A DNA stretch of 64,000 bases from Candidatus Altiarchaeota archaeon. GTDB lineage: Archaea > Altiarchaeota > Altiarchaeia > IMC4 > SCGC-AAA252-I15. The notes under the pieces were generated by a model. That model was not told the origin of the DNA and made no database searches. It was given only the letters and a program-made list of their open reading frames with translations. The translations under genes were made by a program, and so were the position numbers. How positions within the stretch are numbered: the stretch's first letter is position 1; each line of letters starts with the position of its first letter. The stretch covers positions 8,887 to 72,886 of the forward strand of contig JAZDIN010000004.1 of NCBI GenBank assembly GCA_043804895.1, given 5' to 3'. This document shows, piece after piece, positions 1 through 64,000 of this stretch.

Positions 1-799
1 TAATCTCGGAGTTCAGTTTCTTCGCAAGCAGCTTAAACGACTTCACCTTCGGATCGTATTTCACAGGGAAGCCGCCGCCGATGTCGAGTATCTTAATCCT
101 CTGCCCCGCCCTCGTCTCAGCCTCCCTTATGATGTTGGCGGAAAGCTGCAGCGCCTGGATGTAGTTCTCGAAGTTCGTGCACTGGCTTCCTACGTGGAAG
201 CTCAACCCCTCAACGACGAGGCCCATGTCGAACGCCGCAAGTATGAGGTCCACCGCTTCGCCTGGGTGTGCCCCGAATTTCGGGGAGAGCTCGACCATGG
301 AGCCGGTGTTCGGGACCCTGAGCCTGAGGGCGATTCCGGTGTTTGGGGCGTGCCTTTTAATCTTCTTCAACTCCTCGATGTTGTCGAATGTGACCAGGGG
401 CTTGTACTTGTCGAGCGCTTCCAGCGTCTCGATGGGTTTTATCGTGTTCGCGTATATTATCTTGTCCCATATCCACTGCTGCCTTTGCCGGGCTGGCATG
501 CGTTTTATGTTCTCGTAGACTATCATGAACTCCGGCATGGACGCAACGTCGAAGCTTGAGCCCATGTCGAAGAGCGTCTTCACAATAGCTGGGTCAGGAT
601 TAGCCTTGACTGCGTAATACGCCTGAACGAGCGGCAGGTACTTTCTGAATTCCCTGTAGTTGCTTCTTATCCTCTCGTGGTCGATTACGAATATGGGGGT
701 CCCGTGTTCCCTTGCCAGATCCTTAAGAAGACTCCGCTTAGCGCGGCCGGCATGGTACACTCCGTTGCCCTCCCCGTTGCTTGTATCCTCAGCCTTCAT
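1..799 (-). CDS. PLP-dependent ornithine/arginine/lysine decarboxylase family (group IV, ODC-like). N-terminal ~266 aa only; the 3' end runs off the window.
   Basis: Absent from the supplied track because it is truncated. My own minus-strand translation from the ATG at 799..797 reads MKAEDTSNGEGNGVYHAGRAKRSLLKDLAREHGTPIFVIDHERIRSNYREFRKYLPLVQAYYAVKANPDPAIVKTLFDMGSSFDVAS...SFHVGSQ...ILDIGGGFP. YAVKAN (PLP lysine), HVGSQ and GGGFP are family motifs. The start lies 18 nt downstream of the hss stop. Confidence 0.8.
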   Translation of the reverse strand, partial: MKAEDTSNGEGNGVYHAGRAKRSLLKDLAREHGTPIFVIDHERIRSNYREFRKYLPLVQAYYAVKANPDPAIVKTLFDMGSSFDVASMPEFMIVYENIKRMPARQRQQWIWDKIIYANTIKPIETLEALDKYKPLVTFDNIEELKKIKRHAPNTGIALRLRVPNTGSMVELSPKFGAHPGEAVDLILAAFDMGLVVEGLSFHVGSQCTNFENYIQALQLSANIIREAETRAGQRIKILDIGGGFPVKYDPKVKSFKLLAKKLNSEI

Positions 800-816
800 T
801 TCCCTATTATTGCCCG

Positions 817-2280
817 TCACTGCACGAACAGGAAGTTCTTGAACTGCCATACATCTTCTGGGTCATATTCGTTTGCCTGGTTCTCCTTGAAGTACACCAG
901 CCTGTTCTTCAGCGGAGTCCAATCGGACGCTCCTGAATGGAATCTGCCCAAGTACGGCTTCGCTATCTTAAGCACGTAGTCGTGGGGGAGGTCGTCAGGA
1001 AGGCAGAACCCCTTCTTCGGATTCTCAATCATCCACATTACCGCCGCTATGACGCCCAACGCAACCTGTATTGTCGTCGCATTCTCCCCTGGAGCGAGCT
1101 TCCTCGACTCCTCTATTGAGAGTATGCTGCCGCACCACCATGAATTGTACGGGTGGCCCATGAGGAGTGCGCCGAGTATGTCCGCGCCGGAGGTTATCTC
1201 CGCATCGTCCATGACCCTCAGCCTCGACTGCATCTCGTAGTTGTTGCACCGAAGCTCATGCAACGACACGATGGTCGCATCACAGGGCATGTAGGCGTAA
1301 TGCACCGTCGGCCTGTAAACGGCTTGGCCCCCCTCCCAGACAGTCCACCTGTCGGAGATTCCGAACGCCTCCCCGTGCCTTATCACCATCCCCACAATTT
1401 CCTGGTTGGGTATCCATGAGCGAACCCACGTGTTCATCCCCATCTGGGCTAGCATAATCTGGTTCTTCGGCCCGGTCTGGGGAGCGTGTGCGAGCCTCGG
1501 GAGCTCATTCTCGTGCGTGCCCCAACCCATCTCCGCAGGGGCGGTGCCCTCCTCCCTGAGGCCTTCGATGCTCCATGTGCCGACGAATTCATCAACCTCC
1601 TTCGGTTTGTCTGATATTTGGGTGTCCCGTTCAGAGCAGTGGATGACTTTCACCCCCACCTCCATTGCGAGTTCCGGGAACCTCCGCTCCTTGATGAGCG
1701 TTCTCATCCTGTCTGGGTCTTTCACCTTCCCGTCCTTTACCATCCTTTCCGCTATGTCGATGAGCCCCTGTTTTGCGAAATGGGAGATGAGGCCTGGGTT
1801 GGCGCCGTGGTCTACGACGAAGGTAGTCGCGTCCTTCCAGTCTTTTGTGAGCTCCCTCAGCTTCATCTGCCTGAAGTAGAGCGACTTCTCATAGGGTGTT
1901 GCGGTGAACCTCTCACCGTACGAGTCCCACACTTCCACGGAGGTGTTGGCGTAAAGCACCTCATGGTCGTGACACCACTTGACTATCTCACAGCAGTCTA
2001 TGTTCCAGGCGAGGTCTATGAGTAGTCCGCCGGGGGACAAATGTTTGGAAAGTTCAGTGTCAAGGTTCTTGGGGGTTATCTTCCGCCTGTAGAATCTGAG
2101 GCCCTTCCTCGTCCACGGCTTCAGCTCCTTCGCTTTGTCCTTGAAGTCTAGTATCGTGACATTTTGGAGGGGCACCTTCACGTGCTTGAGGAGTATGGGC
2201 AGCGCGCACTTGGACACTGCACCGTAGCCGATTATCAGGACCTTGTTCTTGAACCCTATCGTTTTAACTTTTCTTACCAT
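817..2280 (-). CDS. hss: Homospermidine synthase, bacterial type (saccharopine dehydrogenase-like fold)
   Basis: 487-aa ORF with an N-terminal Rossmann motif (IIGYGAVSK). Blocks match my recollection of bacterial HSS: ERDTQ, AVYRPTVHYAYMPC, SLHE, WWCGSILSIEESRKLAPGENATTIQV, and a C-terminal VWQFKNFL. Confidence 0.85.
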   Translation of the reverse strand: MVRKVKTIGFKNKVLIIGYGAVSKCALPILLKHVKVPLQNVTILDFKDKAKELKPWTRKGLRFYRRKITPKNLDTELSKHLSPGGLLIDLAWNIDCCEIVKWCHDHEVLYANTSVEVWDSYGERFTATPYEKSLYFRQMKLRELTKDWKDATTFVVDHGANPGLISHFAKQGLIDIAERMVKDGKVKDPDRMRTLIKERRFPELAMEVGVKVIHCSERDTQISDKPKEVDEFVGTWSIEGLREEGTAPAEMGWGTHENELPRLAHAPQTGPKNQIMLAQMGMNTWVRSWIPNQEIVGMVIRHGEAFGISDRWTVWEGGQAVYRPTVHYAYMPCDATIVSLHELRCNNYEMQSRLRVMDDAEITSGADILGALLMGHPYNSWWCGSILSIEESRKLAPGENATTIQVALGVIAAVMWMIENPKKGFCLPDDLPHDYVLKIAKPYLGRFHSGASDWTPLKNRLVYFKENQANEYDPEDVWQFKNFLFVQ

Positions 2281-2324
2281 CTGTTGTCAAGGTTATGTGT
2301 CTTGAGGATTAATAACGTGTCTTG

Positions 2325-3356
2325 TCATCCCTTGTGCTGTGCTGCTGGTGGCTCGTGACCGTGGGTGAGGTACTCCTCCTTGAACATCTCCAACATTAGG
2401 AACGAATATGAGAGCAGGAGTGGGCCGACTACGATGCCGAGGACTCCGAAGTAGCTGACTCCGATGAAGAATCCTATGAGGGACACGAGTGGGTGCATCC
2501 TCGAGACCTTCAACTGGATGAACGGCCTCATTAGGCTGTCGGCGTTGGTGAGTATGGCTCCCCAGACGAGTATGCCGACTCCGGCGTAGATGTTGCCTGA
2601 GAGTATCTTCAGTATGCCTGCTGGGCCCCATATCATGGGGGTGCCGAAGAAGGGTAGCATGGATAATACGGACCCTACGAACCCCCAGAAAACCGGGTCC
2701 GGGATTCCGAAGAAGTGGAAGCCGGCCGCAAGGAGGGCGCCGTGTCCTATCCCCACAGCCACCTGACCTATGATGGTGCTTTTGGTGACGCTTGACACCT
2801 CCTGTGCGAGCCTCATCGTGTTCTTCTCGTTGAACGGGGATATGGATGCAGCTATCTTTCGGAGGTTGTGGTGGTTCACAAGCATGTAGTAGAAGATGAA
2901 GTACATTATGGTGATGTTGACGATGGTGTGGGTGAATCCAAGTATCATGGAGAATATCTGGTCGCGTATTAACTCCCCGATTTTCGGCAGCTGCCCCTTT
3001 AGCATGTCCCCGAGGTTGATGCCAGGGAACAGGCTGTTCGCCGCATCAAGCGACTTCGTCAGGGCGTCGACGTTGGATACCGCTGTTTTGACTTCGTTTA
3101 CGAGGAGGCCCATCAAGTAGAGGAACGGGAGCGTTATCAGGAATATGGAGAACACTATCACTGAGAGCGCGGAGAATGTTTTCCCCAGCCTCCATTTTTC
3201 AGTGAGCCTGATATAGAGGGGCTTGAAGAGGGTGTAGAGGATTATCGCCCCGAACAGCCCGTTGACGTACGGAATCGCGGCCCAGATGAGGAACGCCACC
3301 AGAGCAACAATCAAGGCGGACGCATACGTCCGTTTCAAGTCCATGCAATCACCCAT
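2325..3356 (-). CDS. AI-2E family transporter (PerM/UPF0118-like membrane protein)
   Basis: 343 aa and highly hydrophobic, with about 8 TM segments. Length and sequence pattern are typical of the AI-2E/PerM family. Confidence 0.7.
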   Translation of the reverse strand: MGDCMDLKRTYASALIVALVAFLIWAAIPYVNGLFGAIILYTLFKPLYIRLTEKWRLGKTFSALSVIVFSIFLITLPFLYLMGLLVNEVKTAVSNVDALTKSLDAANSLFPGINLGDMLKGQLPKIGELIRDQIFSMILGFTHTIVNITIMYFIFYYMLVNHHNLRKIAASISPFNEKNTMRLAQEVSSVTKSTIIGQVAVGIGHGALLAAGFHFFGIPDPVFWGFVGSVLSMLPFFGTPMIWGPAGILKILSGNIYAGVGILVWGAILTNADSLMRPFIQLKVSRMHPLVSLIGFFIGVSYFGVLGIVVGPLLLSYSFLMLEMFKEEYLTHGHEPPAAQHKG

Positions 3357-3436
3357 TACGTTATTATACTATGGACCGCACGACTAAAAGGCAACCTTAT
3401 ATACCCTCCTGCCAAATTATTCTCAGCAGGTGTGCC

Positions 3437-3691
3437 ATGAAAGCTAAGAAAAGTCCAAAGGAGAACAACCCGCCGCTGAAGCCGAAGACGCTGGTGAGCA
3501 TATACAAGGAGCTGGCCTTCGGAGACGATGTGCGCATAATAAAGGCGAAAGTCCCAAGCTACGACAAGAGGGAGAGCTCAATAATCTCAGACGGCCTTTG
3601 GGTCGGCGTCCCGACCGGTAAGGACAGATGGGGCGTGTGGATCTACAGGTACGACAAAAAAGGAGGCCTCACGAAGCTGAAGGACAGGTGA
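3437..3691 (+). CDS. Hypothetical small basic protein (84 aa from the internal ATG; the track ORF starts at 3371)
   Basis: ORF 3371..3691. MKAKKSPKENN at 3437 is the more plausible start. No recognisable motif. Confidence 0.4.
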   Translation: MKAKKSPKENNPPLKPKTLVSIYKELAFGDDVRIIKAKVPSYDKRESSIISDGLWVGVPTGKDRWGVWIYRYDKKGGLTKLKDR

Positions 3692-3695
3692 GGTT

Positions 3696-4040
3696 TCAGC
3701 CGACCCTGAAGTAGTCGTCTTCGACGCGGATTACGTCTTCAAGTTCGGTAGTGCTTACTTCGACTATCCTCGCATTCTCCAGCGCCTCCACCCTGTGTCT
3801 GACGCCTGGTTTTATTGTGACTGAGCTTCCTTCAGGCAGTATTTTTTCCTCTGAGCCTAATGTCAGCTTAACCCGGCCGGAGAGGACGTACATGGTCTCC
3901 TTCTTCTTCTCATGGTATTGTAGGCTGAGCCTGCACCCCCTCTTGACTTCCAGCAGCTTGCCAACGTACTCGCCCTCTAAGGCGAAGTGGACCTCGCGGC
4001 CCCAAGGCTTCTCAACGACCCTGACCCTGTTCAAATCCAT
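3696..4040 (-). CDS. Cupin-domain protein (type II phosphomannose isomerase-like cupin)
   Basis: 114 aa. The pattern KPWGREV...SLQYHEKKKETMYVLSG...PGVRHR matches the PMI-type cupin signature (WG.E, QYH..R.E.W.V..G). Confidence 0.65.
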   Translation of the reverse strand: MDLNRVRVVEKPWGREVHFALEGEYVGKLLEVKRGCRLSLQYHEKKKETMYVLSGRVKLTLGSEEKILPEGSSVTIKPGVRHRVEALENARIVEVSTTELEDVIRVEDDYFRVG

Positions 4041-4254
4041 TGGAATATATTAGGGGGAGGGAAAATAAGAGCCCGAACGGGGCGAATAAGTATAGGGTTA
4101 TGTGTGGGGATTCTTTGTTTAGGCTAAATTCTCTGTCTACTACTCGTCGTTAATGTGGGTGGTTTAAACGTTAATGAGATGTCAAGGAGGAGTTGGAATG
4201 TTGCCTGGCTGAAAAAATACTTTAATGGTCTAATCGGGTAATACTCTAAGAGGT

Positions 4255-5364
4255 TTGAAATTGGATTTGTCAGCTTTTGGATGGGATAATGAGTTTGAAA
4301 ACAGTTTCCAGCTTTTTAGGGAGATGGGACTTTTACCTGCTCGGATCATTGAACCTAACCGGCTTTTTTATAAGTTAATCTCCGAAAAAGGTGAAGTAAA
4401 TGGGAAATTATCCGGAAAATTCATTTACGACTGTCATTCCAAAGCTGATTTCCCTACAGTAGGGGATTGGATTGCGTTCAAACCAGACGTTCATAAGGGA
4501 TTTGTCTCTATTTCGGGGATGCTAGATAGGAGAAGCAAGTTCTCGCGAAAAGTCGCGGGCAAAACCTCACAGGAGCAGGTTATCGCAGCAAACATCGACA
4601 CGATCTTTGTCGTGAGCGGACTGGATAGGGATTTTAACCTAAGACGGCTCGAACGGTACATAGCCCTCGCAGCTGACAGTAACGCAGAACTAGTCTTTAT
4701 CTTAAACAAGGCGGATCTATGCAAGGATTTACGGAAAGTGACTTCAGAGGTTGAGGGACTGTTAAAAGATGCAAAGGTATACGTGTTAAGTGCTCTGAAT
4801 AATGAGGGTATGGCTCAGCTTACACCCCACCTCAAGGCCGGTAAAACAGTTGTTTTTTTAGGCTCTTCTGGAGCGGGCAAATCGACAATCATCAATCGCT
4901 TGTTGGGCGAAGAAAGGCAGAAAACGGGGGATGTCAGTACCCATGATGGGCGGGGAATGCATATTACAACCTCCAGAAGCCTCATATTATTGCCAAGCGG
5001 CGCCATAGTAATCGACACACCGGGTTTAAGAGAACTGCAGCTTCTATGTAGCGGTGAAGGCCTAAAGAACGCATTCTCAGACATCGAACAGTACGCTAGC
5101 GAATGTAAGTACAAAACTTGCACGCACACGAATGAGCAAGGATGCGCTGTCTTATTGGCAGTGTCTGAGGGCCGGATAACTGAGGGGAGATTGATTAACT
5201 ATCACAAATTAAAGCGGGAAATAACGTACAATCTTTCCCGGCATGAGAAACAATTCAAGAATAAGCGAGGGAAACGCTGGAAGACCGTAAGTAAACAATC
5301 GAAACTCCTCAAAAAAGACAAAGGAAGTATCCAAGAGGAATGGTTGGGGGCTGTCGACTATTGA
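4255..5364 (+). CDS. rsgA: Ribosome small-subunit biogenesis GTPase RsgA/YjeQ (circularly permuted GTPase)
   Basis: TTG start preceded by GAGG. Motif order is G4 NKADL, then G1 GSSGAGKST, then G3 DTPG, which is the permuted order. A C-terminal Zn cluster reads CKYKTCTHTNEQGC. The region looks AT-richer by eye. Confidence 0.85.
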   Translation: MKLDLSAFGWDNEFENSFQLFREMGLLPARIIEPNRLFYKLISEKGEVNGKLSGKFIYDCHSKADFPTVGDWIAFKPDVHKGFVSISGMLDRRSKFSRKVAGKTSQEQVIAANIDTIFVVSGLDRDFNLRRLERYIALAADSNAELVFILNKADLCKDLRKVTSEVEGLLKDAKVYVLSALNNEGMAQLTPHLKAGKTVVFLGSSGAGKSTIINRLLGEERQKTGDVSTHDGRGMHITTSRSLILLPSGAIVIDTPGLRELQLLCSGEGLKNAFSDIEQYASECKYKTCTHTNEQGCAVLLAVSEGRITEGRLINYHKLKREITYNLSRHEKQFKNKRGKRWKTVSKQSKLLKKDKGSIQEEWLGAVDY

Positions 5365-5443
5365 CCAGATCCGTGTACCCTATTTCCCCATCCCCAAATC
5401 CCCATGATTTTAAAGTCCTACGACCTACTCAGAAAGAGCATAT

Positions 5444-5528
5444 GACTACAGGCGCAGGGGAGGTAGTCATACAGAGTATCCCCACTTAAACTAAACATAC
5501 TGTCCAACACCTAATCGGGGCGACCTAT
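5444..5528 (+). repeat. R-family repeat, copy R1 (full length, with the 9-bp-stem hairpin)
   Basis: tatgactac (5441-5449) and gtagtcata (5463-5471) form a 9-bp stem around a 13-nt loop. Downstream come tcccc-acttaaa and the core aatcggggcgac (5513-5524). About 80% identical to R4 by eye. Confidence 0.75.
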
Positions 5529-6478
5529 TAAAGGTTTAGCGACTGGACTTTTAGGGTGACTTTATCGTCACTTTTGCATTCGTTTATCTCAATCGTGATA
5601 TGCGTGAGCTCGTGAACCTTCTTTAATCTTTCCTTGTAGTATTTGACAGAGTATTTCCTGGCTGTTACGACAGAGATTATGCTGGCGTATTTTTCATCTG
5701 CCACCTGTAATAGGTGCAAATCGCAGACTTTTGAGTCTCCATCGGATTCTATTATCTCTTTGATGTCATTTGATAAAGAAGAAACCATCTTGTGATCTAG
5801 CAATATACTCGCGGAGTCCCTCAATAGCAATGCCGACCATCGGGCTATTAAAAAAGCGCCAACCAGCCCCATAACAGGGTCCAGCCAGTTAAGGTTATAA
5901 TACTTTGCCCCGAGCAAGGCTGTTATGGCGAATACGGACGTCAATGAATCCGCGATTACGTGAAGGTATGCAGAACGGAAGTTCAAATCGTCATGGTTGT
6001 GATGCTCATGAGTATAGGGTGTTGATCCCCTATTGAGTATGGCTATGCATACAAGGTTGACTATAAGGCCGATTATTGCCACGGCAATTGCCTCGTTGTA
6101 GATAATGTTCAAGGGGTGTATAAGTCGTTCGACTGAAGTATAAGCCATTATCACCGCAACCAATCCAAGAATTAAGGCGCTAGAATAGGCTCCAAGTATC
6201 TCGATTTTCCATGTACCAAATGTGAAGCGAGCATTTTCAGATTGTTTCCTAGCCACTGTGTAAGCTATAACCGATATGCCTAATGCAAACGCATGGGTTC
6301 CCATATGCCAACCATCAGCCAATAAAGCCATGGAGTGAGTAAGCCATCCAAACAGAATTTCGGCAATCATCATCAGGAACGTGATTGCCACCACGATTAA
6401 CGCCACCTTCTCCAGACTTTTCTTGTCCCTATTGAAAGAATGATGATGCTGCCACTCCATTAAATGACTATGGTGCAT
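5528..6478 (-). CDS. Cation diffusion facilitator (CDF) family metal efflux transporter
   Basis: 316 aa with 6 TM segments. It has a His-rich N-terminus (MHHSHLMEWQHHH), a His-rich loop (HEHHNHDD) and a C-terminal cytoplasmic domain, the typical CzcD/ZitB architecture. Confidence 0.85.
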   Translation of the reverse strand: MHHSHLMEWQHHHSFNRDKKSLEKVALIVVAITFLMMIAEILFGWLTHSMALLADGWHMGTHAFALGISVIAYTVARKQSENARFTFGTWKIEILGAYSSALILGLVAVIMAYTSVERLIHPLNIIYNEAIAVAIIGLIVNLVCIAILNRGSTPYTHEHHNHDDLNFRSAYLHVIADSLTSVFAITALLGAKYYNLNWLDPVMGLVGAFLIARWSALLLRDSASILLDHKMVSSLSNDIKEIIESDGDSKVCDLHLLQVADEKYASIISVVTARKYSVKYYKERLKKVHELTHITIEINECKSDDKVTLKVQSLNL

Positions 6479-6537
6479 AACAACAACTTTGAATCAAATA
6501 AAATAAATCATGTATCGCATCGATATGCTTACCTACA

Positions 6538-7221
6538 TCACCTCTTCTCAGCCACGCCACGCACAAATGAAAGAATTCTATTCTTAGTTTGGCCTGTTTC
6601 TATGTGTGTGAACCCAGCTTTCTCGAGCATTGAGGGTAGTTCCCTAATATCGTTATGTTCCATTGTATGGCCAAGTAGGAAAGCGACAATGAGTCTGCCA
6701 CGTACGTTCTTCGGTGGTTCAAAATCTGCTATAAAGATATTCCCTCCAGGTTTCAGGACCCGATAAATTTCGGTAAATGCCTTCTGCTTAAGTTCGTCGC
6801 CGGGCAGGTGATGGATCATCAGGCAGCTGAGGACGATGTCGAAGTAGCTGTCTGGGAAGGTCAAACCTTCCACAACACCAACCTGAAAAGCTACATCTAA
6901 GCCAACTTTAATAGCTTTTTCTTTGGCGACCCCTATCATCTGGGGTGAAGCGTCGACGCCGTGGACTTCCCCACTTGGGCCAACTTTGTGTTTGGCTGCA
7001 ATTGTAAGGGTTCCTGTGCCGCAACCCACGTCGAGTACTTTGATTCCGGCAGATAGTTCGACCTTTTCAATCGCAGCCTCCGCTGTACTCATCTTCTCGC
7101 CGATTAGCCGAAGAAAAAGCGAGTTGAACGAGTCATACATATTAGCCCACTTTATGATCACCCCCTTTGTCTTTGGTGTCTTGGCGAAATTGGGGTTATT
7201 CATGTCTGTGTATCTCCTCAT
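6538..7221 (-). CDS. Class I SAM-dependent methyltransferase (UbiE/COQ5-like)
   Basis: Motif I VLDVGCGTGTL, post-I DASPQM, and LKPGGNIFI. Confidence 0.75.
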   Translation of the reverse strand: MRRYTDMNNPNFAKTPKTKGVIIKWANMYDSFNSLFLRLIGEKMSTAEAAIEKVELSAGIKVLDVGCGTGTLTIAAKHKVGPSGEVHGVDASPQMIGVAKEKAIKVGLDVAFQVGVVEGLTFPDSYFDIVLSCLMIHHLPGDELKQKAFTEIYRVLKPGGNIFIADFEPPKNVRGRLIVAFLLGHTMEHNDIRELPSMLEKAGFTHIETGQTKNRILSFVRGVAEKR

Positions 7222-7325
7222 TCAGGTTAAGTCTATCTAATCTCCATTTCCCACTCTATGGTTATTAGATATTACACTATAAACAAGGAAGTTCAAAGTC
7301 ATGAAAAATGTGCCCCCCCCTCTAG

Positions 7326-7389
7326 GTAGCGTAGTCACATAGAGTATCCCCCACCTAAAACGAACAGATTCTTCTAGTCCCGATCGGAG
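7326..7389 (+). repeat. R-family repeat, copy R2 (degenerate 5' hairpin, intact 3' part)
   Basis: The sequence gcgtagtcacatagagtatcccccacctaaaacgaacagattcttctagtcccgatcggag aligns with R1 and R4. It ends 1 nt before the stop codon of the ABC permease. Confidence 0.7.
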
Positions 7390-8160
7390 TTATACTTTCA
7401 TCTTCTTGAAGGCGTATGTTCCTATGGCTATCATCAGCGCCGAGAATAGGGTTAACGCAGCGAAATCCAATATCATCGGGAATGCTGAGACGCCAAGCAG
7501 CGCGCCCCTGAGGCCGTCGACTGCATAAGTCGCGGGGTCCAACATGGTGAGCGGGGCCAGCCAGGGTGGCAGGTTGTCTATAGGGTAGAGGGCTCCGGAG
7601 AGGAAGAACATTGGGAATATCACGAAGCTTATCACCAGTTGGAATCCTTCGGGGCTTTCCATCTGCGACCCGATGATGAGGCCTACGCTGACCATGCCGG
7701 CGGTCGTCATGAGCATGAACGCCAACGCTATGGGGACTGACACGACATTCATATGTAGGCCGCTCATCATCCCTGTCGCGGACAGTATGAACCCGATGGT
7801 GAGGAGGATGACGGCCTGTATCACCGTCTCGGTTGAGCCGCCGACGACCTTCCCTATGAAGATTGACGTCCTGGACATGGGAGAGACGAGGACTTCCTTC
7901 AGGAAGTCCACCTTCTTGTCCCAGATTATGTACACACCGAAGAAGATGGATGAGAAAAGGACCGCCTGCACCAGCACGCCAGGGTAGATGAACGTCTGGT
8001 AGTCCATTCCGTTGACTGATACGAATGAGCCTATCCCGCCGCCGAGGAGCACGAACCAGAGCAACGGGTTTATGACCGAGGACACGGCCCTCGACTTCTC
8101 CCTCATGAACACCTTGGACTCCCTGTACCAGAGCGCGTAAATCCCCTTAAGCTGTATCAT
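7390..8160 (-). CDS. ABC-2 type transporter permease
   Basis: 256 aa with 6 TM segments, immediately downstream of the ABC ATPase on the same strand. Confidence 0.75.
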   Translation of the reverse strand: MIQLKGIYALWYRESKVFMREKSRAVSSVINPLLWFVLLGGGIGSFVSVNGMDYQTFIYPGVLVQAVLFSSIFFGVYIIWDKKVDFLKEVLVSPMSRTSIFIGKVVGGSTETVIQAVILLTIGFILSATGMMSGLHMNVVSVPIALAFMLMTTAGMVSVGLIIGSQMESPEGFQLVISFVIFPMFFLSGALYPIDNLPPWLAPLTMLDPATYAVDGLRGALLGVSAFPMILDFAALTLFSALMIAIGTYAFKKMKV

Positions 8161-8166
8161 AATCCG

Positions 8167-9108
8167 TCATCCTCCGTTGTGCAGTTCATCCCTTATCGCC
8201 CTCCCAGTGTATTTCATGAAGACGTCGTCAAGGTTCGGGGAGCGCACCTCCACCGACTCGACCCTGCCGGCCGCGGCAAGAACATCCTGCAGGTGTAAGC
8301 CGGCGTCCTCGACAGTGAGGCTGTATCCGCCCTCGAACTTCTTCACGTCAGCGACGTAGTCTAATGCCTCCAGGGCTTTCACATTCAACTTCTTTGCTTT
8401 AAGCTTTATTATGTCTCCGCCGAGGTTCCTCTTCAACCTCTTCGGAGAGTCCAACACTGCGACCTTCCCGTGGTCTATTATCGCCAGCCTGTCGCACAGC
8501 CTGTCGGCCTCCTCCATGTAGTGGGTGGTGATTACGACTGTGATTTTCTCCTTCTTCGCTAGATCTGTTATGAACTCCCAGACGCGGTCCCTCGACTGCG
8601 GGTCCAATCCGATGGTCGGCTCATCAAGTAGCATGACCTTCGGGTGGTGTATCAGTCCCCTTGCGATTTCCAGGCGCCTTCGCATGCCGCCGGAATATTT
8701 TTTAACGATGTCGTCCTTCCTGCCTGTGAGTTCGACAAGCTCCAATGCGTCGGCAATCCTCTCCTCGCTCAACCTCCCTGGCATCCCGTAAAGCCACCCG
8801 TGCAATTTCAGGTTCTCGTATCCTGTGAGAAGCTCGTCTGAGCTTGGCTCCTGGAAGACTATCCCGATGGACTCCCTCACCCTCGATGGCTCTTTGACTA
8901 TGTCGAACCCGTTAACCAACGCAGTCCCTGAAGTCGGAGGAATAAGCGTCGTCAGCATGAGAAGGGCTGTGGTCTTTCCCGCGCCATTCGGACCCAAGAG
9001 GCCGAATATCTCGCCCTCCCTGACCTTAAGGTTGAGGTCGTCGACAGCCGTTATCCCCCCGTACCTCTTCGACAGGCTGACCGTCTCTATAGCGCGCATG
9101 GAAGCCAC
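8167..9108 (-). CDS. ABC transporter ATP-binding protein (DrrA/ABC-2 exporter type)
   Basis: Walker A GPNGAGKTT, signature SGGMRRR, Walker B VMLLDEPTIGLD, and an H-loop TTHYMEE. Confidence 0.9.
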   Translation of the reverse strand: MASMRAIETVSLSKRYGGITAVDDLNLKVREGEIFGLLGPNGAGKTTALLMLTTLIPPTSGTALVNGFDIVKEPSRVRESIGIVFQEPSSDELLTGYENLKLHGWLYGMPGRLSEERIADALELVELTGRKDDIVKKYSGGMRRRLEIARGLIHHPKVMLLDEPTIGLDPQSRDRVWEFITDLAKKEKITVVITTHYMEEADRLCDRLAIIDHGKVAVLDSPKRLKRNLGGDIIKLKAKKLNVKALEALDYVADVKKFEGGYSLTVEDAGLHLQDVLAAAGRVESVEVRSPNLDDVFMKYTGRAIRDELHNGG

Positions 9109-9152
9109 TCACCAGATTAGAACCGACTGATTAATAAGTCTGCCCTCAGATA

Positions 9153-11360
9153 GTGCAAACAAATGGCGAGTCACAGGGAAAGATGAGAGTGTTCGACAGG
9201 GACAGGTTTGTCGTCTTCAGCATATCCCTGACCCTTTTCATGCTGCAGGTACTCTACACGAGGATATTCTCAGTTGCCTTCTGGTACCACCACGTCGCCT
9301 TTGTCGTCAGCTTGAGCCTTCTCGGCCTTGGAGCAGGCGGAATGTTCTACCTGCTATTCCGTGAGAGGCTAGGTGCGGGAGTACTGCGGTGGTTGACGCC
9401 CCTACTCCCAGCCACCATACTCTTCGGCTTAGAGTTCGTCACCAACACCCCGCTCAACCAAGTGCAACCGTTCCGAGACGCCTACATGAACTGGGCGTTA
9501 TACTGTCTCCCAATCTCGCTGACATATGTTATCGGAGGCATGTGCCTCACCAACATATACTCAAAGAAGCCGGATGGGATTGGGCCCTTGTATGCGGCTG
9601 ACATGGCAGGCGCCTGTTTGGCGTGCGTTGCAGTCGTTCTAGCTCTGCCGGTTCTGGGGGGGGAGAACGCGGTGGCTTTCACGTCAATGATAGCATGCGC
9701 GCCTGCCCTGGCAGTGTTCCAGGGTTCGAGGAAGGTGATGTGCATTTTCGCCGCCTTCATGATAGTGACAGCCTTCCTGATGGGAAGCGGCGGTTTTGGA
9801 CTGCAACACCTCAAGGTCCCCATCGGGAAGGAGACGCTACTTGACACTAGATGGAACGTGTTCTCAAGAGTCGATTTGACTACTAAGGGCTATGTCTTCT
9901 GGAGCCCCGCCGACGGTTACAGGGACTTGAACGACAACATACCGAGCTTTGGATTGAGGATTGATGACGCGTCAAGGTCAACTATCCTCAGGAACGTCTC
10001 GGACCTCTCGTTCTTCGAATACGACCTGCCTTACGTGGGCTACAACCTTGGAGGGGGTAAGAGAACGGCGTTGGTGATTGGCTCCGGCGGTGGGGTCGAC
10101 GTCCTCGCAGCCTCGCACTTCAACTACACCGACATAACGGCTGTGGAGATAAACCCAGTCATAGTCGATTACGTGCGTGAGATGAACCCCGCAATCTACG
10201 ACAACCCGAAGGTGACGCTGGAAGTCGACAACGGACGGAGCTTCATCATGCGGACCCCCCGGAAGTTCGACCTGATAGGCCTCACTTTCGTCACAACCTA
10301 TGCTGCGATGAACTCAGGCTCCTACTCGCTCTCAGAGAACTTCGTCTACACTGCCGAGGCGATGGCGGACTACCTGGACCACCTCACGCCAGGAGGCGTG
10401 GTCTCCATCAGCCGCACATCCAGCTTAGGCGGAGCATTCAACGAAAGGTCGCGTCACCTGAGGATTATCGTCGAGACGCTTGGAGGAAGGGACATCGAAC
10501 ATCCTGAGGCTAATGTTATTATAGTGAACCACGGAGGGGCTGACACGATACTCGTGAAGGGGGAGCCTTTCACAAAAGACGAGCTAGAGGAACTGGAGGC
10601 GAGGGCTGGCAGGCTCGGGTTCAATGTGACGGCAGGGGACGACATATCGAAAGAGTTGGCAAACCTAGACCCTTACCTTCCGACCGACGACAGTCCGTTC
10701 TTCTTCAACTCGTGGATTGGAGACAGGCTGCTCTTGTCCCTATTGAAGGCGTCGACTCTGCTTTTTACATTATCCATCCTGGCCCCCCTAATCCTCAAGA
10801 GGGGATTAAGGGTTGTGGAGAACGCGCGGTTCATACTTTACTTCCTCACGATAGGAGCAGGTTATATGCTGCTTGAGATTCCGCTTGTGCAGAGGTTCTC
10901 GCTCCTTTTGGGTTCGCCCACCCTCTCATTCACTGTGATACTTTTCACGCTCCTTGCGTCAACTGGGTTGGGGAGCCTCAAGTCCGAGAAGATGGAGGGG
11001 AGAGCTGGTAGGGTTTTCGCATCCCTGGTTGCGCTCATAACACTCTACTGCCTCTTTTTGCCGTGGGTTGTGAGGGAGCTCTCAATCCTCCCACTTCCAG
11101 GAAGGATACTCGCAACAGCAACCCTACTCTCCCCCCTCGGTTTCCTTTTGGGTTTCTTCTTCCCTGCAGGGATTAGGCGGGCGGGTGGGAAAACAGACCT
11201 GGTGGCTTGGATGTGGGGCGTTAACGCGACCGCTTCGGTCATCGGAGCCAACGCCGCACCATACATCGCGATACAACACGGGTTCACTTCAGTTATGGCA
11301 CTGGCGATCCCAGTGTATACGATAGCCTACCTTATGCTTGGAAGGAAGACACTACTTTGA
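9153..11360 (+). CDS. Membrane protein with a central spermidine-synthase-like (class I MTase fold) domain flanked by polytopic TM domains
   Basis: 735 aa. The soluble middle carries VIGSGGGVDVLAA and ITAVEINP, flanked by multi-TM N- and C-terminal regions. The ATG at 9183 (MRVFDRDRF) may be the true start. Confidence 0.6.
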   Translation: MQTNGESQGKMRVFDRDRFVVFSISLTLFMLQVLYTRIFSVAFWYHHVAFVVSLSLLGLGAGGMFYLLFRERLGAGVLRWLTPLLPATILFGLEFVTNTPLNQVQPFRDAYMNWALYCLPISLTYVIGGMCLTNIYSKKPDGIGPLYAADMAGACLACVAVVLALPVLGGENAVAFTSMIACAPALAVFQGSRKVMCIFAAFMIVTAFLMGSGGFGLQHLKVPIGKETLLDTRWNVFSRVDLTTKGYVFWSPADGYRDLNDNIPSFGLRIDDASRSTILRNVSDLSFFEYDLPYVGYNLGGGKRTALVIGSGGGVDVLAASHFNYTDITAVEINPVIVDYVREMNPAIYDNPKVTLEVDNGRSFIMRTPRKFDLIGLTFVTTYAAMNSGSYSLSENFVYTAEAMADYLDHLTPGGVVSISRTSSLGGAFNERSRHLRIIVETLGGRDIEHPEANVIIVNHGGADTILVKGEPFTKDELEELEARAGRLGFNVTAGDDISKELANLDPYLPTDDSPFFFNSWIGDRLLLSLLKASTLLFTLSILAPLILKRGLRVVENARFILYFLTIGAGYMLLEIPLVQRFSLLLGSPTLSFTVILFTLLASTGLGSLKSEKMEGRAGRVFASLVALITLYCLFLPWVVRELSILPLPGRILATATLLSPLGFLLGFFFPAGIRRAGGKTDLVAWMWGVNATASVIGANAAPYIAIQHGFTSVMALAIPVYTIAYLMLGRKTLL

Positions 11361-11783
11361 ACTACCGAATCGTTCGTCCACGAATTCGCGGACGCTCCTG
11401 TCTTCGTGCGAGTCTTGGTAGAACGGCTTCTTCAGCCACTAAGCGAAATCACTTAGCGCGCCAGCTTTTGATAAGCTTTCCGCCCGCTAGGAGGGGCGAA
11501 ATCTGGGCTTGATGGACTTCCTGGAACTCCTTTTCCATATACTTAACTACGGGTTGCGGAAGCCTATAAATGTGATTTTTATACGCTAAATCTATTATCT
11601 AATTCAATGGAAGGGGGTTCCTACATCTATTGGACGGTTGAAGCAGATGAGTACTCTAGGGGGAATCCTATCCTACAGTTGTTGCTGTTGCTTAGGCTGC
11701 GAGCGTAGATTCGTCTAACATTCTACGGCTCGCATGTGATAAGATGCCAAGATTCTATTTTACACACGGGAGGTATGCGACAT

Positions 11784-11885
11784 CAACGACCAGCGGCCTT
11801 AGCCGCTGGTTTGATAAGCATGAAACCGCAATATTAGATGCATACATTAACCGCCCACCCAAAGGGGGGCGGTTTCATCGCTTAT
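11784..11885 (+). repeat. 102-nt structured element, copy X (divergent copy; its 3' end overlaps the leuA start codon)
   Basis: caacgac-cagcggc-ctta-gccgctg-gtttgataagcatgaaaccg...ccgcccacccaaaggggggcgg-tttcatcgcttat. It has the same length and two-domain fold as copies Y and Z, with compensatory changes. It is flanked by AT (11782-11783) and ends in AT (11884-11885). Confidence 0.75.
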
Positions 11886-13407
11886 GAATCAGTTCTGGTA
11901 CGACAGGAATGTCGAACCTAAGGGGAAGCCGAAGAGGATTCAGGTTTTTGACACCACGTTAAGGGATGGAGAGCAGACGCCGGGAGTCAACTTCACTGCC
12001 GAGGATAAGAAGGAGGTAGCCTCGGCCCTGTCGAAGCTGGGGGTGGACTTTATCGAAGCCGGATTCCCAATCTCAAGCGAGGGGGAGTTCAAGGCAGTTA
12101 AGGGGATAAAGGAGCTGGGACTCAAAAGCAGGATAGTCGGCCTCGCCCGCTGCGTCGGGAAGGACATGGACGCGGCGTTGGACGCTGGCGTAGACATGGT
12201 CCACATTTTCATAGGCACTTCGCCGATTCATAGGGAGTATAAGCTGAAGATGACGAGGGAGGAGATTCTGAAGAGGGCGCAGGAGAGCATACAGTATGTG
12301 AGGGACCACGGGGGTAAGGTGCACTTCAGCCCTGAGGACGCGTGCAGGACTGAGCTCGACTTCCTGAAGGAGGTGTGCGTGATGGCTGAGTCGAATAAGG
12401 TGGAACACATCAACATCCCGGACACAGTTGGCGTTATGACTCCTGCTGCGATGGGATGGCTCATCGCGGAGCTGAAGGGGGTTGTGAAGGTTCCTCTTGC
12501 AGTTCACTGCCACAACGACTTCGGGATGGCAGCAGCGAACACGATAACGGCGGTGATGTCCGGTGCGGTGATACCGCACGTCACAGTCAACGGCCTCGGG
12601 GAGAGGGCGGGCAACGCCGACCTAGAGCAGGTCGTCCTCGGGTGTAAGCTAATACACGGTGTGGAATCGAACGTGAACACGAAGAGAATATGGGAGACCT
12701 CAAGGCTCGTGGAACGGTTGAGCGGCATTAAGGTGATGCCGAACTTCCCGATAGTCGGAGGCAACGCGTTCGCCCACGAGAGCGGAGTCCACGTCCACGG
12801 AGTCCTCGCGAAGGCCGCCACCTACGAGGCCATCAAGCCTGAGATTGTGGGTGCGAAGAGGAAGCTCGTCCTCGGGAAGCTCGTCGGCAAACACGGAGTC
12901 AAGGACAAGCTGAACGCGATGGGGTTGAAGGTCACTGAAGAGCAGGCGAGGGACATAACACAGAAAGTGAAGGACCTAGGAGACAAGGGCAAGAGAGTCA
13001 CAGAGGAAGACCTGGCCGCGATAGCAGAGGACATGGTCGGAAAAGGCTCGAAGAAGGAGAGATTGGTAGAGCTGAAGGATATGACATTGCACATGGAGTA
13101 CGGAGTGAACCCGACAGCCACAGTCGCGCTCCTTGTAAAGGGCAGGGAGAAGTATGCTAGGGCCGTGGGCGTCGGCCCCGTGGATGCGACGTTGAACGCG
13201 ATAAGGGCCGCCCTCGGAGACAAGGACATACAGTTGGACGACTACCACCTCGACGCCATATCAGGAGGGTCAAATGCCCTCGCAGACGTGTCAATCAAAG
13301 TCAGCAAAAACGGGAAAAGCACCATGGCCCGGGGAGTACACGAAGACGTCGTAATGGCATCAGTACTCGCGTTCATCAACGGAGTCAACAGGATAATGAG
13401 AAAATAG
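11884..13407 (+). CDS. leuA: 2-isopropylmalate synthase / (R)-citramalate synthase family (LeuA/CimA)
   Basis: 507 aa. It has the FDTTLRDGEQTPGV catalytic N-terminus, HCHNDFGMA, NGLGERAGNA, and a C-terminal LeuA-dimer regulatory domain. The sequence alone cannot separate LeuA from CimA. Confidence 0.85.
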   Translation: MNQFWYDRNVEPKGKPKRIQVFDTTLRDGEQTPGVNFTAEDKKEVASALSKLGVDFIEAGFPISSEGEFKAVKGIKELGLKSRIVGLARCVGKDMDAALDAGVDMVHIFIGTSPIHREYKLKMTREEILKRAQESIQYVRDHGGKVHFSPEDACRTELDFLKEVCVMAESNKVEHINIPDTVGVMTPAAMGWLIAELKGVVKVPLAVHCHNDFGMAAANTITAVMSGAVIPHVTVNGLGERAGNADLEQVVLGCKLIHGVESNVNTKRIWETSRLVERLSGIKVMPNFPIVGGNAFAHESGVHVHGVLAKAATYEAIKPEIVGAKRKLVLGKLVGKHGVKDKLNAMGLKVTEEQARDITQKVKDLGDKGKRVTEEDLAAIAEDMVGKGSKKERLVELKDMTLHMEYGVNPTATVALLVKGREKYARAVGVGPVDATLNAIRAALGDKDIQLDDYHLDAISGGSNALADVSIKVSKNGKSTMARGVHEDVVMASVLAFINGVNRIMRK

Positions 13408-13411
13408 ACTG

Positions 13412-16400
13412 TCAGTATTTCCTGGGTCCTGACAGCATCTCGTCTGACACCCAGTAGGTTCTGGCTTCCATGTCAGGTTGTTGTTCAAGGATTTTTGCTT
13501 TCTCCAGCCGGTCCACAACGTCTATTATCTCCTTGGGGGTGTGCGGGAGGTCTTCGTTTTCTGAGGGGTTCTGCCAGTAGAGGTGCATGCACAGTCTTTC
13601 CAGGTGTCTTTGCCTTATGGTGTGCCACAGGTTCAGGCGGTGTCCGCTTAAAGTCTCTATGATCTTCACCATTATATCCTTAGTTTCGGCAGTGCCTCTC
13701 ACCTCCTCGCTTAGTATCTTGCCTAGGGTCTCCTGCGCAAGGTTTTCAAGGTTCTCGTCTCCTGGGAACTTTTTCGTCAGCGCGTAGTATCCTCGCGTGC
13801 CGACTGGGATTATTAGTCCCTGTTTCTTTAGGGATTGTACCACGTTGTTAACTTTGCTCTCGTCTATCCCCAGGTCTTGTGCCACTTCCTTGTTTATGCC
13901 CTCGCGTTTCATTATGCCCTGCCCGACGAGGAGCACGTTAGATATGACCTTGAGGACCGCCCTGGCGGCATAGGGGTTAGGGAACCGTGATATGCGTTCC
14001 TCGATCTCCGCCTCTCTGTCCTCCAGGGCAGGGTGTAGGACCATTGCCGGGTTCGGAACAGTAATTTCGTACATGTCCTTCAGTATGTGTACGTCGCGGT
14101 GGTCTTCATAAGACCTTGGCTTTTCCTTCAGGATGTGCGGGCTGATGGCGTCAGTCTCATGGTCTGCCTCCAGCAGTATACCAACGTGGCGTAGCTCGCG
14201 CAGCAAATCCCTCACGTAAGGGTTCATGACATCTTTTGTCTCCGGCAACCCTGGACAACCATTCGTCAGGCAGTCGGTGACGAGGTCATCTCTACCTACC
14301 GTGTGGTTCGGCTTGTTAGAGATTATGTTGATTATTAGACGGGCTGCCTCGAGTTTATCGTCCTTGACATTAAGCAGCAACCTCTCTAGCCTCATTTTAT
14401 TAACATTCTCGTTAGTCTGGTCCCATGAGGTTGTCTTACCATCGTCTGATTTTATGTCTCTGAGGAGGCATCCATCAGATACGCTTGGGCTTGTTTCAGG
14501 GTCGGTTACTACACCAAGCCGAGACAATTCCCTGAGGTCTGCCTTTATCCCTTCGATACGACCAGCTTCGGTGTCTGGGTATATGACCCCAAGTACCGGG
14601 TGTTTTGAGCAGAGTTCTGCCAATTTCTTTATCTCCAGGTGGCCGGTGAAGTGGCTTACAGCTTTTGCCAGCTCCTCCTCCACGTAGCTTAACCTCCTGT
14701 TGTTTATGGTTTCCGCGTTAACGTAGCGTTGGAAAGCGTGGAACGGGTGGGGGAAATCCGGTTGGGGGCGTCTCTTGTACGGGTTCGCAAAGACCTTCCC
14801 GTCCATGAGTATCATGTCCTTTTGCATGAGTTCCTTCCTTGTCATCTTGTGCGTTGATGATGCTGTGGTTGATGGTGTTGTGCTGACTTCTCCCTCGTCT
14901 TCTTCCTCGGGGTCTTTCCCGAGTATTCTTGTATACTCAACATAACTGATCGAGCCTTCTTTGTTAAGCTTTCCCACAACGACCATTGTCTTGTTCACGT
15001 CCTTCAGGTGTCTTGAGTCGATCAGCATCGTCGGGGGAAGCGAACCAGTCTGCCCGTAAAGTTTCTCTGCCCCGATTCTGTTAAGATTTTTGAGAGCATC
15101 AATGCTTGCGAGTCCCCTGTGTTTTCCGGAGCCGACCTTTCTGAGATAGTCTTCGACAAGACCCCACACCTTACTGCTCTTGCGCTCCCATGTGTCGAGA
15201 GTCTGGATCTCGTCTAGTGCCTCCTTCCTCGTTAAAAAGTCTATGAGTATAGGCTGTTTCGCTATCGCCCTGAAGTATTCTGTCGTGTCTATGCCCCTCT
15301 TCTTCAGGTCTTTGGCGTCGATCTTCTGCAGCTTCCTTATGCGCATGTTGACGTTTAGCGTCCCGTACGATTCGGTAAGTGCTCCGAAGTCGCTGGGTCT
15401 CCCAAGGAACACAGCCCTTAGTATGGACTCCTTTGTTGCATCTTCTCCTAGTTCAACGTCCGGCAGTTTTGAAAGGACTTCAGACATCTCCTCCGCTAGT
15501 TTCACCCCCCTGTCTATCCTCCCGAGGTCTGTGCATTCATCGATGTTTTTCGTGTTCTGGAGTATGTGTGTTAGGAATCCCATCTGGAAGTCGGATTCGC
15601 CGACGCCCCCCATTCTTTTGACTGCGGGAATGATCTTCTTTTCGATGTCCCTCGCCGCCGTTTTGCCTGTCATGAAAATCCTGAAGTTGTTGTTCCATTT
15701 CGCCAGATCTAACATCCTAAGGTATGCGTCCTCCCCGAGTTCTTTGCCTAAGTTGAGGGTCCAAATTCTTAGCACCCCCTCTATCACCCTCTCCGCTTCA
15801 ACCACGTCCACCTGTGGGGGGAGTGGTTTTGCTGGGATTTCTTCAGTGGTGGCGCCTTCACCTACTGTGAGAGTCTTATCTTCTGCAGGCTCGGCGGGAG
15901 CGGGCTTCGGAGGCTCGACCATGCCGATTATGACATCAAGCTGGTAGACTATGTCTTCTAAGATAGGCCTTGAGATTCGTTTATGTTCTTCCAGGTCATC
16001 TCTGTATTTTTGTTTTGGGATGAGTTCAGGGTCTATGCGGGGCTCTGATGATTTAAGATCCTTTTCTAATTGTTCTAATTGTGGGCTTAGAAAATGCCAG
16101 GCCGCTGTTTTTTGTCTTTTCTTTCGTGTGTCTGCTGTTAGGAACTCTAGTTGGTCTTGTTTGTCTTGCGGGATGAAGTTGGGGTGTAGGTAGGTGTCGA
16201 CTGATTCGCCGCCTCCTTTAGTCAGGTATGAGGTGGCTAGGATAAACTCGGCATATGCCCAGTCTCCCGCGTTGATGTGGTCTATCAGCCTCTGGGTCCT
16301 CTCCGAGTCACGGGACAGTGTCTTCCACTCTGGGAGTTTTTCTTTTTTTATTAGTTCGGCGCCGGCGGCGGCTCTGAAAGGCCCTTCCTCCTGCCTGAGG

Positions 16401-19400
16401 AGTGATGACAAATTCTCTAGGGTTGTTTTTTCTAGCCCCGCAACTACAGATAGTGTGTTGAACTCATCCTCCCTGCCGTCGGCTTTAAGCCAGAATGCGT
16501 CCTCAAGTACTGCCGTGGACTTCCCGTGCAGCTTCACGATTTCCGTGTGGTGTTCTCTGAGGAACTCGTCTGCGGAGGGGATGCTTCCCCTGTCAGCCCA
16601 GTTATAGTACCAGCCGGCCAATCCGAGGTCGCAGTTTTGAGGTAGTGTGTCCTCGAACTTCCTCTCCCCTTCGGATATGCCATGTAAGGCCGCCATTTTT
16701 TCCCCCATATTTTGTGGCGTCATATCGGTCAATGCTTCTCTGAGATGTGTGAAGTATTCGCCGTCAAGCAGTTGGAACCTGCCGACCTCTCGGATGTCCT
16801 GTGCGAATTGGCCTAGGTTGAGGACTCCCTTGATGACTTCGATTCTGCCCGCACCTACCACAGCCGATCTTAGCGTTTGGAGGGCTCTGACGACCGTCTC
16901 GGGCTTAGTGCCGCTGTGATTCTCTTTGAACTGTTTGATGAACTGTTGCGCTTCGCCGGTTGATGCGAAAAGCTTCGGGTTGTCGGACCAGATTCTGGAG
17001 AATTCCTCCCTGACTCCTCTGTCAAAGTCGCCAAACATCATATTCACTACCCTCGGCCTCTCCTCAGGGTGTATGCCCTCTGCCTCCCAGGAGCGGTCTC
17101 TTGCCTTTGTCAAGTCTGTGATGGTATTTTCCTGGTTCGCTAGTAAGGGCGTAAGGTGTTCGACGCCGGTGACCTTCAGTATGCTGTTGACTTCCCGGAG
17201 TGTGTTATCTCTTTTGGCTTCATCGTCTGAAATCGTTAGGATAACCTGGGCTTTCACACTCTCGTCGCCGCCTTTACCGAGCCTCCTCAATGCCTCCTCT
17301 GCAAGCTGCCACCGATTCTTTGGACCTGACCAGCGGGAGAGTTTTTCAAGATTTTCCGGTGTGAAAAAGTCTCTGTGCTCCCCCCCGACTAGGAGGCCCA
17401 GTATGCCACCCAGTTTACCTGCATTTTTCAGGGCGTGTAGGTGGTCTATTGTCCTTGGTTCCTCTTCGATGAGGTTACTGACAGTGTCGGAGGTGATTGC
17501 AGAGGTGTGTTCCGAGAGTAGGTTCAGATATTTCGCAGCCGACCCCTTCGAGGTCTCCTCAGCCCTCAGCAGGAGGGATGTAGTCCCTTCTGATGCTAGT
17601 AATGCACGCCTGTCAGGTTCAGAGTCCATGAACAGGTCGAAGTAATCTTGCACGTATGGTCTTTTGACCATCTCTTTCAGCGTGTCCCTGTAGTCTGGAT
17701 TGGTTAAACATGAGAAATATTTTAGAGCGTATTCTGCCTCCCTGCTGGAACCCTCTGGCATGTTCTCTGGCTGCTTTAGTTTAGTCCGGCCCTGGGCCGA
17801 CCTTAATAGGCGGTCCATCAACGGGCCCAGTATCTCCGGCTCCGCCTCCACTGTTTGCAGGAAGGCTTTACCAGTCTCTGATGTGGGTATGAGATACTCC
17901 TGCGCCCTCTCAATCCTATAGAAGCCTAATACGGTCTTGGGTGTGTCAGGCCCCATCCTTTCCAGCTGGTCCAAGTATTCTTGTGTTACCACCATGTCAA
18001 GACGGTCCATCCTATCCAGGGGTATCCTGTCAAGGGACTGGACATAGTCCACCATAAATTGTCTTTCAACGTTCCCCTTCTTTGAGATTAGCTCGTATAT
18101 CTCCGCCGGTATGTCCTTTTTTTCGCCTGGCTGGTCTTCTTTAACGAATAGTGTATTGATGTCTATGGATTCATCCCCTAAACCAGTGCCGCCGGTAACT
18201 CCCTCTGTCCAATATGCTGCTGAGAGTGGCTGATTCTCCCTGTTGAGCTTTATTACCCGGTCTATGAACTCGTTGAAGTGGTAGTTCATAGAAAGGCTCA
18301 CCCTGCCCTCCTGGACCTTAGCCAGCTTCTTGTCGACTTCCCTTTCTATGAGTCTCATACCGTCCAGGTTTTTTATATTCGTGGTGGCGGCTGGGAGTTT
18401 AGTCACAGCACCGTTTATCTCCTTAATCCATTTTAGCATCTGCTCCATCGAGTCTATGCTCCCCCACTGGTCCAACTCCTCCAGGGACAGGAGGAACGCG
18501 TTATTCGCTTCTTTCGCGTCTCCGAGTTGTTTTATGAAATTTGGGCTTTCTGGCTCGCCAGCGTTTACCGCGGATATTGCTTCTCTGAGCGAGGTCACAG
18601 GAGCTGAACTCCGTAGGACATAATGGAATTGTTCACGCATCTTTGTCATGTTGTCCGTTAGGCTGCCTAGAGCAATGACCGAATCATATGCCACGTCGAC
18701 AACGGCTGTGGAGTACAGCGTCTGTTGTTCGGGCTTAAGGGACAACACCCCCTTAACAACATCCATGAACTTCGCCGGGTTGATTTCCGATAGGGTATCC
18801 GGATGGAAAAAATCTTCGGGTTTGACTTCGGCTTCTGATTCTATCCCCTTAGTCCGTTCCAACACACCCTCGCGTACCGTCTCGAATGGTACGCCGGCCT
18901 TCAGCTTGGAGGCCATCTCCTCCATCACCTCTATCGCCGATTTGACGGTATCGGAGTCCCTTATTTTCGTCATACCGGCCCTAACGGTCTCCCTGGCGGT
19001 TATGTCCTCTTCTTTGATTGAACGTTCGATGATCTTATCGCTTTTCCAGTATTTCGTTCTTTTCCTCAGGTCCTTTAAGACGTGGTTGATTTCTTCACCG
19101 CCTTCAATCCTCTGGACGAATTCTTTTATCTCCCCGATAGCTGCTAGCACTATTATGTATCGTTCAACGCGGTCGTATGTTTCCTTCATTTGGGAGGAGT
19201 GCGTTCTAACTGCTGCGCTATACCCAAAGGCATCTGTCAGATGTTTCTGGGCCGCGTCAATGTCCTCAAACCCGATGGACGAAAGCGCCTGCTCCCGTAG
19301 GTCAGGTTTTAGGCGTAGGATGTAGGAGGGGTCGAATGACACTATTTTTCCGAGGACTGTCTTATCGTCTTGGGTGATGCTTGGCTCAGCGATTCTGAAG

Positions 19401-21277
19401 AGTAGGGACATGAATCTCCTCCTTGACGTTTCATCAGATTTTTCATGAGAAGTTAACGTATCGGAATAGGTCAGATTCACCCACCGGATTACGTGGTGGT
19501 TGGCTTTGTTTGCTATTTCCAGAGCACTGTCCTTTGTGTATGATTTATTGGTTTCCTGGTCTACTAGCACCCGCTCTTCACCGAATTTTACCCCGCGCAT
19601 CAGGAGGGCATATTCTGCCTGGATGAAAGACAACACCCTCCGCCTCATCTGCTTCTCATCCAACACGTCCACTGTAGGCCCCTCGCCCCCACCAAATGAG
19701 ACGGAGATTGGCATATTATCGCCACCTTCGTGTTCACGTAATTTAATGGTTGACAACAGCGTCTGCTCAGCCAGGCCTTTCTGCCTCGACTCTAATTGGG
19801 CAAGGTTGTCGATTGTCTCCTGCCTCGCGGCTGTAGCAAATTTAGGTTTCATGTGTTCAGGTATGGCAGCCAGCGACCTCACATAGGTTGGCATGAAAGG
19901 GAGCCCGCTGTTTTCTAGTATCAGTCCAAGGACTTCTGGTCGGCACAATCTGTCATCTACAGTCAACGCTGGTTGGCTGGAGGTGTCTATCTTAACAGCC
20001 GACTCCCAAAGTGCCTTAGCAACAAGTGGTGTCATCCTGTCAGAAAGTAACACGCCCATAAGGCTTGACATGTTCTCCTGGGCTTCTTTCAGGGTTACTG
20101 CCTCCCCATGGTCCTTTAAACGTTCTCCCATACCGTCCAGACCACGCTTTATTGACTTGACATAGTCTTCAGTGTCAGGGGGTAAGGGGGAGTCGACAAG
20201 GGCATCGGTTAGATTAGAGGCCCACCCTATCATTTTTAGTATGGGGACACCCATCCCCCATGCATTCAGCTGCCTGGAGACTTTTAAAATCTCCTTATTT
20301 GCAGCATCCAGTATTTTAAGCTTTTTCTGGAACGTCTTCGTCCCAGCTTCCTCGCCCGCAACATCAGTTAAACAGGCAGCCCATTTTTTCAAGATCTCCT
20401 CTTCACCCATATTCGAGGCGATTGTCCCGCCAAGATCTAGCACAGCCAAGGATGCATTTGTCAAGCTCCCCGCAGAATTTATTCCTACACCGAATAGCAG
20501 GGTTGTATAGAACTTTTTCTCCCCTTCCGCTAATTTTCCCTCATTCAGTAATTCGGACATGCGGGTAATAACACCCTTCCTCAAATCAAATACCTGACTG
20601 GGGTTTAGTGCCTCTTCGCTCTGGTTTGACCAGAATTCGGATGGGCTTACCTCCTGACCAGCGTCATACTTGCCTTTTACTTCCCGCATTTTTTTGACAA
20701 TACCGTGACCTGTCCGTTCAAAACGGAATCCGGCCCTCACCGCATCCAGTGCCTTACCTGCCCCATCTTGACTGAAACCAATCGCTTTCAAAGTATCAAC
20801 TGCCTCGTCTTCTTTCAGAAGGAGTAGAGAGTATGCTGATGGCGCAAACCTAAGCTCATCACCCATGAAAGTCGTGTCCAAGAGTAAATTGAACAACTGC
20901 TTGTCAGGTAGGCCCTTGGTTTTTGCACCCAATTCGAGTATTTCACCAACTATCACCTCGGACATTTTCTTGTCCATTTTTTCGGAGGCGAGGGAGTCGC
21001 TGAAACGCCATAAAAGCCATTTCAGATATTTTGGATTGCTCTGCTCAACTGCCTTGAGTACCTGGTCAAGTTTGACATCTGAATATTTTTCCTTAACCTG
21101 AAATTCGCCTTTTTTCACATAAACCGGTAGCGTGCCCTTAACCGGCCCATCTGCTTTTTCGAATACCTTCTGGATGTAGTCTATTATTCTTTTTCTTGTT
21201 TCCATGACTCCATCCATCAGTGGGGGGAGCCCTCCGCCATCACCCCAATGGTAGTACTTTGTAGGGCCTAGTGGCAT
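13412..21277 (-). CDS. Giant hypothetical protein (2621 aa), cytoplasmic and largely alpha-helical, with four C-terminal winged-helix-like modules
   Basis: A single uninterrupted 7.9-kb ORF. All + strand ORFs across it are short shadow ORFs. I see no signal peptide, TM segment, P-loop or HExxH. The C-terminal 450 aa shows a fourfold pattern ending LRELSRLGVV, LRELRHVGILL, VQSLKKQGLIIPVGTRGYYALT and VDRLEKAKILE. Confidence 0.8.
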   Translation of the reverse strand: MPLGPTKYYHWGDGGGLPPLMDGVMETRKRIIDYIQKVFEKADGPVKGTLPVYVKKGEFQVKEKYSDVKLDQVLKAVEQSNPKYLKWLLWRFSDSLASEKMDKKMSEVIVGEILELGAKTKGLPDKQLFNLLLDTTFMGDELRFAPSAYSLLLLKEDEAVDTLKAIGFSQDGAGKALDAVRAGFRFERTGHGIVKKMREVKGKYDAGQEVSPSEFWSNQSEEALNPSQVFDLRKGVITRMSELLNEGKLAEGEKKFYTTLLFGVGINSAGSLTNASLAVLDLGGTIASNMGEEEILKKWAACLTDVAGEEAGTKTFQKKLKILDAANKEILKVSRQLNAWGMGVPILKMIGWASNLTDALVDSPLPPDTEDYVKSIKRGLDGMGERLKDHGEAVTLKEAQENMSSLMGVLLSDRMTPLVAKALWESAVKIDTSSQPALTVDDRLCRPEVLGLILENSGLPFMPTYVRSLAAIPEHMKPKFATAARQETIDNLAQLESRQKGLAEQTLLSTIKLREHEGGDNMPISVSFGGGEGPTVDVLDEKQMRRRVLSFIQAEYALLMRGVKFGEERVLVDQETNKSYTKDSALEIANKANHHVIRWVNLTYSDTLTSHEKSDETSRRRFMSLLFRIAEPSITQDDKTVLGKIVSFDPSYILRLKPDLREQALSSIGFEDIDAAQKHLTDAFGYSAAVRTHSSQMKETYDRVERYIIVLAAIGEIKEFVQRIEGGEEINHVLKDLRKRTKYWKSDKIIERSIKEEDITARETVRAGMTKIRDSDTVKSAIEVMEEMASKLKAGVPFETVREGVLERTKGIESEAEVKPEDFFHPDTLSEINPAKFMDVVKGVLSLKPEQQTLYSTAVVDVAYDSVIALGSLTDNMTKMREQFHYVLRSSAPVTSLREAISAVNAGEPESPNFIKQLGDAKEANNAFLLSLEELDQWGSIDSMEQMLKWIKEINGAVTKLPAATTNIKNLDGMRLIEREVDKKLAKVQEGRVSLSMNYHFNEFIDRVIKLNRENQPLSAAYWTEGVTGGTGLGDESIDINTLFVKEDQPGEKKDIPAEIYELISKKGNVERQFMVDYVQSLDRIPLDRMDRLDMVVTQEYLDQLERMGPDTPKTVLGFYRIERAQEYLIPTSETGKAFLQTVEAEPEILGPLMDRLLRSAQGRTKLKQPENMPEGSSREAEYALKYFSCLTNPDYRDTLKEMVKRPYVQDYFDLFMDSEPDRRALLASEGTTSLLLRAEETSKGSAAKYLNLLSEHTSAITSDTVSNLIEEEPRTIDHLHALKNAGKLGGILGLLVGGEHRDFFTPENLEKLSRWSGPKNRWQLAEEALRRLGKGGDESVKAQVILTISDDEAKRDNTLREVNSILKVTGVEHLTPLLANQENTITDLTKARDRSWEAEGIHPEERPRVVNMMFGDFDRGVREEFSRIWSDNPKLFASTGEAQQFIKQFKENHSGTKPETVVRALQTLRSAVVGAGRIEVIKGVLNLGQFAQDIREVGRFQLLDGEYFTHLREALTDMTPQNMGEKMAALHGISEGERKFEDTLPQNCDLGLAGWYYNWADRGSIPSADEFLREHHTEIVKLHGKSTAVLEDAFWLKADGREDEFNTLSVVAGLEKTTLENLSSLLRQEEGPFRAAAGAELIKKEKLPEWKTLSRDSERTQRLIDHINAGDWAYAEFILATSYLTKGGGESVDTYLHPNFIPQDKQDQLEFLTADTRKKRQKTAAWHFLSPQLEQLEKDLKSSEPRIDPELIPKQKYRDDLEEHKRISRPILEDIVYQLDVIIGMVEPPKPAPAEPAEDKTLTVGEGATTEEIPAKPLPPQVDVVEAERVIEGVLRIWTLNLGKELGEDAYLRMLDLAKWNNNFRIFMTGKTAARDIEKKIIPAVKRMGGVGESDFQMGFLTHILQNTKNIDECTDLGRIDRGVKLAEEMSEVLSKLPDVELGEDATKESILRAVFLGRPSDFGALTESYGTLNVNMRIRKLQKIDAKDLKKRGIDTTEYFRAIAKQPILIDFLTRKEALDEIQTLDTWERKSSKVWGLVEDYLRKVGSGKHRGLASIDALKNLNRIGAEKLYGQTGSLPPTMLIDSRHLKDVNKTMVVVGKLNKEGSISYVEYTRILGKDPEEEDEGEVSTTPSTTASSTHKMTRKELMQKDMILMDGKVFANPYKRRPQPDFPHPFHAFQRYVNAETINNRRLSYVEEELAKAVSHFTGHLEIKKLAELCSKHPVLGVIYPDTEAGRIEGIKADLRELSRLGVVTDPETSPSVSDGCLLRDIKSDDGKTTSWDQTNENVNKMRLERLLLNVKDDKLEAARLIINIISNKPNHTVGRDDLVTDCLTNGCPGLPETKDVMNPYVRDLLRELRHVGILLEADHETDAISPHILKEKPRSYEDHRDVHILKDMYEITVPNPAMVLHPALEDREAEIEERISRFPNPYAARAVLKVISNVLLVGQGIMKREGINKEVAQDLGIDESKVNNVVQSLKKQGLIIPVGTRGYYALTKKFPGDENLENLAQETLGKILSEEVRGTAETKDIMVKIIETLSGHRLNLWHTIRQRHLERLCMHLYWQNPSENEDLPHTPKEIIDVVDRLEKAKILEQQPDMEARTYWVSDEMLSGPRKY

Positions 21278-21328
21278 GTGTTAGTATACGCAGGACAGCT
21301 TAATATCGGGGGACATTGTTTATCCGTT

Positions 21329-21340
21329 CTTTTATTTTTA
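21329..21340 (+). promoter_or_regulatory. Possible TATA-like box for ilvD, inside the 85-bp divergent intergenic region shared with the giant ORF
   Basis: cttttattttta is centred about 28 nt upstream of the ilvD ATG (21363). That spacing fits a leaderless or short-leader archaeal promoter. This is a by-eye call only. Confidence 0.3.
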
Positions 21341-21362
21341 CAGTCGTATATTCTCCCTGAAG

Positions 21363-23012
21363 ATGAGGTCTGACAGGATAAAGAGGGGCGTGGAGAGGAC
21401 TCCGAACAGGGCACTCCTTTATGCCACGGGCGTTAGTAGGAGGAGTATGGGTAAGCCGTTCATAGGCATAGCCTCGTCTTACACTGACCTTGTTCCAGGC
21501 CATGTTGACATGCGGCAGCTTGAGAGGTTCATAGAGCGCGGAGTCGAAGCCGGCGGAGGAACCCCTTTCATATTCGGCGTTCCGGCAATCTGCGATGGGA
21601 TAGCGATGGGCCACCAGGGGATGAAGTATTCTCTGCCGTCTAGGGAACTGATAGCTGATGAGGTCGAGTCGATGGCTGGAGCCAACGCGTTGGACGGGCT
21701 CGTCCTACTCACAAACTGCGACAAGGTAACGCCTGGGATGCTGATGGCTGCAGCGCGATTGGACATACCCTGCATTGTGGTGACTGCGGGGCCGATGTTG
21801 TGCGGGAGGAAAGATGGCGTGCGATTGGACTTGGTGAAGGACACGTTCGAGGCTGTGGGGAGATACCAGGCCGGGAAGCTGTCCGCCGGGGACGTCCACT
21901 CCCTTGAGGTTGAGGCCTGCCCGGGGTGCGGCTCATGCCAGGGACTGTACACCGCGAACACGATGGCATGCCTCACGGAGACAATGGGGATGAGCCTTGT
22001 CGGGTGCGCGACGGCGCTCGCGGTGTCCGCTAAGAAGAAGCGGATAGCGTACGAGAGCGGAGTCAGGATAGTGTCTCTTGTGAGGAAGAATCTCACAGCA
22101 AGGAGGATAATCACAAAGAAGGCTATATACAATGCGGTTGTTGTTGACAATGCGATGGGAGGCTCAACGAACACGACGCTCCACATACCAGCGATAGCGC
22201 ACGAAGCTGGGATAGAGATGGACTTCAACCTGTTCGACAAAGTCTCAAGGAAGACGCCGCACATAACGAACATAAGGCCAGCAGGGGAACACTTCATGGA
22301 AGACGTGGAATACGCAGGCGGAGTGCCGGGAGTACTCAACGTTCTCAAGGAGAGGCTGAAACCGAATCCGACAGTCAGCGGATACAACATAAAAAAGATC
22401 GCGGAAAGGGCGAGGGTAATCAATCACGACGTCATAAGGCCGCTAGCCAGAGCCTACCACAGGGAAGGTGGCATAGCGGTGCTAAAGGGGAACCTCGCAC
22501 CCCTCGGCGCAGTAGTCAAACAGACTGCAGTCACTGAGAAGGCGTTGAGAATCAAAGGCCCAGCCAAAGTCTACGACAGGGAAGAGGATGCAATGGCAGC
22601 CATACTGGGAGGAAAGATAAAGGCAGGCGACGTCGTAGTCATAAGATACGAGGGCCCCAAGGGAGGCCCAGGGATGAGGGAGATGCTCAGTCCCACAGCG
22701 GCCATAGCCGGGATGGGACTTTCCGAATCGGTTGCGCTCATAACAGACGGAAGATTCTCAGGAGGAACGAGAGGCCCCTGCGTCGGACACATAAGCCCGG
22801 AAGCCGCCGACTGCGGGCCGCTAGCGTACGTGCAGAACGGGGACACGATACTAGTGGACATACCCGCGAGGAAGCTGGAACTGCTGGTGCCTGCGAAGGA
22901 GCTGGATAAGAGGAGGAAAACCTGCAAGGTAAAAAAGACAACAGCGAAAGGCTGGCTCCTAAGATACAGCAAAATGGTCCAAAGCGCAGCCAAAGGCGCG
23001 ATACTGGAATAG
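21363..23012 (+). CDS. ilvD: Dihydroxy-acid dehydratase
   Basis: 549 aa with [52 protein letters not shown], and a C-terminal [11 protein letters not shown]. Confidence 0.92.
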
Positions 23013-23435
23013 TCAGAGGTATTTCTCGAACTCGGCCCACTGCTCCGCTGAATATCCCCCGTTCTCCTTCAGCCAGGATAGGGTATAGATATACCCCTCG
23101 ACATTCAGCCACCGACCATAGTCTACTGGCCTGGAAGCCATAATGTATTTACGAGACAGCTGCGATAATAAGACATTCAGTTTCTCACTACCCAGCGGGT
23201 CTAGCATCTCCCTAGCAACTTTTTGAGAAAGGTTTACGTCATGTGTCTTACCTAGCACATGGTAATACAGTATTTTGCTCGGAAGTTCTGACAATAGTAG
23301 TCTATCCTCATCCCCACTGGCTACGGCACCTATATGAGATTTCCCCCTTGTTACATCGTATAGTGGAGAATGTACTGTGTTTTCATCAGTGATGGAAACA
23401 GTATCAATACCCTCATCATACAGTGGCTTTTCCAT
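23013..23435 (-). CDS. Hypothetical protein (140 aa)
   Basis: The ORF abuts the ilvD stop (convergent) and lies 11 nt downstream of the 244-aa ORF. No motif recognised. AT-richer by eye. Confidence 0.5.
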   Translation of the reverse strand: MEKPLYDEGIDTVSITDENTVHSPLYDVTRGKSHIGAVASGDEDRLLLSELPSKILYYHVLGKTHDVNLSQKVAREMLDPLGSEKLNVLLSQLSRKYIMASRPVDYGRWLNVEGYIYTLSWLKENGGYSAEQWAEFEKYL

Positions 23436-23446
23436 ACCCTCGTGAC

Positions 23447-24181
23447 CTATTCCCGGGTTGTTACTACGGCTGCGCCAGGGTTTTTCACCCTGACTTCCTT
23501 TAAAAGTTCCCTGAACTCAGAATCTCTCTTCGAAAGCACTATTGGTGTCCTATCCACAACAGCCCGTAGAGTCTGCATATATCCTCGAATGTCGCCTAAG
23601 AGGGCAATGCGATAGGCTTGGGTTGGCAACACCTCAACCTCCATACACTCTAGCCATGTCTTGAAAGATATGTCCTCGCAGACAGTAGGTAATCCTCTAA
23701 AGCCTTCAGTCAACTCCGAGATATAGGCCCGTTTATACTTCTTTACATGTTCAAATGTCGTTCTCAACTCCGTATCACGTAACCGAGCAGGCAACTTCTG
23801 GACCCTTGTTTTGATATCCTCATACCGGTAAGGGTCTGTGATGACGTCCTCCAAGACTAAGACCGTCTTATCATGTTTCTTTCTTATCTCGTCCATACGT
23901 GCAAACGACCATTCTTCATTTACTCGACCACCATGCGGACCGTAGATGAAGTAGACTGGCTGGTCCAGCTCCTGCAGGAACTTGTCCTGTGTGCCATGAC
24001 TTCGGCGGTAAAAATACTGCGCCTGAAGGGTGCCATTTCTGGCTAGAAGCTCATACAACATGTCCAGCTTCTTCTGGCGCCTAACCTCCCCTACCTCCAT
24101 CGGCTGCCTAAGCCCAACATAATTTTCTTTTCCAAATTCATCTCTGGATAGGCCTGGAACAACTAACTCTTTTTGCCCCAT
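23447..24181 (-). CDS. Hypothetical protein (244 aa)
   Basis: The ORF fills the interval. No motif recognised. Confidence 0.55.
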   Translation of the reverse strand: MGQKELVVPGLSRDEFGKENYVGLRQPMEVGEVRRQKKLDMLYELLARNGTLQAQYFYRRSHGTQDKFLQELDQPVYFIYGPHGGRVNEEWSFARMDEIRKKHDKTVLVLEDVITDPYRYEDIKTRVQKLPARLRDTELRTTFEHVKKYKRAYISELTEGFRGLPTVCEDISFKTWLECMEVEVLPTQAYRIALLGDIRGYMQTLRAVVDRTPIVLSKRDSEFRELLKEVRVKNPGAAVVTTRE

Positions 24182-24214
24182 GTTTAATACAATACATCAT
24201 GTAAATAATATTCA

Positions 24215-25717
24215 ATGGAACACAAGGTCATTCTGGTAATCCGTGACGGTTGGGGTTATCGGGCGGAGTGTGAGGATAATGCGATAGTCCAGACTCCTAC
24301 CCCCAACACGGACAAGCTGATGGCCGAATACCCTAATGTGCTGTTGAACGCCTGCGGCGAGGCGGTCGGCCTCCCGGACGGCTACCAGGGGAACAGCGAG
24401 GTCGGCCACATGACCATCGGCTCAGGGAGGATAATGTTCCAGTCTATGGCACGGATTAACAAGGCCATAAAGGACGGGAGTTTTTTTACATTAGCTGAGT
24501 TGGTGGCTGCTGTAGAGAACTGCAAGAAAAATCACACGCGCCTTCACGTCATCGGACTCCTGCAGGTTGAGGGGGTGCACAGTCACACAGACCACCTGTA
24601 TGCGATACTTGAGTTGTGCAGGAGGATGGAGTTCAAGGACGTTTTGGTCCACGTCATCACAGACGGGAGGGACTCCCCAGTCACAGACAGCCTAAAGCAT
24701 GTGAAGATCTTGGAGGATAAGTTCAATGAACTTGGATTCGGCTCCATCGCCACATTCTCTGGAAGATACTATGCGATGGACAGGGACAAAAGATGGGAGA
24801 GGACGAGGAAGGCCTACGACTGCATCGTGAAAGGGGAGTGTGAGGAGTTCCAGGACGCTGAGGCGCAGATTCGGCAATGCCATGGGAAGGGTGAGACTGA
24901 CGAGTTCATAGTCCCGAGGAGGATGAGAGGGTATGAGGGGGTAAAAGAGAACGACTCGTTCATATTCTACAACTTCAGGACTGATAGGACAAGGCAGCTG
25001 ACGAAAGCCATAGTCGAGGATAAATTCGAAGGGTGGGAGCGGAGGCCGCTCAAGGTCTACTTCGTGGCTATGACGCAGTATTACACTCCGATGAACGCTA
25101 AGGTCGCGTTCAATGAGCAGCCGCTCACCAACCTCCTGGGCGAAGTAATGAGCAGAAAAGGAGTGAAGCAGCTGAGAATCAGCGAGACTGAAAAATACGC
25201 TCATGTCACGTTCTTCTTCAACGGACAGGTTGAGAAACCGTACGATGGAGAGGATAGGGTTCTCATAAACTCACCGAAGGTCGCAACATACGACCTCAAA
25301 CCTGAGATGAGCGTGTATGAGGTGACTGACAAACTGGTGAAGGAGATAAAGACTAGGAGATACGATTTCATCGCAACCAACCTCGTCAACTGCGACATGG
25401 TAGGCCACACCGGGATAGTTGAGGCGATAAAGAAGGCCGTCGCGGCGGTGGATGAGTGTGTGGGGAGGATTGTTGAGGCTGGACTGGAAGGAGGCTATAC
25501 TATCATAATATTCGCAGACCATGGGAACGCTGAAGACCAGACCCCCGAGTGGAGGACAAGCCACACCACCAACCCCGTACCATGCATACTAGTGTCAAGG
25601 TTGGAGAATGTGAAACTGAAAGATGGGAAAGGCCTCAGGGACATCGCCCCCACCGTGCTGGAGTTACTGGGCGTAGAGAAGCCGGCGGAGATGACAGGGG
25701 AAAGCCTACTTGAGTGA
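24215..25717 (+). CDS. gpmI: 2,3-bisphosphoglycerate-independent phosphoglycerate mutase (GpmI type)
   Basis: 500 aa with VILVIRDGWG, GNSEVGHMTIGSGR and ADHGNAE. Length and motifs fit the bacterial-like iPGM rather than the ~410-aa archaeal ApgM. Confidence 0.85.
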   Translation: MEHKVILVIRDGWGYRAECEDNAIVQTPTPNTDKLMAEYPNVLLNACGEAVGLPDGYQGNSEVGHMTIGSGRIMFQSMARINKAIKDGSFFTLAELVAAVENCKKNHTRLHVIGLLQVEGVHSHTDHLYAILELCRRMEFKDVLVHVITDGRDSPVTDSLKHVKILEDKFNELGFGSIATFSGRYYAMDRDKRWERTRKAYDCIVKGECEEFQDAEAQIRQCHGKGETDEFIVPRRMRGYEGVKENDSFIFYNFRTDRTRQLTKAIVEDKFEGWERRPLKVYFVAMTQYYTPMNAKVAFNEQPLTNLLGEVMSRKGVKQLRISETEKYAHVTFFFNGQVEKPYDGEDRVLINSPKVATYDLKPEMSVYEVTDKLVKEIKTRRYDFIATNLVNCDMVGHTGIVEAIKKAVAAVDECVGRIVEAGLEGGYTIIIFADHGNAEDQTPEWRTSHTTNPVPCILVSRLENVKLKDGKGLRDIAPTVLELLGVEKPAEMTGESLLE

Positions 25718-25882
25718 ACCTGCCCTTTCTTTTTTCGCTTGTTCCCAGAGTTTCTGTAGGAGTGGGCTTAGGCCCATTTTGCTCATGGTTTTGAACTGTT
25801 CCTCCGTGAGTTTCAGCACTGACGTTCCGTCTTTGATTAGGATGTAATGTTCGTCCTTGTTCTCGTACAATTCAATCGCCAT
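25706..25882 (-). CDS. Possible small protein (58 aa), below the track cutoff
   Basis: My translation reads MAIELYENKDEHYILIKDGTSVLKLTEEQFKTMSKMGLSPLLQKLWEQAKKERAGSLK. It fills the gap between gpmI and mtnA and overlaps the gpmI 3' end by 12 nt. Confidence 0.3.
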   Translation of the reverse strand: MAIELYENKDEHYILIKDGTSVLKLTEEQFKTMSKMGLSPLLQKLWEQAKKERAGSLK

Positions 25883-25884
25883 TT

Positions 25885-26880
25885 TTATCTCCTTCTTCCT
25901 GGTTTTTTAATGCCGTCCTCGGTTATGAATCCTGTCACGTACCTTGAGGGGGTGACGTCGAAGGCCGGGTTCATGGTGGGGCAGTGGTCGTAGGTGATGC
26001 GAACCTTCGTCACCTGGCCCGTGCCGTCGATTCCCTCAACACAGGATACTTCTTCGGAAGCCCGCTCCTCTATTGGAATCTGCCTGCCGCCTGGGCATTT
26101 CATGTCGAATGTGCTGGATGGAGCGGCCACATAGAATGGGATTTTGTTCTCTTTCGCGAGGACTGCCTTCTCGTATGTGCCGATTTTGTTCGCGAAGTCG
26201 CCGTTCAACGCTATCCTGTCAGCGCCGACGAGGACGAGGTCGACCTTCTCAGATGCCATGAGGTGGCCTGCCGCGTTGTCTGCGATGAGTTTGTGCGGTA
26301 TGCCCTCCTCTTTCAGCTCCCATGCCGTTATCCTCGCGCCTTGGAGGCGCGGTCGTGTCTCGTCAACATATACTGTTATCCTTTTCCCGCCTCTGTGGGC
26401 GACGCGGATGGGTGCGAGGGCTGTGCCCCAGTCTACGCACGCGAGCGCTCCTGCATTGCAGTGGGTGAGTATCCTCATCCCGTCTTTTATGAGTTTCGCG
26501 CCGTGTGCTCCGATTCTCCTGCACCGTTCGGCTGATTCGTCTGCGTATGCGTCCGCCTTCTTGTTAGGAGTACCCTTGTTTTTCATGTAGTAGTCTAGTC
26601 CGTCCTTGAGGTCGTATGCCGTCGGCCGTGTTGAGAGGAGTTTCTTGTACGCTTTTTTGGTTGGGTATCGGGTCAGTTGGGCGAGTGCCATCCCGTAGCA
26701 GCCTGTGGCGCCGATTGCCGGGGCTCCGCGGACTGCCATCGTCTTGATTGCGTCGCATACTTCGTCCACGGTCTTGAGTTTGATTATGCTGAACTTGTGT
26801 GGGAGGAGCCTCTGGTCTATCATCATCACAGCCTTCCCTTCCATCCAAACGCTGCGATAGTTCTTACCCTCGATTTTCAT
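25885..26880 (-). CDS. mtnA: Methylthioribose-1-phosphate isomerase / ribose-1,5-bisphosphate isomerase (aIF-2B-like, MtnA family)
   Basis: 331 aa with IDQRLLPHK, VRGAPAIGATG, THCNAG, VDETRPRLQG and VGADRIA. Confidence 0.8.
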   Translation of the reverse strand: MKIEGKNYRSVWMEGKAVMMIDQRLLPHKFSIIKLKTVDEVCDAIKTMAVRGAPAIGATGCYGMALAQLTRYPTKKAYKKLLSTRPTAYDLKDGLDYYMKNKGTPNKKADAYADESAERCRRIGAHGAKLIKDGMRILTHCNAGALACVDWGTALAPIRVAHRGGKRITVYVDETRPRLQGARITAWELKEEGIPHKLIADNAAGHLMASEKVDLVLVGADRIALNGDFANKIGTYEKAVLAKENKIPFYVAAPSSTFDMKCPGGRQIPIEERASEEVSCVEGIDGTGQVTKVRITYDHCPTMNPAFDVTPSRYVTGFITEDGIKKPGRRR

Positions 26881-26900
26881 CGGTTATTCTTATGGTTATG

Positions 26901-27779
26901 TCATAAAAAACGTAGCACCGTCAGCGCAGCCAGAAGCCATACTACGATGCCTGCTGCGTAGCTGAGTATAACGGCCTCGATTGCGTTCTTTGGTCTGGTC
27001 TGGTAGACTGTGGACACGGAGAGTGCCAGGAGGGCGAAGTTGGATAGGATGAAGATTGTGTGGGCCATGACCTTGACTGTCGAGAGGGTGGATGCCATGA
27101 AGTTTAGGTCAAGCATCTTGGCTGCAAGACCTTTGGAGCCGATAAATAGTACGATTACTAATGCGAGCGCGTAGACTGTTAGGCCCAAGGCAAGGGTGGA
27201 TATTATGCTGGAGGTAACGCATGTGAATGCCTTCTCGACTGCGGCTTCGCGCACTCCGACCGAGTCCGTGGATATGTGGAGGATGAGCGTGAACGCGACT
27301 ATGAAGAATATGACGATGACGGGAAGGGCGACTACGAGGAATGGAGAGCTTAGGAGTAATCCGGCTGCTGAGGATAGGATTGCGAGCGCGGCTGCGGAGA
27401 GGATGGCACGGAGGAGGGTTCGGTCTTCCTCTGAGGGGGTCTTCGGCTTGCCGTATTCCTCGTACTTCTTCGCATCAACGAGGCGTTGGAGGTGGTCGAG
27501 GTATTCTTTGCTTTGGAGGAGGTCGAGCATCTGCCTTTCGGAGTCGATGTCCTTTTTCTTGGCCGTGAGATCGTGACATATTATGGCGTGTTTCTCCTGG
27601 CTTACCCTCCCAGCCTTAAGCTGCCGGTCCGCAGCCTCAAGCGACCTTACAACCCGGGAGAGCTCCCTTTCAAGGAGGATTATGTTGGCTTTCTTCAGGT
27701 CTGACATCTCCTCCTCAGGTTTGTCTTCCAGTTTCAGGAGCCTCTTAGCCTTCTGCATGAACTCCTCATCTGATATCAT
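26901..27779 (-). CDS. Membrane protein with an N-terminal coiled-coil region and about 5 C-terminal TM segments
   Basis: 292 aa. The first 130 aa are charged and heptad-like, followed by hydrophobic helices. Confidence 0.55.
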   Translation of the reverse strand: MISDEEFMQKAKRLLKLEDKPEEEMSDLKKANIILLERELSRVVRSLEAADRQLKAGRVSQEKHAIICHDLTAKKKDIDSERQMLDLLQSKEYLDHLQRLVDAKKYEEYGKPKTPSEEDRTLLRAILSAAALAILSSAAGLLLSSPFLVVALPVIVIFFIVAFTLILHISTDSVGVREAAVEKAFTCVTSSIISTLALGLTVYALALVIVLFIGSKGLAAKMLDLNFMASTLSTVKVMAHTIFILSNFALLALSVSTVYQTRPKNAIEAVILSYAAGIVVWLLAALTVLRFL

Positions 27780-27783
27780 TTAA

Positions 27784-28251
27784 TCACACCAAACCCTTCG
27801 AGAACTGCACGGCCTTTTCCTTGTATCCCCCGCTTGAGAAGTCGGGGGCCTTAAGCTCAAGGGAGGATACCGGCTTGCAGCCGGACGCCTCCTCCATCGC
27901 CTTCAAAGTCCCAGCCCCGCCTGAGCCGCCTTCGGTGCAGTAGAACGCGGTCTTTTTGAACTTCCCCTTGTTTTGGGTGAGGTACGTTCTCACCGGAGTC
28001 GAGACGGTGAACGCCCACAATGGCGTTCCGATTATGACTAGGTCGTATTGGGATGGGTCTTTGACTGTTTCCTTTATCTTCGTCAGCTTCCCTCTCATCG
28101 CATCCCTGCCAGCGATCATGTAGCCTAATACGCCTGAGCGGTCTTTGGTGTCGAATATCTCCTCCACGTCGCATCCGAGCGTCTTGGCAATCTCTTCCCC
28201 GACTTTCTTCGTCAATCCTGTCCGTGAATAATATACTACGAGGGCTTTCAT
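27784..28251 (-). CDS. Flavodoxin-family protein
   Basis: 155 aa. MKALVVYYSRTGLTKK is a typical flavodoxin-like FMN-binding N-terminus. It overlaps the upstream ADH by 4 nt. Confidence 0.7.
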   Translation of the reverse strand: MKALVVYYSRTGLTKKVGEEIAKTLGCDVEEIFDTKDRSGVLGYMIAGRDAMRGKLTKIKETVKDPSQYDLVIIGTPLWAFTVSTPVRTYLTQNKGKFKKTAFYCTEGGSGGAGTLKAMEEASGCKPVSSLELKAPDFSSGGYKEKAVQFSKGLV

Positions 28252-29246
28252 AGTTTTATTACCACCTTCATTGACTTGTCAGCCTCCGCGACTAGCCTGA
28301 ACCCGATGCCTATCTCATCCAGGGTGAGCCTGTGGGTTATCATGCCGTGGACGTTCACTTTCTTCTTCGCAATCAGTTTCAGGGACTCCTCAAGGTCACC
28401 AGGGCCTGCCCCGTATGATGTCATCAGAGTTATCTCATTCCGCCAGAATTCGTTGATGGGAACTGGGAGGCTGTACCCGGGCGCCGGGACTGCAAAGTAC
28501 ATTATCTTCCCGCCTCGGTCCACTGACTTGAGGGCCTGCACCGCAGCTGACTGCGCCCCGGTGCAGACTATGACCTTGTCTGAGGGGTGCTCTTCCGGCT
28601 TGAATCCTCTGGCATCCAACGCCTCGTCTGCTCCGAATTTTTCAGCCATTTTCAACCGGTATCCGCTCACGTCGGTTGCGACTATCCTTTTAGCTCCTTG
28701 GAGTCTGCCGAGCATTATGTGCATCAACCCTGAGATTCCGCTCCCAAGCACCAGTACTCTGTCTCCTTTGCCGACCCCCATCAGCCTCTGCCCCCGGAGA
28801 ACGCATGCGAGGGGTTCTATTAATGTGCCGTCCTCGTATGACATCCCCTTCGGCAGGGGGTAGACTCCGTTTTCCACGTTGATCTTAGGAACACGGATAT
28901 ACTCTGAGAATCCTCCTGGGTCGAAGTTCGTCTTGCGCAGGGTCTCGCAGGATGTGTGGTGTCCTCTCCGGCAGTAATCGCATTTGTTGCATGGGACATG
29001 ATGTGACACGAACACGCGGTCCCCTTTACGATATTTCCTTACCCCCCTGCCTACTTCAACTATCTCGCCAGTGACCTCATGGCCGAGTATCCTCGGCGCA
29101 GTCTTAATCCGATACCATTCCATGACATCTGAGCCGCAGATGCCGGACGCCATAGTCTTCAGCAGTAACTCGCCGTCTCCAACCACGGGCTTAGGCCTCT
29201 CCTCGACCCTCACGTCGCTGTTCTTGTAGTAGACTCCGACACGCAT
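28248..29246 (-). CDS. Zn-dependent alcohol / threonine / sorbitol dehydrogenase family (MDR superfamily)
   Basis: GICGSDV and GHEVTGEIVEVG (catalytic Zn), C..C..C structural Zn (CNKCDYCRRGHHTSC), and VLGSGISG (NAD binding). Confidence 0.8.
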   Translation of the reverse strand: MRVGVYYKNSDVRVEERPKPVVGDGELLLKTMASGICGSDVMEWYRIKTAPRILGHEVTGEIVEVGRGVRKYRKGDRVFVSHHVPCNKCDYCRRGHHTSCETLRKTNFDPGGFSEYIRVPKINVENGVYPLPKGMSYEDGTLIEPLACVLRGQRLMGVGKGDRVLVLGSGISGLMHIMLGRLQGAKRIVATDVSGYRLKMAEKFGADEALDARGFKPEEHPSDKVIVCTGAQSAAVQALKSVDRGGKIMYFAVPAPGYSLPVPINEFWRNEITLMTSYGAGPGDLEESLKLIAKKKVNVHGMITHRLTLDEIGIGFRLVAEADKSMKVVIKL

Positions 29247-29249
29247 AGG

Positions 29250-30026
29250 CTACCCTTTCTTGAAGACTTCCAACGCTTCCTTAGGCTTAGCCTTCTCGTG
29301 GACGACAGCACGCACAGCCTTTATCATCGCGACTGGATTTTCGGACTGGAAGATGTTGCGGCCCATGTCCACGCCAACCGCGCCTGCGTGCATCGCGTCG
29401 TAGGCCATCTTCAGCGCCTCCTCCTCTGGGACCTTCTTCCCTCCTGCAATGACTATTGGGACAGGGCATGTGTCGACGACCCGCTCGAACCCCTCCACAT
29501 AGTATGTCTTCACTATGCTGGCTCCAAGTTCAGCAGCCATCCTCGAGGCGAGGGCCATGTATTTCGCGTCGCGGACCATCTCCTTCCCGACCGCTGTCAC
29601 GGCGATGACGGGGATGCCATATCTCATAGCATCGTCGACGACTTTTGTGAATCCGAGTAGGGTATCGCGTTCGAAGTCAGCCCCCACCAGTATGGAGAAG
29701 GCGACTCCGGCCACGTTCAACCTAATCGCATCCTCCATGGATGCGACAACACCCTCGTGGAGTAGCTCCTTCCCGATTATGCTCGTCCCGCCTGAGACTC
29801 GAAGGACGATTGGCACATCCACATTCGGGTCGACGTAGTTCCTCAACGCACCGCGAGTTAACATCAACGTGTCAGCGTACGGGAGGAGCGGGTCAACCAT
29901 CGCCTTAAAATCATCCAACCCAGTCGTAGGCCCCATGAAGTAGCCGTGATCTACTGCCAGCATCACCGTGCGCCCGGTCTTCGGCTTAATTATCCTTGAC
30001 AAACGATTCCTCAAACCCCAGTCCAT
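29250..30026 (-). CDS. Class I aldolase of the DhnA/FbaB/ADH-synthase (AroA') family
   Basis: 258 aa with MLAVDHGYFMGP, GVAFSILVG, a Schiff-base region IVKTYY, and GVDMGRNIFQ. Confidence 0.8.
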   Translation of the reverse strand: MDWGLRNRLSRIIKPKTGRTVMLAVDHGYFMGPTTGLDDFKAMVDPLLPYADTLMLTRGALRNYVDPNVDVPIVLRVSGGTSIIGKELLHEGVVASMEDAIRLNVAGVAFSILVGADFERDTLLGFTKVVDDAMRYGIPVIAVTAVGKEMVRDAKYMALASRMAAELGASIVKTYYVEGFERVVDTCPVPIVIAGGKKVPEEEALKMAYDAMHAGAVGVDMGRNIFQSENPVAMIKAVRAVVHEKAKPKEALEVFKKG

Positions 30027-30027
30027 A

Positions 30028-30231
30028 TCAACCCTCCTTCCTCACTATAACGTATCCCCTCCCATCCAGCCAGTGGTGGAACTGCCAGGCCATGCACTTC
30101 CTGCACTCGGCCCTCGTCCTCTCATACTCGACCGAACCCTCCTTATGATGGTTCATCTTAAGCTGCACAGGACATTTAATGTCCCTACAGTACTCCCTCT
30201 TCTGATAGTCAACGTAACCTGAGATAGGCAT
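30028..30231 (-). CDS. Small Cys-rich (putative Zn-binding) protein, 67 aa. The track ORF extends to 30327 through a repeat.
   Basis: MPISGYVDYQKREYCRDIKCPVQLK...AECRKCMAWQF. The upstream 32 codons of the track ORF (MDFMLSNISEGTRLTIPPKRSKELCPQLYLSK) are encoded by repeat module M3, which recurs at 45365-45426. I therefore take the start as the ATG at 30231. Confidence 0.5.
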   Translation of the reverse strand: MPISGYVDYQKREYCRDIKCPVQLKMNHHKEGSVEYERTRAECRKCMAWQFHHWLDGRGYVIVRKEG

Positions 30232-30242
30232 TTTCGAGAGAT

Positions 30243-30304
30243 ATAGCTGAGGGCATAACTCTTTAGACCTCTTAGGGGGTATAGTGAGCCTTGTGCCCTC
30301 AGAT
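30243..30304 (-). repeat. Hairpin module M3 (62 nt), copy B
   Basis: Its reverse complement aligns with 45365-45426: atctgagggcacaaggc...ttatgccctcagctat. The terminal arms ctgagggca and tgccctcag pair. Confidence 0.75.
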
Positions 30305-30351
30305 ATATTCGAGAGCATAAAATCCAAGTCAAGAAGGTTATGCTCTCGACT
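30305..30351 (-). repeat. Hairpin module M1 (47 nt), copy B
   Basis: The reverse complement, agtcgagagcataaccttcttgacttggattttatgctctcgaatat, has a perfect 12-bp stem (tcgagagcataa / ttatgctctcga). It aligns with 45264-45310. Confidence 0.75.
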
Positions 30352-30397
30352 ATAATATAGTAAGGACGGTTACGTTAAAAATAGGCGACCACAGCCT

Positions 30398-30452
30398 GTG
30401 ACTGAGAGCCGCTGCTCTCAGACACATTCAGCAACCATTGGCTGCTGAATAT
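30398..30452 (+). repeat. Hairpin module M2 (55 nt), copy B
   Basis: gtgactgagagccgctgctctcagacacattcagcaaccattggctgctgaatat forms two hairpins joined by the conserved acacattc. It aligns with 45311-45364, with compensatory changes in both stems. Confidence 0.75.
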
Positions 30453-30554
30453 CAACGACTGCCGGCTAAAGCCGGCAGTTTGATACGCCGGAAACTACCT
30501 AGTCGAGAGGACTCCCTGAGGGTGTCCCCTGAAGGGGACAGTTTCCGAGCGTAT
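30453..30554 (+). repeat. 102-nt structured element, copy Y (intergenic, directly abutting M2)
   Basis: caacgactgccggctaaagccggcagtttgatacgccggaaact...gtcccctgaaggggacagtttccgagcgtat. The first 45 nt or so and the last 25 nt or so are near-identical to copy Z. It is preceded by TAT and ends in TAT. Confidence 0.8.
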
Positions 30555-30766
30555 AAAGGCTGCGGTATTCTCGGATTCAGCAAGTATGCACTCACGCAAC
30601 ATACTGCCGAATCCTCGAACGGGACGACCCCCATATTTTCCTCAGTCTAGGTGGTCTTAGCTTCGTTCTATTAAAGATAGCGTAAGATTGTTAGGAGATT
30701 CCAGGATATACCTATTGATGGTTTTGATTTACCCTACCAACAGAAAAGGACAGCGATCAACAGAAA

Positions 30767-31339
30767 CTATGTTCTCATTAGAAATAGGAGTAGGAGTATT
30801 GGTGAAAAAATTATTATGACAAGACAAATATCCCCCAGAACATATGCAAGGAACGATCGCCAAAAGCTTATTTGATGCAATTTACTTAGCCCAATGATTT
30901 GAAGCACTCCCATATATGCGTAGGATATGTGACTCACATAGGGTATGCTCATCAACAAAAGGTGGGGGGTCGCACCATAACTGAATGCTTTATAAGTCTC
31001 CGAAAAGTTACCACTCCCACCTAGAATTCTTGTAAAAACGTGTATCAACCCCGATGTGAAGAACGTGGCGATAAAAAATACAATATATAAAAAAGAGGTG
31101 TTAATTAACACGATTATAGTGACGTGACCACTACTGCTGAAATTTTGGACAATCACAGTTACTACAAAGTCGATCAACATAGCGATCGGCAATAAAACAA
31201 ACAAATAGCTGACGGCTTTTTTTATACCCTCCTCTGAATGAATCTCAGTCCAACAAGTGTTTGGTTCAAACAATATTGATTTAACTCTTGGAATAAAAGC
31301 CATAACAGTAGAGTGCTTTGCTTTGCCTTTAGTTTTCAC
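30767..31339 (-). CDS. Yip1-domain-like polytopic membrane protein
   Basis: 190 aa, or 178 aa from MAFIPRV at 31303. A short N-terminal segment is followed by 5 TM helices, and the pattern resembles the Yip1/DUF1282 family. AT-rich. Confidence 0.5.
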   Translation of the reverse strand: MKTKGKAKHSTVMAFIPRVKSILFEPNTCWTEIHSEEGIKKAVSYLFVLLPIAMLIDFVVTVIVQNFSSSGHVTIIVLINTSFLYIVFFIATFFTSGLIHVFTRILGGSGNFSETYKAFSYGATPHLLLMSIPYVSHISYAYMGVLQIIGLSKLHQISFWRSFLAYVLGDICLVIIIFSPILLLLFLMRT

Positions 31340-31546
31340 GATAAATACTTGTGTTCTTATATTTTAGTACCTGTGTGTTTATGAGGTGTTTCTAAATGAG
31401 TTTTCAGCACGATCTCCTGAAACTCCGCTATTCTCCCTTTGCTAGAATAGTCCGGCTACTTCTTACCGCCTTTTTCCCATCCTCCGTCACTCACTTTTTA
31501 TCCTCTTAGGATAGAGGTTAAAAACGATTATTTCATTTTCTTGAGG

Positions 31547-31594
31547 TTCCCCCACCTAAATCGAACAGAGTGTTCTAGTCCCGGTCGGGGCGAA
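31547..31594 (+). repeat. R-family repeat, copy R3 (3' part only)
   Basis: ttcccccacctaaatcgaacagagtgttctagtcccggtcggggcgaa aligns with the 3' half of R4. Confidence 0.7.
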
Positions 31595-31714
31595 GTTATC
31601 CAATTCCCTAATATATGTCGGTTATGACGTCCTTAGCTTGTACTGTCTGAGCCTCCTGAGAGATTTGAACACTTTGTACGAGGTAATGTTTTTACCCCTA
31701 CAAAATGCCTAATT

Positions 31715-31757
31715 TGTAGTCATATTTTTGTAGTCATATTTAAACTTGTAGTCATAT
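31715..31757 (+). promoter_or_regulatory. Three direct copies of tgtagtcatat immediately upstream of the Fic ORF
   Basis: Copies lie at 31715-31725, 31729-31739 and 31747-31757. The 9-mer gtagtcata is the 3' arm of the R-family hairpin, and its complement tatgactac overlaps the Fic stop at 32705-32713. Confidence 0.6.
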
Positions 31758-31758
31758 A

Positions 31759-32709
31759 GTGTTATTGATGCACATTGAGGTTCAGGAGCGCGGCGGGAAG
31801 AAGTTCATTTATGTGGCTCATTCCTTCCGTCATGGGGGTAAAGTTAGGAAGTTGAGGAAATATCTAGGAGTCAACCTTAGTGGAAAGGAGATATCTTCTT
31901 TGAGGCCTGCTGCTGAGAAGGCGCTGATGTGGCGGGCTGAGGCGAGTAAGAGCATCCGCGACCCCCTGAAGACTGTTTTGTCTCCTCAGGAGATGGCGTC
32001 TATCAAGTCCTTGATTGGAAAGCACGACATTAAGATAAGCCATCTGTCTGAAAAACAGTGGGTTAGATTCACCGAACTCTTCGCATATGATACTAACGCC
32101 ATAGAAGGGTCAACAGTGGATTTGGCCGAAGTCAAAGGCATATTGGAGAGAGATAAGTGGCCTGACAAGGCGAAGGATGAGATTGCTGAGACATATGGGG
32201 TGTCTGACGCAGTCAAGTTGATTAGGAGGACTAAAGAACACCTGTCAATCGAGTTGATAATGGAACTACACAAAATTGTTTTCAAGAACTCTAAAGGGTT
32301 CGCGGGTAGGCTGCGCCCACCTGGAGTAGAAGTAGTGGTCACAAACCGTTTTGGAGAGATCATCCATAGAGGCGCACCCCAAAAACATGTCTTGAAACTT
32401 CTAAAGGAACTCGTGGAATGGTACGCAGAAAACAAGAAACGATACCACCCTATTGTCCTTGCAGCTGTCGTCCACAACCACTTCGAAAACATCCACCCAT
32501 TTGAGGATGGAAACGGGAGGGTTGGAAGACTCCTATTGAACAACATACTACTTAAGCACGACCTCCCCCCAGTTAACATTGAATTAAAAAACAGAAAAGG
32601 GTACTACGCTTCTTTACAAGCGTACGAAAAGGCGGGTAATCTCAGACCAAGTATAGAGTTGGTATTAACGTCCTATGACAGACTCAAGAAAACCCTGAGG
32701 AGTATATGA
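31759..32709 (+). CDS. Fic-domain protein (AMPylase / Fido family)
   Basis: Carries the canonical Fic motif HPFEDGNGRVGRLL. The ATG at 31768 (MHIEVQERGG) is the more likely start; the track starts at the GTG at 31759. Confidence 0.85.
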   Translation: MLLMHIEVQERGGKKFIYVAHSFRHGGKVRKLRKYLGVNLSGKEISSLRPAAEKALMWRAEASKSIRDPLKTVLSPQEMASIKSLIGKHDIKISHLSEKQWVRFTELFAYDTNAIEGSTVDLAEVKGILERDKWPDKAKDEIAETYGVSDAVKLIRRTKEHLSIELIMELHKIVFKNSKGFAGRLRPPGVEVVVTNRFGEIIHRGAPQKHVLKLLKELVEWYAENKKRYHPIVLAAVVHNHFENIHPFEDGNGRVGRLLLNNILLKHDLPPVNIELKNRKGYYASLQAYEKAGNLRPSIELVLTSYDRLKKTLRSI

Positions 32710-32789
32710 CTACATGCCCCAGAGGCGTAGTCATACAGAGTTTCCCCCACCTAAACCGAACAAACTGTTCGAGTCCCGATCGGGGCGAC
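32708..32789 (+). repeat. R-family repeat, copy R4 (best-preserved copy)
   Basis: tatgactac (32705-32713) and gtagtcata (32727-32735) form the hairpin. Then come tttcccccacctaaa, the hairpin cgaaca-aac-tgttcg, and gagtcccgatcggggcgac followed by a T6 run. Confidence 0.8.
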
Positions 32790-32930
32790 TTTTTTCAAGG
32801 GGGTACTAGTTCTGTTATAATTTATTTTTAGCTTATTTGGTTAGGGTTCATTTGTTAATGTGAGGGGGTTTGAACCTTAAAGTTGTAGTCTTGATGTAAT
32901 TACCGCTTGCCAGCAGTGCAAACACGCCTG

Positions 32931-34520
32931 TTAGGAGTGGATGATGTTGGCTGCCAAAACCCCGAAGCCCACCATTGTGCAGATTATTATTGTTAAGACG
33001 GTTAAAGTCACCAGCGCAATTCCCAGTATTATGATTTTTACCTTGTTTATTCTTTTTTTAGGGGGTAAAAGGTAGTAGGTACCGATGACAGTTGTCAGAA
33101 ATATCGATACACCGAAGACGATCGTCGCAACCACAAAAACCAATCCCCCGAATATCATGGTGTTAGTGTTTGGACCGTTGGGGACCTCAACGATCGCAAA
33201 TGTGCTCAAATGAGGAGCAAGCGCAGCATAACGGCATATGTTGCTGTCACAACTAATCTTCCAACTAGGAAGTTTTTCCCAGGATTTTTTATCCTCATTA
33301 TATATTGCAACAGCAACCCCTTTTGCATTAGCAGCGTCTGAGGCTTGCTTACCTAAAAGAAGTTTAGTAAATGAATCCCAGCTATAACCTTGAGGCTTAT
33401 ATTTGGCAGCATCAGATTTTGTTTCTAAGTATTTAAATAAATCTTGCTGGGATTTAAGCTGCTCTGCAGTAACCTTAGACTCAGATTCAGAGTAGGCATA
33501 ACTATGTCTTGTCGTTGAGAATTCTATAAGTGCCTGCGAATAATCTTCATAAGGCTGATCATTATTCTTAGTGTTCACAACAAGCATCTTATCAACCTGC
33601 TCGCCATTTTTACTAGGATAATCAGGAGCTCTGTTTGCGCCCCTATAATTCTGCCAATCTTTTCCATAAATAACAGAAACATCCATGGTAGCATCATCAG
33701 TAGGTTGTTTTAAAGTAGTGGTAATCCGGGTGACTGTTGCACCCTCAGGCAATGTGGCGCTTACATCGTCCCCTGATTTTCTATTTTTTATATTATATTC
33801 TACATTAATCTTTGGCAAAGATTCTCCAATACCTTGCTGTTTTAAAGTGTCTGCTGAAACTGAATTTCCATCTTCATCTGAAATCTTTCCAGCAGGCAAT
33901 TGAACTGCTTGCCCCACCCAGTCATCTATTGCAGAGCCAATAATTTGCTGAGCCTGAGCTATTTGTTGTTCCTGTTCTTCCTGAGATGCAATTCTCTTTA
34001 TGCACCGGCTATTTTCCCAGGAGCAGATATAGAATGTGGCGCAACTGTTGAGGCATTTCTGCTTTGCATCATCTTGTTGCTGCGATTGCGTCGTGGTGGT
34101 TCTGGGTTGGGTTGTTGTGGTCTTAAACAAGGTAGTGCTAGGCGGTTGCGGCTGTGTTGAGGTGGTGGTCCTGATCCTTTTTATGCACTGGTGATTCTCC
34201 CAGGAACAGACATAGAATGATGCGCAGCTGTTGATGCATTTAGTCCGATCATAATTTTCATCATAGGTGCAGCCCCCGGTTATGCTGTACCTGGCCCCAT
34301 ATTCTGCCGCACCAGCCCGACACTGCGCAACACCGTTAGCAACCAATTGTTGACATGAAGCTTGGTCAGGGAAATATTTCGGCCCCCAGCATTCCTTGTA
34401 ACCCTGTATAAAACAACAGCCTTCGAATTTCCACGGCCCCTCTCCAGAAACGGCAGAAAAACCTCCACTCATTAAAAGTCCAAACACAACTATGATGGAA
34501 AAAAGTTTTTTCTGTTTCAT
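32931..34520 (-). CDS. Secreted / membrane-anchored Cys-rich surface protein
   Basis: Signal peptide MKQKKLFSIIVVFGLLMSGGFSAVSG. The module C.NSCA.FY.CSWEN..CIKRI is duplicated, separated by T/Q-rich linkers (TTTSTQPQPPSTT, TTTTQPRTTTTQ). There are two C-terminal TM helices. Confidence 0.7.
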   Translation of the reverse strand: MKQKKLFSIIVVFGLLMSGGFSAVSGEGPWKFEGCCFIQGYKECWGPKYFPDQASCQQLVANGVAQCRAGAAEYGARYSITGGCTYDENYDRTKCINSCASFYVCSWENHQCIKRIRTTTSTQPQPPSTTLFKTTTTQPRTTTTQSQQQDDAKQKCLNSCATFYICSWENSRCIKRIASQEEQEQQIAQAQQIIGSAIDDWVGQAVQLPAGKISDEDGNSVSADTLKQQGIGESLPKINVEYNIKNRKSGDDVSATLPEGATVTRITTTLKQPTDDATMDVSVIYGKDWQNYRGANRAPDYPSKNGEQVDKMLVVNTKNNDQPYEDYSQALIEFSTTRHSYAYSESESKVTAEQLKSQQDLFKYLETKSDAAKYKPQGYSWDSFTKLLLGKQASDAANAKGVAVAIYNEDKKSWEKLPSWKISCDSNICRYAALAPHLSTFAIVEVPNGPNTNTMIFGGLVFVVATIVFGVSIFLTTVIGTYYLLPPKKRINKVKIIILGIALVTLTVLTIIICTMVGFGVLAANIIHS

Positions 34521-34609
34521 ATCTGCTTTCTAGCCACAATTACCTATTAAACTACACTATTAAAAACAATCTTAATCTCATGAAACTGTGAAACCACATT
34601 ATGACATAT

Positions 34610-34714
34610 GACTACAAAAACCTAAGAGGTAGTCATACAAACTCAAATGTCACCAGTTTGCGTCTATCGTTTTCTTTGGGGATTCGAACAAACAATTCGA
34701 GTCCCAATCGGGGC
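34610..34714 (+). repeat. R-family repeat, copy R5 (hairpin and 3' core conserved, middle diverged or expanded)
   Basis: tatgactac (34607-34615) and gtagtcata (34629-34637), then cgaacaaacaattcgagtcccaatcggggc ending 1 nt before the stop of the class II aldolase gene. Confidence 0.7.
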
Positions 34715-35263
34715 TCATCGACAGTATACCCTTTGTATCAGTTTGAACGCCTCCTCGAGTGTGGCGCCTACTGCGACGACTCCGTGCCGTCGTATCACAA
34801 TGTAATTTGATTTTCCGAGAGCCTCCACGACGTCCCTCGCCTGACTTAGTGTTCCGTAGGGGTGGACCCGGTCTGTGACGACGAGGCCTAGGGGGTTTTT
34901 GACTGCCAGGCTGTCGTGGGCGTGTATCACCGCGTTCACCTTCGGATACTTCTGGTATATGAGCCAGTGCATCGGAACCTCAGAGGACGGCTCAACTGAA
35001 CCCACCACATGGGCGGTCCTGTTTTTGAATTCGCGGACTTCGACTATACCCCCCGGAGTTAACTGGCCTTTGTTTTTTCCGCCGGGGGTGATTAACATCC
35101 CCTTCTCTGTTCTGACGCTGATGTTGCCTGCGTTCTCGGGGGTGAGGCCCATCTCGTTCAGCTTCCTGCCTACGGCGACGATGGATTCGGCTGCACTGCC
35201 ACCAGCTGAGAATTTACTTAGGAACTTTGTCCTGAACTTCCTGCCAACGTACTCCTCAGCCAT
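34715..35263 (-). CDS. Class II aldolase/adducin-family protein (FucA / MtnB-like)
   Basis: 182 aa with GNISVR, SSEVPMH and AVIHAHD (Zn-binding His pattern). Confidence 0.8.
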   Translation of the reverse strand: MAEEYVGRKFRTKFLSKFSAGGSAAESIVAVGRKLNEMGLTPENAGNISVRTEKGMLITPGGKNKGQLTPGGIVEVREFKNRTAHVVGSVEPSSEVPMHWLIYQKYPKVNAVIHAHDSLAVKNPLGLVVTDRVHPYGTLSQARDVVEALGKSNYIVIRRHGVVAVGATLEEAFKLIQRVYCR

Positions 35264-35302
35264 CGTAGTTATTAATGGGATAGTCTTAATACATTCTCCA
35301 AA

Positions 35303-36547
35303 ATGAGCGAAGTAAAGGATATGAAGCTAGCTGGGAGCGGCCGCCTGAACATCGAATGGGCTGAAGCTCACATGCCGGTATTGATGGGCATAAGGGAGGA
35401 GTTTGAGAAGAAGAAGCCACTGAAGGGAGTCAACGTCGGGTTCGCGCTGCATGTGACTAAGGAGACTGCAGTTTTAGTCGAGACCCTCATCGCAGGCGGC
35501 GCTAAGGTCTCAATCACCGGATGCAATCCCCTGTCAACCCAAGATGACGTCGCGGCAGCCCTTGCGAAGGCCGGAGTCGACGTGTACGCATGGCGCGGCG
35601 AGACGACCGAGGAGTATTACGCTAACATCAACAAGGTATTGGACCACAAGCCGAACATCACCATAGACGACGGGGCTGACTTGATATTCACGATACACAA
35701 GAGCAGGACTGACTTATTAAAAAACATCAAGGGAGGTTGCGAGGAGACGACGACTGGGATAATACGACTCCGCGCGATGGAGAAGGACGGCGTACTAAAG
35801 TACCCTGTGATGGCGACAAACGACGCTGACACGAAACACATGTTCGACAACCACTACGGCACAGGCCAGTCCACAATCGATGGCATACTGCGCGCGACGA
35901 GTATGCTGTTCGCAGGCAAAGTCGTCGTAGTCGCAGGATACGGATGGTGCGGCCGCGGAGTCACGACAAGGGCGAAAGGCATGGGCTCACAGGTCATAGT
36001 CACTGAAGTCGACCCGATACTCGCATTGAGGGCTGCCATGGACGGATACGGCGTCATGACCATGGACGACGCATCATGCATGGGAGACCTCTTCATCACA
36101 ACAACGGGGGACAGGGATGTAATAGTCAAAAGACACTTCCAGAAGATGAAATCCGGGGCGATAGTCTGCAACTCAGGCCACTTCAACATCGAAATAGACA
36201 TAGCTTCATTGGAGTCGCTTGCGAAGAGCAAGAAGACCATAAGAAACAACGTCGAAAAGTACCAGCTGAAGGACGGCAGACACATCTACCTGCTCGCCGA
36301 AGGCCGCCTAGTGAACCTAGCAGCCGCGGAAGGCCACCCCTCAGAGGTCATGGACATGTCCTTCGCAAACCAGGCCATGGCATGCAAATACATCAACGAG
36401 AACAAGCTGAAAGCCGGAGTCCACAAGATACCGAGGGAAATCGACGAGATGGTAGCCAGGATGAAACTCAAGACCATGGGCATCAACATCGACCAACTAA
36501 CCGAGAAACAGAAGGAATACCTCAGCTCATGGGATGAAGGAACCTAA
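35303..36547 (+). CDS. ahcY: S-adenosyl-L-homocysteine hydrolase
   Basis: 414 aa with [35 protein letters not shown] (NAD binding), GHFNIEID and [13 protein letters not shown]. Confidence 0.93.
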
Positions 36548-36555
36548 GGTTACTC

Positions 36556-38895
36556 TCAGACGACTGAAGGCCCGTTTTGCTTTTGCAGTTCCCTGAAGAA
36601 GGAGTCTATCTTCCCCAAGTCAACGCCATCAGAGAAGTACTTATCAAACAACGGCTCAACCTGGCCTTTGGCGCCGTGATAGTCCGAATCGCCCCCATGT
36701 TGCCAGGAGTCATATCCAGCTGATTTGAAACGGTCATGGTGAAGCATTCTGTCTACTGTATACCCCTCCTGCCACTTAGGGATGCCATACTCCTGGATTT
36801 TTGGTTCAAGCTGCAGGCGCATGGTATCCCGGGCGAGCATATCCCTCAACTCCTCGGGGCTCTTATGTTCCCCGGCAGAACTGAGTTCCCTGAAGAATGC
36901 ATCTATCTTTCCCAGGTCGACTCCGTCAGCGAAGTATTTATCAAACAGCGGGTCTACCTGGGCTTTGGCGCCGTGATAATCAAAACCTTCCGGACCCTGC
37001 CAGCGGGGTTTACCTGTTTTCAGGCCCGTATAATCTGTGGACTGGAACTTCTCGACTATCATCTTGTCGACTACATACTCCTTTTGCCACTGAGGGATTT
37101 TATAGTCCTGTATGAATTTTTCAAGTTGCAAATGCATGGTTTCGTGGACTATCGTGTTCTTCAACTCCTTTGGAGTTTTCAACTCCCCATTAGAATTGTA
37201 GAGGTTATCAAGTATCTGGCGAGTCTTCAGGTTATAACTACCGCCCACCCCATAGTCAGTTAGAACGATTTCAGAGGGGAGTACAACCTTTTCCCCGAAT
37301 ATACCGGCTAAATCCTTGAAGTATTTGCCCAGGGTCGCCCAATATTCCTGCGTTATCTTTGATTCCTCAGCTAAGAACTTGTTAGAGTCATGCTCTTTCT
37401 TTATTGCAGCCTCTATTTCAGGCGTTGTCGACTGCTTACTAACTCCGGAAGGCAGCTTAAGGCCTAAACCTTTGCCATATACTTCTTCTTTCCCGAATAC
37501 TTCGGCCAATTCGTCGATGTATTCGCCCAAATTCTGCCCATACTGCTGCATCATCTTTGATTCAGCATCCAAGAATCTGTTGGGAGTATACTCGCCTTCA
37601 AGAGGCAGGTTGGGAGGTGGGTCCCAGAAGTATCTGTTCTGGGCGTAGAGCATGTTCTTTACAACCCCTATTTGACTTTCTAAATCTGATTTAAAATTAA
37701 GCCCAACTGCAGCTTCGTTCTTTCCCTGGGGATTGTTGATGCCCGCAAACTCGGCGAAGTTTTTGTCCTTCCTGTGCTCGAACAGCTCTACGATGCCGAT
37801 AAGACCTTTATTGCCGTCTACGTCATACGGTCTGCAAAGCGTCCCGACCAGTTGGTCGACACCTATCCCCTTCTCCTTCGCGTTGTCAACCACGGACTCC
37901 CACATCTTAAGGCCTAGGAAGTATAGGGGGTGATCCTCACGATAGTTTAACTGCGGTTCCAAACCCAGTTTCCGTATGATTGTCTCGTCCATGTATGATG
38001 CGAAGCCCTCATGGGTGAGGCTCGAGTCGGAGAGGCCGTTGGGGTGGTCCTTGTTTAGCCGGACTATTGTATGTTCGTCCTCCAGTATTATCCTCTTTTC
38101 ACTCCGGAGTTCACTGTAGATTGAACGGACCCGCCTATCATCAAGTTTGACTTCAGACCCTTCAAAGTTCTTCGGTACGTTTTTTTTATTTTCCGCCTCT
38201 ATTGCGTTATTCCGGATGTGGCTTCCCTCATGGATAAACCCGTCAAGGACGCCAACCAATGGCTGTTCCTCATTAGGCCTGTAGAAGACAGCCTCCCCGT
38301 CTGCAGCTACACCGTGTTTCGCTGCGAATTCTGCTGTCCGGTCACGCGTACCCCGGATACTTTGGGCTATGTCGGTCAGGCCGTATTTTTCATTCCCAAG
38401 GAGTTCGGCCATGTCTGTTAGCCGCTGGAGGAAGGTGCTGTTGATTACCTCTCCTCCACTATGGCTTGCTTTTTCGCCTTCCGCATACCATAGTCTTCTA
38501 AGATTATCCTTGTCTTTGAGCATTCTCTCTAGGGTCCCTTTGTATGATTCTCCTTCCTTCATTTCCCGTATGAGTCTAACATGGAATAGAGAAACGTGGA
38601 AATCCTCTTTTGAAGCCGTGTACATGCCGATATCCAAGCCGCTTTCATCCTTGAGGAGGCGATTTGCTATGGCAGGGATGACCTCCAATGCCTGCTCACG
38701 TGGTAGACAGAGTATATTCTTAACCAATTCTGGTAATTTGTCCGTAGGAGTCGTATCTGGAGAAGTAACTCGCTGTATGGCATCAGCAATCTTCAATTTC
38801 CTGCTCCTCTCATCCAGTTCATCGATTAGGGGGTTTCTAGCTGTTATATTGGAATCACCCTCTTTATGGGGGTTTTCTATTACTTTCGGGCTCAT
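36556..38895 (-). CDS. Large hypothetical protein with two HExxH motifs (putative Zn-metallopeptidase-like) and a C-terminal tandem duplication
   Basis: 779 aa, with FIHEGSHI near aa 230 and IVHETMHL near aa 588. The last ~190 aa are two ~95-aa repeats (PKELKNTIVHETMHLQLEKFIQDYKIPQWQ...DYHGAKAQVDPLFDKYFADGVDLGKIDAFFREL versus PEELRDMLARDTMRLQLEPKIQEYGIPKWQ...DYHGAKGQVEPLFDKYFSDGVDLGKIDSFFREL). The duplication is also visible in the DNA (36560-36880 versus 36880-37200). Confidence 0.7.
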   Translation of the reverse strand: MSPKVIENPHKEGDSNITARNPLIDELDERSRKLKIADAIQRVTSPDTTPTDKLPELVKNILCLPREQALEVIPAIANRLLKDESGLDIGMYTASKEDFHVSLFHVRLIREMKEGESYKGTLERMLKDKDNLRRLWYAEGEKASHSGGEVINSTFLQRLTDMAELLGNEKYGLTDIAQSIRGTRDRTAEFAAKHGVAADGEAVFYRPNEEQPLVGVLDGFIHEGSHIRNNAIEAENKKNVPKNFEGSEVKLDDRRVRSIYSELRSEKRIILEDEHTIVRLNKDHPNGLSDSSLTHEGFASYMDETIIRKLGLEPQLNYREDHPLYFLGLKMWESVVDNAKEKGIGVDQLVGTLCRPYDVDGNKGLIGIVELFEHRKDKNFAEFAGINNPQGKNEAAVGLNFKSDLESQIGVVKNMLYAQNRYFWDPPPNLPLEGEYTPNRFLDAESKMMQQYGQNLGEYIDELAEVFGKEEVYGKGLGLKLPSGVSKQSTTPEIEAAIKKEHDSNKFLAEESKITQEYWATLGKYFKDLAGIFGEKVVLPSEIVLTDYGVGGSYNLKTRQILDNLYNSNGELKTPKELKNTIVHETMHLQLEKFIQDYKIPQWQKEYVVDKMIVEKFQSTDYTGLKTGKPRWQGPEGFDYHGAKAQVDPLFDKYFADGVDLGKIDAFFRELSSAGEHKSPEELRDMLARDTMRLQLEPKIQEYGIPKWQEGYTVDRMLHHDRFKSAGYDSWQHGGDSDYHGAKGQVEPLFDKYFSDGVDLGKIDSFFRELQKQNGPSVV

Positions 38896-38981
38896 TGTTA
38901 GTTATCGGGAGGGTCTTGGATAAAAGCGCAGTGAGGCTGTTTTTATACCAATATTCAGTATTATATGGGAGTGTGATTTTG

Positions 38982-39542
38982 ATGGCTGATGATAAGGTTA
39001 TGATTGGTGAGTATTTGGGGACTATCGAGGAGTTCATGCCCGGGGAGGGCACTTACGCTGAGGATGGGAAGATTTACGCTGCTAAGATGGGTCATAAGGC
39101 CGTGGATCCGGCCAGGCATGTTGCCGAGGTTAAGGGCAAGGATTTGCCGAGCCTGAAGGTGGGCCAGACTGTCTTCGGGGAGGTGGCGACCGTGAAGACC
39201 AGCACGGTTACTGTTATTGTCGGCAAGATTCAGGCTCAGAAGGGCATCATAGACGAGAAGACGCTGATTTATGTCTCAAACATCTCTGACAAGTATGTGG
39301 ACAAGCCTGAGGACTATTTCGCAATAGGCGACATAGTGAAGGCTAGGGTGATTAGGATGGACCCGGGGCTCATAGACATTTCGACCAAAGGCGACTTCGG
39401 GGTTGTGAAGGCCTTTTGCAAGAGCTGCAGGCACCCGCTTGCGAAATCCAAGAAGCATGAGGAGAGGCTAGAGTGTCCGTCGTGCGGCCGCGTTGAGAAG
39501 CGGAAGATGGCAGTGGATTACGGTAATGTGAGTGAGTTTTAA
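38982..39542 (+). CDS. csl4: Exosome complex RNA-binding protein Csl4
   Basis: MADDKVMIGEYLGTIEEFMPGEGTY..., an S1-like centre, and a C-terminal zinc ribbon (CKSCRHPL...CPSCG). It is followed by rpoL, as is typical in archaea. The track ORF starts earlier, at 38895. Confidence 0.8.
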   Translation: MADDKVMIGEYLGTIEEFMPGEGTYAEDGKIYAAKMGHKAVDPARHVAEVKGKDLPSLKVGQTVFGEVATVKTSTVTVIVGKIQAQKGIIDEKTLIYVSNISDKYVDKPEDYFAIGDIVKARVIRMDPGLIDISTKGDFGVVKAFCKSCRHPLAKSKKHEERLECPSCGRVEKRKMAVDYGNVSEF

Positions 39543-39543
39543 G

Positions 39544-39801
39544 ATGGAATTCAAGATTGTTGAGAAGAAGAAGGATGTTGTGGTTTTAGAGTTCGATGAG
39601 AAGGACGTTCCTGTCGCGTTGGTTGGGGCGCTCTTGAGGAACGACGTTGACGCGTACTGGTATGAGCCGCACCCGCTGAAGAAGGGTTTCAGGGTGCACA
39701 TCGAGGCTGAGGACGCGATGAAGGAGCTGAAGAAGGCCGTGTCAGACCTTGATTCTGAGTGGACGCAGTTTAGGAAGGCTGTGGAATCCAAACTTAAATA
39801 G
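39544..39801 (+). CDS. rpoL: DNA-directed RNA polymerase subunit L (Rpo11)
   Basis: MEFKIVEKKKDVVVLEFDEKDVPVALVGALLRNDVD...HPLKKGFRVHIEA is the typical RpoL pattern. An alternative start lies at 39532. Confidence 0.75.
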   Translation: MEFKIVEKKKDVVVLEFDEKDVPVALVGALLRNDVDAYWYEPHPLKKGFRVHIEAEDAMKELKKAVSDLDSEWTQFRKAVESKLK

Positions 39802-39819
39802 CTTCTGCTATGTATTATC

Positions 39820-40161
39820 ATGGAGGGGAAGGAACACCGACATATGGTGGAGGACATTGTGGTCACCCCGTTTTTCAGAAGGTATAGGGGCCACATGCCT
39901 GCGACCATAAAGCTCCATGCGGAGGTCAGGGAGGAGAAGAGGGACGTTGTCCTTGAGTCGAGGATTGCAGGCTATGATGAAGGGGATGTGAGCGTGTCGG
40001 CGACGCCGAACACGATTGATGTGACGCTTGTCCTTGAGAAGAATTCTACTGGGGATATCAAGTTCCACAACAGTTATTTCACTCCTTGCCCGATTGATGC
40101 TGATAGGATTAGGGTGGAACATAAGAACGGGCTGTTGAGGGTTGTCGCGCCTAAGAAGTAA
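39820..40161 (+). CDS. Small heat-shock protein-like (alpha-crystallin / Hsp20 domain)
   Basis: 113 aa. The C-terminal half, ...DVSVSATPNTIDVTLVLEK...DADRIRVEHKNGLLRVVAPKK, resembles the Hsp20 beta-sandwich and its end motif. Confidence 0.5.
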   Translation: MEGKEHRHMVEDIVVTPFFRRYRGHMPATIKLHAEVREEKRDVVLESRIAGYDEGDVSVSATPNTIDVTLVLEKNSTGDIKFHNSYFTPCPIDADRIRVEHKNGLLRVVAPKK

Positions 40162-40201
40162 CTTATATACCATTGGATATATGTTTTAATGTGGTGACGT
40201 C

Positions 40202-40537
40202 ATGGACGAGCGCAACATAGTCAACCTACTACTGCACGAGAAACCGGCAGGAATAATACTCAGCCTCAAGGCTAAGGAGAAGAAGTATCCGACCGTGCTC
40301 TCAAAGGAAAACGACTGCACTTACACCCACACCCTGAAGATAGTGGAGGAGCTGAGGGTATACGGCCTCGTCGAATTCGAAAAGGACGGGAGGATAAAGT
40401 ACGTGAAGCTGACCGAACTTGGAGAAGACGTGGCCCACGAGCTTGAAGGACTCGTAAGGTACCTTGAGAGGATATCCAAAGCGCCGAAAGCGGAAAAATG
40501 GAAGGCCAACCCTGCTTCTGAGGAGAAGGATGAATAG
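40202..40537 (+). CDS. Winged-helix DNA-binding protein
   Basis: 111 aa. YPTVLSKENDCTYTHTLKIVEELRVYGLVEFEKDGRIKYVKLTELG follows an HTH-plus-wing pattern. Confidence 0.6.
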   Translation: MDERNIVNLLLHEKPAGIILSLKAKEKKYPTVLSKENDCTYTHTLKIVEELRVYGLVEFEKDGRIKYVKLTELGEDVAHELEGLVRYLERISKAPKAEKWKANPASEEKDE

Positions 40538-41078
40538 CACGCAAACGACGCTCCCCCCACTATCGGTAGACTCTGGGTTAGAATCACTGGGGGTCACGGC
40601 ACTAATTCTCGGAGCCATAGCACTGGTGTACGCATACCGCCTCACAAACACGAAAAACGGGCTCGAATCCCAGATACTCAAGGACAAGGCGCTTTTGAAC
40701 AGGATACGCCAGGAAATAAAGGCTGAGAGGGAGACATTGGACAGGCTGAGAGCCGACGCGAAACAGTTCTTGGATGACAGGGTCGGGCAGGAGATGAAAA
40801 AGACCGGCTCAGCCAAAGAAGTGAAAAAGGAAGGCCTCAGGCAGGAGTATTGGGGTCGCATCAGCCAGATGAGCGGAAAGGTTGAGGATCCGGAGCTGAA
40901 GAGGCTTATGGGCGAGAAGGCTGAGATACAAAGCATGATAGAGATCACGAAGACGAAATACCACACGAGGGCGATAGACGAGAAGAGCTTCAGCAACATA
41001 ACCGAAGGTTACCAGAAGAGGCTAATCGAGATTGAGGCTAGGATAAGCAAGCTTAAGGATGGAGAAAACAGAAGCTGA
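40530..41078 (+). CDS. Single-pass membrane protein with a long coiled coil
   Basis: MNSTQTT..., then the TM segment LGVTALILGAIALVYAY, then about 140 aa of charged heptad-like sequence. It overlaps the wHTH gene by 8 nt and the KaiC-like gene by 20 nt. Confidence 0.55.
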   Translation: MNSTQTTLPPLSVDSGLESLGVTALILGAIALVYAYRLTNTKNGLESQILKDKALLNRIRQEIKAERETLDRLRADAKQFLDDRVGQEMKKTGSAKEVKKEGLRQEYWGRISQMSGKVEDPELKRLMGEKAEIQSMIEITKTKYHTRAIDEKSFSNITEGYQKRLIEIEARISKLKDGENRS

Positions 41079-41820
41079 GCGCTGCCCGACAGGCGTCGAC
41101 GGATTGGACGAGCTCATTGACGGCGGCTTCCCGCGCGGGAGGGTGATACTCGTCGCAGGAGACTGCGGGACCGGCAAGAGCATACTCGCGACCCAGTTCC
41201 TGGTGAACGGCATCTTAAAGTACGGGGAACCTGGGATACTCGTGAGCCTAGAGCAGACGCCGAAACTAATAAAAGTAGACATGGAGTCGATGGGGTTCGA
41301 CCTCCAAAAACTAGAAGACGACGGCAAGCTCATCATAATAGACGCGAGCCTCTCGGGGATGGCGTTCAAGGAGAAGAGCAAGTACATGCTCACCCCAGAG
41401 CAGTTCAGCATAGACAGCATAACCGCACTCATAAACGACTCAGCGAAGGAGATAAACGCGAAAAGGGCGGTTGTGGACAGCTTCTCCGCCTTGGACACGC
41501 TCCTTGAGACGAAGAGAAGCCAGGTTGGAATCAGCCTGAAGGAGGACGTGAGGAGGGCGATACTCGGCATCAACTACAAGCTCCAGAGCATGGGTCTGAC
41601 CTCGATACTGATAAGCGACATAGTCGATGACGGAAAACTAAGCAAACACGGCATAGAGGAGTTCATGGTCGACGGCGTCATCACACTACACTACAACACC
41701 ACAGGCCCGGATGCGGGCAGGCACCTCATAATCAAGAAGATGAGGAACACGAAACACAACGAGAACATAAACACCATAGAGTTCGTGAAAGGTAAGGGCA
41801 TAAAAATCAAGGGGTTTTGA
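41059..41820 (+). CDS. KaiC-like / RecA-superfamily ATPase (single domain)
   Basis: GVDGLDELIDGGFPRGRVILVAGDCGTGKS (Walker A) and a Walker B-like LIIIDA. 253 aa. Confidence 0.8.
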   Translation: MEKTEAERCPTGVDGLDELIDGGFPRGRVILVAGDCGTGKSILATQFLVNGILKYGEPGILVSLEQTPKLIKVDMESMGFDLQKLEDDGKLIIIDASLSGMAFKEKSKYMLTPEQFSIDSITALINDSAKEINAKRAVVDSFSALDTLLETKRSQVGISLKEDVRRAILGINYKLQSMGLTSILISDIVDDGKLSKHGIEEFMVDGVITLHYNTTGPDAGRHLIIKKMRNTKHNENINTIEFVKGKGIKIKGF

Positions 41821-42289
41821 CCTTCTTCTTCCTGCTCGTGCTCACGAGCATGTTCCAACCGAACCCCACACGCTCCAGATAGTTGCTGAACGTGAGGGAA
41901 TCGGAGAGTATCAGGGCGCGGCCCTTCCCAAGCCCCGCAGTTATCTCACGCTCCCTCTTCAAAAGGCCGAATCGTACGAGCTTCGGGATGATTTTGTTCT
42001 CTAGGGTGCTTTTGCTGTATTTGTTCCTGTCAAGGAAATCGTGTATCTCCTTCTTCGTCACCCAGTCCCGCTCCAAAACGAGCGCTATGAAATCGCAGGC
42101 GACCTTATGGTACACGGGCTGATACCTTCGGGGGAATATGAAGTCGACGACCTCGCCCACATCCCAGAACACCGCCTTATCCAAGCCGCCCTTCTTCTTC
42201 AACTCCACCCCATAATGCGGCGGAAGCCACAAACTCTCAGAAGCGGGAATACCGCTGCTGGCCGGAGGCTTCGGAGCCGGATTAGCCAT
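41807..42289 (-). CDS. Hypothetical protein with a winged-helix-like C-terminal half
   Basis: The track ORF extends to 42343, but that ATG overlaps head-to-head with the ATG of the divergent gene at 42342. MANPAPKPP at 42289 is the more plausible start. TKKEIHDFLDRNKYSKSTLENKIIPKLVRFGLLKRE looks like a wHTH. Confidence 0.5.
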   Translation of the reverse strand: MANPAPKPPASSGIPASESLWLPPHYGVELKKKGGLDKAVFWDVGEVVDFIFPRRYQPVYHKVACDFIALVLERDWVTKKEIHDFLDRNKYSKSTLENKIIPKLVRFGLLKREREITAGLGKGRALILSDSLTFSNYLERVGFGWNMLVSTSRKKKVKTP

Positions 42290-42341
42290 GAAATGAATTA
42301 ACTGCTGCCAGTATTTAATCACGTGATACGGGAGTATTAAC

Positions 42342-43013
42342 ATGCCCAGACAGAAGAGTAGAGGAATAAACGATGACTTGGACGGGCTTGTCGGAGAAAT
42401 GGGAGGAGTAATTCAACAACTTGAGTTCATAGAAAGGAAACTCGGCCTTCCGAGGGACAGTTGCGCTGCACATGAGCTTGTTGTGATTCCTACTGAAGAG
42501 CTGAAAGAACGGATGGGCAACGCTGATGACTTAATGAAACGGTCGAGGGGCAGGCTTCGTGTAGGATACCGGAAACCTACGAAGGGAGATAAAGAAAAGG
42601 GAATAAACCCGGAAAGTTGGCGGTGGGATATATTGACTGTGCCACCTAAAACCCTCGAAGCCAATGTCAAGACAGCAAACATCGTGAAACTGGTTTATTC
42701 AGGCCCGGGCGTGCATGAAAACAGGAGCAACTTCCTAGTAGCTGACCCGGAACGGGTGAAACTCAACCTCCTGTTCCTCAATTTCGAGTTCAAAGAGGGG
42801 AGATGGCCTTTCGATATAAGAGACTGCGGAGACCTGGCAGCAGAAAACCCTGATAAGATTCAGGCGGTGATGCACCCGATATACAGGGGGAGGGCACACA
42901 GAGAGGATACCACGCTGGACACCGTCCGGACGGATTTGGAAAAACTCACGGTGGAGGAAGCCAAAGAATTCCTGGAAAAATTCCCCAGGCACCTAAAGTT
43001 CGAACTGGATTAG
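42342..43013 (+). CDS. Hypothetical protein (223 aa)
   Basis: The ORF fills the interval. No motif recognised. Confidence 0.5.
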   Translation: MPRQKSRGINDDLDGLVGEMGGVIQQLEFIERKLGLPRDSCAAHELVVIPTEELKERMGNADDLMKRSRGRLRVGYRKPTKGDKEKGINPESWRWDILTVPPKTLEANVKTANIVKLVYSGPGVHENRSNFLVADPERVKLNLLFLNFEFKEGRWPFDIRDCGDLAAENPDKIQAVMHPIYRGRAHREDTTLDTVRTDLEKLTVEEAKEFLEKFPRHLKFELD

Positions 43014-44719
43014 GCACCACCCGAGATCTCGTATAGAATGAATCCTTCTCCTGTCGTTGCGTCGGTTTCTGTTCTTATTATCTTAAGGTGTTCGTCCTCT
43101 TGGCCGCGGGTTATCTTGTAGGATGCCATGTCGTTGACGATTGTCCCGACTGGGATGCCTTCTGGCCTGAGGATTAGGCCACGGGAGGATTGTGTCAATC
43201 CTGTGACGTCTTTGGTTTCGCTCGGGTCCGCAGCCCTTATCATGATGTACTTGACTCCTTCTTGGGAGAGTTTTGCTGAGGATTCTCCTGAAGGCATCCA
43301 CAGTAGGTTGTGTATTCCGGTGTTTATCTTGTTAGGGGTTGAGACTGCCTTAAGGCCTGAGACGACTTCGGCCATGTACCCGCGGTCCCATGCTGTGAGT
43401 ATGGTGCCGCCTTTGTTGTTTCCGCCGAGCCATTTTAGCAGGGAATACTCCGCTTCCGTGACTATCCTGTCAGCATCGACCGAGTATGTGTAGGCTGCGT
43501 TCACTGCCGCCCCGACGAGGAGGACTGTCACCAGGAGGGGAAGCATCTTGTCCTGCTTTTTCCCAGCCCACAAGAGGTAGAGCAACACGGAGCCTCCTGT
43601 TAGGAATACGGCGGCGTATACGAGCCTGGTGGTTGTGAGAATTAGCATGAGGGCGAAGACTGATATAGAGAAGGCCAGGGTCGCCTTGAATTTGGCTTTG
43701 TTTTTCCAGGCGCCCCAGTCAGCGATGGCATACGCGACTAGTATTGCGACTCCGATGTCTGAGATTCTGGTTCCGCGGTCCATGACAGACGCTATCAACA
43801 GGCCCACCACTGTCAAGGTGATGCCGATTGTGTCCTTGCGCTTGTAGGCTGCGACGGCAGCGAATGGCATGAGGAAGATTAGTATGTTGCACCTCAGCCA
43901 TATGTTGAGTAGGTTGGTTGGCAGCACATCCCCGCTCCCCATCCTACCTTGAGGTAGGCCTTTCAATGCGCCCTCAACCAAGGAGGGGACCATGAACTGT
44001 CCGACTGTGAGCATTCCGATGGCGAGGAGGAGTAGGAATACTTTATAGGCTGAGTCCTTGCTGTGCGTGCGCCATATTTTAGGCGACATATGCTCAAGTA
44101 GCCTGTAACCGACATATACCGCTGCGACACCGACCGCAACCTTAATGGACTCGTTGATGTAGAGCGCATGGTAGATTAACGCCGCATAAGCTGCGGCGCA
44201 GAGGATGGCGCCCCGACAACCGGACTTGAAGGCCTTGACTGTAAGCACCAGGCTTGCGACAACAAGCGCAAGTTGTAGGTGGTCGTGCGTGAATCCTACG
44301 AGTGAGATTGCCAGCGGCTCGACCATGCCACCGTATACGATTCCTGCTGCGAAGCCAGTCCTCTGGTCGTAGAGTTCCCTCACAAGGAAGTAGAGTAGAG
44401 CGGCAGTCAACGCCGATAGGGCTGCTGAGGTGAGGAGTACGCCGTACAATGACGCTCCATAGGGCAATAACGCGCCAACAGCTCGCAAAATCCACACCGT
44501 CGGGTCAGCCAACTTATAGGCAGGCAGTTTCGTGCCTTCCATGACGCCGACATAAAACCAGGTCTCAACAGAGTTCACAGCATGCCATCCGAAACGCAAC
44601 TGGAACAGGAGATCCAACAGGAGCCTGACAACAAACGATGCGATGAACACTACAAGAGCAGCAACCAATGCACCCTTCCCTAAAAGACCATCAAGTATTG
44701 ACGTGACCTTAGGCTTCAC
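43010..44719 (-). CDS. Polytopic GT-C-fold-like membrane glycosyltransferase (possibly a short AglB/STT3-like or PMT-like enzyme)
   Basis: 569 aa with about 12 TM helices and a soluble C-terminal domain. TAWDRGYM resembles the WWDYG motif of oligosaccharyltransferases. The assignment is tentative. Confidence 0.45.
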   Translation of the reverse strand: MKPKVTSILDGLLGKGALVAALVVFIASFVVRLLLDLLFQLRFGWHAVNSVETWFYVGVMEGTKLPAYKLADPTVWILRAVGALLPYGASLYGVLLTSAALSALTAALLYFLVRELYDQRTGFAAGIVYGGMVEPLAISLVGFTHDHLQLALVVASLVLTVKAFKSGCRGAILCAAAYAALIYHALYINESIKVAVGVAAVYVGYRLLEHMSPKIWRTHSKDSAYKVFLLLLAIGMLTVGQFMVPSLVEGALKGLPQGRMGSGDVLPTNLLNIWLRCNILIFLMPFAAVAAYKRKDTIGITLTVVGLLIASVMDRGTRISDIGVAILVAYAIADWGAWKNKAKFKATLAFSISVFALMLILTTTRLVYAAVFLTGGSVLLYLLWAGKKQDKMLPLLVTVLLVGAAVNAAYTYSVDADRIVTEAEYSLLKWLGGNNKGGTILTAWDRGYMAEVVSGLKAVSTPNKINTGIHNLLWMPSGESSAKLSQEGVKYIMIRAADPSETKDVTGLTQSSRGLILRPEGIPVGTIVNDMASYKITRGQEDEHLKIIRTETDATTGEGFILYEISGGA

Positions 44720-45234
44720 TCTAACCCGACAACCCCACCGCTGTTGAAAATTGCATTGAATGTCGCCTCCCTGACAGCAGCCAGGTACTTCTCCCGTTCG
44801 GCTGTCTTCTCTATCTGGAGAGCGTACAACGCGTCAGTGACCCCGGCATCGATTATGAGGGCTTCTATGTTCGCCAGCATCTCAATGTACAGTTTACGCT
44901 CTATCGAGGCCTTCTGCATCACTGAGAGAGGCCTTAAACCCTCACCCAAAGCGGAGGGTATGAGGGAGACGCTGAGTATCTCCGCGTCGTCTGTGCTGGA
45001 GCCTGAGCCTGCGAGCGTTGTGCCGTACTTCTTCCACTCGAGGATGGATAGGTTGTTGACGCCGAGATTCTTCAGAGACTTCAACACCTCATCCAGGTTC
45101 TCGCTCCTAATCTGGAGGCTCACCTCCCTACCGACGAGAGAGAACTGGAGTATGCCCTCATGGGGTATGCTCTTGAATAGGTCGCACGAGTCCCCTGAGA
45201 ATGAGCCGCCCAAGGCGACCTTATGGCCTTTCAC
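44716..45234 (-). CDS. Hypothetical protein (172 aa), overlapping the start of the GT-C-like gene by 4 nt
   Basis: The ORF fills the interval. No motif recognised. Confidence 0.5.
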   Translation of the reverse strand: MKGHKVALGGSFSGDSCDLFKSIPHEGILQFSLVGREVSLQIRSENLDEVLKSLKNLGVNNLSILEWKKYGTTLAGSGSSTDDAEILSVSLIPSALGEGLRPLSVMQKASIERKLYIEMLANIEALIIDAGVTDALYALQIEKTAEREKYLAAVREATFNAIFNSGGVVGLE

Positions 45235-45263
45235 GCTATCCTATAGGGGGTGCAGGGTATTAT

Positions 45264-45310
45264 ATTCGAGAGCATAACCTTTTTGACTTGGATTTTATAC
45301 TCCCGAATAT
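45264..45310 (+). repeat. Hairpin module M1 (47 nt), copy A
   Basis: attcgagagcataacctttttgacttggattttatactcccgaatat. Its stem has 2 mismatches relative to copy B. It is preceded by tattat. Confidence 0.75.
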
Positions 45311-45364
45311 GTGGCTGAGACATATGTCTCAGACACATTCGACAGCCAATAGGCTGTCGCATAT
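45311..45364 (+). repeat. Hairpin module M2 (54 nt), copy A, lying between M1 and M3
   Basis: gtggctgagacatatgtctcagacacattcgacagccaataggctgtcgcatat, with hairpins ctgagac/gtctcag and cgacagcc/ggctgtcg. In the other locus M1 and M3 are directly adjacent. Confidence 0.8.
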
Positions 45365-45426
45365 ATCTGAGGGCACAAGGCTTATGATACCCCCTAGGAA
45401 TTCTAAAGAATTATGCCCTCAGCTAT
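45365..45426 (+). repeat. Hairpin module M3 (62 nt), copy A
   Basis: atctgagggcacaaggcttatgataccccctaggaattctaaagaattatgccctcagctat, with terminal arms that pair. Confidence 0.75.
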
Positions 45427-45440
45427 AAATCCGGCCGACT

Positions 45441-46040
45441 TCACAGCGCGGAGGCCGCAATGGTCAGTATCCCCTTCTTTATGAACTCGACCGCTATCGC
45501 GGCGAGGAGTAGACCCATTATCCTTGATGATATTGCCATCCCCTTCTCGCCTAGGAGAATTCGCAGCGGCTCTGACATCTTCAGGATAAGCCAGACCACG
45601 ACAATGGCGAATATTGCGGCAATGAGCGAGGGTATGTAACCGTATTCGGCCACCATTATCATCGTAGTGGTTAGGACCCCAGGCCCGGTTATCAGCGGCA
45701 CTCCGATAATCATGATGGACGCGTCAACGTCAACCTCACGCTTCTTGTCGTAGAGGTTGCCGAGTATGAAGTTAATTGAGATGACCAGGAGGACTATGCC
45801 GCCTGCCACTTGGAAGCTTGAGATGCTTACCCCAAGGATTGAGAGGAGCACAGGGCCTATCACTAGGAACACGAGCATGGTGATTCCCGCAATCTCGGTC
45901 GCATGATTTATGGCATCAGCCTTCTCCTTATCTGTGAATTTCTTGGATATGCCAAGGAAGTAGGCCACGCTTGTGAAAGGGTTCATGATAACCAGGAACG
46001 ATATGAAGATGTGGCCTAGTTCGTGAGACATGAAATCCAT
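45441..46040 (-). CDS. MarC-family (UPF0056) integral membrane protein
   Basis: 199 aa with 6 TM segments and an N-terminal FLVIMNPF motif typical of MarC. Confidence 0.8.
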   Translation of the reverse strand: MDFMSHELGHIFISFLVIMNPFTSVAYFLGISKKFTDKEKADAINHATEIAGITMLVFLVIGPVLLSILGVSISSFQVAGGIVLLVISINFILGNLYDKKREVDVDASIMIIGVPLITGPGVLTTTMIMVAEYGYIPSLIAAIFAIVVVWLILKMSEPLRILLGEKGMAISSRIMGLLLAAIAVEFIKKGILTIAASAL

Positions 46041-46094
46041 AGCCTAATTACATGTCAGAACGCCTTATTAAGCTGTCTTTGAGAGTATTAGGCG

Positions 46095-46688
46095 ATGGCC
46101 TACCATTACAGGAACCTTGTTTTGGAGACCTCTGAGGACGTCTACAAGCCTGCTGAGGACTCCCTGCTTTTAGCCGGGAACGTTGTTGTAGAGGGGGGTT
46201 CAGTGCTTGACATTGGGACCGGGACAGGCATACAGGCCCTGAACGCGGCTAAGGACGCTGAGTACGTCGTCGGAGTCGACATCAACCCCGCTGCTGTCGA
46301 GCTGGCGAGGAGGAACGCGCAAGCCAACGGCATAGGGAATGTTAAGTTCATTGTAAGCGACCTGTTTGAGAACGTCGAAGGCAGGTTCGACACAGTCATA
46401 TTCAACCCCCCATACCTCCCAGTAAGCGAGGATGGGAGCCTCGCGAAAGCCTGGAGCGGAGGACACGACGGCGTGGAAGTCATCGACAGGTTCATCAAAC
46501 AAGTCAAAGGCCACCTCAACCAAAGGGGGAGGGTATTCCTCCTTGCATCTTCAGTGAACAACCTAGACGACGTGCTGGTGGAGTTTGGAGGGGAATGCCT
46601 TCAAGCGAGGGTCATTGCAAAGGAGAAGTTGTTCTTCGAGGAGCTGTGCGTCGTGTCCGCCTTTTTAAGCGGCGGGAATAATGTTTAG
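46095..46688 (+). CDS. HemK/PrmC-like N5-glutamine (or related) methyltransferase
   Basis: VLDIGTGTGIQAL (motif I) and the catalytic motif VIFNPPY. Confidence 0.75.
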   Translation: MAYHYRNLVLETSEDVYKPAEDSLLLAGNVVVEGGSVLDIGTGTGIQALNAAKDAEYVVGVDINPAAVELARRNAQANGIGNVKFIVSDLFENVEGRFDTVIFNPPYLPVSEDGSLAKAWSGGHDGVEVIDRFIKQVKGHLNQRGRVFLLASSVNNLDDVLVEFGGECLQARVIAKEKLFFEELCVVSAFLSGGNNV

Positions 46689-48264
46689 CATGGAAAAATA
46701 TCTTTTTTCTCTTGGAGTGATTTTACTGCTGGCATCTAACGCGTGCGCTGACGAGTACCTCAAATCCACATGTCAGTCGATACTCACGAACGACTACATC
46801 AACCTGATAAGGGTCGACGACGCGAACAATGACGGGAAACCGGACATCCTAGTGGGTACGTCAGTGAACGGCATACTATATGATTATATTTACCAGGGTG
46901 CCGAGTGCACAGGCGACTGGAGCGCAAGAAACAACGGAGGATGGAGCTTCGACACCCCCGGCGACGTTAAAAGCTTCCAAGTCACCGACCTAGACAACGA
47001 CGGGGTAAAGGATATCGTGATGAACTCAGCACCATCGACGCGCTCAAAAAGCGGCCCCAGACCAACAGAATACGTGATGGTTATCAAGGCCATCAAAGGC
47101 AACTACGCCGAATTCTGGAACTTCAACACAGAGTGCGGACTCACAAACAGCGTGTATGCTGCTGACGTGGACGGAAGCGGCAAAGGCAATGTCATAATGG
47201 GTACTCAGAGTAACAAGGTCTGCGTCCTACAGGACAACACCAAACAGAAAAACCCAGTCCTTTGGAGCTACCTCACCCCTTACCAGGGCATGATGGTCAA
47301 CTTTGTGAAAGCCACCGACATAGACGGCGACGGGAACATTGAAACCGTAGCGCTCTCAAGCAAATACCTGGACGCCTACATCTACGCGCTCGATAAGAGC
47401 GGGAAATTGAAGTGGGAGTCGAGGATAGACAAGGGAGTCCATAAGGCAGCCCTGCCTTCGAACATAATGGATGTCGCAGACCTGGACGCAGACAACCAAT
47501 ATGAGACCATAGTCGGCACATACGGGAACGGCGTTGTAGTCCTAGACAGCAAAGGCGCGGTAAAATGGAGCTACAATACCCCGACCCTAGTGTCAAGCAT
47601 ACTCGTAACAGACATAGAAGGAGATGGAAAAAAGGACGTCATGGTGGGTTCAGCCCCGAACGTCATCGCACTCGACTGGAGCGGAGCAGTAAAGTGGACG
47701 TGGACTAGCCCAATCAAAAACGGCACAATAAACAGCATGTCAGCCTATGACGTCGACGGCGACGGCAAACAGGAGATAGCAGTCGGCACAACCAAGTACC
47801 TGTACGTCATCGACCACGACGGCACACTGAAGGGAAGCTGGAAGTACACCATCGAAATACAGGGGATAACGAAAGCCTACGAGGAACGAGACGCGGACGC
47901 GGCCGCAGTCTACATGGGCGACCTAGACTCAGACGGCGAGGTTGAGATAACAGCAGCCTGGAACTGGGAGCAGGGGACGATAGTAGGCAACCAGTACAGC
48001 ACCACACTACGCGTGTACGAGATAAACAAGGACTACCAGCCAACAACGACCGAAACCCTGCCTAAGGCGACGGTAACGACGTTAGCTAAGCAGCAGATTA
48101 TAACAGAGGAAGAAGATACGACAACCAGCACAATCGCAGAAGAGACGCAACCCGAAGAAGAAGAGGAGAAGGGAGGGATATGCGGCCTACCGATGCTGCT
48201 CGCAGTCCTGGCGTTAGCAGCGGCAGTCATGATGAAAGTTCCACTGGCTATAAGGAGGGATTGA
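46681..48264 (+). CDS. Secreted FG-GAP/VCBS-like beta-propeller repeat protein with a C-terminal TM anchor
   Basis: Signal peptide LFSLGVILLLASNACA. There are repeated D.DGDG / D.N.DGK.D Ca-binding-like loops (DANNDGKPD, DLDNDGVKD, DVDGSGKG, DIDGDGNIE, DIEGDGKKD, DVDGDGKQE, DLDSDGEVE). A T/E-rich linker leads to the tail GGICGLPMLLAVLALAAAVMMKVPLAIRRD. Confidence 0.75.
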   Translation: MFSMEKYLFSLGVILLLASNACADEYLKSTCQSILTNDYINLIRVDDANNDGKPDILVGTSVNGILYDYIYQGAECTGDWSARNNGGWSFDTPGDVKSFQVTDLDNDGVKDIVMNSAPSTRSKSGPRPTEYVMVIKAIKGNYAEFWNFNTECGLTNSVYAADVDGSGKGNVIMGTQSNKVCVLQDNTKQKNPVLWSYLTPYQGMMVNFVKATDIDGDGNIETVALSSKYLDAYIYALDKSGKLKWESRIDKGVHKAALPSNIMDVADLDADNQYETIVGTYGNGVVVLDSKGAVKWSYNTPTLVSSILVTDIEGDGKKDVMVGSAPNVIALDWSGAVKWTWTSPIKNGTINSMSAYDVDGDGKQEIAVGTTKYLYVIDHDGTLKGSWKYTIEIQGITKAYEERDADAAAVYMGDLDSDGEVEITAAWNWEQGTIVGNQYSTTLRVYEINKDYQPTTTETLPKATVTTLAKQQIITEEEDTTTSTIAEETQPEEEEEKGGICGLPMLLAVLALAAAVMMKVPLAIRRD

Positions 48265-48788
48265 TGTCAGAGCGAGGACTAGTTGAGTCGGCCTTGTTCG
48301 TTGCTGGGGGGAACCTCACCCCTGAGAAGCTGGGTAAGATCTGCAACATAGACCCGAAGAGGGTGAGGGAGATTGCAGATGACCTTGCGCGAGAGTATTC
48401 GCAGCGCGACGGCGGCGTGGAGGTGTTCAAATCAGAAAAAGCCTACGGGATGCGAATGAAACCCGAATACGAGGAGTCAGTCACCCAACTCATACCAGAG
48501 ACGGACATGCCGAAGGCCATGCTCAAGACCCTAGCCATGATAGCCTACGAGCAGCCGATAAAACAATCCTACCTCGTGAAAATACGCGGCAACCGCGTCT
48601 ACGACTACATGAAAAAACTGGAGGAAATCGGATTCATAGAACGCAAAGACGAAGGCCACACGAAGATACTCACCACAACAGTGAAATTCAGGCAGTATTT
48701 CAGGATAAACGACGCCAAAGAACTCGTCAAAAAGACCCCCGAACCCGAGGAGCCACAGCAGACGAAACTCGAAGAGACGGTTAAATAG
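48264..48788 (+). CDS. scpB: Segregation and condensation protein B
   Basis: MSERGLVESALFVAGGNLTPEKL...LKTLAMIAYEQPIKQSYLVKIRG...FIERKDEGHT is the tandem wHTH ScpB pattern. The start overlaps the upstream stop (TGATG). Confidence 0.8.
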   Translation: MSERGLVESALFVAGGNLTPEKLGKICNIDPKRVREIADDLAREYSQRDGGVEVFKSEKAYGMRMKPEYEESVTQLIPETDMPKAMLKTLAMIAYEQPIKQSYLVKIRGNRVYDYMKKLEEIGFIERKDEGHTKILTTTVKFRQYFRINDAKELVKKTPEPEEPQQTKLEETVK

Positions 48789-48812
48789 GGCTTATGCGTA
48801 TTATTTAGTTGG

Positions 48813-49406
48813 GTGATGTTGATGATACTTGCTGCGTTAGGTTTGATGGGCGTTTTGCTTTTAGGCGTTGTCGGATTAGTGGTGGTTTTCGGCGTAGCTG
48901 TTGTGATTATCTACAACGGCCTCGTCGGCCTCAGGAACCAGTGTGAGAACGCTTGGAGCCAGATTGACGTTCAGTTGAAGAGGAGGAACGACCTGATACC
49001 GAACCTAATAGAGACTGTCAAAGGCTACGCGAAGCATGAGAGGGAGACGTTCGAGCTCGTCACCCAGGCGAGAGCCTCCATGGCGAACGCGAAGACAGTG
49101 AAGGAGAAGTCCGCTGCCAACAACATCCTAACCGGGGCGCTGAAAACCCTGTTCGCCGTCGCTGAGAACTATCCGCAACTGAAGGCTAACGAGAACTTCA
49201 TCCAGTTGCAGGAGGAGCTGACGACCACTGAGAACAAGATATCGTATGCGAGGCAGTTCTACAACGACTCTGTGATGCGATACGACACCAAGAGGCAGAC
49301 GTTCCCGAGCAACATCGTAGCCGGGATGTTCCGCTTCGTTGACAAAGACTACTTCGAAACCGCAGAAGCAGAGAAGGCCGTTCCGAAGGTCGACTTCAGC
49401 AAGTAA
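48813..49406 (+). CDS. lemA: LemA-family protein
   Basis: An N-terminal TM segment, then [32 protein letters not shown]...[13 protein letters not shown]...EN.ISYAR..YN. Confidence 0.85.
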
Positions 49407-50323
49407 TGGAAAAGATAAGCTTCTACGACCAGATTGAGAGGAACAAGAGGTACTCCTGGGCGCTGGTCATAGCGGTGCTAGCCATGTTGGCCGTGATGTC
49501 GGTGGTGTTCTCGCTAGTATTCGCGAGAGCCTACGGCATAGGGGGCATGTTCCTGTTCCTCATGTTCTCCACCCTCTTCAACATAGGGTACATACTCGTC
49601 ACCTACTACAAGTCCGCTGAAATCGCCCTAATGTCCGTGAACGCGCAGCCAGCGGAGGGGGAGAAGTACAAGCAACTGAACAACATCGTAGACGAGATGA
49701 CCATCGCGGGGGGAGTCCCGAAGCCGAAGGTCTACGTGATGCCCTCACCTGACATAAACGCGTTCGCAACAGGAAGGGACCCCCAGCACAGCGTAGTGTG
49801 CGTGACAGAAGGGTGCCTTACAAAGCTTAACAGGCAGGAGCTCCAAAGCGTCATAGCCCATGAGATGACCCACGTAAGAAACTACGACATAAGGTTCGTG
49901 ACCCTCGTCGCAGTCATGGTCGGCCTGGTGTCGATAATGGCCCACCTCTTCCTCAGGAGCATGTGGTACTCCGGAGGCGGCGGCAGGAGGGACAGAGGAG
50001 GCGGACTCATGATAGTCCTCATGCTCGCTGGGGTGATTCTATCGATTGTGGCGCCGCTTATTGTGAAGCTCGTGCAACTGGCCATCTCAAGGAAGAGGGA
50101 GTACATGGCCGACGCCGGAGCAGTCGAACTGACCAGATACCCGGCAGGGATGATAGGAGCACTGGAGAAGATAAGAGACAATTACAAGGCCGGATTGAAG
50201 ACGAAGGTCGACGAGACCGTCGCCCCCATGTTCCTCGCCGACCCCACCAAAGGCAGATTCTGGGACATGTTAGAAACCCACCCACCAATAGAAGACAGGA
50301 TAAAAGTGCTGAAAGCGATGTAG
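49406..50323 (+). CDS. M48-family (HtpX-like) zinc metallopeptidase, translationally coupled to lemA
   Basis: HEMTHV (HExxH) and a downstream REYMAD glutamate. There are 4 TM segments, and the start codon overlaps the lemA stop. Confidence 0.8.
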   Translation: MEKISFYDQIERNKRYSWALVIAVLAMLAVMSVVFSLVFARAYGIGGMFLFLMFSTLFNIGYILVTYYKSAEIALMSVNAQPAEGEKYKQLNNIVDEMTIAGGVPKPKVYVMPSPDINAFATGRDPQHSVVCVTEGCLTKLNRQELQSVIAHEMTHVRNYDIRFVTLVAVMVGLVSIMAHLFLRSMWYSGGGGRRDRGGGLMIVLMLAGVILSIVAPLIVKLVQLAISRKREYMADAGAVELTRYPAGMIGALEKIRDNYKAGLKTKVDETVAPMFLADPTKGRFWDMLETHPPIEDRIKVLKAM

Positions 50324-50363
50324 AGGATTCAAACACGCAGTCCCAAGGATTAACTGATAAGCT

Positions 50364-50732
50364 ATGTTCTACGGGAGGAATATACCAGCAGCGTTGATGA
50401 GAAGTGGGTTAGAGGATAGGCTGCTTAGGGTGTGCGAGGAGGAGGACTTGTCCTACCTGGCATTGTTCGGCTCCTATGCTAGGGGGAAGGCGAAACCAAG
50501 GAGCGATTTGGACATAGCGATAGAGTATGAGAAAGGCGCGGATAAGACACTCTTTGACTTGATTTCATTGGAGGAGAGGTTGCGGAGGCCTTTCAGGAGG
50601 AAAGTCGACCTTGGGATTCACGATACCATAAGCCCGCACGTGATAGATAACGTCAGGAAGGACATGAGGGTCATATATCAACGACTGCCGGCTAAAGCCG
50701 GCAGTTTGATACGCCGGAAACTGCCTAGTTGA
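50364..50732 (+). CDS. Minimal nucleotidyltransferase (MNT antitoxin); its C-terminus is extended by insertion of element Z
   Basis: LFGSYARGKAKPRSDLDIAIE matches the GS...D.D NTase motif. The last 17 aa, QRLPAKAGSLIRRKLPS, are encoded by the 102-nt element and recur in the spurious ORF 30438..30650. Confidence 0.75.
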   Translation: MFYGRNIPAALMRSGLEDRLLRVCEEEDLSYLALFGSYARGKAKPRSDLDIAIEYEKGADKTLFDLISLEERLRRPFRRKVDLGIHDTISPHVIDNVRKDMRVIYQRLPAKAGSLIRRKLPS

Positions 50733-50780
50733 GTGGAGTACATGCAACTGTCCCTTGGAAGGGACAGTTTCCGAGCGTAT
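50679..50780 (+). repeat. 102-nt structured element, copy Z (inserted at the MNT/HEPN junction)
   Basis: caacgactgccggctaaagccggcagtttgatacgccggaaact...gtcccttggaagggacagtttccgagcgtat. It is flanked by TAT (50676-50678) and ends in TAT (50778-50780). Removing it restores an overlapping gene pair. Confidence 0.85.
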
Positions 50781-51111
50781 GAGAAACGATAAGGCCTACA
50801 TCAAACACATATATGATACGATAATTGATTTGGAGGGGTTCACAAAGGACGCGACCCTAACGGATTTCCTTAAAGACACGGAGAAACAATACGCTGTGAT
50901 ACGGGCCTTTGAGGTCATAGGCGAGGCCTCCAAGAACATAAGCGCTGAATTCAAAAAGAAGCATCCTGGTGTGCCGTGGACGAAGATGTCTGCGATGAGA
51001 GATAATTTGATACACGGATACTTCGGAGTCAACCTTGAGTTGGTCTGGAGCACAGTGAAGGTGAACATACCAGAGATAAAGAACAGGATAAAAGCGCTGA
51101 AGGCGAGGTGA
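50779..51111 (+). CDS. HEPN-domain protein (DUF86 type), toxin partner of the MNT
   Basis: MRNDKAYIKHIYDTI... with the R(x)4-6H motif RDNLIHGY. The track ORF starts 24 nt upstream, inside the element. Confidence 0.75.
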   Translation: MRNDKAYIKHIYDTIIDLEGFTKDATLTDFLKDTEKQYAVIRAFEVIGEASKNISAEFKKKHPGVPWTKMSAMRDNLIHGYFGVNLELVWSTVKVNIPEIKNRIKALKAR

Positions 51112-51162
51112 ACTGAACTAAGGCACATGACTTGTGCCAGCGCTTCGTGGGCGGTATTTATT

Positions 51163-51181
51163 CATGTATTTGCATGTATTT
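51163..51181 (+). promoter_or_regulatory. Tandem direct repeat catgtattt x2 (10-bp period) just upstream of the RHH gene; operator-like
   Basis: ttCATGTATTTgCATGTATTTatgcaATG, with copies at 51163-51171 and 51173-51181. The ATG is at 51187. Confidence 0.35.
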
Positions 51182-51186
51182 ATGCA

Positions 51187-51333
51187 ATGGTTAGGATGAC
51201 TTTCGCCATACCGGACGACTTGAAGAGGAGACTGGATAGGAGGAAGGATATCAACTGGCCTGAGGTGTTTAGGGAGGCTATGGAGAGGCGGCTGGACACC
51301 CTGGAGAAGATGCGCAGCAGAGAGGGTGTGTGA
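51187..51333 (+). CDS. Ribbon-helix-helix (CopG-like) small protein
   Basis: MVRMTFAIPDDLKRRLDRRKDINWPEVFREAMERRL follows the RHH beta-strand-plus-helix pattern. The track ORF starts at 51127. Confidence 0.5.
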   Translation: MVRMTFAIPDDLKRRLDRRKDINWPEVFREAMERRLDTLEKMRSREGV

Positions 51334-51638
51334 ATATGGCCTGTATCACGGTTAACGTTGACCAGTCGCTGAAGGAGAGGATGGAACGGTTCAGCTGGAT
51401 AAACTGGTCTGAGGTAGGCAGGCAGGAAGCCTTAAAACGGGACATCCTCGAAGGATACATACAAAACGGGAAAGTCTCGGCCGAAGACCTCCGATTCTGC
51501 GAGACAATAGACTGGCACCCGGTGGATGAACTGCCCATCAAAGGAGAATACGCCAAAAAACTGAAAGAAATCGAAAGAGGCCCCCACAGTCGGGGCATGA
51601 ACGTGAAGGAGTTGAAGGAGTGGGTTGAGGCCCGATAA
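51330..51638 (+). CDS. RHH-like putative antitoxin (paralogous N-terminus to the preceding gene)
   Basis: ITVNVDQSLKERMERFSWINWSEVGRQEALKR parallels FAIPDDLKRRLDRRKDINWPEVFREAMERR. It overlaps both neighbouring genes by 1-4 nt. Confidence 0.5.
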   Translation: MNMACITVNVDQSLKERMERFSWINWSEVGRQEALKRDILEGYIQNGKVSAEDLRFCETIDWHPVDELPIKGEYAKKLKEIERGPHSRGMNVKELKEWVEAR

Positions 51639-51913
51639 TGTTTGAGTTCTCAGTCTCCGACGAACTCTCCGAGAAATTAGGGGTTATAAAAAAGAAAGAC
51701 AAGGCCCTGTTTCTGGCTGTTGGAAAGAAGATGCTCCAAATAGCATCATCAGACCCGGCCACAGTACAACACTACAAGAACCTCCGGGGCGACCTAAGCC
51801 ACCTGAAGAGAGTGCACGTTGGCAGTTTCATCCTCACCTTCAAAGTAAAAGATGACTTAATCATCTTCGAGGACTTGGAACACCACGACAAAGCATACGA
51901 GAGAGGCGGGTAG
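51638..51913 (+). CDS. RelE/ParE-family toxin
   Basis: 91 aa. The pattern ...YKNLRGDLSHLKRVHVGSFILTFKVKDDLIIFEDLEHHDKAY matches the RelE/StbE C-terminal consensus (L.G.L.G..R.RVG.YR..Y......I.I....HR...Y). Confidence 0.65.
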   Translation: MFEFSVSDELSEKLGVIKKKDKALFLAVGKKMLQIASSDPATVQHYKNLRGDLSHLKRVHVGSFILTFKVKDDLIIFEDLEHHDKAYERGG

Positions 51914-51948
51914 TATTTATACATCATCTGTCCTTTCTATAATCTGCT

Positions 51949-52773
51949 ATGAGGATTGGTCTTGCGACGTACGCGTTCCCGGATTTGAGTGTGGTTGATG
52001 CTGTTAAGATGTGCCTCAGGTACAGCGATCATGTGCACATCTCCCCGATTTACCCGAAAGTAACGGATGATGAGATGGATGAGCTCATCGAACTTCGCGA
52101 ATACTTCGGCGCGGATTTCTCTGTGCATGCCCCGTTCCCGACGCAGGGGGAGATGGCAGACCTCGGGACGAAAAAAGGGCACGAACTGTTCAAAAGCTCC
52201 GTAGAGTTCGCCTCAAGGCTGGAGTCTGACAGGATAGTCTTCCACAGCTCAGACAGGGACAGGAAGGATGACATGATAAGGCACTCCAGGGAGCTTGTGA
52301 AGATGTGCGCAGAGTACGGGATGCTGGCGTGCTTCGAGAACAGGGCTGAACAAGAGAGCCACATAAGGAACAGAGACGACTTCCTCAGCTTCATAGAGGA
52401 CGTGCCTGGGGCGAAATTCTGCTTTGACACAAGCCACTACTACATGTGGAACAAGGACATTAACTCGCTCGCGAAGACGATAGGCGATATCGCAGACCAC
52501 ATAGGCATAATACACCTAGTCGACACGTTCCCAGGCCAGGATGCCCACATGCTCCCAGGCTACGGGGAGATATCCCTCCGGCACCTGACGCCAGTGTTCA
52601 TGAAAATCCCAGACCTCGTAAACACACCATTCATCTTCGAAGACCAGGAACCGTACGAGTACGAGAAGGGCATACTCAACCTCAGGCATGCATTCGTCAG
52701 CAAAAAAGGCATGATGGACCGAAACAAAGACGCCAGCAAAGAAGCTCTAAGAGGAGAGGGAAAACTAGATTAG
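51949..52773 (+). CDS. Sugar phosphate isomerase/epimerase (xylose-isomerase-like TIM barrel) family
   Basis: 274 aa. The distribution of VHAP, FHS, ENR and HLVD is typical of the AP-endonuclease-2/TIM-barrel family. Tentative. Confidence 0.6.
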   Translation: MRIGLATYAFPDLSVVDAVKMCLRYSDHVHISPIYPKVTDDEMDELIELREYFGADFSVHAPFPTQGEMADLGTKKGHELFKSSVEFASRLESDRIVFHSSDRDRKDDMIRHSRELVKMCAEYGMLACFENRAEQESHIRNRDDFLSFIEDVPGAKFCFDTSHYYMWNKDINSLAKTIGDIADHIGIIHLVDTFPGQDAHMLPGYGEISLRHLTPVFMKIPDLVNTPFIFEDQEPYEYEKGILNLRHAFVSKKGMMDRNKDASKEALRGEGKLD

Positions 52774-52818
52774 GTATTTAAGACTTTATGCGCTATTTTG
52801 TTGTAGTTGAGGTGATTT

Positions 52819-53787
52819 GTGATGATTGCAGTTTCTGGTTTGGGCAGGCTCAGGGTGATACAGTATTTCACCATGTCGTTGGTCTTCGGCGTCATAGCTG
52901 GCATACTCGCCCTAGTCCTTTGGTACAGCGGAGCTAGCGGCCTTGGGGGCCTCACGTTCGCGATAGTGCTGTCGTTCATCATGCTTTTCGTTCAGTGGCT
53001 AATCGGCCCCTGGCTTATCAAGATGATGACGAAGATGAAAGAGGTTAAGCCTGAGGAGGCTCCTGAGTTGCATGAGATTGTGGGTAGACTCGCCAAACAG
53101 GCTGGGGTACCGAAGCCGACCCTGTACGCCGTCAACGACCCGACCCCAAACGCGTTCGCATTCGGTAGGACGCAGAAGTCAGCAGGAATAGCAGTGCACA
53201 CCGGCCTCATGAGCATCCTCAACAAGGATGAAGTTGAGGGAGTATTAGCCCATGAGATAGGGCATATCAAACACCGCGACGTCCTCGTTATGACGATGGC
53301 GAGCGTCCTGCCCATAATGCTATACTTTATCGTAATAGTTATGGGGTCTGGGAGGGATAGGGACCGCGGAATCGGCGGCTCGCTCTTCGTATTCCTCGGC
53401 GCGCAGTTCGCAAGCTTCCTAGGCCAGCTTCTGGTGATGTGGCTTTCAAGGCAGAGGGAATACTACGCTGACGCGTACAGCGCCTACGCGACAGGGAAGC
53501 CGACCGCTCTCATGAGCAGCTTAGCCAAGATTACTTACACAATGCCAGCTAACGTGGAAAAGAATCCTGCGATGTCAGCCTTCTACATCAGCGACCCGAA
53601 ACCTGAGGAGAAGAAAGGCATGGCAGAGATAATCAACGCCATAGGCCAGGGGAACGAGCGGATGCTCGTGCAGAGTATTGAGAAGGAGAAGAAACACGGA
53701 TTCATGGAAGTCTTCATGACCCACCCGATGACAGCGAAGAGACTAGACGCGCTCATGAAAATACGAAAGGATATGGCAGTGTCCTAG
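52819..53787 (+). CDS. htpX: Protease HtpX homolog (M48 zinc metallopeptidase)
   Basis: HEIGHIKHRD (HExxH), QREYYADAY, and 4 TM segments. The ATG at 52822 is an alternative start. Confidence 0.85.
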   Translation: MMIAVSGLGRLRVIQYFTMSLVFGVIAGILALVLWYSGASGLGGLTFAIVLSFIMLFVQWLIGPWLIKMMTKMKEVKPEEAPELHEIVGRLAKQAGVPKPTLYAVNDPTPNAFAFGRTQKSAGIAVHTGLMSILNKDEVEGVLAHEIGHIKHRDVLVMTMASVLPIMLYFIVIVMGSGRDRDRGIGGSLFVFLGAQFASFLGQLLVMWLSRQREYYADAYSAYATGKPTALMSSLAKITYTMPANVEKNPAMSAFYISDPKPEEKKGMAEIINAIGQGNERMLVQSIEKEKKHGFMEVFMTHPMTAKRLDALMKIRKDMAVS

Positions 53788-55085
53788 TATCTGACCAACT
53801 CCTGATACATCGCCATATACCTTTCCGCCAGCTTTTGAGGGGAGTATTCAGAAATGACAAGCTGCCTACCGTTCTCGCCAAGACGACGTGACAACTCAGG
53901 GTCGCCAAGGAGCCTCAACATGCCCTCAGATAGTCCACTTACGTCACCTTTTTCAACTAGGATTCCTGTCTCAAGGTGCCTTACTATTTCAGGTATGCCA
54001 CCAGTCGCGTACGCGACCACAGCCTTCTTCATGGCAAGAGACTCCAATCCAACCAAACCAAGGGCCTCGCTGTATGATGGGAAGACCACATGGTCGGATG
54101 CTGCGTACATATTCCTGAGGCGTTTTTTATCTGCTGTGGGCAAAACCAGGACAATATCATCCAGCTTGTTCTGGTGTATGAAGTCAATCAGCTCTTCATA
54201 GTATTGTGTGCCGTGATCTGGTCCGACAATCACCGCCTTGAATGTGCCCCCGAATTTTTCCCTCAGAGATATGCACGCCTTGACGAAATCCAACTGCCCC
54301 TTAGGTCTGACTATCCTCGACGGATACAGTATTATCTTCTCATCCTTGACGCCTATCTCCCCCTTGAAGGATAGAGCATCCACGCCGGGCGCGTCCGGGT
54401 CGAAGAATGTGGAGTCGCACATGCTACCAATAACGACTGTATCTGAGCCTAATAGTCTGGCTGAGGGTATACTAACTCCCGTCTTACGGTCTGCAAGCTT
54501 TAGGATGGCCGAGGTTAATATTTTAGTCGCGAAAGCCATGAGACTTCTGCCAGTATATGGCGGAGTCTCAGCGTGAGAAGTGACCACGAGGGGAACGTGC
54601 TTTAGCAATGCAGGGATACAGGACGCGCTGATTGTCGGATTCACTACTGAATGGAGATTCACGACATCGATTTCCTCCTCTCTGAGCACGTCGTTTATCC
54701 GTCTGCTTAATATAACAGTCCTTCGAATACGGTTGGAAAAATCCCTATCAGTCATGTAAACTGGATGCAATGTAAGAGAGCTCCCCCCAAGAGATTCAGT
54801 CCTCCCTTCCGAGGTCGGGTCATTAGTCCTGTAGACTAAGTGTATGTTGACGCTGTTGTCCTTTAACAAAGCCGCGTTGAGGCCTTTAAGATAGGTTTCT
54901 GTACCGCCGACTCTTTCAAATGACGCCACAACCTCGAGTATGTTCATGTGCAGTTTCTGCTTGTGGCCCATGAGTTTCGCCCATTCCCTACCAGCCGGTT
55001 CGGGGAGTATCGTGAAGTCCAGCTGATCCCCATCCTTTGGTATCTGGACCGGCACATCCAACCGCTTATGGGCCATAACAGTCAA
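53784..55085 (-). CDS. Glycosyltransferase family 4 (GT-B)
   Basis: 433 aa. The C-terminal E(x)7E region reads FPSYSEALGLVGLESLAMKKAVVAYATGGIPE. Confidence 0.8.
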   Translation of the reverse strand: MTVMAHKRLDVPVQIPKDGDQLDFTILPEPAGREWAKLMGHKQKLHMNILEVVASFERVGGTETYLKGLNAALLKDNSVNIHLVYRTNDPTSEGRTESLGGSSLTLHPVYMTDRDFSNRIRRTVILSRRINDVLREEEIDVVNLHSVVNPTISASCIPALLKHVPLVVTSHAETPPYTGRSLMAFATKILTSAILKLADRKTGVSIPSARLLGSDTVVIGSMCDSTFFDPDAPGVDALSFKGEIGVKDEKIILYPSRIVRPKGQLDFVKACISLREKFGGTFKAVIVGPDHGTQYYEELIDFIHQNKLDDIVLVLPTADKKRLRNMYAASDHVVFPSYSEALGLVGLESLAMKKAVVAYATGGIPEIVRHLETGILVEKGDVSGLSEGMLRLLGDPELSRRLGENGRQLVISEYSPQKLAERYMAMYQELVRY

Positions 55086-55233
55086 TTATTGGGAATTGTA
55101 AGGAGAAATATGAGGATACATCCATGGTTTTGAAGATCACTAGGAGGAGTCATGAATAGCTTAAAACAAGTTATGTGACTTTCTCATTAGGATAGGAAGG
55201 GAGATGGCAGCATCCTGAGAATATCTTATTTTT

Positions 55234-55261
55234 ATAGTTATATTTAATAGTTATAGTTATG
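55234..55261 (+). promoter_or_regulatory. Three copies of ATAGTTAT directly upstream of, and overlapping, the vapB start; operator-like
   Basis: tttttATAGTTATAtttaATAGTTATAGTTATGg, with copies at 55234, 55247 and 55253. Confidence 0.4.
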
Positions 55262-55459
55262 GCAACTAGTGTAATGGTTAACGAGAGCACCCTCCAAATG
55301 CTTAGGGAATTGAAGGCTAGATTCCATGCCAAAAGCTATGATGAAACGCTCATGAAACTGGTGATGGAAACGACTAATGTCCCGGACTCAAAGTTCGGCA
55401 CGCACCCAAAGTTAAGGCCTTTCACGAAAGAGGACCGGAGCGTATTCCATGAGCTCTAG
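55259..55459 (+). CDS. vapB: VapB-type antitoxin
   Basis: 66 aa, overlapping the downstream PIN gene by 11 nt. Confidence 0.6.
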   Translation: MATSVMVNESTLQMLRELKARFHAKSYDETLMKLVMETTNVPDSKFGTHPKLRPFTKEDRSVFHEL

Positions 55460-55838
55460 ATACGTCATAGACTCATACGCCTGGATAGAGTACTTCAGGG
55501 GAAGCAAGGCCGGAGGGGCATCAAGGGAATACATCGAAAGCGGAGGCGCTATGACACCCACAATCGTGTTGGCGGAACTGTCAGACAAATACCGCAGGGA
55601 AAAAATAGACTCCTTAGATGAAGACCTGTTTTTCATAAAATCCAAGTCGCAGATACTCTCCTTAGATGAGGAAACAGCGATACTGGCCGGAGGACTGAAC
55701 AGTTCAATGAAGAAGGAAGTCAACGGCTGGGGCATGGCCGACTCGATAATCCTGGCCACGACCAGAAAACACAAAGCCAAAGTAGTGACCGGAGACGAAC
55801 ACTTCAGAAAACAGACGGAAGCCGTCATGATAGAGTAG
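55449..55838 (+). CDS. vapC: PIN-domain ribonuclease toxin VapC
   Basis: VIDSYAWIEY (first acidic residue), ...AELSDKY..., DSIILATTRKHKAKVVTGDEHF (third and fourth acidic residues). Confidence 0.8.
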   Translation: MSSRYVIDSYAWIEYFRGSKAGGASREYIESGGAMTPTIVLAELSDKYRREKIDSLDEDLFFIKSKSQILSLDEETAILAGGLNSSMKKEVNGWGMADSIILATTRKHKAKVVTGDEHFRKQTEAVMIE

Positions 55839-55850
55839 GAGGATACGCTC

Positions 55851-56160
55851 TACCTGTCTCGGCCGCGCCCCTCGGGGAGGGGGTCAGGAAGATGTGGCCG
55901 AGACAATGGTCTCGGACACACGCCAGAGAGGCAAGGCCAGTTAGAGGCATTTATACAGGGTAATGCATTAGTGCCGTCGAAGACGGCACAATCCGTTTCG
56001 GGAGGGTCAGGAAGAACTTGAAACTGGGGATGTGGCCTAGCGCTTTGCGCTAGGACATCAGACAGGAGCGATAATATCGCTCCTGCTGAGGGCGGTAGCC
56101 CTCCGCGGTTAAGGTGTGAGGGGGGGTTCGTGCGTTTTAACATATTTGTCCGCCCCACCG
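55851..56160. ncRNA. Candidate structured non-coding RNA(s), class unassigned (SRP RNA, RNase P RNA or novel); strand undetermined
   Basis: About 300 nt, GC-rich, between vapC and lhr. At least 7 local hairpins: ccgagac/gtctcgg, gcatt/aatgc, gtgccgtc/gacggcac, cctagcg/cgctagg, caggagcgat/atcgctcctg, gaggg/ccctc and cccctc/gagggg. A tandem internal motif occurs. The only ORF (55850..56158, minus) has a low-complexity P/G/R/L-rich translation. Confidence 0.35.
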
Positions 56161-56310
56161 GTGTTCCCTCATCGAGTGACTCGGGCTGCCGGTCGCCAGA
56201 CTTGTTTAGTCATTGTTGACGGCAGAACCATCACCCCTCAAATAGTTATGTGTTTTACCCTATTTTAATTTGTCGGTTTACTTGGGGTAACTGAGCGAGC
56301 GGGTGTTTAT

Positions 56311-58905
56311 TTGCTTGGAGTTTCCTATTTTGACGTTATGGTTGAGGTGCAGGGAGAGCCGTATGCTCGTGAGGATATTCTGAGGGAGTTGCATCCTTTG
56401 GTGAGGGAGTGGTTCAAGAGGAAGCATGGGGAGTTCTCGCTGCCGCAGCTTTATGCGATCCCTAACATCATGCATGGGAGGAGCACTCTGGTGTCGGCGC
56501 CGACTGGTAGTGGGAAGACGTTAACTGCTTTCATGAGCGTGTTGAACAAGCTGGTGGAGTTTTCGCTTATCGGTGATTTGGAGGAGAGAGTATACTGCGT
56601 CTATGTGTCGCCTTTGAAGGCTTTGAACAACGACATACGGAGGAACTTGGAGGAGCCGCTTCGGGAGTTGAATGAGTTGCACGGCAGCGACTTGGGCATT
56701 AGGGTGATGGTGAGAACTGGTGACACGCCGACTAGCCAGAGGGCTGCGATGTTGAAGAAGCCGCCGCACATACTCATTACCACCCCTGAGAGTCTGGCGT
56801 TGATTCTGTCCTCCCCGAAGTTCAGCCTGAAGCTTCAGGGTTTGAAGTGGCTTATAGTTGATGAGGTTCATGCGTTGGCTGAGAACAAGAGGGGGGTTCA
56901 ACTGAGTCTTACCATGGAGCGGCTTCAGAATCTGGCTGGGAGGTTCACGCGCATCGGTTTGAGCGCGACCATACACCCCCTGGAGAGGGTGGCCGAGTTT
57001 GTGGTCGGTTGTGAGGGGGGTAAGGTGAGGGATTGTAGGGTCGTTGACGTGAGGTACATGAAGGGTTTGGACATTAAGGTGTTGTGCCCGGTTAGGAATC
57101 TTGTTTCCGCGTCGCAGGATGAGGCTCACCACGCGTTGTATTCGCTTTTGGATAGTCTGATTCAGGAGCATAAGACGACGCTTGTTTTCACGAACACACG
57201 CGCTGCGACTGAGAGGGTGATAAACCATTTGAAGACGAAGTATCCTGGCAGGTATATGGGTGATATTGGGGCGCACCACAGTTCGTTGAGCGCTGAGCAC
57301 AGGCTTGACGTTGAGGAGAGGTTGAAGAGGGGGGAGTTGAAGGTTGTGGTGTCGTCGACTAGCCTTGAGCTTGGGATAGACATCGGTTACATCGATTTGG
57401 TGGTCCTGCTCGGTTCGCCGAAGAGCGTGGCGAGGGCGCTGCAGAGGATTGGGCGCTCGGGGCATAAGCTGCATGACAAGGCTAAGGGGAGGATTGTCGT
57501 GATGGACAGGGACGACCTTGTCGAGTGTTCGGTGCTTTTGAAGAACGCTGTTGAGGGGAAGATTGATGAGATACACATACCCGAGAACTGCCTTGACGTC
57601 CTGGCTCAGGAGCTTTATGCGACAGCGATAGCGAACGTCGAGAATATTGATAACGTTTATGAGATGGTGAGGAGGAGCTTCTGTTTCAGGAGCCTCAAGA
57701 GGGAGGAGTTCGACTCGGTACTGCATTATCTTTCCGGAGAGTACGTCACCCTTGAGGAGAGGAACGTGTATGCGAAGATTTGGGTAGATGAGGGAAGGAT
57801 GCTGATGGGGAAGAGGGGGAGGATGGCTCTGCCGATTTATGCGATGAACCAGGGCACGATACCTGAGGAGTCGTACGTCACAGTGAAGGTCGGCGACATC
57901 CCGGTCGGGAAATTGGATGAGGGGTTCGTGGAGAGGCTGAAGAGGGGGGACATATTCACGCTCGGTGGGAACCTCTACAGGTTCAACTTCTGCAGGGGGA
58001 TGGTGTGCCAGGTCGCTCCAGACAGCGGGCCGCCGACTGTGCCTTCGTGGTCGAGCGAGTCGCTGCCTTTAAGCTACGGGCTCGCTCTGGAGATTCAGAG
58101 GTTCAGGCGGCTTATGGAGGAGAGGATGGGCAAGCCGAAAGATGAGGTGATGTCGTGGCTTAAGTCTTACCTCTATGCCGACGACAACGCTGTCGGGAGC
58201 ATATACGATTATTTCAGGGAGCAGTACAGGTATTCCCTCATACCTCATGATGGGAGGATTCTCATAGAGTATAACCAGGCGTTCAAGAAGAGGTATATAA
58301 TATTCCACACGCTCTACGGCAGGAGGGTGAACGATGCCCTCTCCAGGGCGATAGCTTATGTTATTTCGAAGAAGGAGCGCAAGAACGTCATGATAGGCTT
58401 ATCAGACAACGGATTCTACCTGAGCATCCAGGGGAAGGTGCAGGCTTATAATGCGTTCAAGAGCCTGAAGAGCGGGGATTTGAGGGGAGTTCTCGTCGAG
58501 GCCGTAGACAAGACGGACGTCCTGTCCAGGAGGTTCCGCCACTGCGCTGTGAGGAGCATGATGATGCTTAGGAATTATAAGGGGTTGAGGAAGTCCGTGG
58601 GGAGGCAGCAGATGGGGGGGAAGATTCTCCTCAGCTTCGTTAAGAAGCTAGACCAGAAGTTCCCGATACTTGAGGAGGCGAGGAGGGAGGTCCTCGAGGA
58701 CCTCATGGACGAGGAGAACGCCAGGGGCGTGCTGTCAGGGATTGAGGAGGGGAGGATTGGGGTCGTGGAGGTCAATACCGACATACCGACACCGTTTGCC
58801 ATGGACCTCATAGGCCGCGGATACATGGACGTTCTGCGGGCAGAGGAGAGGCATGAGTTCATAAGGAGGATGCACGAGGCATTGCTTGAGAGGATTAGGG
58901 AATGA
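56311..58905 (+). CDS. lhr: Lhr-type ATP-dependent DEAD/DEAH-box helicase (Lhr-core)
   Basis: SAPTGSGKT (Walker A), IVDEVHAL (DEVH), SATI, VFTNTR, HHSSLS, and QRIGRSGH (motif VI). 864 aa with the Lhr WH/domain-4 length. An alternative start is at 56338. Confidence 0.85.
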   Translation: MLGVSYFDVMVEVQGEPYAREDILRELHPLVREWFKRKHGEFSLPQLYAIPNIMHGRSTLVSAPTGSGKTLTAFMSVLNKLVEFSLIGDLEERVYCVYVSPLKALNNDIRRNLEEPLRELNELHGSDLGIRVMVRTGDTPTSQRAAMLKKPPHILITTPESLALILSSPKFSLKLQGLKWLIVDEVHALAENKRGVQLSLTMERLQNLAGRFTRIGLSATIHPLERVAEFVVGCEGGKVRDCRVVDVRYMKGLDIKVLCPVRNLVSASQDEAHHALYSLLDSLIQEHKTTLVFTNTRAATERVINHLKTKYPGRYMGDIGAHHSSLSAEHRLDVEERLKRGELKVVVSSTSLELGIDIGYIDLVVLLGSPKSVARALQRIGRSGHKLHDKAKGRIVVMDRDDLVECSVLLKNAVEGKIDEIHIPENCLDVLAQELYATAIANVENIDNVYEMVRRSFCFRSLKREEFDSVLHYLSGEYVTLEERNVYAKIWVDEGRMLMGKRGRMALPIYAMNQGTIPEESYVTVKVGDIPVGKLDEGFVERLKRGDIFTLGGNLYRFNFCRGMVCQVAPDSGPPTVPSWSSESLPLSYGLALEIQRFRRLMEERMGKPKDEVMSWLKSYLYADDNAVGSIYDYFREQYRYSLIPHDGRILIEYNQAFKKRYIIFHTLYGRRVNDALSRAIAYVISKKERKNVMIGLSDNGFYLSIQGKVQAYNAFKSLKSGDLRGVLVEAVDKTDVLSRRFRHCAVRSMMMLRNYKGLRKSVGRQQMGGKILLSFVKKLDQKFPILEEARREVLEDLMDEENARGVLSGIEEGRIGVVEVNTDIPTPFAMDLIGRGYMDVLRAEERHEFIRRMHEALLERIRE

Positions 58906-59606
58906 TGGACTCTGTTGAGATTCTGCCCGGTTTTCACGCGGTCGGCCTCACGTTGCACGTTCCAGAGCATGAGGCCCTTGCCTTCGCTGACTTGCACCTC
59001 GGATTCGAGGAGGCATTGAACAGGCAGGGCGTGCTGGTGCCCAGGTTCCAGTACGCTGACATCGAAGCGCAACTTAGGGAGGCATTGGATAAGACAAGAC
59101 CGCGGACGGTGATAATCGACGGCGACTTAAAGCATGAGTTCGGGCCTGTGAGCCCACGGGAGTGGGCTGAGGTGGTGAGGTTTCTCGGAGAGGTTGGAGA
59201 TTATGAGTCAGTGCTTGTGAGAGGCAACCATGACAGGGTCATCGGGCCTGTCGCAGGGAGGGTGAGGGTGGTCGAGAGCCTCAAGTTAGGCACTACGCTC
59301 TTCGTTCATGGCCACGAAGTCCCGAAGGAGATTAAGGGAGTCAGGACTTTAGTGGTGGGCCACGAGCATCCGTGCATCAGCCTCAGGGAGGAGGGCCGCA
59401 TCGAAAAGGTGAAGTGCTTCCTTGTTGGAAGATGGAAGAGTAGGAACTTGATTGTGCTGCCTTCGATGAACTTCGTTACTGAAGGAACTGACGTGCTCAC
59501 TGAGAGGCCGCTGAGTCCACTCCTCCAGGAGGATATTGGGAAGTTCAAAGCATACGGGGTGGATAAAGGGGAGATACTCTACTTCGGCAGACTCGAAGAA
59601 ATCTAG
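58902..59606 (+). CDS. Metallophosphoesterase (Lhr-associated MPE)
   Basis: DLHLG, GDLKHEF, GNHD, and HGHEV...GHEHP. It overlaps the lhr stop by 4 nt. Confidence 0.75.
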   Translation: MMDSVEILPGFHAVGLTLHVPEHEALAFADLHLGFEEALNRQGVLVPRFQYADIEAQLREALDKTRPRTVIIDGDLKHEFGPVSPREWAEVVRFLGEVGDYESVLVRGNHDRVIGPVAGRVRVVESLKLGTTLFVHGHEVPKEIKGVRTLVVGHEHPCISLREEGRIEKVKCFLVGRWKSRNLIVLPSMNFVTEGTDVLTERPLSPLLQEDIGKFKAYGVDKGEILYFGRLEEI

Positions 59607-59740
59607 GTTCTGCCGAGCAAGCAAGACTTACAGGCCCCCCTTACCGTGATGCAGTCTTTGCAGCACCGTTTACCGCACATGGTGCACGAATAGGAGGCTC
59701 CGACCTTCCCGCAGACGTCGCAGAGTCCGGCCACTTCCAT
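59603..59740 (-). CDS. Small Cys-rich zinc-ribbon protein (45 aa), below the track cutoff
   Basis: My translation is MEVAGLCDVCGKVGASYSCTMCGKRCCKDCITVRGACKSCLLGRT, with four CxxC pairs. It fills an otherwise empty gap. Confidence 0.5.
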   Translation of the reverse strand: MEVAGLCDVCGKVGASYSCTMCGKRCCKDCITVRGACKSCLLGRT

Positions 59741-59755
59741 TTTAAGAAAGAACTA

Positions 59756-60178
59756 TTATTGAGCCTTGGCGAACTTCATCTTCTCAGCCTTCACCGTAAC
59801 GGTGGGGAGCTGCATCGGCGAGGGGAGCTGCAGTTTCCTTGAGAGTGCCAGCGCCTCGACTATGCTCTCCTGTATCACGGAGTTGGAGAGTTCGCGTATT
59901 ACTTCGTTGTTTATCTCTATCTTGTCCTTCAGGTCTGAGACGACGGTGTCCAGTTTAGGGTGGGTGTACCACATCGACCCCTCAAGGTGGATGCTCCCTA
60001 TTTCAGGCTCGAACCTCACGTCGTAGCTGAAGTTCACGTGGAGGTATTCGCCTATCCTCTTGTCCTTCCCCCTCTTCATGGAAAGGAGGGTGGAATTGGC
60101 CTTCACCTCTATGCTCTTCACGTCCTTGTCCTTGCGTTCCCCGCTCAGTTTGTTCAGCTTAACGTTGAAAACCGTCAT
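59756..60178 (-). CDS. Hypothetical protein (140 aa)
   Basis: The ORF fills the interval. No motif recognised. Confidence 0.55.
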   Translation of the reverse strand: MTVFNVKLNKLSGERKDKDVKSIEVKANSTLLSMKRGKDKRIGEYLHVNFSYDVRFEPEIGSIHLEGSMWYTHPKLDTVVSDLKDKIEINNEVIRELSNSVIQESIVEALALSRKLQLPSPMQLPTVTVKAEKMKFAKAQ

Positions 60179-60215
60179 CGTACAACTTAATATGCAACCA
60201 TCATTTAAAAATGCG

Positions 60216-60917
60216 TCAGGCAGGCCGTATGTATATCTCCCCGAAAAGCTGCTCCTGGGTCAGAATCACCCTCTGGCTGTTGGAGAGGTGGAGGATGCTC
60301 ATGAACGTGTACAGTATCTCATCCCTGGTCTTCGCCATCTCGCTGAAGAGGGCTACGTCCCTTCCGGACAGTATGCCCATAATCTTACTGTAAGTGTCCT
60401 CTATGAGCTCGATTATGTTCACCTCAGACTCTAGGATTAGTTCGGTGACGCCAACCTCCTGCTTGTTTGAAGCCCTCAATGTCATGCGCTCGAAGGTCTT
60501 CGTCCGCTCTGTGAGGGCGTCCTGTATCGCCTCAATAAGCTCGTTCGCAGTTATGCGCCTAGTCAGTACCCTCGCAGGCTTGATTGAGATGGGGTAAGGC
60601 TCCACGTCCCCGCCCAGGAGCGCAGCCACGGGATAGTCTGAGTTGAATATGAAGTTCAACGATGTTGCGAAGTCGGCATACTCCTCCTTGTCTGGCGTGA
60701 GAATCTCGGCCTTCATCCTAAGCAGGACGGAGCAGACGAGGACGACGTTCGCAGGAATCCGGAAGTTCATCTCCCTCATCTCGTCAACCGTCTGGGAGTA
60801 TCTTGTCGCAAGCTCGAGTATGTCAACATTCCAGGGGTCCATCCCTTTGAGGACTCCATAGAGTATGTCCCTCCACGCCACGTCCTCCGATCCCATCAGT
60901 TCGTCAAGATTATCCAT
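60216..60917 (-). CDS. scpA: Segregation and condensation protein A (kleisin)
   Basis: MDNLDELMGSEDVAWRDILYGVLKGMDPWNVDILELATRYSQTVDEM...FRIPANVVLVCSVLLRMKAE, with a C-terminal wHTH (VALFSEMAKTRDEILYTFMSILHLSN). The track ORF begins 23 codons upstream. Confidence 0.75.
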   Translation of the reverse strand: MDNLDELMGSEDVAWRDILYGVLKGMDPWNVDILELATRYSQTVDEMREMNFRIPANVVLVCSVLLRMKAEILTPDKEEYADFATSLNFIFNSDYPVAALLGGDVEPYPISIKPARVLTRRITANELIEAIQDALTERTKTFERMTLRASNKQEVGVTELILESEVNIIELIEDTYSKIMGILSGRDVALFSEMAKTRDEILYTFMSILHLSNSQRVILTQEQLFGEIYIRPA

Positions 60918-61040
60918 GGCCAAAACCATATAAAAGCCAACACACCCCTGTGGAATAATATATGGCGAAAGGACAATAAAAACCATCTAAAGTCGCCGGT
61001 TTTATAAACCAGAAAGAGCCAAGGGCACGGAGTAAAAGGC

Positions 61041-61958
61041 TTAGATCTCTATATTTACTCCCATCGTTAGATTACGCAAAGAACTAGCACTAAGGTATCT
61101 GCCCAGTTCATCAAGCCTATCTAAACTTGCGCGTAGTTCTACTTCACTCACATTAATTTCTCTAACTGTCGGCTTGGCTAATAGTTGGGTAAAATTTATA
61201 CCCCGGGTGGTTGGCCCCTTTTCAGAGCTAAATTCTTTTAAGATGGCACGATCCACTAGCGCTTTTCTTCTTGCATCGTCGTTAGTACGTAGGGTATAAA
61301 CAGTGTTTTGCACCAGATGGGGGGCCGACAAGCCAGGTAATTGGCAGCTGAGCATGATTTTCTTAGAGTCGACAGTAGTTCCGTAAAGTCTCTCCATTAG
61401 CGAGAGGTCTGGGAGCGGGTTCCATTTGCGAACTTCGTGGTAAATGAGGAATGCGCCGCGATTGTTCAAGAGCGCACCCATAAGCGCGAATGGAAGGGTG
61501 CCACGATGTAGAGGAACTGGCTCAAAAGACGCACTCCAATCATATTGGAAGGGATGCTCAGGCCCTAAAGCAGCATCTCTTAGTGAAAAGGAAGTAACAC
61601 CGGTCCCTTTTTCCTTCGCATGGTCAGTGATTGATTCGGAGATGTCAGTATAGTGCACCCTGTTGCCAGCGCTTGCGAGAGCTTGCGCGACTTCTCCAGA
61701 GCCTCCAGCGAAAAAGAGTATTGTGCTGCGCTCTATTCCGAGTTTTTCATTTAAGTCGGGGTCTACGGGGTGAATGTTTTGACTATCGGAAAAATATAGA
61801 ATCCTAGTGCCATCCTCCCAGCTAGTGCCTCTCCCATGTCGGAGGATTAGATTAAGGTCTGGAATTTTTAGCAAACGCTCGCGGTTAGTGACATTGCCTT
61901 CTAATACCCCTGGGAGGTAATCAATCAAAAACTCGCGTACAGGTCTTTGACTTGCCAT
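61041..61958 (-). CDS. Putative class I SAM-dependent methyltransferase-like protein
   Basis: 305 aa. ILFFAGGSGEVAQALASAGNRVHYTDIS resembles motif I plus the acidic post-I residue. AT-richer by eye. Confidence 0.5.
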   Translation of the reverse strand: MASQRPVREFLIDYLPGVLEGNVTNRERLLKIPDLNLILRHGRGTSWEDGTRILYFSDSQNIHPVDPDLNEKLGIERSTILFFAGGSGEVAQALASAGNRVHYTDISESITDHAKEKGTGVTSFSLRDAALGPEHPFQYDWSASFEPVPLHRGTLPFALMGALLNNRGAFLIYHEVRKWNPLPDLSLMERLYGTTVDSKKIMLSCQLPGLSAPHLVQNTVYTLRTNDDARRKALVDRAILKEFSSEKGPTTRGINFTQLLAKPTVREINVSEVELRASLDRLDELGRYLSASSLRNLTMGVNIEI

Positions 61959-62088
61959 ACTATAATGATAAATATGCCTTGGAGGTATAAATGACAGGCA
62001 GGTAGTCTGCCGTCCACTAACCTTGTTAGCGCCAGTCTACATCCGACTAACGGTTTTTATTTGCCTTCTACAATACATTACCCATTGA

Positions 62089-63083
<995 letters not shown>

Positions 63084-63084
<1 letters not shown>

Positions 63085-64000
63085 TGGATAGGACCGGCCT
63101 AGTCTACCATCAGGGGTGCCTTAGGCACATACCGGCGAGAGGCAACCCGGAGGTTCCTGAGCGTATCTCAGGGACGTTCGATTACTTCAGGGAGAGTGGA
63201 CTCCTCGGCAGGCTCACGCTCCTGACTCCTGAACCCGCCTCTGTCGAGGACATCCTGAGAGTCCACAGCCAGGAGCACCTTGACTACGTGAGAAACACGA
63301 GCGAGTTAGGGTATGGGGAAGAGGACCTTGTGAACAGCGACATATACATCAGCCAGTACACGTACGAGGCCGCCCTACTTGCCGCGGGTGGGGTGATACT
63401 CGGAGCAGAATCAGTATGGGAGAAAACAGTGGAAAACTGCTTCTGCCTTGTGAGGCCCCCCGGCCATCATGCATCCAGCTTCCCGTCAGGGTTCTGCTAT
63501 TTCAACAACGTCGCAGTCGCGGTAAGGCATGTGCAAGGGGGGTATGGCATCAAGAGAGTCGCAATCTTCGACTGGGATGCGCACGCAGGCAACGGGACGA
63601 TGAGGCTCTTCTACCAGGACCCGAGTGTGCTCACAATCTCAGTGCACCGCGACCCCAACTACTTCTACCCAGGGGAGGGATTCGCAGACCAGATAGGCGA
63701 GGGAGAAGGCCGAGGATATTGCATGAACATCCCAGTACAGTATGGCACCGGGGATGCGGACTACATGTTCGCACTCGATGACTTCGTCCTGCCAGTGTTG
63801 CGAAAATACAAGCCTGAGATGATTTTCGTCTCAGCAGGCCAGGACAGCCGGGTCGACGACACACTCGGCGGATTGAACGTCACAGACGACGGCTACGTGA
63901 CGATGACGAGTAAGCTCATGGAAGCTGCGGCCGAACTTTGCGAAGGCAAACTCATCCTCACCCTAGAGGGCGGATATAATCTAGATGCCCTCCCCAAAAC
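63084..64000 (+). CDS. Histone deacetylase-family amidohydrolase (AcuC / acetylpolyamine amidohydrolase-like); the 3' end runs off the window
   Basis: Absent from the track because it is truncated. My translation reads [15 protein letters not shown]...[10 protein letters not shown]...[10 protein letters not shown]...[12 protein letters not shown]...SAGQDS. The start overlaps the gap stop (TGATG). Confidence 0.85.

Follow-up and report, generated by a model that had tools for sequence, protein, structure and literature searches.

Tiny hairpin modules piled up beside TAT in an Altiarchaeota-labelled genome and their likeness to non-autonomous IS200/IS605-type elements

The closest described counterparts of the sequences considered here are the PATEs of Haloquadratum walsbyi, derivatives of IS200/IS605 (IS1341-type) elements that have near-terminal palindromes, no inverted terminal repeats and no target duplication, carry a 4-5-nt targeting sequence at their 5' side, can be as small as 52 bp and take part in mobile-element conglomerates (PMC3119063). 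Two further members of the IS200/IS605 family are instructive with respect to target choice: IS606 of Helicobacter pylori inserts beside 5'-TTAT or TTTAT (PMC3154945), and the cleavage sites of IS608 are chosen via base pairing with guide sequences situated beside its hairpins (PMC3201880). Bacterial REPs, finally, are 20-50-nt palindromes that follow a conserved tetranucleotide, usually GTAG, and in BIMEs REP and iREP units alternate with linkers between them (PMC8266576).

How does the cluster at positions 30243-30554 of the window, i.e. of the whole 64-kb stretch of DNA that was analysed, compare with these systems? It is an accumulation of very small mobile DNA hairpins without genes, inserted beside TAT in the genome of an uncultured archaeon, and represents a lineage-specific case of a known kind of genomic parasite and not a new kind of system. 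With moderate confidence, we consider it probable that its modules are small, PATE-like non-autonomous transposable elements of 47-109 nt that are moved in trans as single-stranded DNA. They resemble PATEs in the absence of terminal inverted repeats (in the modules named Y and M2), in the palindromes near both ends, in having no transposase-coding capacity, in the short targeting oligonucleotide on the 5' side and the conserved terminal oligonucleotide on the 3' side, and in the frequency with which elements land in or beside one another; this likeness rests on architecture and not on sequence similarity. Unlike PATEs, whose host is a haloarchaeon, they reside in an Altiarchaeota-labelled MAG, their target and their 3' terminus are both TAT, giving head-to-tail chains, and no cognate IS200/IS605 element is known; moreover, the left junction lies only 2-5 nt from the left hairpin, whereas this distance is longer at the 5' end of PATEs and IS608. 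Insertion 3' of a short AT-rich oligonucleotide and subterminal hairpins are shared with IS606 and IS608, which, in contrast to the 47-109-nt modules, measure 1.5-2 kb and, as carriers of both tnpA and tnpB, are autonomous.

The pneumococcal BOX and the Neisseria Correia elements are likewise small intergenic repeats in which modules can be combined, and some repeats of this type insert at TA-containing targets and alter promoters. Unlike the modules described here, they have terminal inverted repeats or boxA/B/C modules and do not obey a TAT rule, and they are unrelated to them in both sequence and host.

Module layout and the TAT target

The order and coordinates that a first-pass annotation had given for the cluster (hereafter locus A) were borne out when the window sequence was re-read. 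M3a, a 62-nt hairpin module on the - strand (30243..30304) ending in CAGCTAT, lies 11 nt upstream of the ATG of a small Cys-rich gene (30028..30231, - strand; 67 aa, no Pfam hit), which is kept in relatives as a 69-aa gene upstream of a DeoC-type aldolase. M3a adjoins M1a (30305..30351, - strand), a 47-nt hairpin module that ends in GAATAT and has TATTAT as its left flank. A 46-nt spacer follows (30352..30397); its larger part, at about 30352-30385, is native sequence close to the promoter and has homology to the relatives' intergenic region between Aldolase_II and the small gene, and 30386-30397 is of unassigned origin. The + strand then carries M2a (30398..30452), a 55-nt two-hairpin module with GAATAT as its end and CCT as its left flank, and Y1 (30453..30554), a 102-nt two-hairpin element that indeed starts directly after the terminal TAT of M2a and itself ends in GCGTAT. 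Beyond it lies a candidate fifth module, Z (30555..30636, + strand), a single-copy imperfect hairpin that ends in CATAT and whose fold is weak (DNA z = -1.3).

The recurrence of M1, M2 and M3 at 45264-45426 (locus B), noticed at the same time, is equally real: M1b (45264..45310, + strand, left flank again TATTAT) and M3b (45365..45426, + strand, end CAGCTAT) enclose the 54-nt M2b (45311..45364, + strand), which starts directly after the terminal TAT of M1b and stops exactly where M3b begins. Copy-to-copy similarity is far above chance (BLAST E 1e-15 to 1e-25), amounting to 92% over 53 nt for M1 (E 2e-15), 90% over 67 nt for M3 (E 1e-16) and 88% over 106 nt for Y (E 1e-25). The peptide ISEGTRL.IPP..SKELCPQL that ORFs 30028..30327 and 45201..45428 have in common is spurious, as had been suspected, and a 12-mer at 9141-9152, formerly taken for a fragment of the M3 arm, is no better than a chance match (BLAST E 0.84) and lacks a partner with which to form a hairpin.

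Two extra copies of Y occur in the window, at 50679-50780 and, in a divergent form, at 11784-11885. The first, Y2 (50679..50780, + strand, 102 nt), sits at the overlap of an MNT gene and a HEPN (HepT-like) gene in such a way that the last 17 codons and the stop of the MNT-type nucleotidyltransferase ORF (50364..50732, + strand) come from Y2; the ATG of the HepT-like (HEPN) toxin gene (50779..51111, + strand) spans its right junction, the start codon having been rebuilt from the terminal AT of Y2 and the next G. The divergent copy, Y' (11784..11885, + strand, 102 nt, left flank CAT), is placed between the Shine-Dalgarno sequence GGAGGT (11769-11774) and the ATG (11884) of a leuA-like gene.

Tabulation of the flanks within the window, a check proposed with the first-pass annotation, revealed a strong enrichment of TAT on the left. 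It is the left flank of eight of the ten modules, of six of the eight elements when M1-M3 is counted as one (P ~3e-9, on a small sample) and of three of the five flanks that are not contributed by a neighbouring module (P ~1e-4, likewise on a small sample), against an expected rate of 2.2% of intergenic trinucleotides; both M1-M3 copies are preceded by TATTAT, and the CCT of M2a is the sole exception to a TAT/AT left-flank rule. Read as direct repeats, AT brackets 9/10 modules and TAT 8/10, which is compatible with a 2-3-bp target duplication and equally explained by an intrinsic terminus. Because Y' and M2a both end in TAT with CAT and CCT, respectively, on their left, the terminal TAT appears to be at least partly intrinsic to the element. 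Seven of the eight elements are oriented along the + strand, which is weakly consistent with strand-specific insertion.

Each module, with its one or two hairpins, sits 3' of (T)AT and, since its own 3' end is TAT, recreates the target at its right junction, where a later element can land. With the end of the element equal to its target, head-to-tail mosaics such as M1|M2|M3 at locus B and M2|Y|Z at locus A follow, and this 'terminus equals target' rule alone suffices to explain mosaic repeat arrays.

Could the mosaics instead consist of REP/BIME-type repeats served by a domesticated RAYT (TnpA-REP), as the first reading of the cluster had proposed? Extragenic palindromes arranged in mosaic clusters, M-type stems with a common GAG(A/G)GC core and a likely HUH single-strand chemistry, the same as in the PATE-like explanation, would all fit (PMC8266576, PMC2817692). 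Neither the tetranucleotide and size typical of REPs nor the alternating organisation was found, however. No conserved GTAG-type tetranucleotide precedes the palindromes, and the 5' starts of the modules, A(T/G)TCGAG, ATCTGAG, GTG(A/G)CTGAG and CAACGAC, have no tetranucleotide in common; the modules measure 47-102 nt versus 20-50 nt for REPs; and rather than alternating as REP/iREP, the three modules of locus B run head-to-tail and abut at TAT with no linker, while locus A is made up of two co-oriented blocks. Insertions at the overlap of two genes and in the interval from a Shine-Dalgarno sequence to the start codon, an archaeal host (the REPs of PMC8266576 are bacterial only, archaea being unmentioned) and the absence of a RAYT from the window also speak against a kinship that we judge highly improbable.

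Filled and empty sites

Three comparisons of filled with empty sites show, at the level of sequence, that the modules are insertions, and thereby back the earlier suggestion of nested or serial MITE-like insertion. The first concerns Y2. Homologous nucleotidyltransferases are 108 aa long and end in ...MRVIYEK(R); deletion of 50679-50780 in silico restores VIYEKR-stop as the end of the MNT protein, and the resulting DNA aligns without a gap to the MNT/HEPN junction of a homolog (L012). The second is internal to the window: at locus A, the M1 end GAATAT adjoins ATCTGAGG of M3 without interruption, and at locus B the 54 nt of M2 stand exactly in this M1|M3 junction. In the third, the small gene is preceded by TATATTATCTCTC, and M1-M3 is missing, in two relatives whose aldolases are 90% (L010) and 85% (L001) identical, and the counterpart in the window reads TATATTAT|M1-M3|ATCTCTC, so that the restored site of locus A has one AT more than either relative. 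When the three modules of locus B are removed, the - strand reads TTTATAATA, with 23 nt between it and the GTG of a downstream 172-aa gene, and this restored site looks like a TATA box, judging by its letters; the orthologous empty site is found only in a distant relative (L014, 65% identity), with a terC gene in between.

The same comparisons bear on how many independent elements there are. The claim that all modules are independent units can be demonstrated for M2 and Y only, as the two loci agree in the order and orientation of M1 and M3. Because M1 and M3 always co-occur, they may form a single 109-nt two-hairpin element into which M2 was inserted at locus B. M1 and M3 are each a near-perfect palindrome, and the ends of M1-M3 are therefore imperfect inverted repeats; set against each other, M1 and M3 display three compensatory pairs and 92% paired cells.

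A simple segmental duplication of loci A and B, followed by inversion and rearrangement, would account for the fact that within the window M1, M2 and M3 occur at these two loci only. Yet similarity ends at the module ends plus the TATTAT target, the flanks being unrelated; M2 is present at the M1|M3 junction of one locus and absent from the other; Y is found as three copies in three unrelated contexts; and relatives have empty sites. Flanks and empty sites thus already contradict this scenario, to which we give virtually no credence.

What makes such insertions bearable for the host? Signals that span the target are rebuilt at the right junction, as is the case for the ATG codons of the HEPN and leuA-like genes and for the TATA-like boxes. 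Owing to this regeneration, a start codon, and apparently also a TATA-like box, can accept an insertion at its very position.

Conserved hairpins and the element ends

Folding and a check of the termini bore out that every module forms hairpins and ends in TAT. RNA folds of the four locus A modules score z = -3.4 to -7.6 versus dinucleotide shuffles, those of the locus B copies of M1 and M3 are weaker (z ~ -2.9), and single-stranded DNA folds of Y, M2 and M1-M3 reach z = -5.6 to -8.2. Y, M2 and M1-M3 each contain two hairpins, the first 2-5 nt from the left end and the last 2-8 nt from the right. The hairpins are conserved through compensatory changes: both stems differ between M2a and M2b in a compensatory manner that keeps the pairing, and all three Y copies are exactly 102 nt long, align ungapped and have 11 compensatory base pairs, with compensatory changes in both hairpins of Y', which is only ~66% identical to Y1 and nonetheless structurally intact.

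Conservation of this kind may raise the thought that the modules, and Y especially, are functional structured RNAs copied around the genome, acting in 5'-UTR translational control or as small RNA genes. The strong covariation, the fixed length and the old age of Y' with its intact structure agree with this, as do the ends of two of the three Y copies, which coincide exactly with a start codon in sense orientation; there, the A and U of AUG would be locked up in the terminal helix ATACGC/GCGTAT. However, a single-strand transposase needs hairpin conservation equally. Moreover, Y2 destroys the native C-terminus of MNT and uncouples the toxin-antitoxin pair, which looks like damage, both genes next to locus B run antisense to its modules, no gene lies downstream of Y1, and Rfam offers no match even at permissive thresholds: with the Rfam 15 covariance models, the whole window gave no hit at the gathering score, and permissive searches returned only sub-threshold matches to generic hairpins. 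An RNA function of this kind is very unlikely in our opinion.

Conventional MITEs are a more serious contender, if still a fairly unlikely one. Here a DDE transposase, recognising inverted repeats at the termini, would move double-stranded DNA and leave a 2-3-bp AT-rich duplication at an AT, TA or TAT target, as with IS630/Tc1-mariner-type or IS5-type MITEs. The extra AT in the restored locus A site is what a 2-bp duplication leaves, and the AT and TAT direct repeats around most modules point the same way, as do the imperfect inverted repeats at the ends of M1-M3, even though these ends, being similar hairpins, are ambiguous in this respect. By contrast, terminal inverted repeats are lacking in Y and M2, the ends of which are different, non-complementary hairpins. 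Junctions read in each element's own orientation have TAT and never ATA, which one would not expect if insertion were symmetric and the target no palindrome, and M2a and Y' retain their terminal TAT irrespective of what stands on their left. The ~58 ORFs of the window encode no DDE transposase according to Pfam scans.

Mobilisation in trans, as single-stranded DNA, by a HUH transposase of the Y1 class and IS200/IS605 type is what we consider probable, the modules then being counterparts of haloarchaeal PATEs. At the right end of Y, hairpin 2 is preceded on its 5' side by ATA(C/A)GC, which pairs with GC(G/T)TAT, one pair having changed in a compensatory manner, the terminal TAT being paired with an invariant internal ATA; these two trinucleotides may act like a cleavage site and its guide. 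At the left end, only CAAC (4 nt) separates the junction from hairpin 1, the stem of which would reach into the flanking AT, and the left flank pairs with TTGATA, a candidate guide 3' of hairpin 1. IS608, on the other hand, has TTAC as its left and TCAA as its right site with guides 5' of each hairpin, whereas the modules have TAT at both sites and a putative left guide that follows its hairpin on the 3' side. This left-end geometry, CAAC spacing included, counts against the IS200/IS605 reading, and so do the dissimilar left and right hairpins of both Y and M2, as the ends of IS200/IS605 elements are usually alike, the possible 2-3-bp target duplication (AT or TAT) to which the extra AT at locus A may point, and the tiny copy numbers of two to three per family in 64 kb.

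Perhaps the modules represent a class of single-strand hairpin transposons that is restricted to this lineage, has not been described before and has a 3' terminus equal to the target TAT. Its enzyme or its end recognition would depart from the model set by IS608, the left guide lying 3' of the hairpin; its head-to-tail arrays would be self-seeded; and the rebuilding of start codons and TATA-like boxes would let it persist in core expression signals. Co-option of Y as a leader of 102 nt, placed between the Shine-Dalgarno sequence and the AUG of the leuA-like and HEPN genes, may be part of this picture. We regard this as unlikely and retain the IS200/IS605-type explanation.

Searches for relatives and genomic consequences

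The statement that the window holds no transposase or RAYT stood up to Pfam scans of its ~58 ORFs, among which there was no Y1 transposase, TnpB or RAYT either; the mobilising enzyme is presumably encoded outside these 64 kb. Covariance models of Y and M1/M3 detected no extra copies in the window, and the Y model none in the relatives' loci L001-L003 and L010; BLAST of all modules versus loci L001-L004 produced no match. An exact 26-mer of Y and a degenerate 22-base Y skeleton had 0 matches in a genome contig collection, patterns for Y, M2, M1 and M3 had 0 in viral contigs, blastn of the cluster versus plasmids and phages gave no match, and the five matches of one Y 20-mer pattern in metagenome contigs were all unrelated chance occurrences in low-GC contigs. 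As these collections contain no homolog, no autonomous partner with matching ends is known. A literature search on TnpB in Altiarchaeota found none.

Several other candidates were tried and rejected. An archaeal bulge-helix-bulge intron requires two 3-nt bulges flanking a 4-bp helix, formed by the intron start and the 3' exon; inspection of the Y2 and Y' junctions revealed that the start CAACGAC cannot pair with the 3' exons GAGAAAC and GAATCAG, and predicted folds put both junctions at helix ends. CTGAGAG/CTGAGGG does not fit the CUGANGA core of a hammerhead-like ribozyme, for which Rfam was negative as well. The termini are not TC...CTRR, as a Helitron-like insertion into an AT dinucleotide would have them. 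For the 'D' repeats, a tRNA-fragment origin was dismissed in that ARAGORN reported none and a T-arm cannot be drawn.

With these modules, an Altiarchaeota-labelled lineage is shown to contain active hairpin transposons of tiny size, and if their enzyme is an IS200/IS605 TnpA accompanied by TnpB, the TAT motif would predict the TAM of the associated RNA-guided nuclease. There are also practical consequences for annotation, since the repeats create spurious ORFs and have given a nucleotidyltransferase in the deposited MAG a false 17-residue tail. Finally, sites prone to rearrangement are marked by the repeats, among them a 4.3-kb low-GC island and a missing terC.

Module copies and their empty sites

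On re-reading the sequence, the cluster coordinates and module order reported in the first-pass annotation were recovered: locus A comprises, on the + strand, reverse-complemented M3 (30243-30304) and M1 (30305-30351), a 46-nt spacer, M2 (30398-30452) and Y (30453-30554), and locus B carries M1 (45264-45310), M2 (45311-45364) and M3 (45365-45426), all on the + strand. Copy-to-copy similarity is far above chance, within-window BLAST giving 92% over 53 nt for M1 (E 2e-15), 90% over 67 nt for M3 (E 1e-16) and 88% over 106 nt for Y (E 1e-25), whose second copy, Y2, lies at 50679-50780. A hairpin scan of intergenic regions revealed a third, divergent copy, Y' (11784-11885), and covariance models of Y and of M1/M3, run with filters off, detected no further members in the window. 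Y is thus present three times, M1, M2 and M3 twice each, and Z (30555-30636), a weak module candidate that ends in TAT and folds poorly, once. The spurious peptide said to be common to two ORFs is present; the 12-mer at 9141-9152, earlier read as a fragment of the M3 arm, is no better a match than expected by chance (E 0.84) and lacks a partner arm.

The nearest relatives retrieved were L010 (a 3.6-kb JGI contig, aldolase 90% identical), L001-L004 (aldolase 85% identical) and L014 (MarC 65%), and the modules are absent from all of these loci. Y2 separates the gene of an MNT-type nucleotidyltransferase from that of a HepT-like (HEPN) protein. The MNT ORF (50364-50732) encodes 122 aa, the final 17 of them within Y2; its homologs are ~108 aa long and end in ...MRVIYEK(R). 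Removal of 50679-50780 leaves GTC ATA TAT GAG AAA CGA TAA, i.e. VIYEKR and a stop, and the DNA so restored gives an ungapped alignment over the junction with the homologous MNT/HEPN pair of L012. The source MAG is deposited with a 122-aa nucleotidyltransferase (P0121), a length that takes in the 17-residue Y2-encoded tail, so the public record holds a mis-extended protein. Locus A is likewise an empty site for M2, because M1 (...GAATAT) directly abuts M3 (ATCTGAGG...) there, whereas at locus B the 54-nt M2 sits exactly between the last base of M1 and the first of M3. As for M1-M3 itself, the small Cys-rich gene is conserved and the sequence upstream of it reads TATATTATCTCTC in L010 and L001, where the window has TATATTAT, the M1-M3 pair and then ATCTCTC; most of the locus A 'spacer' (~30352-30385) is native intergenic sequence. 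Outside the modules the two M1-M3 copies have nothing in common except the left flank TATTAT, their right flanks being unrelated, which excludes segmental duplication. The cluster is real, the module insertions are well supported, and the earlier reading of nested, MITE-like insertion is upheld by the empty-site comparisons for Y2, M2 and M1-M3.

Are the modules independent units, as first proposed? This holds for M2, which is missing from the M1-M3 junction of locus A, and for Y. M1 and M3 always occur as a pair, with one order and one relative orientation at both loci, and may be a single 109-nt element of two hairpins, as M2 and Y each are.

Exact and degenerate Y patterns had 0 matches in 185,579 species-representative genomes, Y, M1, M2 and M3 patterns had 0 in viral contigs, blastn against plasmids and phages returned no match, and scanning metagenome contigs with the Y pattern gave chance matches only. 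Within the limits of these collections, the module families appear to be lineage-specific.

Conserved folding and tolerated insertion sites

Each module forms one or two hairpins, as originally described. Compared with dinucleotide shuffles, the RNA folds of the four locus A modules reach z = -3.4 to -7.6, those of locus B M1 and M3 being weaker (z about -2.9), and the DNA folds of Y, M2 and M1-M3 reach z = -5.6 to -8.2. The three Y copies, each exactly 102 nt, align without gaps, and in 11 of 34 predicted pairs both sides have changed with pairing kept; such pairs occur in hairpin 1, in hairpin 2 along its long outer stem, and in a terminal helix in which the end, GC(G/T)TAT, pairs with an internal ATA(C/A)GC. 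M2a and M2b (the locus A and B copies) differ in both stems and keep both hairpins. M1 and M3 are homologous hairpins with A..GAG.GCA.AA...TTAT.C.C.C...TAT in common; three of their pairs are compensatory, and pairing extends to 92% of cells, versus 31-46% when the partner is slid.

Could Y instead be a functional RNA? A start codon falls exactly at the end of two of its three copies, the HEPN ATG (50779) and the leuA-like ATG (11884) each taking its AT from the final two bases of Y and its G from the base that follows, with the Shine-Dalgarno sequence (GAGGGT, 50666-50671; GGAGGT, 11769-11774) moved 102 nt away by Y. This reading is nevertheless improbable, given that Y2 damages the MNT protein and that Y has no Rfam match. 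That two Y copies should each sit precisely in the gap from a strong Shine-Dalgarno sequence to its start codon (11769-11886; 50666-50781) has P about 0.01 among tolerated sites, a rough post hoc estimate. Three further readings, as a bulge-helix-bulge intron, a small ribozyme or a Helitron-like element, were rejected on inspection.

Without its modules, locus B reads TTTATAATA at 23 nt ahead of a 172-aa gene's GTG, and aligns with TTAAATAA in L014; the restored site would resemble a TATA box. In a comparison of 45235-45440 with L014 10592-11533, relatives have terC between marC and the 172-aa gene; terC is absent from the window, and the M1-M2-M3 array fills the short leftover spacer. Just upstream of marC, L014 (9883-9981) has two strong adjacent hairpins with a common GAATACTGCG; this pair may represent a small repeat of unrelated origin or a regulatory structure of that genome.

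Target, termini and a candidate mode of transposition

All ten modules end in TAT, as the first-pass annotation stated, and eight of them also have TAT as left flank, the exceptions being Y' (CAT) and M2a (CCT). Only 2.2% of the trinucleotides in intergenic DNA are TAT, and the proposed flank bias, tabulated within the window, is borne out with M1-M3 counted as one element (6/8, P about 3e-9) and with flanks supplied by a neighbouring module left out (3/5, P about 1e-4). The right-hand TAT is kept even beside a non-TAT left flank and pairs with an invariant internal ATA; being always present and so paired, it is at least partly the element's own. As terminus and target coincide, each insertion makes a fresh target at its right end, which accounts for the head-to-tail chains M1-M2-M3 and M2-Y-Z, and a signal spanning the target is restored at the right junction, as with the HEPN and leuA-like ATGs and, by inference, the TATA-like box of locus B. 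This identity, together with the tolerance of insertions at start codons and promoter-like sites, is the notable feature of the system. The flanking AT commonly joins the left hairpin stem (TATCAA/TTGATA in Y, ATGTG/CACAT in M2, TATA/TATA in M1).

A direct AT repeat surrounds nine of ten modules, and locus A, once restored, carries an AT more than either relative, so that a 2-3-bp target duplication may have occurred. A DDE-type MITE with terminal inverted repeats (TIRs) and AT/TAT duplication would suit M1 and M3 but not Y and M2, and is rather unlikely as a general explanation. The suggested likeness to REP/BIME mosaics did not survive, as neither a GTAG-type motif nor alternating orientation with linkers was found, and such an origin is very doubtful.

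The absence of TIRs from Y and M2, a non-palindromic target in constant orientation relative to the element and conserved hairpins near both ends together constitute the signature of IS200/IS605-type elements, which transpose by single-strand 'peel and paste', and of their deletion derivatives. In keeping with the first description, no transposase was matched in the window (~58 ORFs, Pfam scans), and trans-mobilisation by a Y1 HUH transposase whose gene would lie in another part of the genome is, by a modest preference, the favoured explanation. The palindrome-associated transposable elements (PATEs) of Haloquadratum lack inverted terminal repeats and target duplication, bear near-terminal palindromes and a 4-5-nt targeting sequence on the 5' side, can be as short as 52 bp and are often joined with other mobile elements into conglomerates (PMC3119063); IS606 inserts beside TTAT or TTTAT (PMC3154945). 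In IS608, cleavage sites are chosen by base pairing with hairpin-adjacent guide sequences (PMC3201880); here, by contrast, only 4 nt separate the left junction from the hairpin, and the candidate guide lies 3' of it. The two hairpins of Y are unlike each other, as are those of M2. This dissimilarity, the left-end geometry, the possible short duplication and the failure to match a transposase in the window are weak points of the IS200/IS605 reading. The modules are best classed among the known small, non-autonomous hairpin transposons (PATE/IS200-IS605-like), as a lineage-specific addition.

Neighbouring repeats and genes

The M2-Y-Z cluster stands at the edge of a 4.3-kb low-GC island (30637-34714; about 0.42-0.43) that lies between the Aldolase_II stop codon and the small Cys gene's native promoter and encodes a Yip1-domain protein, Fic and a 529-aa secreted/membrane protein. 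The island is itself an insertion, because the two bordering genes are 38-42 nt apart in L001 and L010. Another dispersed repeat family, 'D', is represented by five copies (5436-5529, 7304-7398, 31530-31599, 32700-32794 and 34602-34714), all on the + strand, at gene boundaries within low-GC stretches. Its - strand forms two hairpins, one an inverted pair of GTAGTCATA(T), a 9-mer with ten occurrences in the window, three of them direct copies immediately upstream of Fic. 'D' has no Rfam match, is absent from the relatives' loci and lacks a TAT left flank; it may mark cassette boundaries or bind protein.

Upstream of Y' lies an unusually long (423-nt) non-coding stretch (11361-11783); within it, what may be the decayed right half of a Y-like element (11466-11513; TTTGATAAGC, a hairpin and GCTTGAT) was not picked up by the Y covariance model. 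A 2621-aa ORF (13412-21277, - strand) has near-zero Pfam signal, with sub-threshold winged-helix matches near its C-terminus only. Internal direct repeats (36587-37003, 120 nt, 79%; 37282-37581, 102 nt, 71%) occur in a 779-aa gene that has no Pfam match here and whose L001 counterpart carries Thioredoxin_4/DSBA domains.

Follow-up and report, generated by a model that had tools for sequence, protein, structure and literature searches.

Three Copies of a 102-nt Repeat

The window analyzed in this study, a 64-kb stretch of Candidatus Altiarchaeota DNA, holds three copies (X, Y, and Z) of a 102-nt repeat, all on the + strand. Copy X (11784..11885) lies between the Shine-Dalgarno sequence and the ATG of leuA, copy Y (30453..30554) is the final unit of a 314-nt array of hairpin repeats, and copy Z (50679..50780) lies between the genes for an MNT antitoxin and a HepT toxin. 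With the covariance model R1, the scores of X, Y, and Z were 109, 113, and 116 bits, respectively. The copies, spaced 19–20 kb apart, lie among housekeeping genes. Y is 88% identical to Z, from which it differs in the center, and X stands for a second subfamily (X-type). A search pattern for the first of the two domains, H1 (ATCAACGAC-N4-GGC-N4-GCC-N4-GTTTGATA, at most 3 mismatches), matched exactly X, Y, and Z in the window and nothing in 100 dinucleotide-preserving shuffles. An earlier note on this DNA, made from the letters alone, had described three + strand copies of exactly 102 nt with the same boundaries and with ends shared between Y and Z, and the coordinates and the pattern scan agree with it. 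It had also seen no open reading frame, which is correct in that no frame over the element is gene-like, but frames of 70 and 60 codons run through Y, and the MNT frame enters Z.

An AT stands immediately to the left of each window copy (11782..11783 for X, 30451-30452 for Y, and 50677-50678 for Z; + strand) and is the same as the terminal AT of the element. When the copy on the metagenome contig L001 is included, AT is found on both flanks of four of four copies, and each copy ends in TAT, as the earlier note had reported for the window. Flanks of the form TA..TA or TAT..TAT apply to three of the four; the left of X is CA, not TA. The shared AT is either a 2-nt target duplication or a target motif, since two nucleotides fit both. 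One AT of each pair is host DNA because it supplies the start codons of leuA and HepT. At the four sites, the AT sits within a loose 7-nt context, AYAT|RAR; the 5′ flanks are ACAT, ATAT, ATAT, and ATAT on the plus strand and TTCAT, CTCAT, TTTAT, and TTTAT on the minus strand. No terminal inverted repeat of the whole element was detected, again as first described: the local alignment of the two ends scored 4–6, compared with a shuffle mean of 4.4–5.0. H1 alone and the second domain, H2, alone are each a near-perfect palindrome, and the 102-nt unit as a whole is not palindromic.

Copy X at the leuA Gene

The leuA gene (11884..13407, + strand), which encodes 2-isopropylmalate synthase, is intact. 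Its product matched HMGL-like (8e-87) and LeuA_dimer, with a 100% match to a protein of an Altiarchaeota MAG, and its N-terminus, MNQFWYD, is common to homologues. The ATG consists of the last two bases of X and a host G. The leuA Shine-Dalgarno sequence, GGGAGGT (11768..11774, + strand), is now 110 nt from the ATG and would be about 8 nt from it without the insertion. The leader in the window reads GGGAGGTATGCGACAT[X]GAATCAGTTCTGG, whereas that of L152 (LeuA 80% identical) reads GGGAGGGATGACGTATGAACCAGTTCTGG, and L082 (LeuA 81% identical) also runs from the Shine-Dalgarno sequence to the ATG without the element. The Shine-Dalgarno regions of L152 and of L007 are GGGAGGGATGACGTATG and GGGAGGTGTTTTCGATG, respectively, and at the site of the flanking AT the orthologues read ..GTATGAACCAG. 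The distance from the conserved stop codon of an upstream leader peptide to the leuA ATG is 76–79 nt in the four closest relatives and 176 nt here, that is, 74 + 102. By sequence comparison with these relatives, X is an insertion that splits the leuA Shine-Dalgarno sequence from the ATG. The earlier note had proposed a search for empty sites in related strains; the orthologous leuA loci are empty in relatives with about 80% LeuA identity, which are not of the same species. The leuA spacer of another Altiarchaeota MAG, L013, carries an unrelated pair of TATA-flanked hairpins in the layout TATA-hairpin-TATA-hairpin-TATA.

The position of X suggests one reading at the RNA level, in which the unit is an intervening sequence, an archaeal bulge-helix-bulge intron, that is cut from the mRNA to restore the spacing from the Shine-Dalgarno sequence to the ATG. 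The host is archaeal, and the element is placed where leuA translation should be crippled, yet leuA is apparently intact. However, each junction falls at the outer end of a separate hairpin and not in one of two 3-nt bulges around a 4-bp helix. By reading of the sequence and by folds with flanks, the sequences on either side of X and Z show no complementarity to each other or to the element ends, and a self-splicing intron would need more than 102 nt. We regard this reading as contradicted by the sequence and scarcely conceivable.

Copy Z in a Toxin–Antitoxin Pair

Copy Z also meets a start codon. The ORF of the MNT-type nucleotidyltransferase (antitoxin; 50364..50732, + strand) has 122 aa, and its last 18 codons come from Z. 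The gene for the HepT-like ribonuclease (toxin; 50779..51111, + strand; HepT-like, 8e-27) begins with an ATG made of the last two bases of Z and a host G. When Z was removed in silico, the MNT protein had 108 aa and ended in ..RVIYEKR*, with the stop 14 nt inside HepT; a solved MNT homologue, 1wot, has 98 aa, compared with the 122 aa of the present ORF. Judged from these reading frames, Z is an insertion in the toxin–antitoxin pair, and its deletion restores the usual overlapping MNT-HepT layout. Insertion at AT|G of an element that ends in ..TAT would rebuild the start codon, which is why leuA and HepT retain their ATG.

Copy Y and Its Neighboring Repeats

Copy Y is in a gene-free stretch between two minus-strand genes; it is antisense to both and has no gene at its 3′ end. 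Directly abutting it is a two-hairpin unit, R-S (30397..30450, + strand), which has a second copy at 45309-45362 with compensatory changes and no inverted ends of the whole unit. Two palindromic repeats precede this unit, both with ATAT/TATA ends and both with a second copy in the opposite orientation: P (30241-30308, + strand; second copy 45362-45427, 89% identical) and Q (30304-30354, + strand; second copy 45262-45310, 92% identical). P, Q, and R-S thus have two copies each, their order and orientation differ, and adjacent units share a single TA. In total, at least four further families of AT/TA-ended hairpin repeats are present in the window, some of them packed side by side.

Fold and Compensatory Base-Pair Changes

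The earlier note had proposed that each copy folds into two domains. The folding of the copies supports it, with minimum free energies from -47.8 to -54.6 kcal/mol and, relative to shuffles, z-scores from -7.0 to -7.6; the fold of the complementary strand is nearly as strong (z from -5.3 to -7.4). In Y, domain H1 (30451..30484, + strand; about 34 nt) is ATCAA-CG-ACTGCCGGC-TAAA-GCCGGCAGT-TTGAT, the first AT being the flanking dinucleotide. Across its equivalents in X (11782-11815) and Z (50677-50710), both on the + strand, three of the 10 pairs are changed on both sides and the CG bulge is conserved. Domain H2 of Y (30483..30554, + strand; about 72 nt) has the basal stem ATACGCCGGAAACT / AGTTTCCG-A-GCGTAT, a variable center, and an apical hairpin, GTCCCC-TGAA-GGGGAC (30524-30539, + strand). 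Across its equivalents in X (11814-11885) and Z (50709-50780), also on the + strand, four of the 15 basal pairs are changed on both sides. The H1 inner hairpin has 22 nt, the H2 apical hairpin has 16–26 nt, and the H2 basal stem, of 14–15 bp, reaches the very end of the element.

In the alignment of X, Y, Z, and L001, 95.8% of the cells are paired, compared with 86% in shuffles and 34–44% with slid partners. Nine pairs are changed on both sides, namely three in H1, four in the H2 basal stem, and two in the apical hairpin. In H1 and the base of H2, all seven of the varying pairs that still pair are changed on both sides, and there are no one-sided changes; two more pairs vary, each solely by a single mismatch. 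The double changes that the earlier note had counted (three in H1 and about four in H2) are these seven main-stem pairs, and the bulge that it had placed at one position (1 nt in the 3′ arm of H2) is indeed fixed in X, Y, and Z, as is the CG bulge of H1. L001 has a U.U mismatch at the site of the H2 bulge, adjoining the bulge column.

These results indicate that pairing rather than sequence is what the element keeps. The further claim, that base pairing is under selection at the level of RNA or single-stranded DNA (ssDNA), is reasonable because all seven compensated pairs changed on both sides; it fits the data and is not proven, and the same pattern could also arise if the two arms of a palindrome evolve in concert. 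With respect to the active strand, two mismatches (G.T versus A.C) favor the minus strand, too few to count. The GC skew was flat around X and Y and was dropped as a guide.

The palindromic nature of each domain raises the question of whether H1 and H2 are two adjacent MITEs (TA-H1-TA-H2-TA), moved as double-stranded DNA by a DDE transposase of the IS630/Tc1-mariner type, the second of which landed in the TA of the first. The H1 core is TCAACG..TTTGA, the H2 core is CGCCGG..GAGCG, and the reading TA..TA..TA fits three of the four copies. In the arrays (30241-30554 and 45262-45427), the units P, Q, S, and H1H2 are one shared TA apart, which is the pattern of nested TA-targeted insertion, and the hairpin pair of L013 has the same layout with unrelated sequences. 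TA-flanked palindromic MITEs, such as MITEEc1/IS630, are also the commonest prokaryotic kind (PMC11602168). However, all four copies, at four unrelated places, join H1 to H2 by an identical junction, and neither a filter-free covariance-model search of the window nor the metagenome scan turned up a solo H1 or H2. Because the pair lacks inverted outer ends, an enzyme that binds terminal inverted repeats could not move it whole; in addition, X has CA on its left. Changes on both sides in all seven pairs, some of them far from the ends, are a better fit to a requirement for pairing than to protein-binding sites. On this balance, we consider two separate MITEs unlikely.

The flanks also bear on a site-specific recombinase-type transposase, either an IS110-family DEDD enzyme with a guide RNA or an IS607-family serine recombinase. 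Archaea have families of the IS110/IS607 type, and palindromic repeats are a frequent target of IS110 relatives. Such an enzyme needs no inverted repeats and is expected to leave its crossover dinucleotide on both sides, which agrees with the AT of all four copies and the lack of terminal inverted repeats; small repeats resembling ISNme5, of the IS110 family, have been listed (PMC11602168). On the other hand, the sites have only the loose 7-nt context in common, where an IS110-type enzyme would be expected to require a longer, specific target, the preservation of hairpin pairing on both sides is left unexplained, and the window has no such gene. We therefore give this reading little credit.

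Distribution outside the Window

The fourth copy, on the JGI metagenome contig L001, was the sole extra copy in the public collections searched. It was the one real match among three to the H1 pattern in the JGI metagenomes, the other two being chance matches. The H1 pattern had no match in 185,579 GTDB species representatives. A pattern for the H1/H2 junction gave 69 matches in IMG/VR, all by chance and none detected by the covariance model, and blastn searches for Y in plasmids and for X in phages had no match. Model R1 found no extra copies in 22 archaeal loci (17 of them from Altiarchaeota or their closest relatives) or in L082 and L152, and no match among 5.8 billion proteins was obtained with a profile built from the open frame that crosses the element. 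In Rfam (Rfam 15), the whole window gave no match at the gathering thresholds; with permissive thresholds on three sub-regions, the best match was psRNA14, at 28 bits compared with a gathering score of 60.

These data, together with the settings of the copies, speak to the option of an sRNA or cis-regulatory family that the earlier note had raised, that is, a functional structured RNA that acts as an sRNA or as a 5′-UTR controlling translation of the gene at the 3′ end of the element. The conserved folds are strong and carry compensatory changes, and the 3′ ends of X and Z coincide, in the sense orientation, with a start codon whose AU is paired in the H2 stem. However, besides the lack of an Rfam match, the genes that adjoin the copies (leuA, HepT, and deoxyhypusine synthase, with none for Y) are unrelated to each other, Y is antisense to both its neighbors, and 64 nt separate the L001 copy from the next ATG. 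The orthologous leuA and other loci in related genomes are without the element, as are the GTDB species representatives, and the complementary strand folds equally well. By eye, the element contains no conserved promoter-like or T-rich terminator sequence, and the idea of a promoter/terminator cassette was dropped. A role as a functional RNA is thus very unlikely.

A Gene-Less, Probably Mobile Hairpin Element

We believe that the 102-nt unit is probably a gene-less, non-autonomous mobile hairpin element that is moved in trans. This option, also raised in the earlier note, is supported by the empty leuA orthologues, the restored MNT-HepT pair, and four unrelated contexts with AT flanks. The enzyme that copies it to new sites would be encoded in another part of the genome; a Pfam scan of about 50 window ORFs detected no transposase of any type. 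It is best read as a new family of a familiar selfish-repeat kind and not as a new kind of RNA gene. The earlier note could not place the element in any family known to it, which is correct as regards the sequence, given the searches of Rfam, plasmids, phages, and GTDB, but the kind of element is a familiar one, that of REP/BIME, PATE, and MITE-like hairpin repeats.

Studies have shown that Altiarchaeota have the top median IS content of the archaeal phyla and that IS200/IS605 is the most widespread archaeal IS family (PMC13343696). In elements of this family, subterminal hairpins of 20–25 nt are accompanied by a target motif in the flank and by a guide sequence on the 5′ side of the hairpin foot (PMC6006769). 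These target motifs (TAMs) include TTCAT and TTTAT, and minimal, gene-less PATE-like copies have also been described (PMC10055086). We tentatively suggest, with rather less than even confidence, that the two hairpins of the 102-nt element are signals for an ssDNA transposase, a Y1 HUH enzyme of the IS200/IS605 TnpA or REP-associated type; the enzyme link is one that we infer throughout. The element would then be a PATE/REPIN-like minimal unit that consists of ends only. The geometry on the minus strand fits this scheme. A flanking pentanucleotide (TTCAT/CTCAT/TTTAT/TTTAT) is followed after 13–15 nt by the GC hairpin, and the other end carries the 22-nt hairpin, whose 5′ foot is ATCAA; the final bases are CG-TTGAT. 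The ATCAA of this right end can thereby pair with the terminal TTGAT. For the left end, the candidate guides are ATGA (X and L001) and GAAA (Y and Z), with no consistent match to the flanks.

Several observations speak against the HUH part. The H1 and H2 hairpins are unlike each other, whereas known IS200/IS605 ends are alike, and the long H2 basal stem has no counterpart in IS200/IS605. The proposed left-end guide and the flanking motif do not covary between the X-type and the Y/Z-type. The flanks also fit a 2-bp duplication of TA or AT, which would mean a different enzyme class, and the target motif and the strand assignment rest on four copies. A Helitron/IS91-like reading, with insertion between A and T and a start in TC.., was rejected; it is compatible with the boundaries and has nothing else in support.

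The closest comparisons are with PATEs, REP-type repeats, and MITEs. PATEs, which derive from IS200/IS605 and are known from haloarchaea and Geobacillus stearothermophilus, share with the element the lack of terminal inverted repeats and of a clear target duplication, a hairpin near each end, and probably also insertion by a short A/T-rich motif and movement in trans. As in a PATE, a sequence 5′ of a hairpin foot (ATCAA, at the right end) matches the last bases of the element (TTGAT) and may be a guide, and the minus-strand flanks of the element resemble the TAMs TTCAT/TTTAT of ISGst5/ISGst2 (PMC10055086). Unlike in PATEs, the two hairpins are dissimilar, the left end is linked through a long basal stem to the sequence just ahead of the right-end hairpin, the motif at the right end is just 2 nt from its hairpin, and the window ORFs include no partner tnpA/tnpB. 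Most described PATEs are longer than the 102-nt element.

REP/BIME/REPIN repeats with their RAYT (TnpA-REP) are likewise short, extragenic, species-specific hairpins with compensatory evolution, composites of two different hairpins, clusters of several units, no inverted ends of the whole unit, and presumed ssDNA recognition. They differ in the foot tetranucleotide GTAG/GTGG (or CGTC), which is the criterion for this class (PMC6006769, PMC3733652); here, CAACG precedes the H1 stem on its 5′ side and AAACT or GAAAC precedes the apical hairpin, with no GTAG/GTGG. Three copies per 64 kb would correspond to only some tens in a 1–2 Mb genome, compared with the usual >100 per genome for REP. The host is archaeal, and no RAYT gene is present among the window ORFs. 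RAYTs have been described from bacteria.

TA-flanked MITEs of the IS630 type (ERIC/MITEEc1, Correia, RUP, and Nezha) are also of about 100 nt, form long hairpins once transcribed, and are inserted at TA in intergenic or intercistronic DNA, often within operons; the families P and Q look exactly so. The element differs from them in having no inverted ends, two dissimilar hairpins in tandem, and one of four copies without the left TA. Like a classical MITE, it is non-coding, small, and multi-copy, with leuA sites that are empty in relatives; unlike one, it has no terminal inverted repeats of the whole unit. Within the same phylum, the MITEs of Ca. Altiarchaeum hamiconexum, which reach the highest density among archaea (146 per Mb) and have a median length of 104 bp (PMC11602168), are similar by description. 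This catalogue was made with a finder based on terminal inverted repeats (PMC11602168), which would miss a unit without inverted ends.

An integron attC site was considered and rejected. In attC, R″/R′ core sites (RYYYAAC .. GTTRRRY) stand around one imperfect hairpin within a gene-cassette array. The ends of the element, ATCAACG / GCGTAT, do not fit these core sites, and its copies are 19–20 kb apart amid housekeeping genes.

As for the effect on the host, the compact fold would join the ends of the element, so that insertion between the ribosome-binding site and the ATG may be tolerated, and any effect at the RNA level would be a by-product and not the purpose of the element. With the AT of its target at its end and both ends held together by the fold, an element could lie between a ribosome-binding site and its start codon while the gene remains functional. 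A broader speculation, which we consider somewhat unlikely, is that Altiarchaeota have an archaeal counterpart of REPIN/PATE, a family of two-hairpin units without terminal inverted repeats that is copied as ssDNA by a shape-reading Y1 HUH enzyme. Such an enzyme would explain why unrelated hairpin families share AT/TA sites.

If the mobile-element reading is true, a family of hairpin repeats that is novel in sequence and has no terminal inverted repeats is added to a phylum known for dense small repeats, a kind of unit that MITE finders based on such repeats miss. It opens no new RNA class and no new mechanism. For annotation, it explains the spurious 18-codon tail of the MNT antitoxin and the spurious ORFs over Y. 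The insertions at leuA and the toxin gene are two clean natural AT|G start-codon insertions and could be used to test whether a compactly folded insert allows an archaeal ribosome to bridge a split ribosome-binding site.

The 102-nt Element and Its Fold

Full-length alignment placed the three 102-nt copies claimed in the earlier note at 11784-11885 (X), 30453-30554 (Y) and 50679-50780 (Z), all on the + strand, and their boundaries held. A pattern for the hairpin domain H1 (~34 nt), ATCAACGAC-N4-GGC-N4-GCC-N4-GTTTGATA, was searched with up to 3 mismatches; its matches in the window were exactly the X, Y and Z sites, and there were none in 100 dinucleotide-preserving shuffles. The two-domain fold, in which H1 is joined to H2 (~72 nt; a basal stem, a variable centre and an apical GC hairpin), was also recovered, with each copy at -48 to -55 kcal/mol (z-scores -7.0 to -7.6) and its complementary strand folding nearly as strongly. 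H2 has its single-base bulge in the 3' arm at the same position in X, Y and Z, as had been described, and the CG bulge of H1 is likewise fixed in all three.

When a fourth copy from a metagenome contig was added to the alignment, standard pairs occupied 95.8% of pair cells, compared with 86% in column shuffles and 34-44% with slid partners. The compensatory substitutions were confirmed, with 9 pairs in which both partners had been altered. Seven pairs of H1 and the H2 basal stem varied while still pairing; each was a double change, and there was no one-sided one. A comparison of the element's ends showed that they are not inverted repeats, in agreement with the earlier note. Its statement that there is no ORF held only in part: 60- and 70-codon ORFs cross Y and the ORF of an MNT gene enters Z, but the ORFs over Y are not genes, and they and the MNT extension are by-products. 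The element is a non-coding, multi-copy insertion at A/T sites, with paired hairpins preserved by two-sided pair changes. Compensatory change by itself is no proof of selection on a folded strand, as the arms could also be kept matched by repair inside an extruded palindrome.

H1 and H2 travel as one unit, because they were linked through an identical junction in all four copies, and neither a solo H1 nor a solo H2 was found by the covariance-model scan of the window or the pattern scan of the JGI metagenomes. This speaks against two independent, TA-duplicating palindromic MITEs lying side by side, which a TA-H1-TA-H2-TA layout would permit and which arrays with a shared TA in the same window would favor. 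The flank of X, which is CA, also argues against such a pair, and we consider it unlikely.

Sites of the Copies and Neighboring Genes

X lies between the Shine-Dalgarno sequence and the ATG of leuA, giving GGGAGGTATGCGACAT[X]GAATCAGTTCTGG in the window. At the orthologous Altiarchaeota locus L152 (LeuA 80% identical) the sequence is GGGAGGGATGACGTATGAACCAGTTCTGG, without the element, and a GGAGG-like box leads directly to the leuA ATG in the related loci L082 (81%), L004, L007 and L013. The four closest relatives have 76-79 nt between the stop of a small conserved ORF upstream and this ATG; the window has 176 nt, that is, 74 + 102. Z lies between the genes of a toxin-antitoxin pair, MNT nucleotidyltransferase and HepT ribonuclease. 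Its removal in silico gives a 108-aa MNT ending in ..RVIYEKR*, with the stop 14 nt into HepT, and such an overlap is the usual arrangement. The present MNT ORF has an 18-codon tail supplied by Z, and a solved MNT homologue is 98 aa long. Both the leuA orthologues without X and the overlapping gene pair restored without Z favor the mobile-element option of the earlier note. The comparison argues strongly that the copies are insertions, with mobility inferred rather than directly observed because the relatives are ~80% identical in LeuA and are not a same-species empty site.

The AT said to precede each copy was present in all four, and the element ends in ..TAT. Since the start codons of leuA and HepT derive from AT, one of the two flanking ATs must be host DNA. 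The reconstructed empty sites were ACAT|GAA, ATAT|GAG, ATAT|AAA and ATAT|AAA, with the loose consensus AYAT|RAR. Insertion at AT|G restores ATG because the terminal dinucleotide of the element is that of the landing site, and thus two of the three window copies abut a start codon without destroying it. The 2-nt flank (AT; TA in 3/4) fits a 2-bp duplication and a target motif plus element end alike, and the two cannot be told apart. A recombinase-type transposase of IS110 or IS607 type with an AT crossover core would account for the AT flanks but leaves the preserved pairing unexplained, which makes it a rather improbable source.

X lengthens the leuA Shine-Dalgarno-to-ATG distance from some 8 nt to 110 nt, and in folds with flanks the ATG has its AU paired at the base of H2. 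Two closed stems join the element ends, so that the ATG may remain spatially near the ribosome-binding site. Since leuA and HepT are intact and both start exactly where the element ends, either their expression is lowered or the insert is tolerated. The earlier note had also offered an sRNA or cis-regulatory family. A functional sRNA or 5'-UTR regulator now appears very improbable: the genes downstream of the copies are not related to one another, Y runs antisense to the genes beside it, the element is missing from relatives, and Rfam gave no match. The junctions have the wrong geometry for a bulge-helix-bulge or other intron, which can practically be dismissed.

Proposed Mechanism

We believe that the element is probably a mobile, non-autonomous hairpin repeat. 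No transposase was found among about 50 window ORFs, and the copying enzyme would be encoded outside them. Lacking inverted ends, H1-H2 could not be moved as one piece by an enzyme that binds two like ends on duplex DNA. The hairpin-dependent movers of TIR-less units are the single-strand HUH transposases, namely IS200/IS605 TnpA and the bacterial REP-associated enzymes. These rely on subterminal hairpins of 20-25 nt, a short guide lying 5' of the foot of the hairpin, and a target motif in the flank to which a motif at the right end corresponds (PMC6006769). Both minimal copies that lack genes (PATEs) and the target motifs TTCAT and TTTAT are on record (PMC10055086).

On the minus strand, the element seems to match the IS200/IS605 scheme fairly well: its flanks are TTCAT, CTCAT, TTTAT and TTTAT, its GC hairpin starts 13-15 nt in, and a 22-nt far-end hairpin with an ATCAA foot precedes the final bases, CG-TTGAT. 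In contrast, its two hairpins are dissimilar, that family has nothing equivalent to the long basal stem of H2, and the candidate left guide does not vary with the flank. Movement by an HUH mechanism is only tentatively proposed.

Distribution and Novelty

The LeuA beside X is 100% identical to a 2-isopropylmalate synthase of an Altiarchaeota MAG at NCBI, and its nearest species representatives are Altiarchaeota (77-78%). The H1 pattern was absent from 185,579 species genomes and had one genuine match in JGI metagenomes, at 263-367 of contig L001; this 103-nt copy lies upstream of a deoxyhypusine synthase gene and has an H2 of X type. The covariance model suggested in the earlier note was built from the 4 copies and run, and it gave no copies beyond these four: nothing more was found in the window (filters off), 22 archaeal loci (17 from Altiarchaeota or their closest relatives), two further Altiarchaeota contigs and 69 viral loci. 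Plasmid and phage collections had no match to the element, and ORFs crossing further copies were sought in protein space and not found. Rfam had no match either, consistent with the earlier note, which could not assign the element to a family. Because there was one metagenome copy and the other collections had no matches, the family is real yet rare in public data.

The sequence family is new to all collections searched. Small hairpin repeats spreading within a genome are a well-known kind, and the host phylum is already known as rich in them: the MITE density of Ca. Altiarchaeum is the highest reported for archaea (PMC11602168), and the median IS content of Altiarchaeota is the highest among archaeal phyla (PMC13343696). 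The two unlike hairpins, the lack of inverted ends and the start-codon-rebuilding terminal AT are unusual.

Other Hairpin Repeats in the Window

A 314-nt array (30241-30554) ends with Y and has units in common with a second array at 45262-45427. Palindromes P (67 nt, copies 89% identical) and Q (about 50 nt, 92% identical) occur in both arrays in opposite orientation, and the 54-nt two-hairpin unit R-S, also in both, has compensatory changes between its copies. The core C(T/G)GAG(G/A)GC is common to P, Q and R. The units are short and AT/TA-ended, and their order and orientation differ between 30241-30450 and 45262-45427. Neighboring units are separated by one shared TA, the pattern expected from new insertions into an A/T dinucleotide beside an older unit.

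A fifth family, built differently, has five copies (5436-5529, 7304-7398, 31530-31599, 32700-32794 and 34602-34714), most of them just beyond gene ends. It consists of a hairpin, ATATGACTAC..GTAGTCATAC, then ..CCCCCACCTAAACCGAACAAACTGTTCGAGTCCCGATCGGGGCGA, and its tail looks like the T-arm and acceptor 3' half of a tRNA; nothing was reported at these sites by ARAGORN or Rfam. Three members lie in 30000-34000, where G+C is 0.42-0.43 vs about 0.51 elsewhere in the window, together with a Fic-domain gene (31759-32709) and a 529-aa ORF (32931-34520) with no Pfam match. This region may be acquired DNA. Between divergent genes, a 470-nt gene-free, GC-hairpin-rich stretch (55839-56310) carries the internal repeat GGGTCAGGAAGA twice; it had no Rfam match above noise and could represent a further repeat array or a structured RNA missing from the annotation.

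Possible Leader ORF Upstream of leuA

A conserved ORF of 31-40 codons ending in a leucine run precedes leuA in 12 of the 14 Altiarchaeota loci checked: at 11607-11733 in the window, 9824-9950 in L152 and 322-450 in L082, and also in L004-L009, L012, L013 and L016. In the window it reads MEGGSYIYWTVEADEYSRGNPILQLLLLLRLRA*. Its Leu codons vary synonymously between genomes, and a conserved hairpin, GCGAGCGTAGA..TCTACGGCTCGC, has the stop codon of the ORF in its 5' arm. The region resembles a leucine leader-peptide control region, here in an archaeon. Papers retrieved on the subject dealt, by title and abstract, only with bacterial attenuation or unrelated topics. The putative leader may be of greater interest than the 102-nt element.

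In L013, from another Altiarchaeota MAG, an unrelated hairpin pair (1915-1992) lies between the leader and leuA. Its hairpins, TATATGCGATGCA..TGCATCGCATATA and then CGGGAGGA..TCCTCCCG, are both TATA-bounded and extend the spacer to 176 nt, the same as in the window. Directly downstream of leuA, the window has a 2621-codon ORF on the minus strand (13412-21277), and L152 has smaller, different genes encoding 133 aa, a 779-aa VIT/VWA protein and 354 aa.

Follow-up and report, generated by a model that had tools for sequence, protein, structure and literature searches.

An AT-rich island of three one-gene units

We analyzed a 64-kb stretch of DNA from a Candidatus Altiarchaeota archaeon (the window). 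The window contains five copies in total of a repeat, R, all on the + strand and every one within two low-GC islands; no copy was found in its ~55 kb of core DNA. Island 2 (30614-34714) is a 4.1-kb AT-rich segment made of three units of one gene each (Table 1). Its GC content is 0.33-0.47 over ~30650-34700 and 0.52-0.57 on either side, with sharp steps at ~30600-30700 and ~34700. A preliminary description of the locus had proposed three R-terminated units (Yip1-like, Fic and Cys-rich) in visibly AT-rich DNA, of about 0.95, 1.2 and 1.9 kb, and had named composition as a check on the island. We recovered the three units, which measure 966, 1195 and 1926 nt, and the GC contrast is clear, with steps at both proposed ends. 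A hairpin cluster had also been placed against the left edge of island 2; the repeat families there are unrelated to the R system.

Table 1. Positions of the units, repeats and associated sequences in the window
Feature	Position	Strand	Details
Island 1 left core CCCGAACGGGGCGA	4072-4085	+	class 2 P' arm next
R1	5471-5523	+	island 1, after rsgA-like gene; E=8.7e-12
R2	7338-7390	+	island 1 right end; E=3.3e-15
Island 2 left core-like site CTCGAACGGGACGA	30614-30627	+	proposed attL-like junction
Unit 1	30628-31593	-	Yip1-like membrane protein gene, 30767-31339; Pfam PF04893, 1.2e-11
R3	31541-31593	+	core 31580-31593 (CCCGGTCGGGGCGA); 57.9 bits, E=4.5e-17
Unit 2	31594-32788	+	Fic-domain gene, 31759-32709; Pfam PF02661, 1.2e-19
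P' arm, class 1	31594-31710	+	5' end of fic unit; motif GAGATTTGAACA at 31660-31671
Three direct GTAGTCATA boxes around TTTAAA	31716-31756	+	upstream of fic
R4	32735-32788	+	core 32775-32788; 64.2 bits, E=4.9e-19
R4 with box hairpin	32700-32788	+	inverted GTAGTCATA boxes, 32705-32735
Unit 3	32789-34714	-	529-aa ORF, 32931-34520; secreted/membrane-anchored Cys-rich protein
P' arm, class 2	32789-32890	+	start of unit 3; motif GGGGTTTGAACC at 32865-32876
R5	34665-~34715	+	island 2 right end; core CCCAATCGGGGC; 39.1 bits, E=3.4e-11
R5 with box hairpin	34602-34716	+	inverted GTAGTCATA boxes, 34607-34637
Class II aldolase (flanking core gene)	34715-35263	-	Pfam Aldolase_II, 2.3e-30; stop = right junction

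The unit genes are those that had been described. The Pfam match identifies the minus-strand gene of unit 1 as Yip1-like; its GC content is 0.37, and its product has no homologue at E≤1e-10 in a large protein set. The plus-strand gene of unit 2, which likely starts at the ATG at 31768, carries the Fic motif HPFEDGNGRVGR in its translation. Its product matches the PADLOC SoFic model (3.4e-33) and is 100% identical to an NCBI protein from a Candidatus Altiarchaeota MAG. The arrangement of boxes and TTTAAA upstream of fic recurs upstream of the fic copies at loci L001, L007, L013 and L014, and we infer that it is a probable operator/promoter. The translation of unit 3, on the minus strand, has a signal-peptide-like N-terminus, a duplicated C(I/L)NSCA(S/T)FY(V/I)CSWEN..CIKRI module, T/Q-rich linkers and two C-terminal hydrophobic stretches. 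This 529-aa protein has no match in a Pfam search and a sub-threshold match to the PGF-pre-PGF domain; its C-terminal part shares 27% identity with the product of a gene next to R in L012.

R is a primary-sequence site with a 14-nt core

We searched the window by cmsearch with a model of sequence alone, made from 14 R copies. No sixth copy was detected in the window: the next best match reached only E=0.84. The core ends given earlier for R3, R4 and R5 (31594, 32789 and 34714) were right to within 1 nt. R itself was present as described, but it is longer than had been stated: ~50 nt are conserved, and their 3' end is a near-palindromic 14-nt core, CCCGATCGGGGCGA. Upstream lies an arm of ~40 nt whose commonest form, the R class, is AGTTCCCCCACCTAAAC-CGAACA-N3-TGTTCGAGT. 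Matches to GTAGTCATA number 10 in the window (0.30 expected), and inverted GTAGTCATA boxes form a hairpin upstream of four of the five R copies.

We wondered whether R is a known type of recombination site. Short units that end in a co-oriented repeat <4 kb apart, with a cargo of toxin-antitoxin and unknown-function genes, resemble an ordinary integron array without integrase (CALIN), in which R would be attC, recombined by IntI as folded ssDNA; integrons, mostly CALINs, occur in 75 archaeal MAGs (PMC9668308). However, the window contains no RYYYAAC...GTTRRRY pair (≥6/7 complementary, 45-140 nt apart), RNAalifold found no consensus structure among 23 R copies, and ssDNA folds of 61-nt R and of R+P' junctions were no better than those of shuffled sequences (z -1.3 to +1.1). 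Moreover, the unit boundary lies at GCGA| and not at G|TT, and about half of the window cassette genes face away from the site. With neither R''/R' boxes nor a conserved or stable fold, attC was rejected as the identity of R, and we hold the CALIN reading to be barely credible.

A near-palindromic core fits, and the lack of a dedicated recombinase nearby would be expected, if the units were moved at dif-like sites by XerA, the host chromosome-dimer resolvase; IMEX elements and the pdif modules on Acinetobacter plasmids move in this way. In a dif site, a 6-nt spacer separates two inverted arms of 11 nt (PMC8371274). R1-R4 contain no 11-(6 to 8)-11 dyad better than those of shuffled sequences (≤7/11). 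R5 alone has a full 11-7-11 dyad (GGGGATTCGAA/TTCGAGTCCCA, 9/11 complementary), and this lies 5' of the breakpoint of homology between cassettes. Site orientation alternates in pdif modules; R sites, on the contrary, are all co-oriented. We rejected R as a dif-like site for want of a dif dyad in R1-R4 and see little chance that XerA moves these units.

R forms one arm of a composite site

The ~95 nt 3' of the core, which we call the P' arm, are likewise conserved; R thus makes up a single arm of a composite site that extends beyond it. The class 1 arm (31594) is kept by the fic cassettes at L013, L007, L019 and L014 and by a VapBC cassette at L003, with local-alignment scores of 45-46 against a null maximum of ~21. 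The class 2 arm (32789) scored 47 to L007_3712 and 32 to the arm at window position 4085. P' arms were significant after the island 1 left core, R3 and R4 (in each case 0/200 shuffles as good). None was found after the right-most copies, R2 and R5, where a fraction of 0.65-0.73 of the shuffles was as good. This pattern in the window holds to the asymmetry that a composite-site model predicts. R1 goes against it: this inner site also lacks a P' arm, but the 3' end of the CDF gene begins 5 nt after it.

The right ends of the islands are precise. The preliminary description held that the right-hand R abuts the stop codon of a core gene in both islands, and it does: the aldolase stop (TCA on the + strand), at 34715-34717, comes directly after the end of R5 at 34714, while R2 overlaps the TTA stop of an ABC-2 permease at 7390-7392. 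At right-most sites the core departs from the usual sequence in its final 3-7 nt (CGGAGTTA, CGGGGCTCA, CGGGGCTT, CGGAGCGT, CGGGCCTA) and inner sites retain CGGGGCGA. Such deviant cores are expected if the right half of the core derives from the target.

The left end of island 2 is the weakest boundary. A 13/18 match to the core at 30612-30628 had been put forward as this boundary. Compared with the R core it has 3/14 mismatches and is within chance (15 such matches in the window, 5.9 expected), so that the claim is weak on this count. What support it has comes from elsewhere: the 30614-30627 site is identical to the island 1 left core at 12/14 positions, and all four matches to CCCGAACGGGGCGA with ≤2 mismatches in the window (0.44 expected) are island sites. 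The site lies on the strand of the R copies, at the GC step. No significant P' arm follows it, and the evidence for this end remains thin, resting only on the 12/14 core match at a GC step.

The last 22 nt of R resemble the T-loop, T-stem and acceptor 3' end of a tRNA (TTCGAGT-CCCGA-TCGGGGC-G), and the P' arms contain an inverse T-arm-like motif, GGGGATTYGAAC. The islands could then be decayed tandem integrative elements targeting a tRNA 3' end, with R a partial-tRNA att repeat and the integrase and replication genes lost, on the model of tycheposon-type islands or of archaeal SSV/pTN3-type integration. Tandem integration and scattered partial tRNAs are known from tycheposon islands (bioRxiv 10.1101/2020.12.28.424599) and from archaeal elements (PMC8371274). 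However, tRNA genes are absent at both ends of both islands and in 13 related loci, and an Rfam tRNA search at a permissive threshold gave no match; on these grounds R was rejected as a tRNA gene. In addition, R varies most where the 5' T-stem strand would be expected, integrase fragments were not seen in the annotated or inspected R loci, and units of 0.6-4 kb with precise bounds, reused in new combinations, are unlike the random decay of 10-kb elements. We consider decayed tRNA-targeting elements unlikely.

Cassettes recur in other orders, and a relative lacks the island

We then compared the window with related sequences; all the data, the window included, come from metagenome assemblies. 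Elsewhere, in further Altiarchaeota MAGs and in metagenome contigs, we found co-oriented R arrays whose gene orders differ. L019 reads Fic-R-TBP-R-165aa-R-peptidase+DUF333-core-Fic-R, L007 has four R copies and one core-only site, and further arrays lie in L013, L003, L009 and L012; no R-bearing contig has sites on both strands. Six other contexts, with different neighbors, contain the fic-R cassette at 74-83% identity (fic copies: window, L001, L007, L013, L014, L018/19), and L007 carries a copy of island 1's rsgA-like gene beside other R-bounded units. Homologous cassettes at other R sites and a shuffled unit order, proposed earlier as a sign of mobility, are therefore observed. A single gene per unit had also been claimed; this is true of island 2, but several units at other loci comprise 2-4 genes.

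When cassette copies from different contigs are compared, their homology begins or ends at the core. Homology of the window fic cassette to L001, L013, L014 and L007 ends at ~32780-32800, and fic cassettes have in common the ~115 nt directly after the preceding core. VapBC homology between L012 and L003 ends ≤5 nt from the core, and that of a small membrane-protein cassette in L012 and L007 starts ~10 nt after it. Across the core, arm classes combine freely: the R arm (upstream class 1) is found with downstream classes 1, 2, 3 and 4 or with no downstream arm, upstream class 2 pairs with classes 1, 2 and 3, and sites without an upstream arm carry class 1 or 2.

Could the units be non-autonomous single-strand transposons of the IS200/IS605 or IS91 type, inserting 3' of ..CGGGGCGA with a right end that recreates the target? 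Strict co-orientation, a short target-like sequence at the left boundary, a common sequence ending every unit that could serve as the next target, and short hairpins within R (CGAACA/TGTTCG) and at the boxes that precede it all point this way. Yet the right-most copies are changed in their terminal core nucleotides, whereas a transposon end should stay intact; the hairpins are not conserved and show no covariation, no TnpA/HUH gene was seen, and unrelated cassettes have P' arms in common, in varying combination with the upstream arms. Transposition of this kind is highly improbable.

R, with or without P', might instead be a selfish or structural MITE/REP-type repeat of a lower-GC donor lineage and the islands transferred blocks, their modularity arising by homologous recombination between copies without a dedicated site-specific system. 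TGTTCGAGTCCC of R recurs in inverted form as GGGATTCGAACA of P', ~75-100 nt away, so that the junction resembles a small TIR element; R-bearing metagenome contigs have an overall GC content of 0.45-0.53, similar to the islands, and no recombinase was found. Against this, copies are co-oriented in every contig whatever the gene orientation, and the window core DNA has none; R was rejected as a dispersed MITE/REP. Many sites also end exactly at the core, on either side, and arm classes without the inverted repeat are still joined to the same P' arms. Finally, R copies are mutually ~80-90% identical over 50 nt, in our judgement a poor substrate for homologous recombination with precise breakpoints. 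Such repeats are a doubtful explanation of the islands.

In one relative, whose aldolase is 67% identical, a small gene lies 42 nt beyond the aldolase stop, and a DeoC aldolase and an ADH come next; these are the genes flanking island 2, on its left, in the window, and neither island nor R is present at this locus. The synteny check suggested for island 2 thus yields an empty site. Because the composition, synteny and recurring-cassette checks are all favorable, the original reading of an accessory island of mobile gene-plus-R units is supported.

A model for cassette movement

We propose that conservative site-specific recombination moves the cassettes, through a composite site that resembles lambda attP and a recombinase supplied in trans, and give this a probability of about 0.55. 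Island 2 would then be three mobile gene cassettes just past the aldolase 3' end. A cassette would consist of the ~95-nt P' arm, the gene(s), the ~40-nt upstream arm and the 14-nt core, the genes (one, up to four at other loci) lying in either orientation with their own promoter. A circular intermediate is inferred: the excised circle would carry arm-core-P' as a single ~150-bp composite site, comparable to lambda attP with its arm sites. The recombinase, also by inference, would be encoded elsewhere, most likely as a tyrosine recombinase, and would exchange strands inside the core; the exact crossover is deduced to be probably within CGGGG (core positions 7-11). The partner would be the site of a cassette already in place or else a short stretch of chromosome that resembles the core. 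The predicted outcome is co-oriented tandem arrays in which the left end retains core and P' only (attL-like), inner junctions retain R, core and P', and the right end retains R and a hybrid core without P' (attR-like).

No recombinase gene was found in the window or in the Pfam-annotated R loci, nor in the remaining R-bearing loci, where only ORF translations were inspected. As evidence of movement, neither a circular junction nor a polymorphism between near-identical strains was seen; in all the relatives used, the flanking gene was ≤67% identical. The L014 fic cassette does not fit: it has the identical 15-mer TCCCGAAGGGAGCAC on both flanks, which one conservative crossover of a normal R with that target would not predict.

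The cargo, VapBC, AbiE, RelE-like, SoFic-like Fic, NUDIX and secreted Cys-rich proteins, is typical of cassette arrays. Because matching modules stand in other orders in related genomes, this looks like integron-like gene swapping in Altiarchaeota with a different, undescribed recombination site.

Repeat R and the genes it bounds

The 64 kb were scanned for direct repeats and with a sequence-only covariance model of R derived from 14 copies. Exactly five copies were found, all on the plus strand and all within two low-GC islands (R1 and R2 in island 1, 4.1–7.4 kb; R3 to R5 in island 2, 30.6–34.7 kb; see the table), with E-values of 1e-11 to 1e-19; the next match had E=0.84. Conservation sits in the primary sequence and reads AGTTCCCCCACCTAAAC-CGAACA-NNN-TGTTCGAGT-CCCGATCGGGGCGA, where CCCGATCGGGGCGA is the 14-nt core. 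The preliminary description of R was correct but too short, as about 50 nt are conserved. R2 runs into the stop codon of the ABC-2 permease gene, and the aldolase stop codon begins 1 nt past the end of R5. A third such case was seen in L018, a related locus whose right-most R meets the stop (TCA) of a minus-strand gene for a 391-aa Cys-rich secreted protein.

The GC content of island 2 is 0.33–0.47 versus 0.52–0.57 on either side (200-nt windows), with steps at about 30600–30700 and about 34700. An AT-rich block divided by R copies into single-gene units had been proposed here, and the repeat search, the covariance model, the GC profile and Pfam all bear this out. The gene of the first unit meets the Yip1 family criterion (45.3 bits versus a cutoff of 28.6, profile positions 2–168 of 173). 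A search for homologues of this protein, made to map the left end of the unit, returned none at E<=1e-10 from a collection of 5.8 billion proteins. The ORF's own record was also missing from these results, and the ORF may be uncalled in the deposited MAG. Members of the Fic/Doc family have a Fic domain with the motif HxFx(D/E)GNGRxxR; the gene of the second unit meets this criterion by sequence alone, through PF02661 and HPFEDGNGRVGR. The best PADLOC model for the Fic protein is SoFic, a defence model (3.4e-33). Both the Fic protein and the aldolase of the window are 100% identical to NCBI proteins labelled 'MAG: Candidatus Altiarchaeota archaeon', encoded on a contig of 141,108 nt. The 529-aa protein of the third unit has a signal-peptide-like N-terminus, two copies of a Cys module, T/Q-rich linkers, two C-terminal hydrophobic segments and a PGF-pre-PGF domain below threshold.

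Features of the window and of related R-bearing loci (window coordinates unless a locus is named)
Feature	Position	Strand	Detail
R1	5471-5523	+	covariance model
R2	7338-7390	+	covariance model
R3	31541-31593	+	covariance model
R4	32735-32788	+	covariance model
R5	34665-34715	+	covariance model
Island 1 left core, CCCGAACGGGGCGA	4072-4085	+	one mismatch to R core
Island 2 left core, CTCGAACGGGACGA	30614-30627	+	3 mismatches to R core
Yip1-domain membrane protein, unit 1	30767-31339	minus	PF04893, 1.2e-11
Fic-domain protein, unit 2	31759-32709	plus	PF02661, 1.2e-19; HPFEDGNGRVGR in translation
529-aa ORF, unit 3	32931-34520	minus	no Pfam match
GTAGTCATA boxes	31716-31756, 32705-32735, 5441-5471, 34607-34637
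Sequence resembling fic 3' end	5400-5445		just upstream of R1
Hairpin cluster	30241-30554
Five inverted repeats in a row	30241-30480		arms 10-18 nt
106-nt repeat	30449-30554, 50675-50780		88% identity between copies
MNT gene	50364-50732
HEPN gene	50755-51111
Single 2621-aa ORF	13412-21277	minus
Adjacent 140-aa and 244-aa ORFs	23013-24181		GC 0.45-0.48; no Pfam match
779-aa ORF	36556-38895		GC 0.48; no Pfam match; not R-bounded
Direct repeats in 779-aa ORF	36587/36884, 37282/37480		120 nt, 102 nt
L018, right-most R	5497-5546
L019, TBP-paralogue unit	5323-5919
L009, TrxR-like+pntA+pntB unit	about 830-4600	reverse
L014, identical 15-mers TCCCGAAGGGAGCAC	9847-9861, 11009-11023		flank fic cassette

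The box GTAGTCATA matches the window 10 times versus 0.3 expected. Three direct boxes bracket a TATA-like TTTAAA just upstream of fic, and two inverted boxes form a hairpin upstream of R1, R4 and R5 that is degenerate before R2. The boxes resemble an operator to which a regulator would bind. At fic, one inverted pair lies across the stop codon, and five other fic loci conserve this layout of boxes; at R1 and R5 the inverted pair follows genes other than fic. Just upstream of R1 the window also resembles the last roughly 12 fic codons (GTCCTAYGAC..ACTCA.GAAA), though the gene there is rsgA-like, and R1 appears to have originated as the 3' end of a fic cassette.

Left ends, the empty site and neighbouring repeats

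Both islands begin at a core-like sequence without R. For island 2 the claimed left match is weak against the R core itself, since matches with 3 mismatches number 15 in the window versus 5.9 expected, only about 2.5 times chance. It is backed by the left core of island 1 and by the GC profile: the two left cores are identical at 12 of 14 positions and both carry A at a position that is T in every R; four sequences of the window lie within 2 mismatches of the left core of island 1 versus 0.44 expected, and all four are island sites on the plus strand; and the island 2 site coincides with a GC step. The left core is thus the probable boundary of island 2, and it remains the weakest element of the picture.

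The closest relatives available for comparison, whose aldolase is 67% identical, carry the exact flanking genes of island 2 in the order aldolase_II stop, 42 nt, a gene for 69 aa, DeoC aldolase and ADH, with neither island nor R at this locus. To find close strain variants, the aldolase, SAH hydrolase and DeoC aldolase were looked up as exact proteins, and none is on record.

The hairpin cluster next to island 2 does adjoin its left edge, as first described, but it belongs to repeat families other than R; it is not found in the empty site of the relatives. Five of its short inverted repeats lie in a row between a small conserved gene and the island. The cluster also holds one copy of a hairpin-rich 106-nt repeat, unrelated to R and possibly a MITE-like element, whose second copy bridges the gap between the MNT and HEPN toxin-antitoxin genes. 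Elsewhere in the window we noted a 2621-aa ORF and a 779-aa ORF with internal direct repeats. The small low-GC patch that holds the 140-aa and 244-aa ORFs is free of R and core sites, which shows that atypical DNA in the window is not always R-bounded.

R-bounded units recur in other arrays

When one genome per species was searched with the exact R pattern, a single match was returned, to another Candidatus Altiarchaeota MAG (L001). The exact-pattern scan of metagenomes gave eleven loci, of which eight carry the extended consensus and three look chance-like. Further loci were obtained through Fic homologues, and arrays were then called with the R model. R was not found in IMG/VR viral contigs (two patterns), PLSDB plasmids or INPHARED phages, and it is absent from 38 kb of the relative's syntenic loci and from a more distant Altiarchaeota fic locus (L020).

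Several of these loci are arrays. L007 holds four R and one core-only site in 8.4 kb; L019 reads Fic320-R-TBP-R-165aa-R-peptidase_C1+DUF333-core-Fic313-R; L013 reads core-Fic320-R-Fic313-R and continues; L003 has three core-only sites and one R, with AbiE, VapBC and a Cys-rich secreted protein; and L009 reads R-[TrxR-like+PntA+PntB]-R-590aa-R. Like the window copies, which are co-oriented and 0.97–1.9 kb apart, these five meet the criterion of cassette arrays, namely two or more co-oriented sites that are <4 kb apart and separate short ORF units. L012 and L002 also carry co-oriented arrays, and in no contig did we find sites on both strands. The cargo is not limited to defence and surface genes, because a TATA-binding-protein paralogue (L019) and a three-gene block of TrxR-like, pntA and pntB (L009) each occupy an R-bounded, cassette-like unit.

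The same units appear beside different neighbours. The fic313 gene with its boxes and R recurs at 74–83% identity in L001, L007, L013, L014 and L018/19, and its neighbours differ each time. L007 also has the rsgA-like gene of island 1, placed two units downstream of a fic. What comes after a VapBC unit differs between loci: an AAA_14 gene in L003, and in L012 a small membrane-protein unit that is also present in L007. For the C-terminal part of the 529-aa protein, a 27%-identical relative lies in L012, likewise after an R.

Homology between loci breaks at the core. Window homology to L001, L013, L014 and L007 stops at 32780–32800, the core of R4; homology between L012 and L003 stops at most 5 nt past the core, and that between L012 and L007 begins about 10 nt past it. 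Fic cassettes also share about 115 nt from the GCGA of the preceding core to the boxes (TAC..CCGATTA...GTATATGT.GGTTAT...AACCTC..GGGATTCGAACAC); the fic unit therefore spans core to core.

The site is composite and its arms re-assort

The sequences that flank 35 cores were clustered, 45 nt on the upstream side and 100 nt on the downstream side. Upstream, two clustered arm classes were recovered, R and a 'GTTCGCCTAARGCG' class, together with sites that have no recognisable arm; downstream, the conserved sequence that follows the core, the P' arm, falls into four classes. R occurs with each of P' classes 1 to 4 and also without a P' arm, the 'GTTCGCCTAARGCG' class with P' classes 1, 2 and 3, and sites without an upstream arm with P' classes 1 and 2. 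The P' arm motif GGGRNTTYGAAC is the inverse of TGTTCGAGTCCC in R and occurs 4 times in the window versus 0.37 expected, always in island 2.

A significant P' arm follows the left core of island 1, R3 and R4 (none of 200 shuffles was as good), while the same shuffle test in the window gave none after the right-most copies, R2 and R5. A P' arm is also missing at R1, an inner site. In many loci the last 3–7 nt of the core deviate at the right-most site, whereas inner sites keep CGGGGCGA. Such a pattern of arms and cores is what conservative exchange within the core would leave behind as attL-like, attP-like and attR-like junctions. Judged only from the left and right core sequences of both window islands, the point of exchange would lie between core positions 6 and about 11.

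A transposition model with target-site duplication was prompted by L014, whose fic cassette is flanked on both sides by an identical 15-mer. This duplication is not predicted by a single conservative crossover of a normal R with that target. In each island of the window the left core differs from the right one at 4 or more positions, and the duplication model was dropped there for that reason. Single-strand transposition of the IS200/IS605 type, which calls for conserved subterminal hairpins and an HUH transposase somewhere in the genome, is disfavoured: R hairpins are not conserved and the right-most ends are not intact, although a transposase may still be encoded in the parts of the genome beyond the sequences analysed. 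A dispersed MITE or REP repeat, with many copies scattered through intergenic DNA in both orientations, does not fit copies that are clustered, co-oriented and cut precisely at the core. Conservative exchange inside the core of site-specific gene-cassette arrays is the mechanism we favour, at a probability of roughly 0.55.

R is not attC, dif or an intact tRNA gene

The attC site of integrons has inverted boxes R'' (RYYYAAC) and R' (GTTRRRY), 55–140 nt apart, and acts as an imperfect single-strand hairpin whose structure is conserved more than its sequence. R''/R' pairs (at least 6/7 complementary, 45–140 nt apart) number zero on either strand of the whole window, and unit boundaries fall after the final A of ..GGGGCGA, not between the G and T of GTTRRRY. 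RNAalifold found no consensus pairs among 23 R copies. As single-stranded DNA, R folds no better than shuffles (z=-0.8 and -1.3 for 61 nt of R; z from -1.0 to +1.1 for R+P' junctions). The missing boxes, the lack of a consensus structure and the shuffle-level folding exclude R as an attC; the last two also argue against any structured RNA or single-stranded DNA element.

A dif site is 28 nt long, with two 11-nt inverted arms around a 6-nt spacer (PMC8371274). The best 11-nt dyad in R1 to R4 matches at 5–7 of 11 positions, no better than shuffles, and only R5 reaches 9/11. With no 11-6-11 dyad save in R5, a dif-like Xer site was rejected.

ARAGORN detected no tRNA or tmRNA gene at the island ends, in the window or in 13 related loci, and Rfam at gathering and permissive thresholds gave chance-level matches only. 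The island thus lacks the intact tRNA gene at one end, with its 3' (or 5') part repeated as att, that marks islands of tRNA-targeting integrative elements (tycheposon or SSV/pTN3 type). The last 22 nt of R can nevertheless be read as the T-loop, T-stem and acceptor 3' end of a tRNA, with the 5' T-stem position variable, and R may still descend from a tRNA-targeting att site.

An integron has an IntI integrase and attI at the head of its array, a feature that is optional for CALINs. No recombinase or transposase, Phage_integrase-type matches included, was matched among the 20 window proteins scanned with Pfam or in the Pfam annotation of the related loci, and translations of the unannotated ORFs beside R in L007, L008, L009, L013 and L018 contain nothing recognisable as a recombinase.

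Discussion

To our knowledge, integrons are the only well-established system that packages single genes with a recombination site and stocks them in arrays. In function, the arrays described here come closest to integron cassette arrays that lack an integrase (CALINs). Both have tandem, co-oriented, mostly one-gene units less than 4 kb apart, each with a recombination-site-like repeat; in both, cassettes recur across arrays in other orders, site copies within a genome resemble each other, no integrase is adjacent, and toxin-antitoxin, defence and unknown secreted proteins make up much of the cargo. CALINs have been reported in archaeal MAGs with bacterial attC models (Ghaly et al. 2022, PMC9668308). 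Unlike theirs, however, the site here is not attC: primary sequence is conserved on both flanks of a 14-nt core and the flanks re-assort. The arrays lie at the 3' ends of ordinary genes, not at an attI beside intI, and the cassette genes face either way, so they apparently depend on their own promoters.

The site itself looks more like an attP of the lambda type with its arms. It shares with the complex attP (core plus arm sites), and with tandem accretion at one att site, a composite layout of about 150 bp, a short core for the inferred exchange, arms with GGGRNTTYGAAC in both orientations, asymmetric attL/attR-like ends and hybrid cores at the right end. Lambda-type elements differ in that here only 1–4 kb of cargo is carried, without integrase or excisionase, many cassettes share one site family, and short core-like sequences at the ends of genes serve as targets. 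Prochlorococcus tycheposon islands likewise show repeated site-specific integration at one spot, several att repeats that resemble tRNA ends, and plug-in cargo (bioRxiv 10.1101/2020.12.28.424599). Tycheposons bring a tyrosine recombinase and replication genes of their own and insert into genuine tRNA genes (bioRxiv 10.1101/2020.12.28.424599), whereas the units here are far smaller and come with neither a tRNA gene nor a recombinase. They also resemble the pdif modules of Acinetobacter plasmids and IMEX elements, in which small gene modules between short recombination sites are moved by a recombinase encoded elsewhere (inferred for the units here), but they lack the dif-like 11-6-11 architecture, and R sites are co-oriented, not alternating. 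The locus lacks the site features by which integrons, dif modules and tRNA-integrating elements are defined, and it is therefore filed under none of them.

In a more tentative reading, held at slightly below even odds and thus with somewhat less assurance than the exchange itself, cassettes of one to four genes would be swapped at a double-stranded composite site made of the 14-nt core CCCGATCGGGGCGA and arms with the T-arm-like GGGRNTTYGAAC. New arrays would start at core-like sequences immediately after the stop codons of housekeeping genes. The cargo in circulation would comprise SoFic-like, VapBC and AbiE defence genes, surface-protein genes, metabolic genes (pntAB) and transcription-factor genes (TBP). 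On this reading, a clade of Altiarchaeota would possess a platform for capturing and shuffling cassettes that evolved independently of integrons, in which an unidentified recombinase acts in trans on the double-stranded CCCGATCGGGGCGA core and interchangeable GGGRNTTYGAAC arms.

Full-text searches on gene cassettes, on integrase and mobile genetic elements, and on genomic islands returned no description of such cassettes in Altiarchaeota. The R/core/P' signature offers a handle on gene flow in Altiarchaeota, as genomes and reads can be screened for it; it also points to a recombinase that is open to identification and biochemical test. If the proposal is true, the cassette organisation of accessory genes would have evolved more than once, and surveys based on attC would undercount cassette-borne gene flow in archaea.
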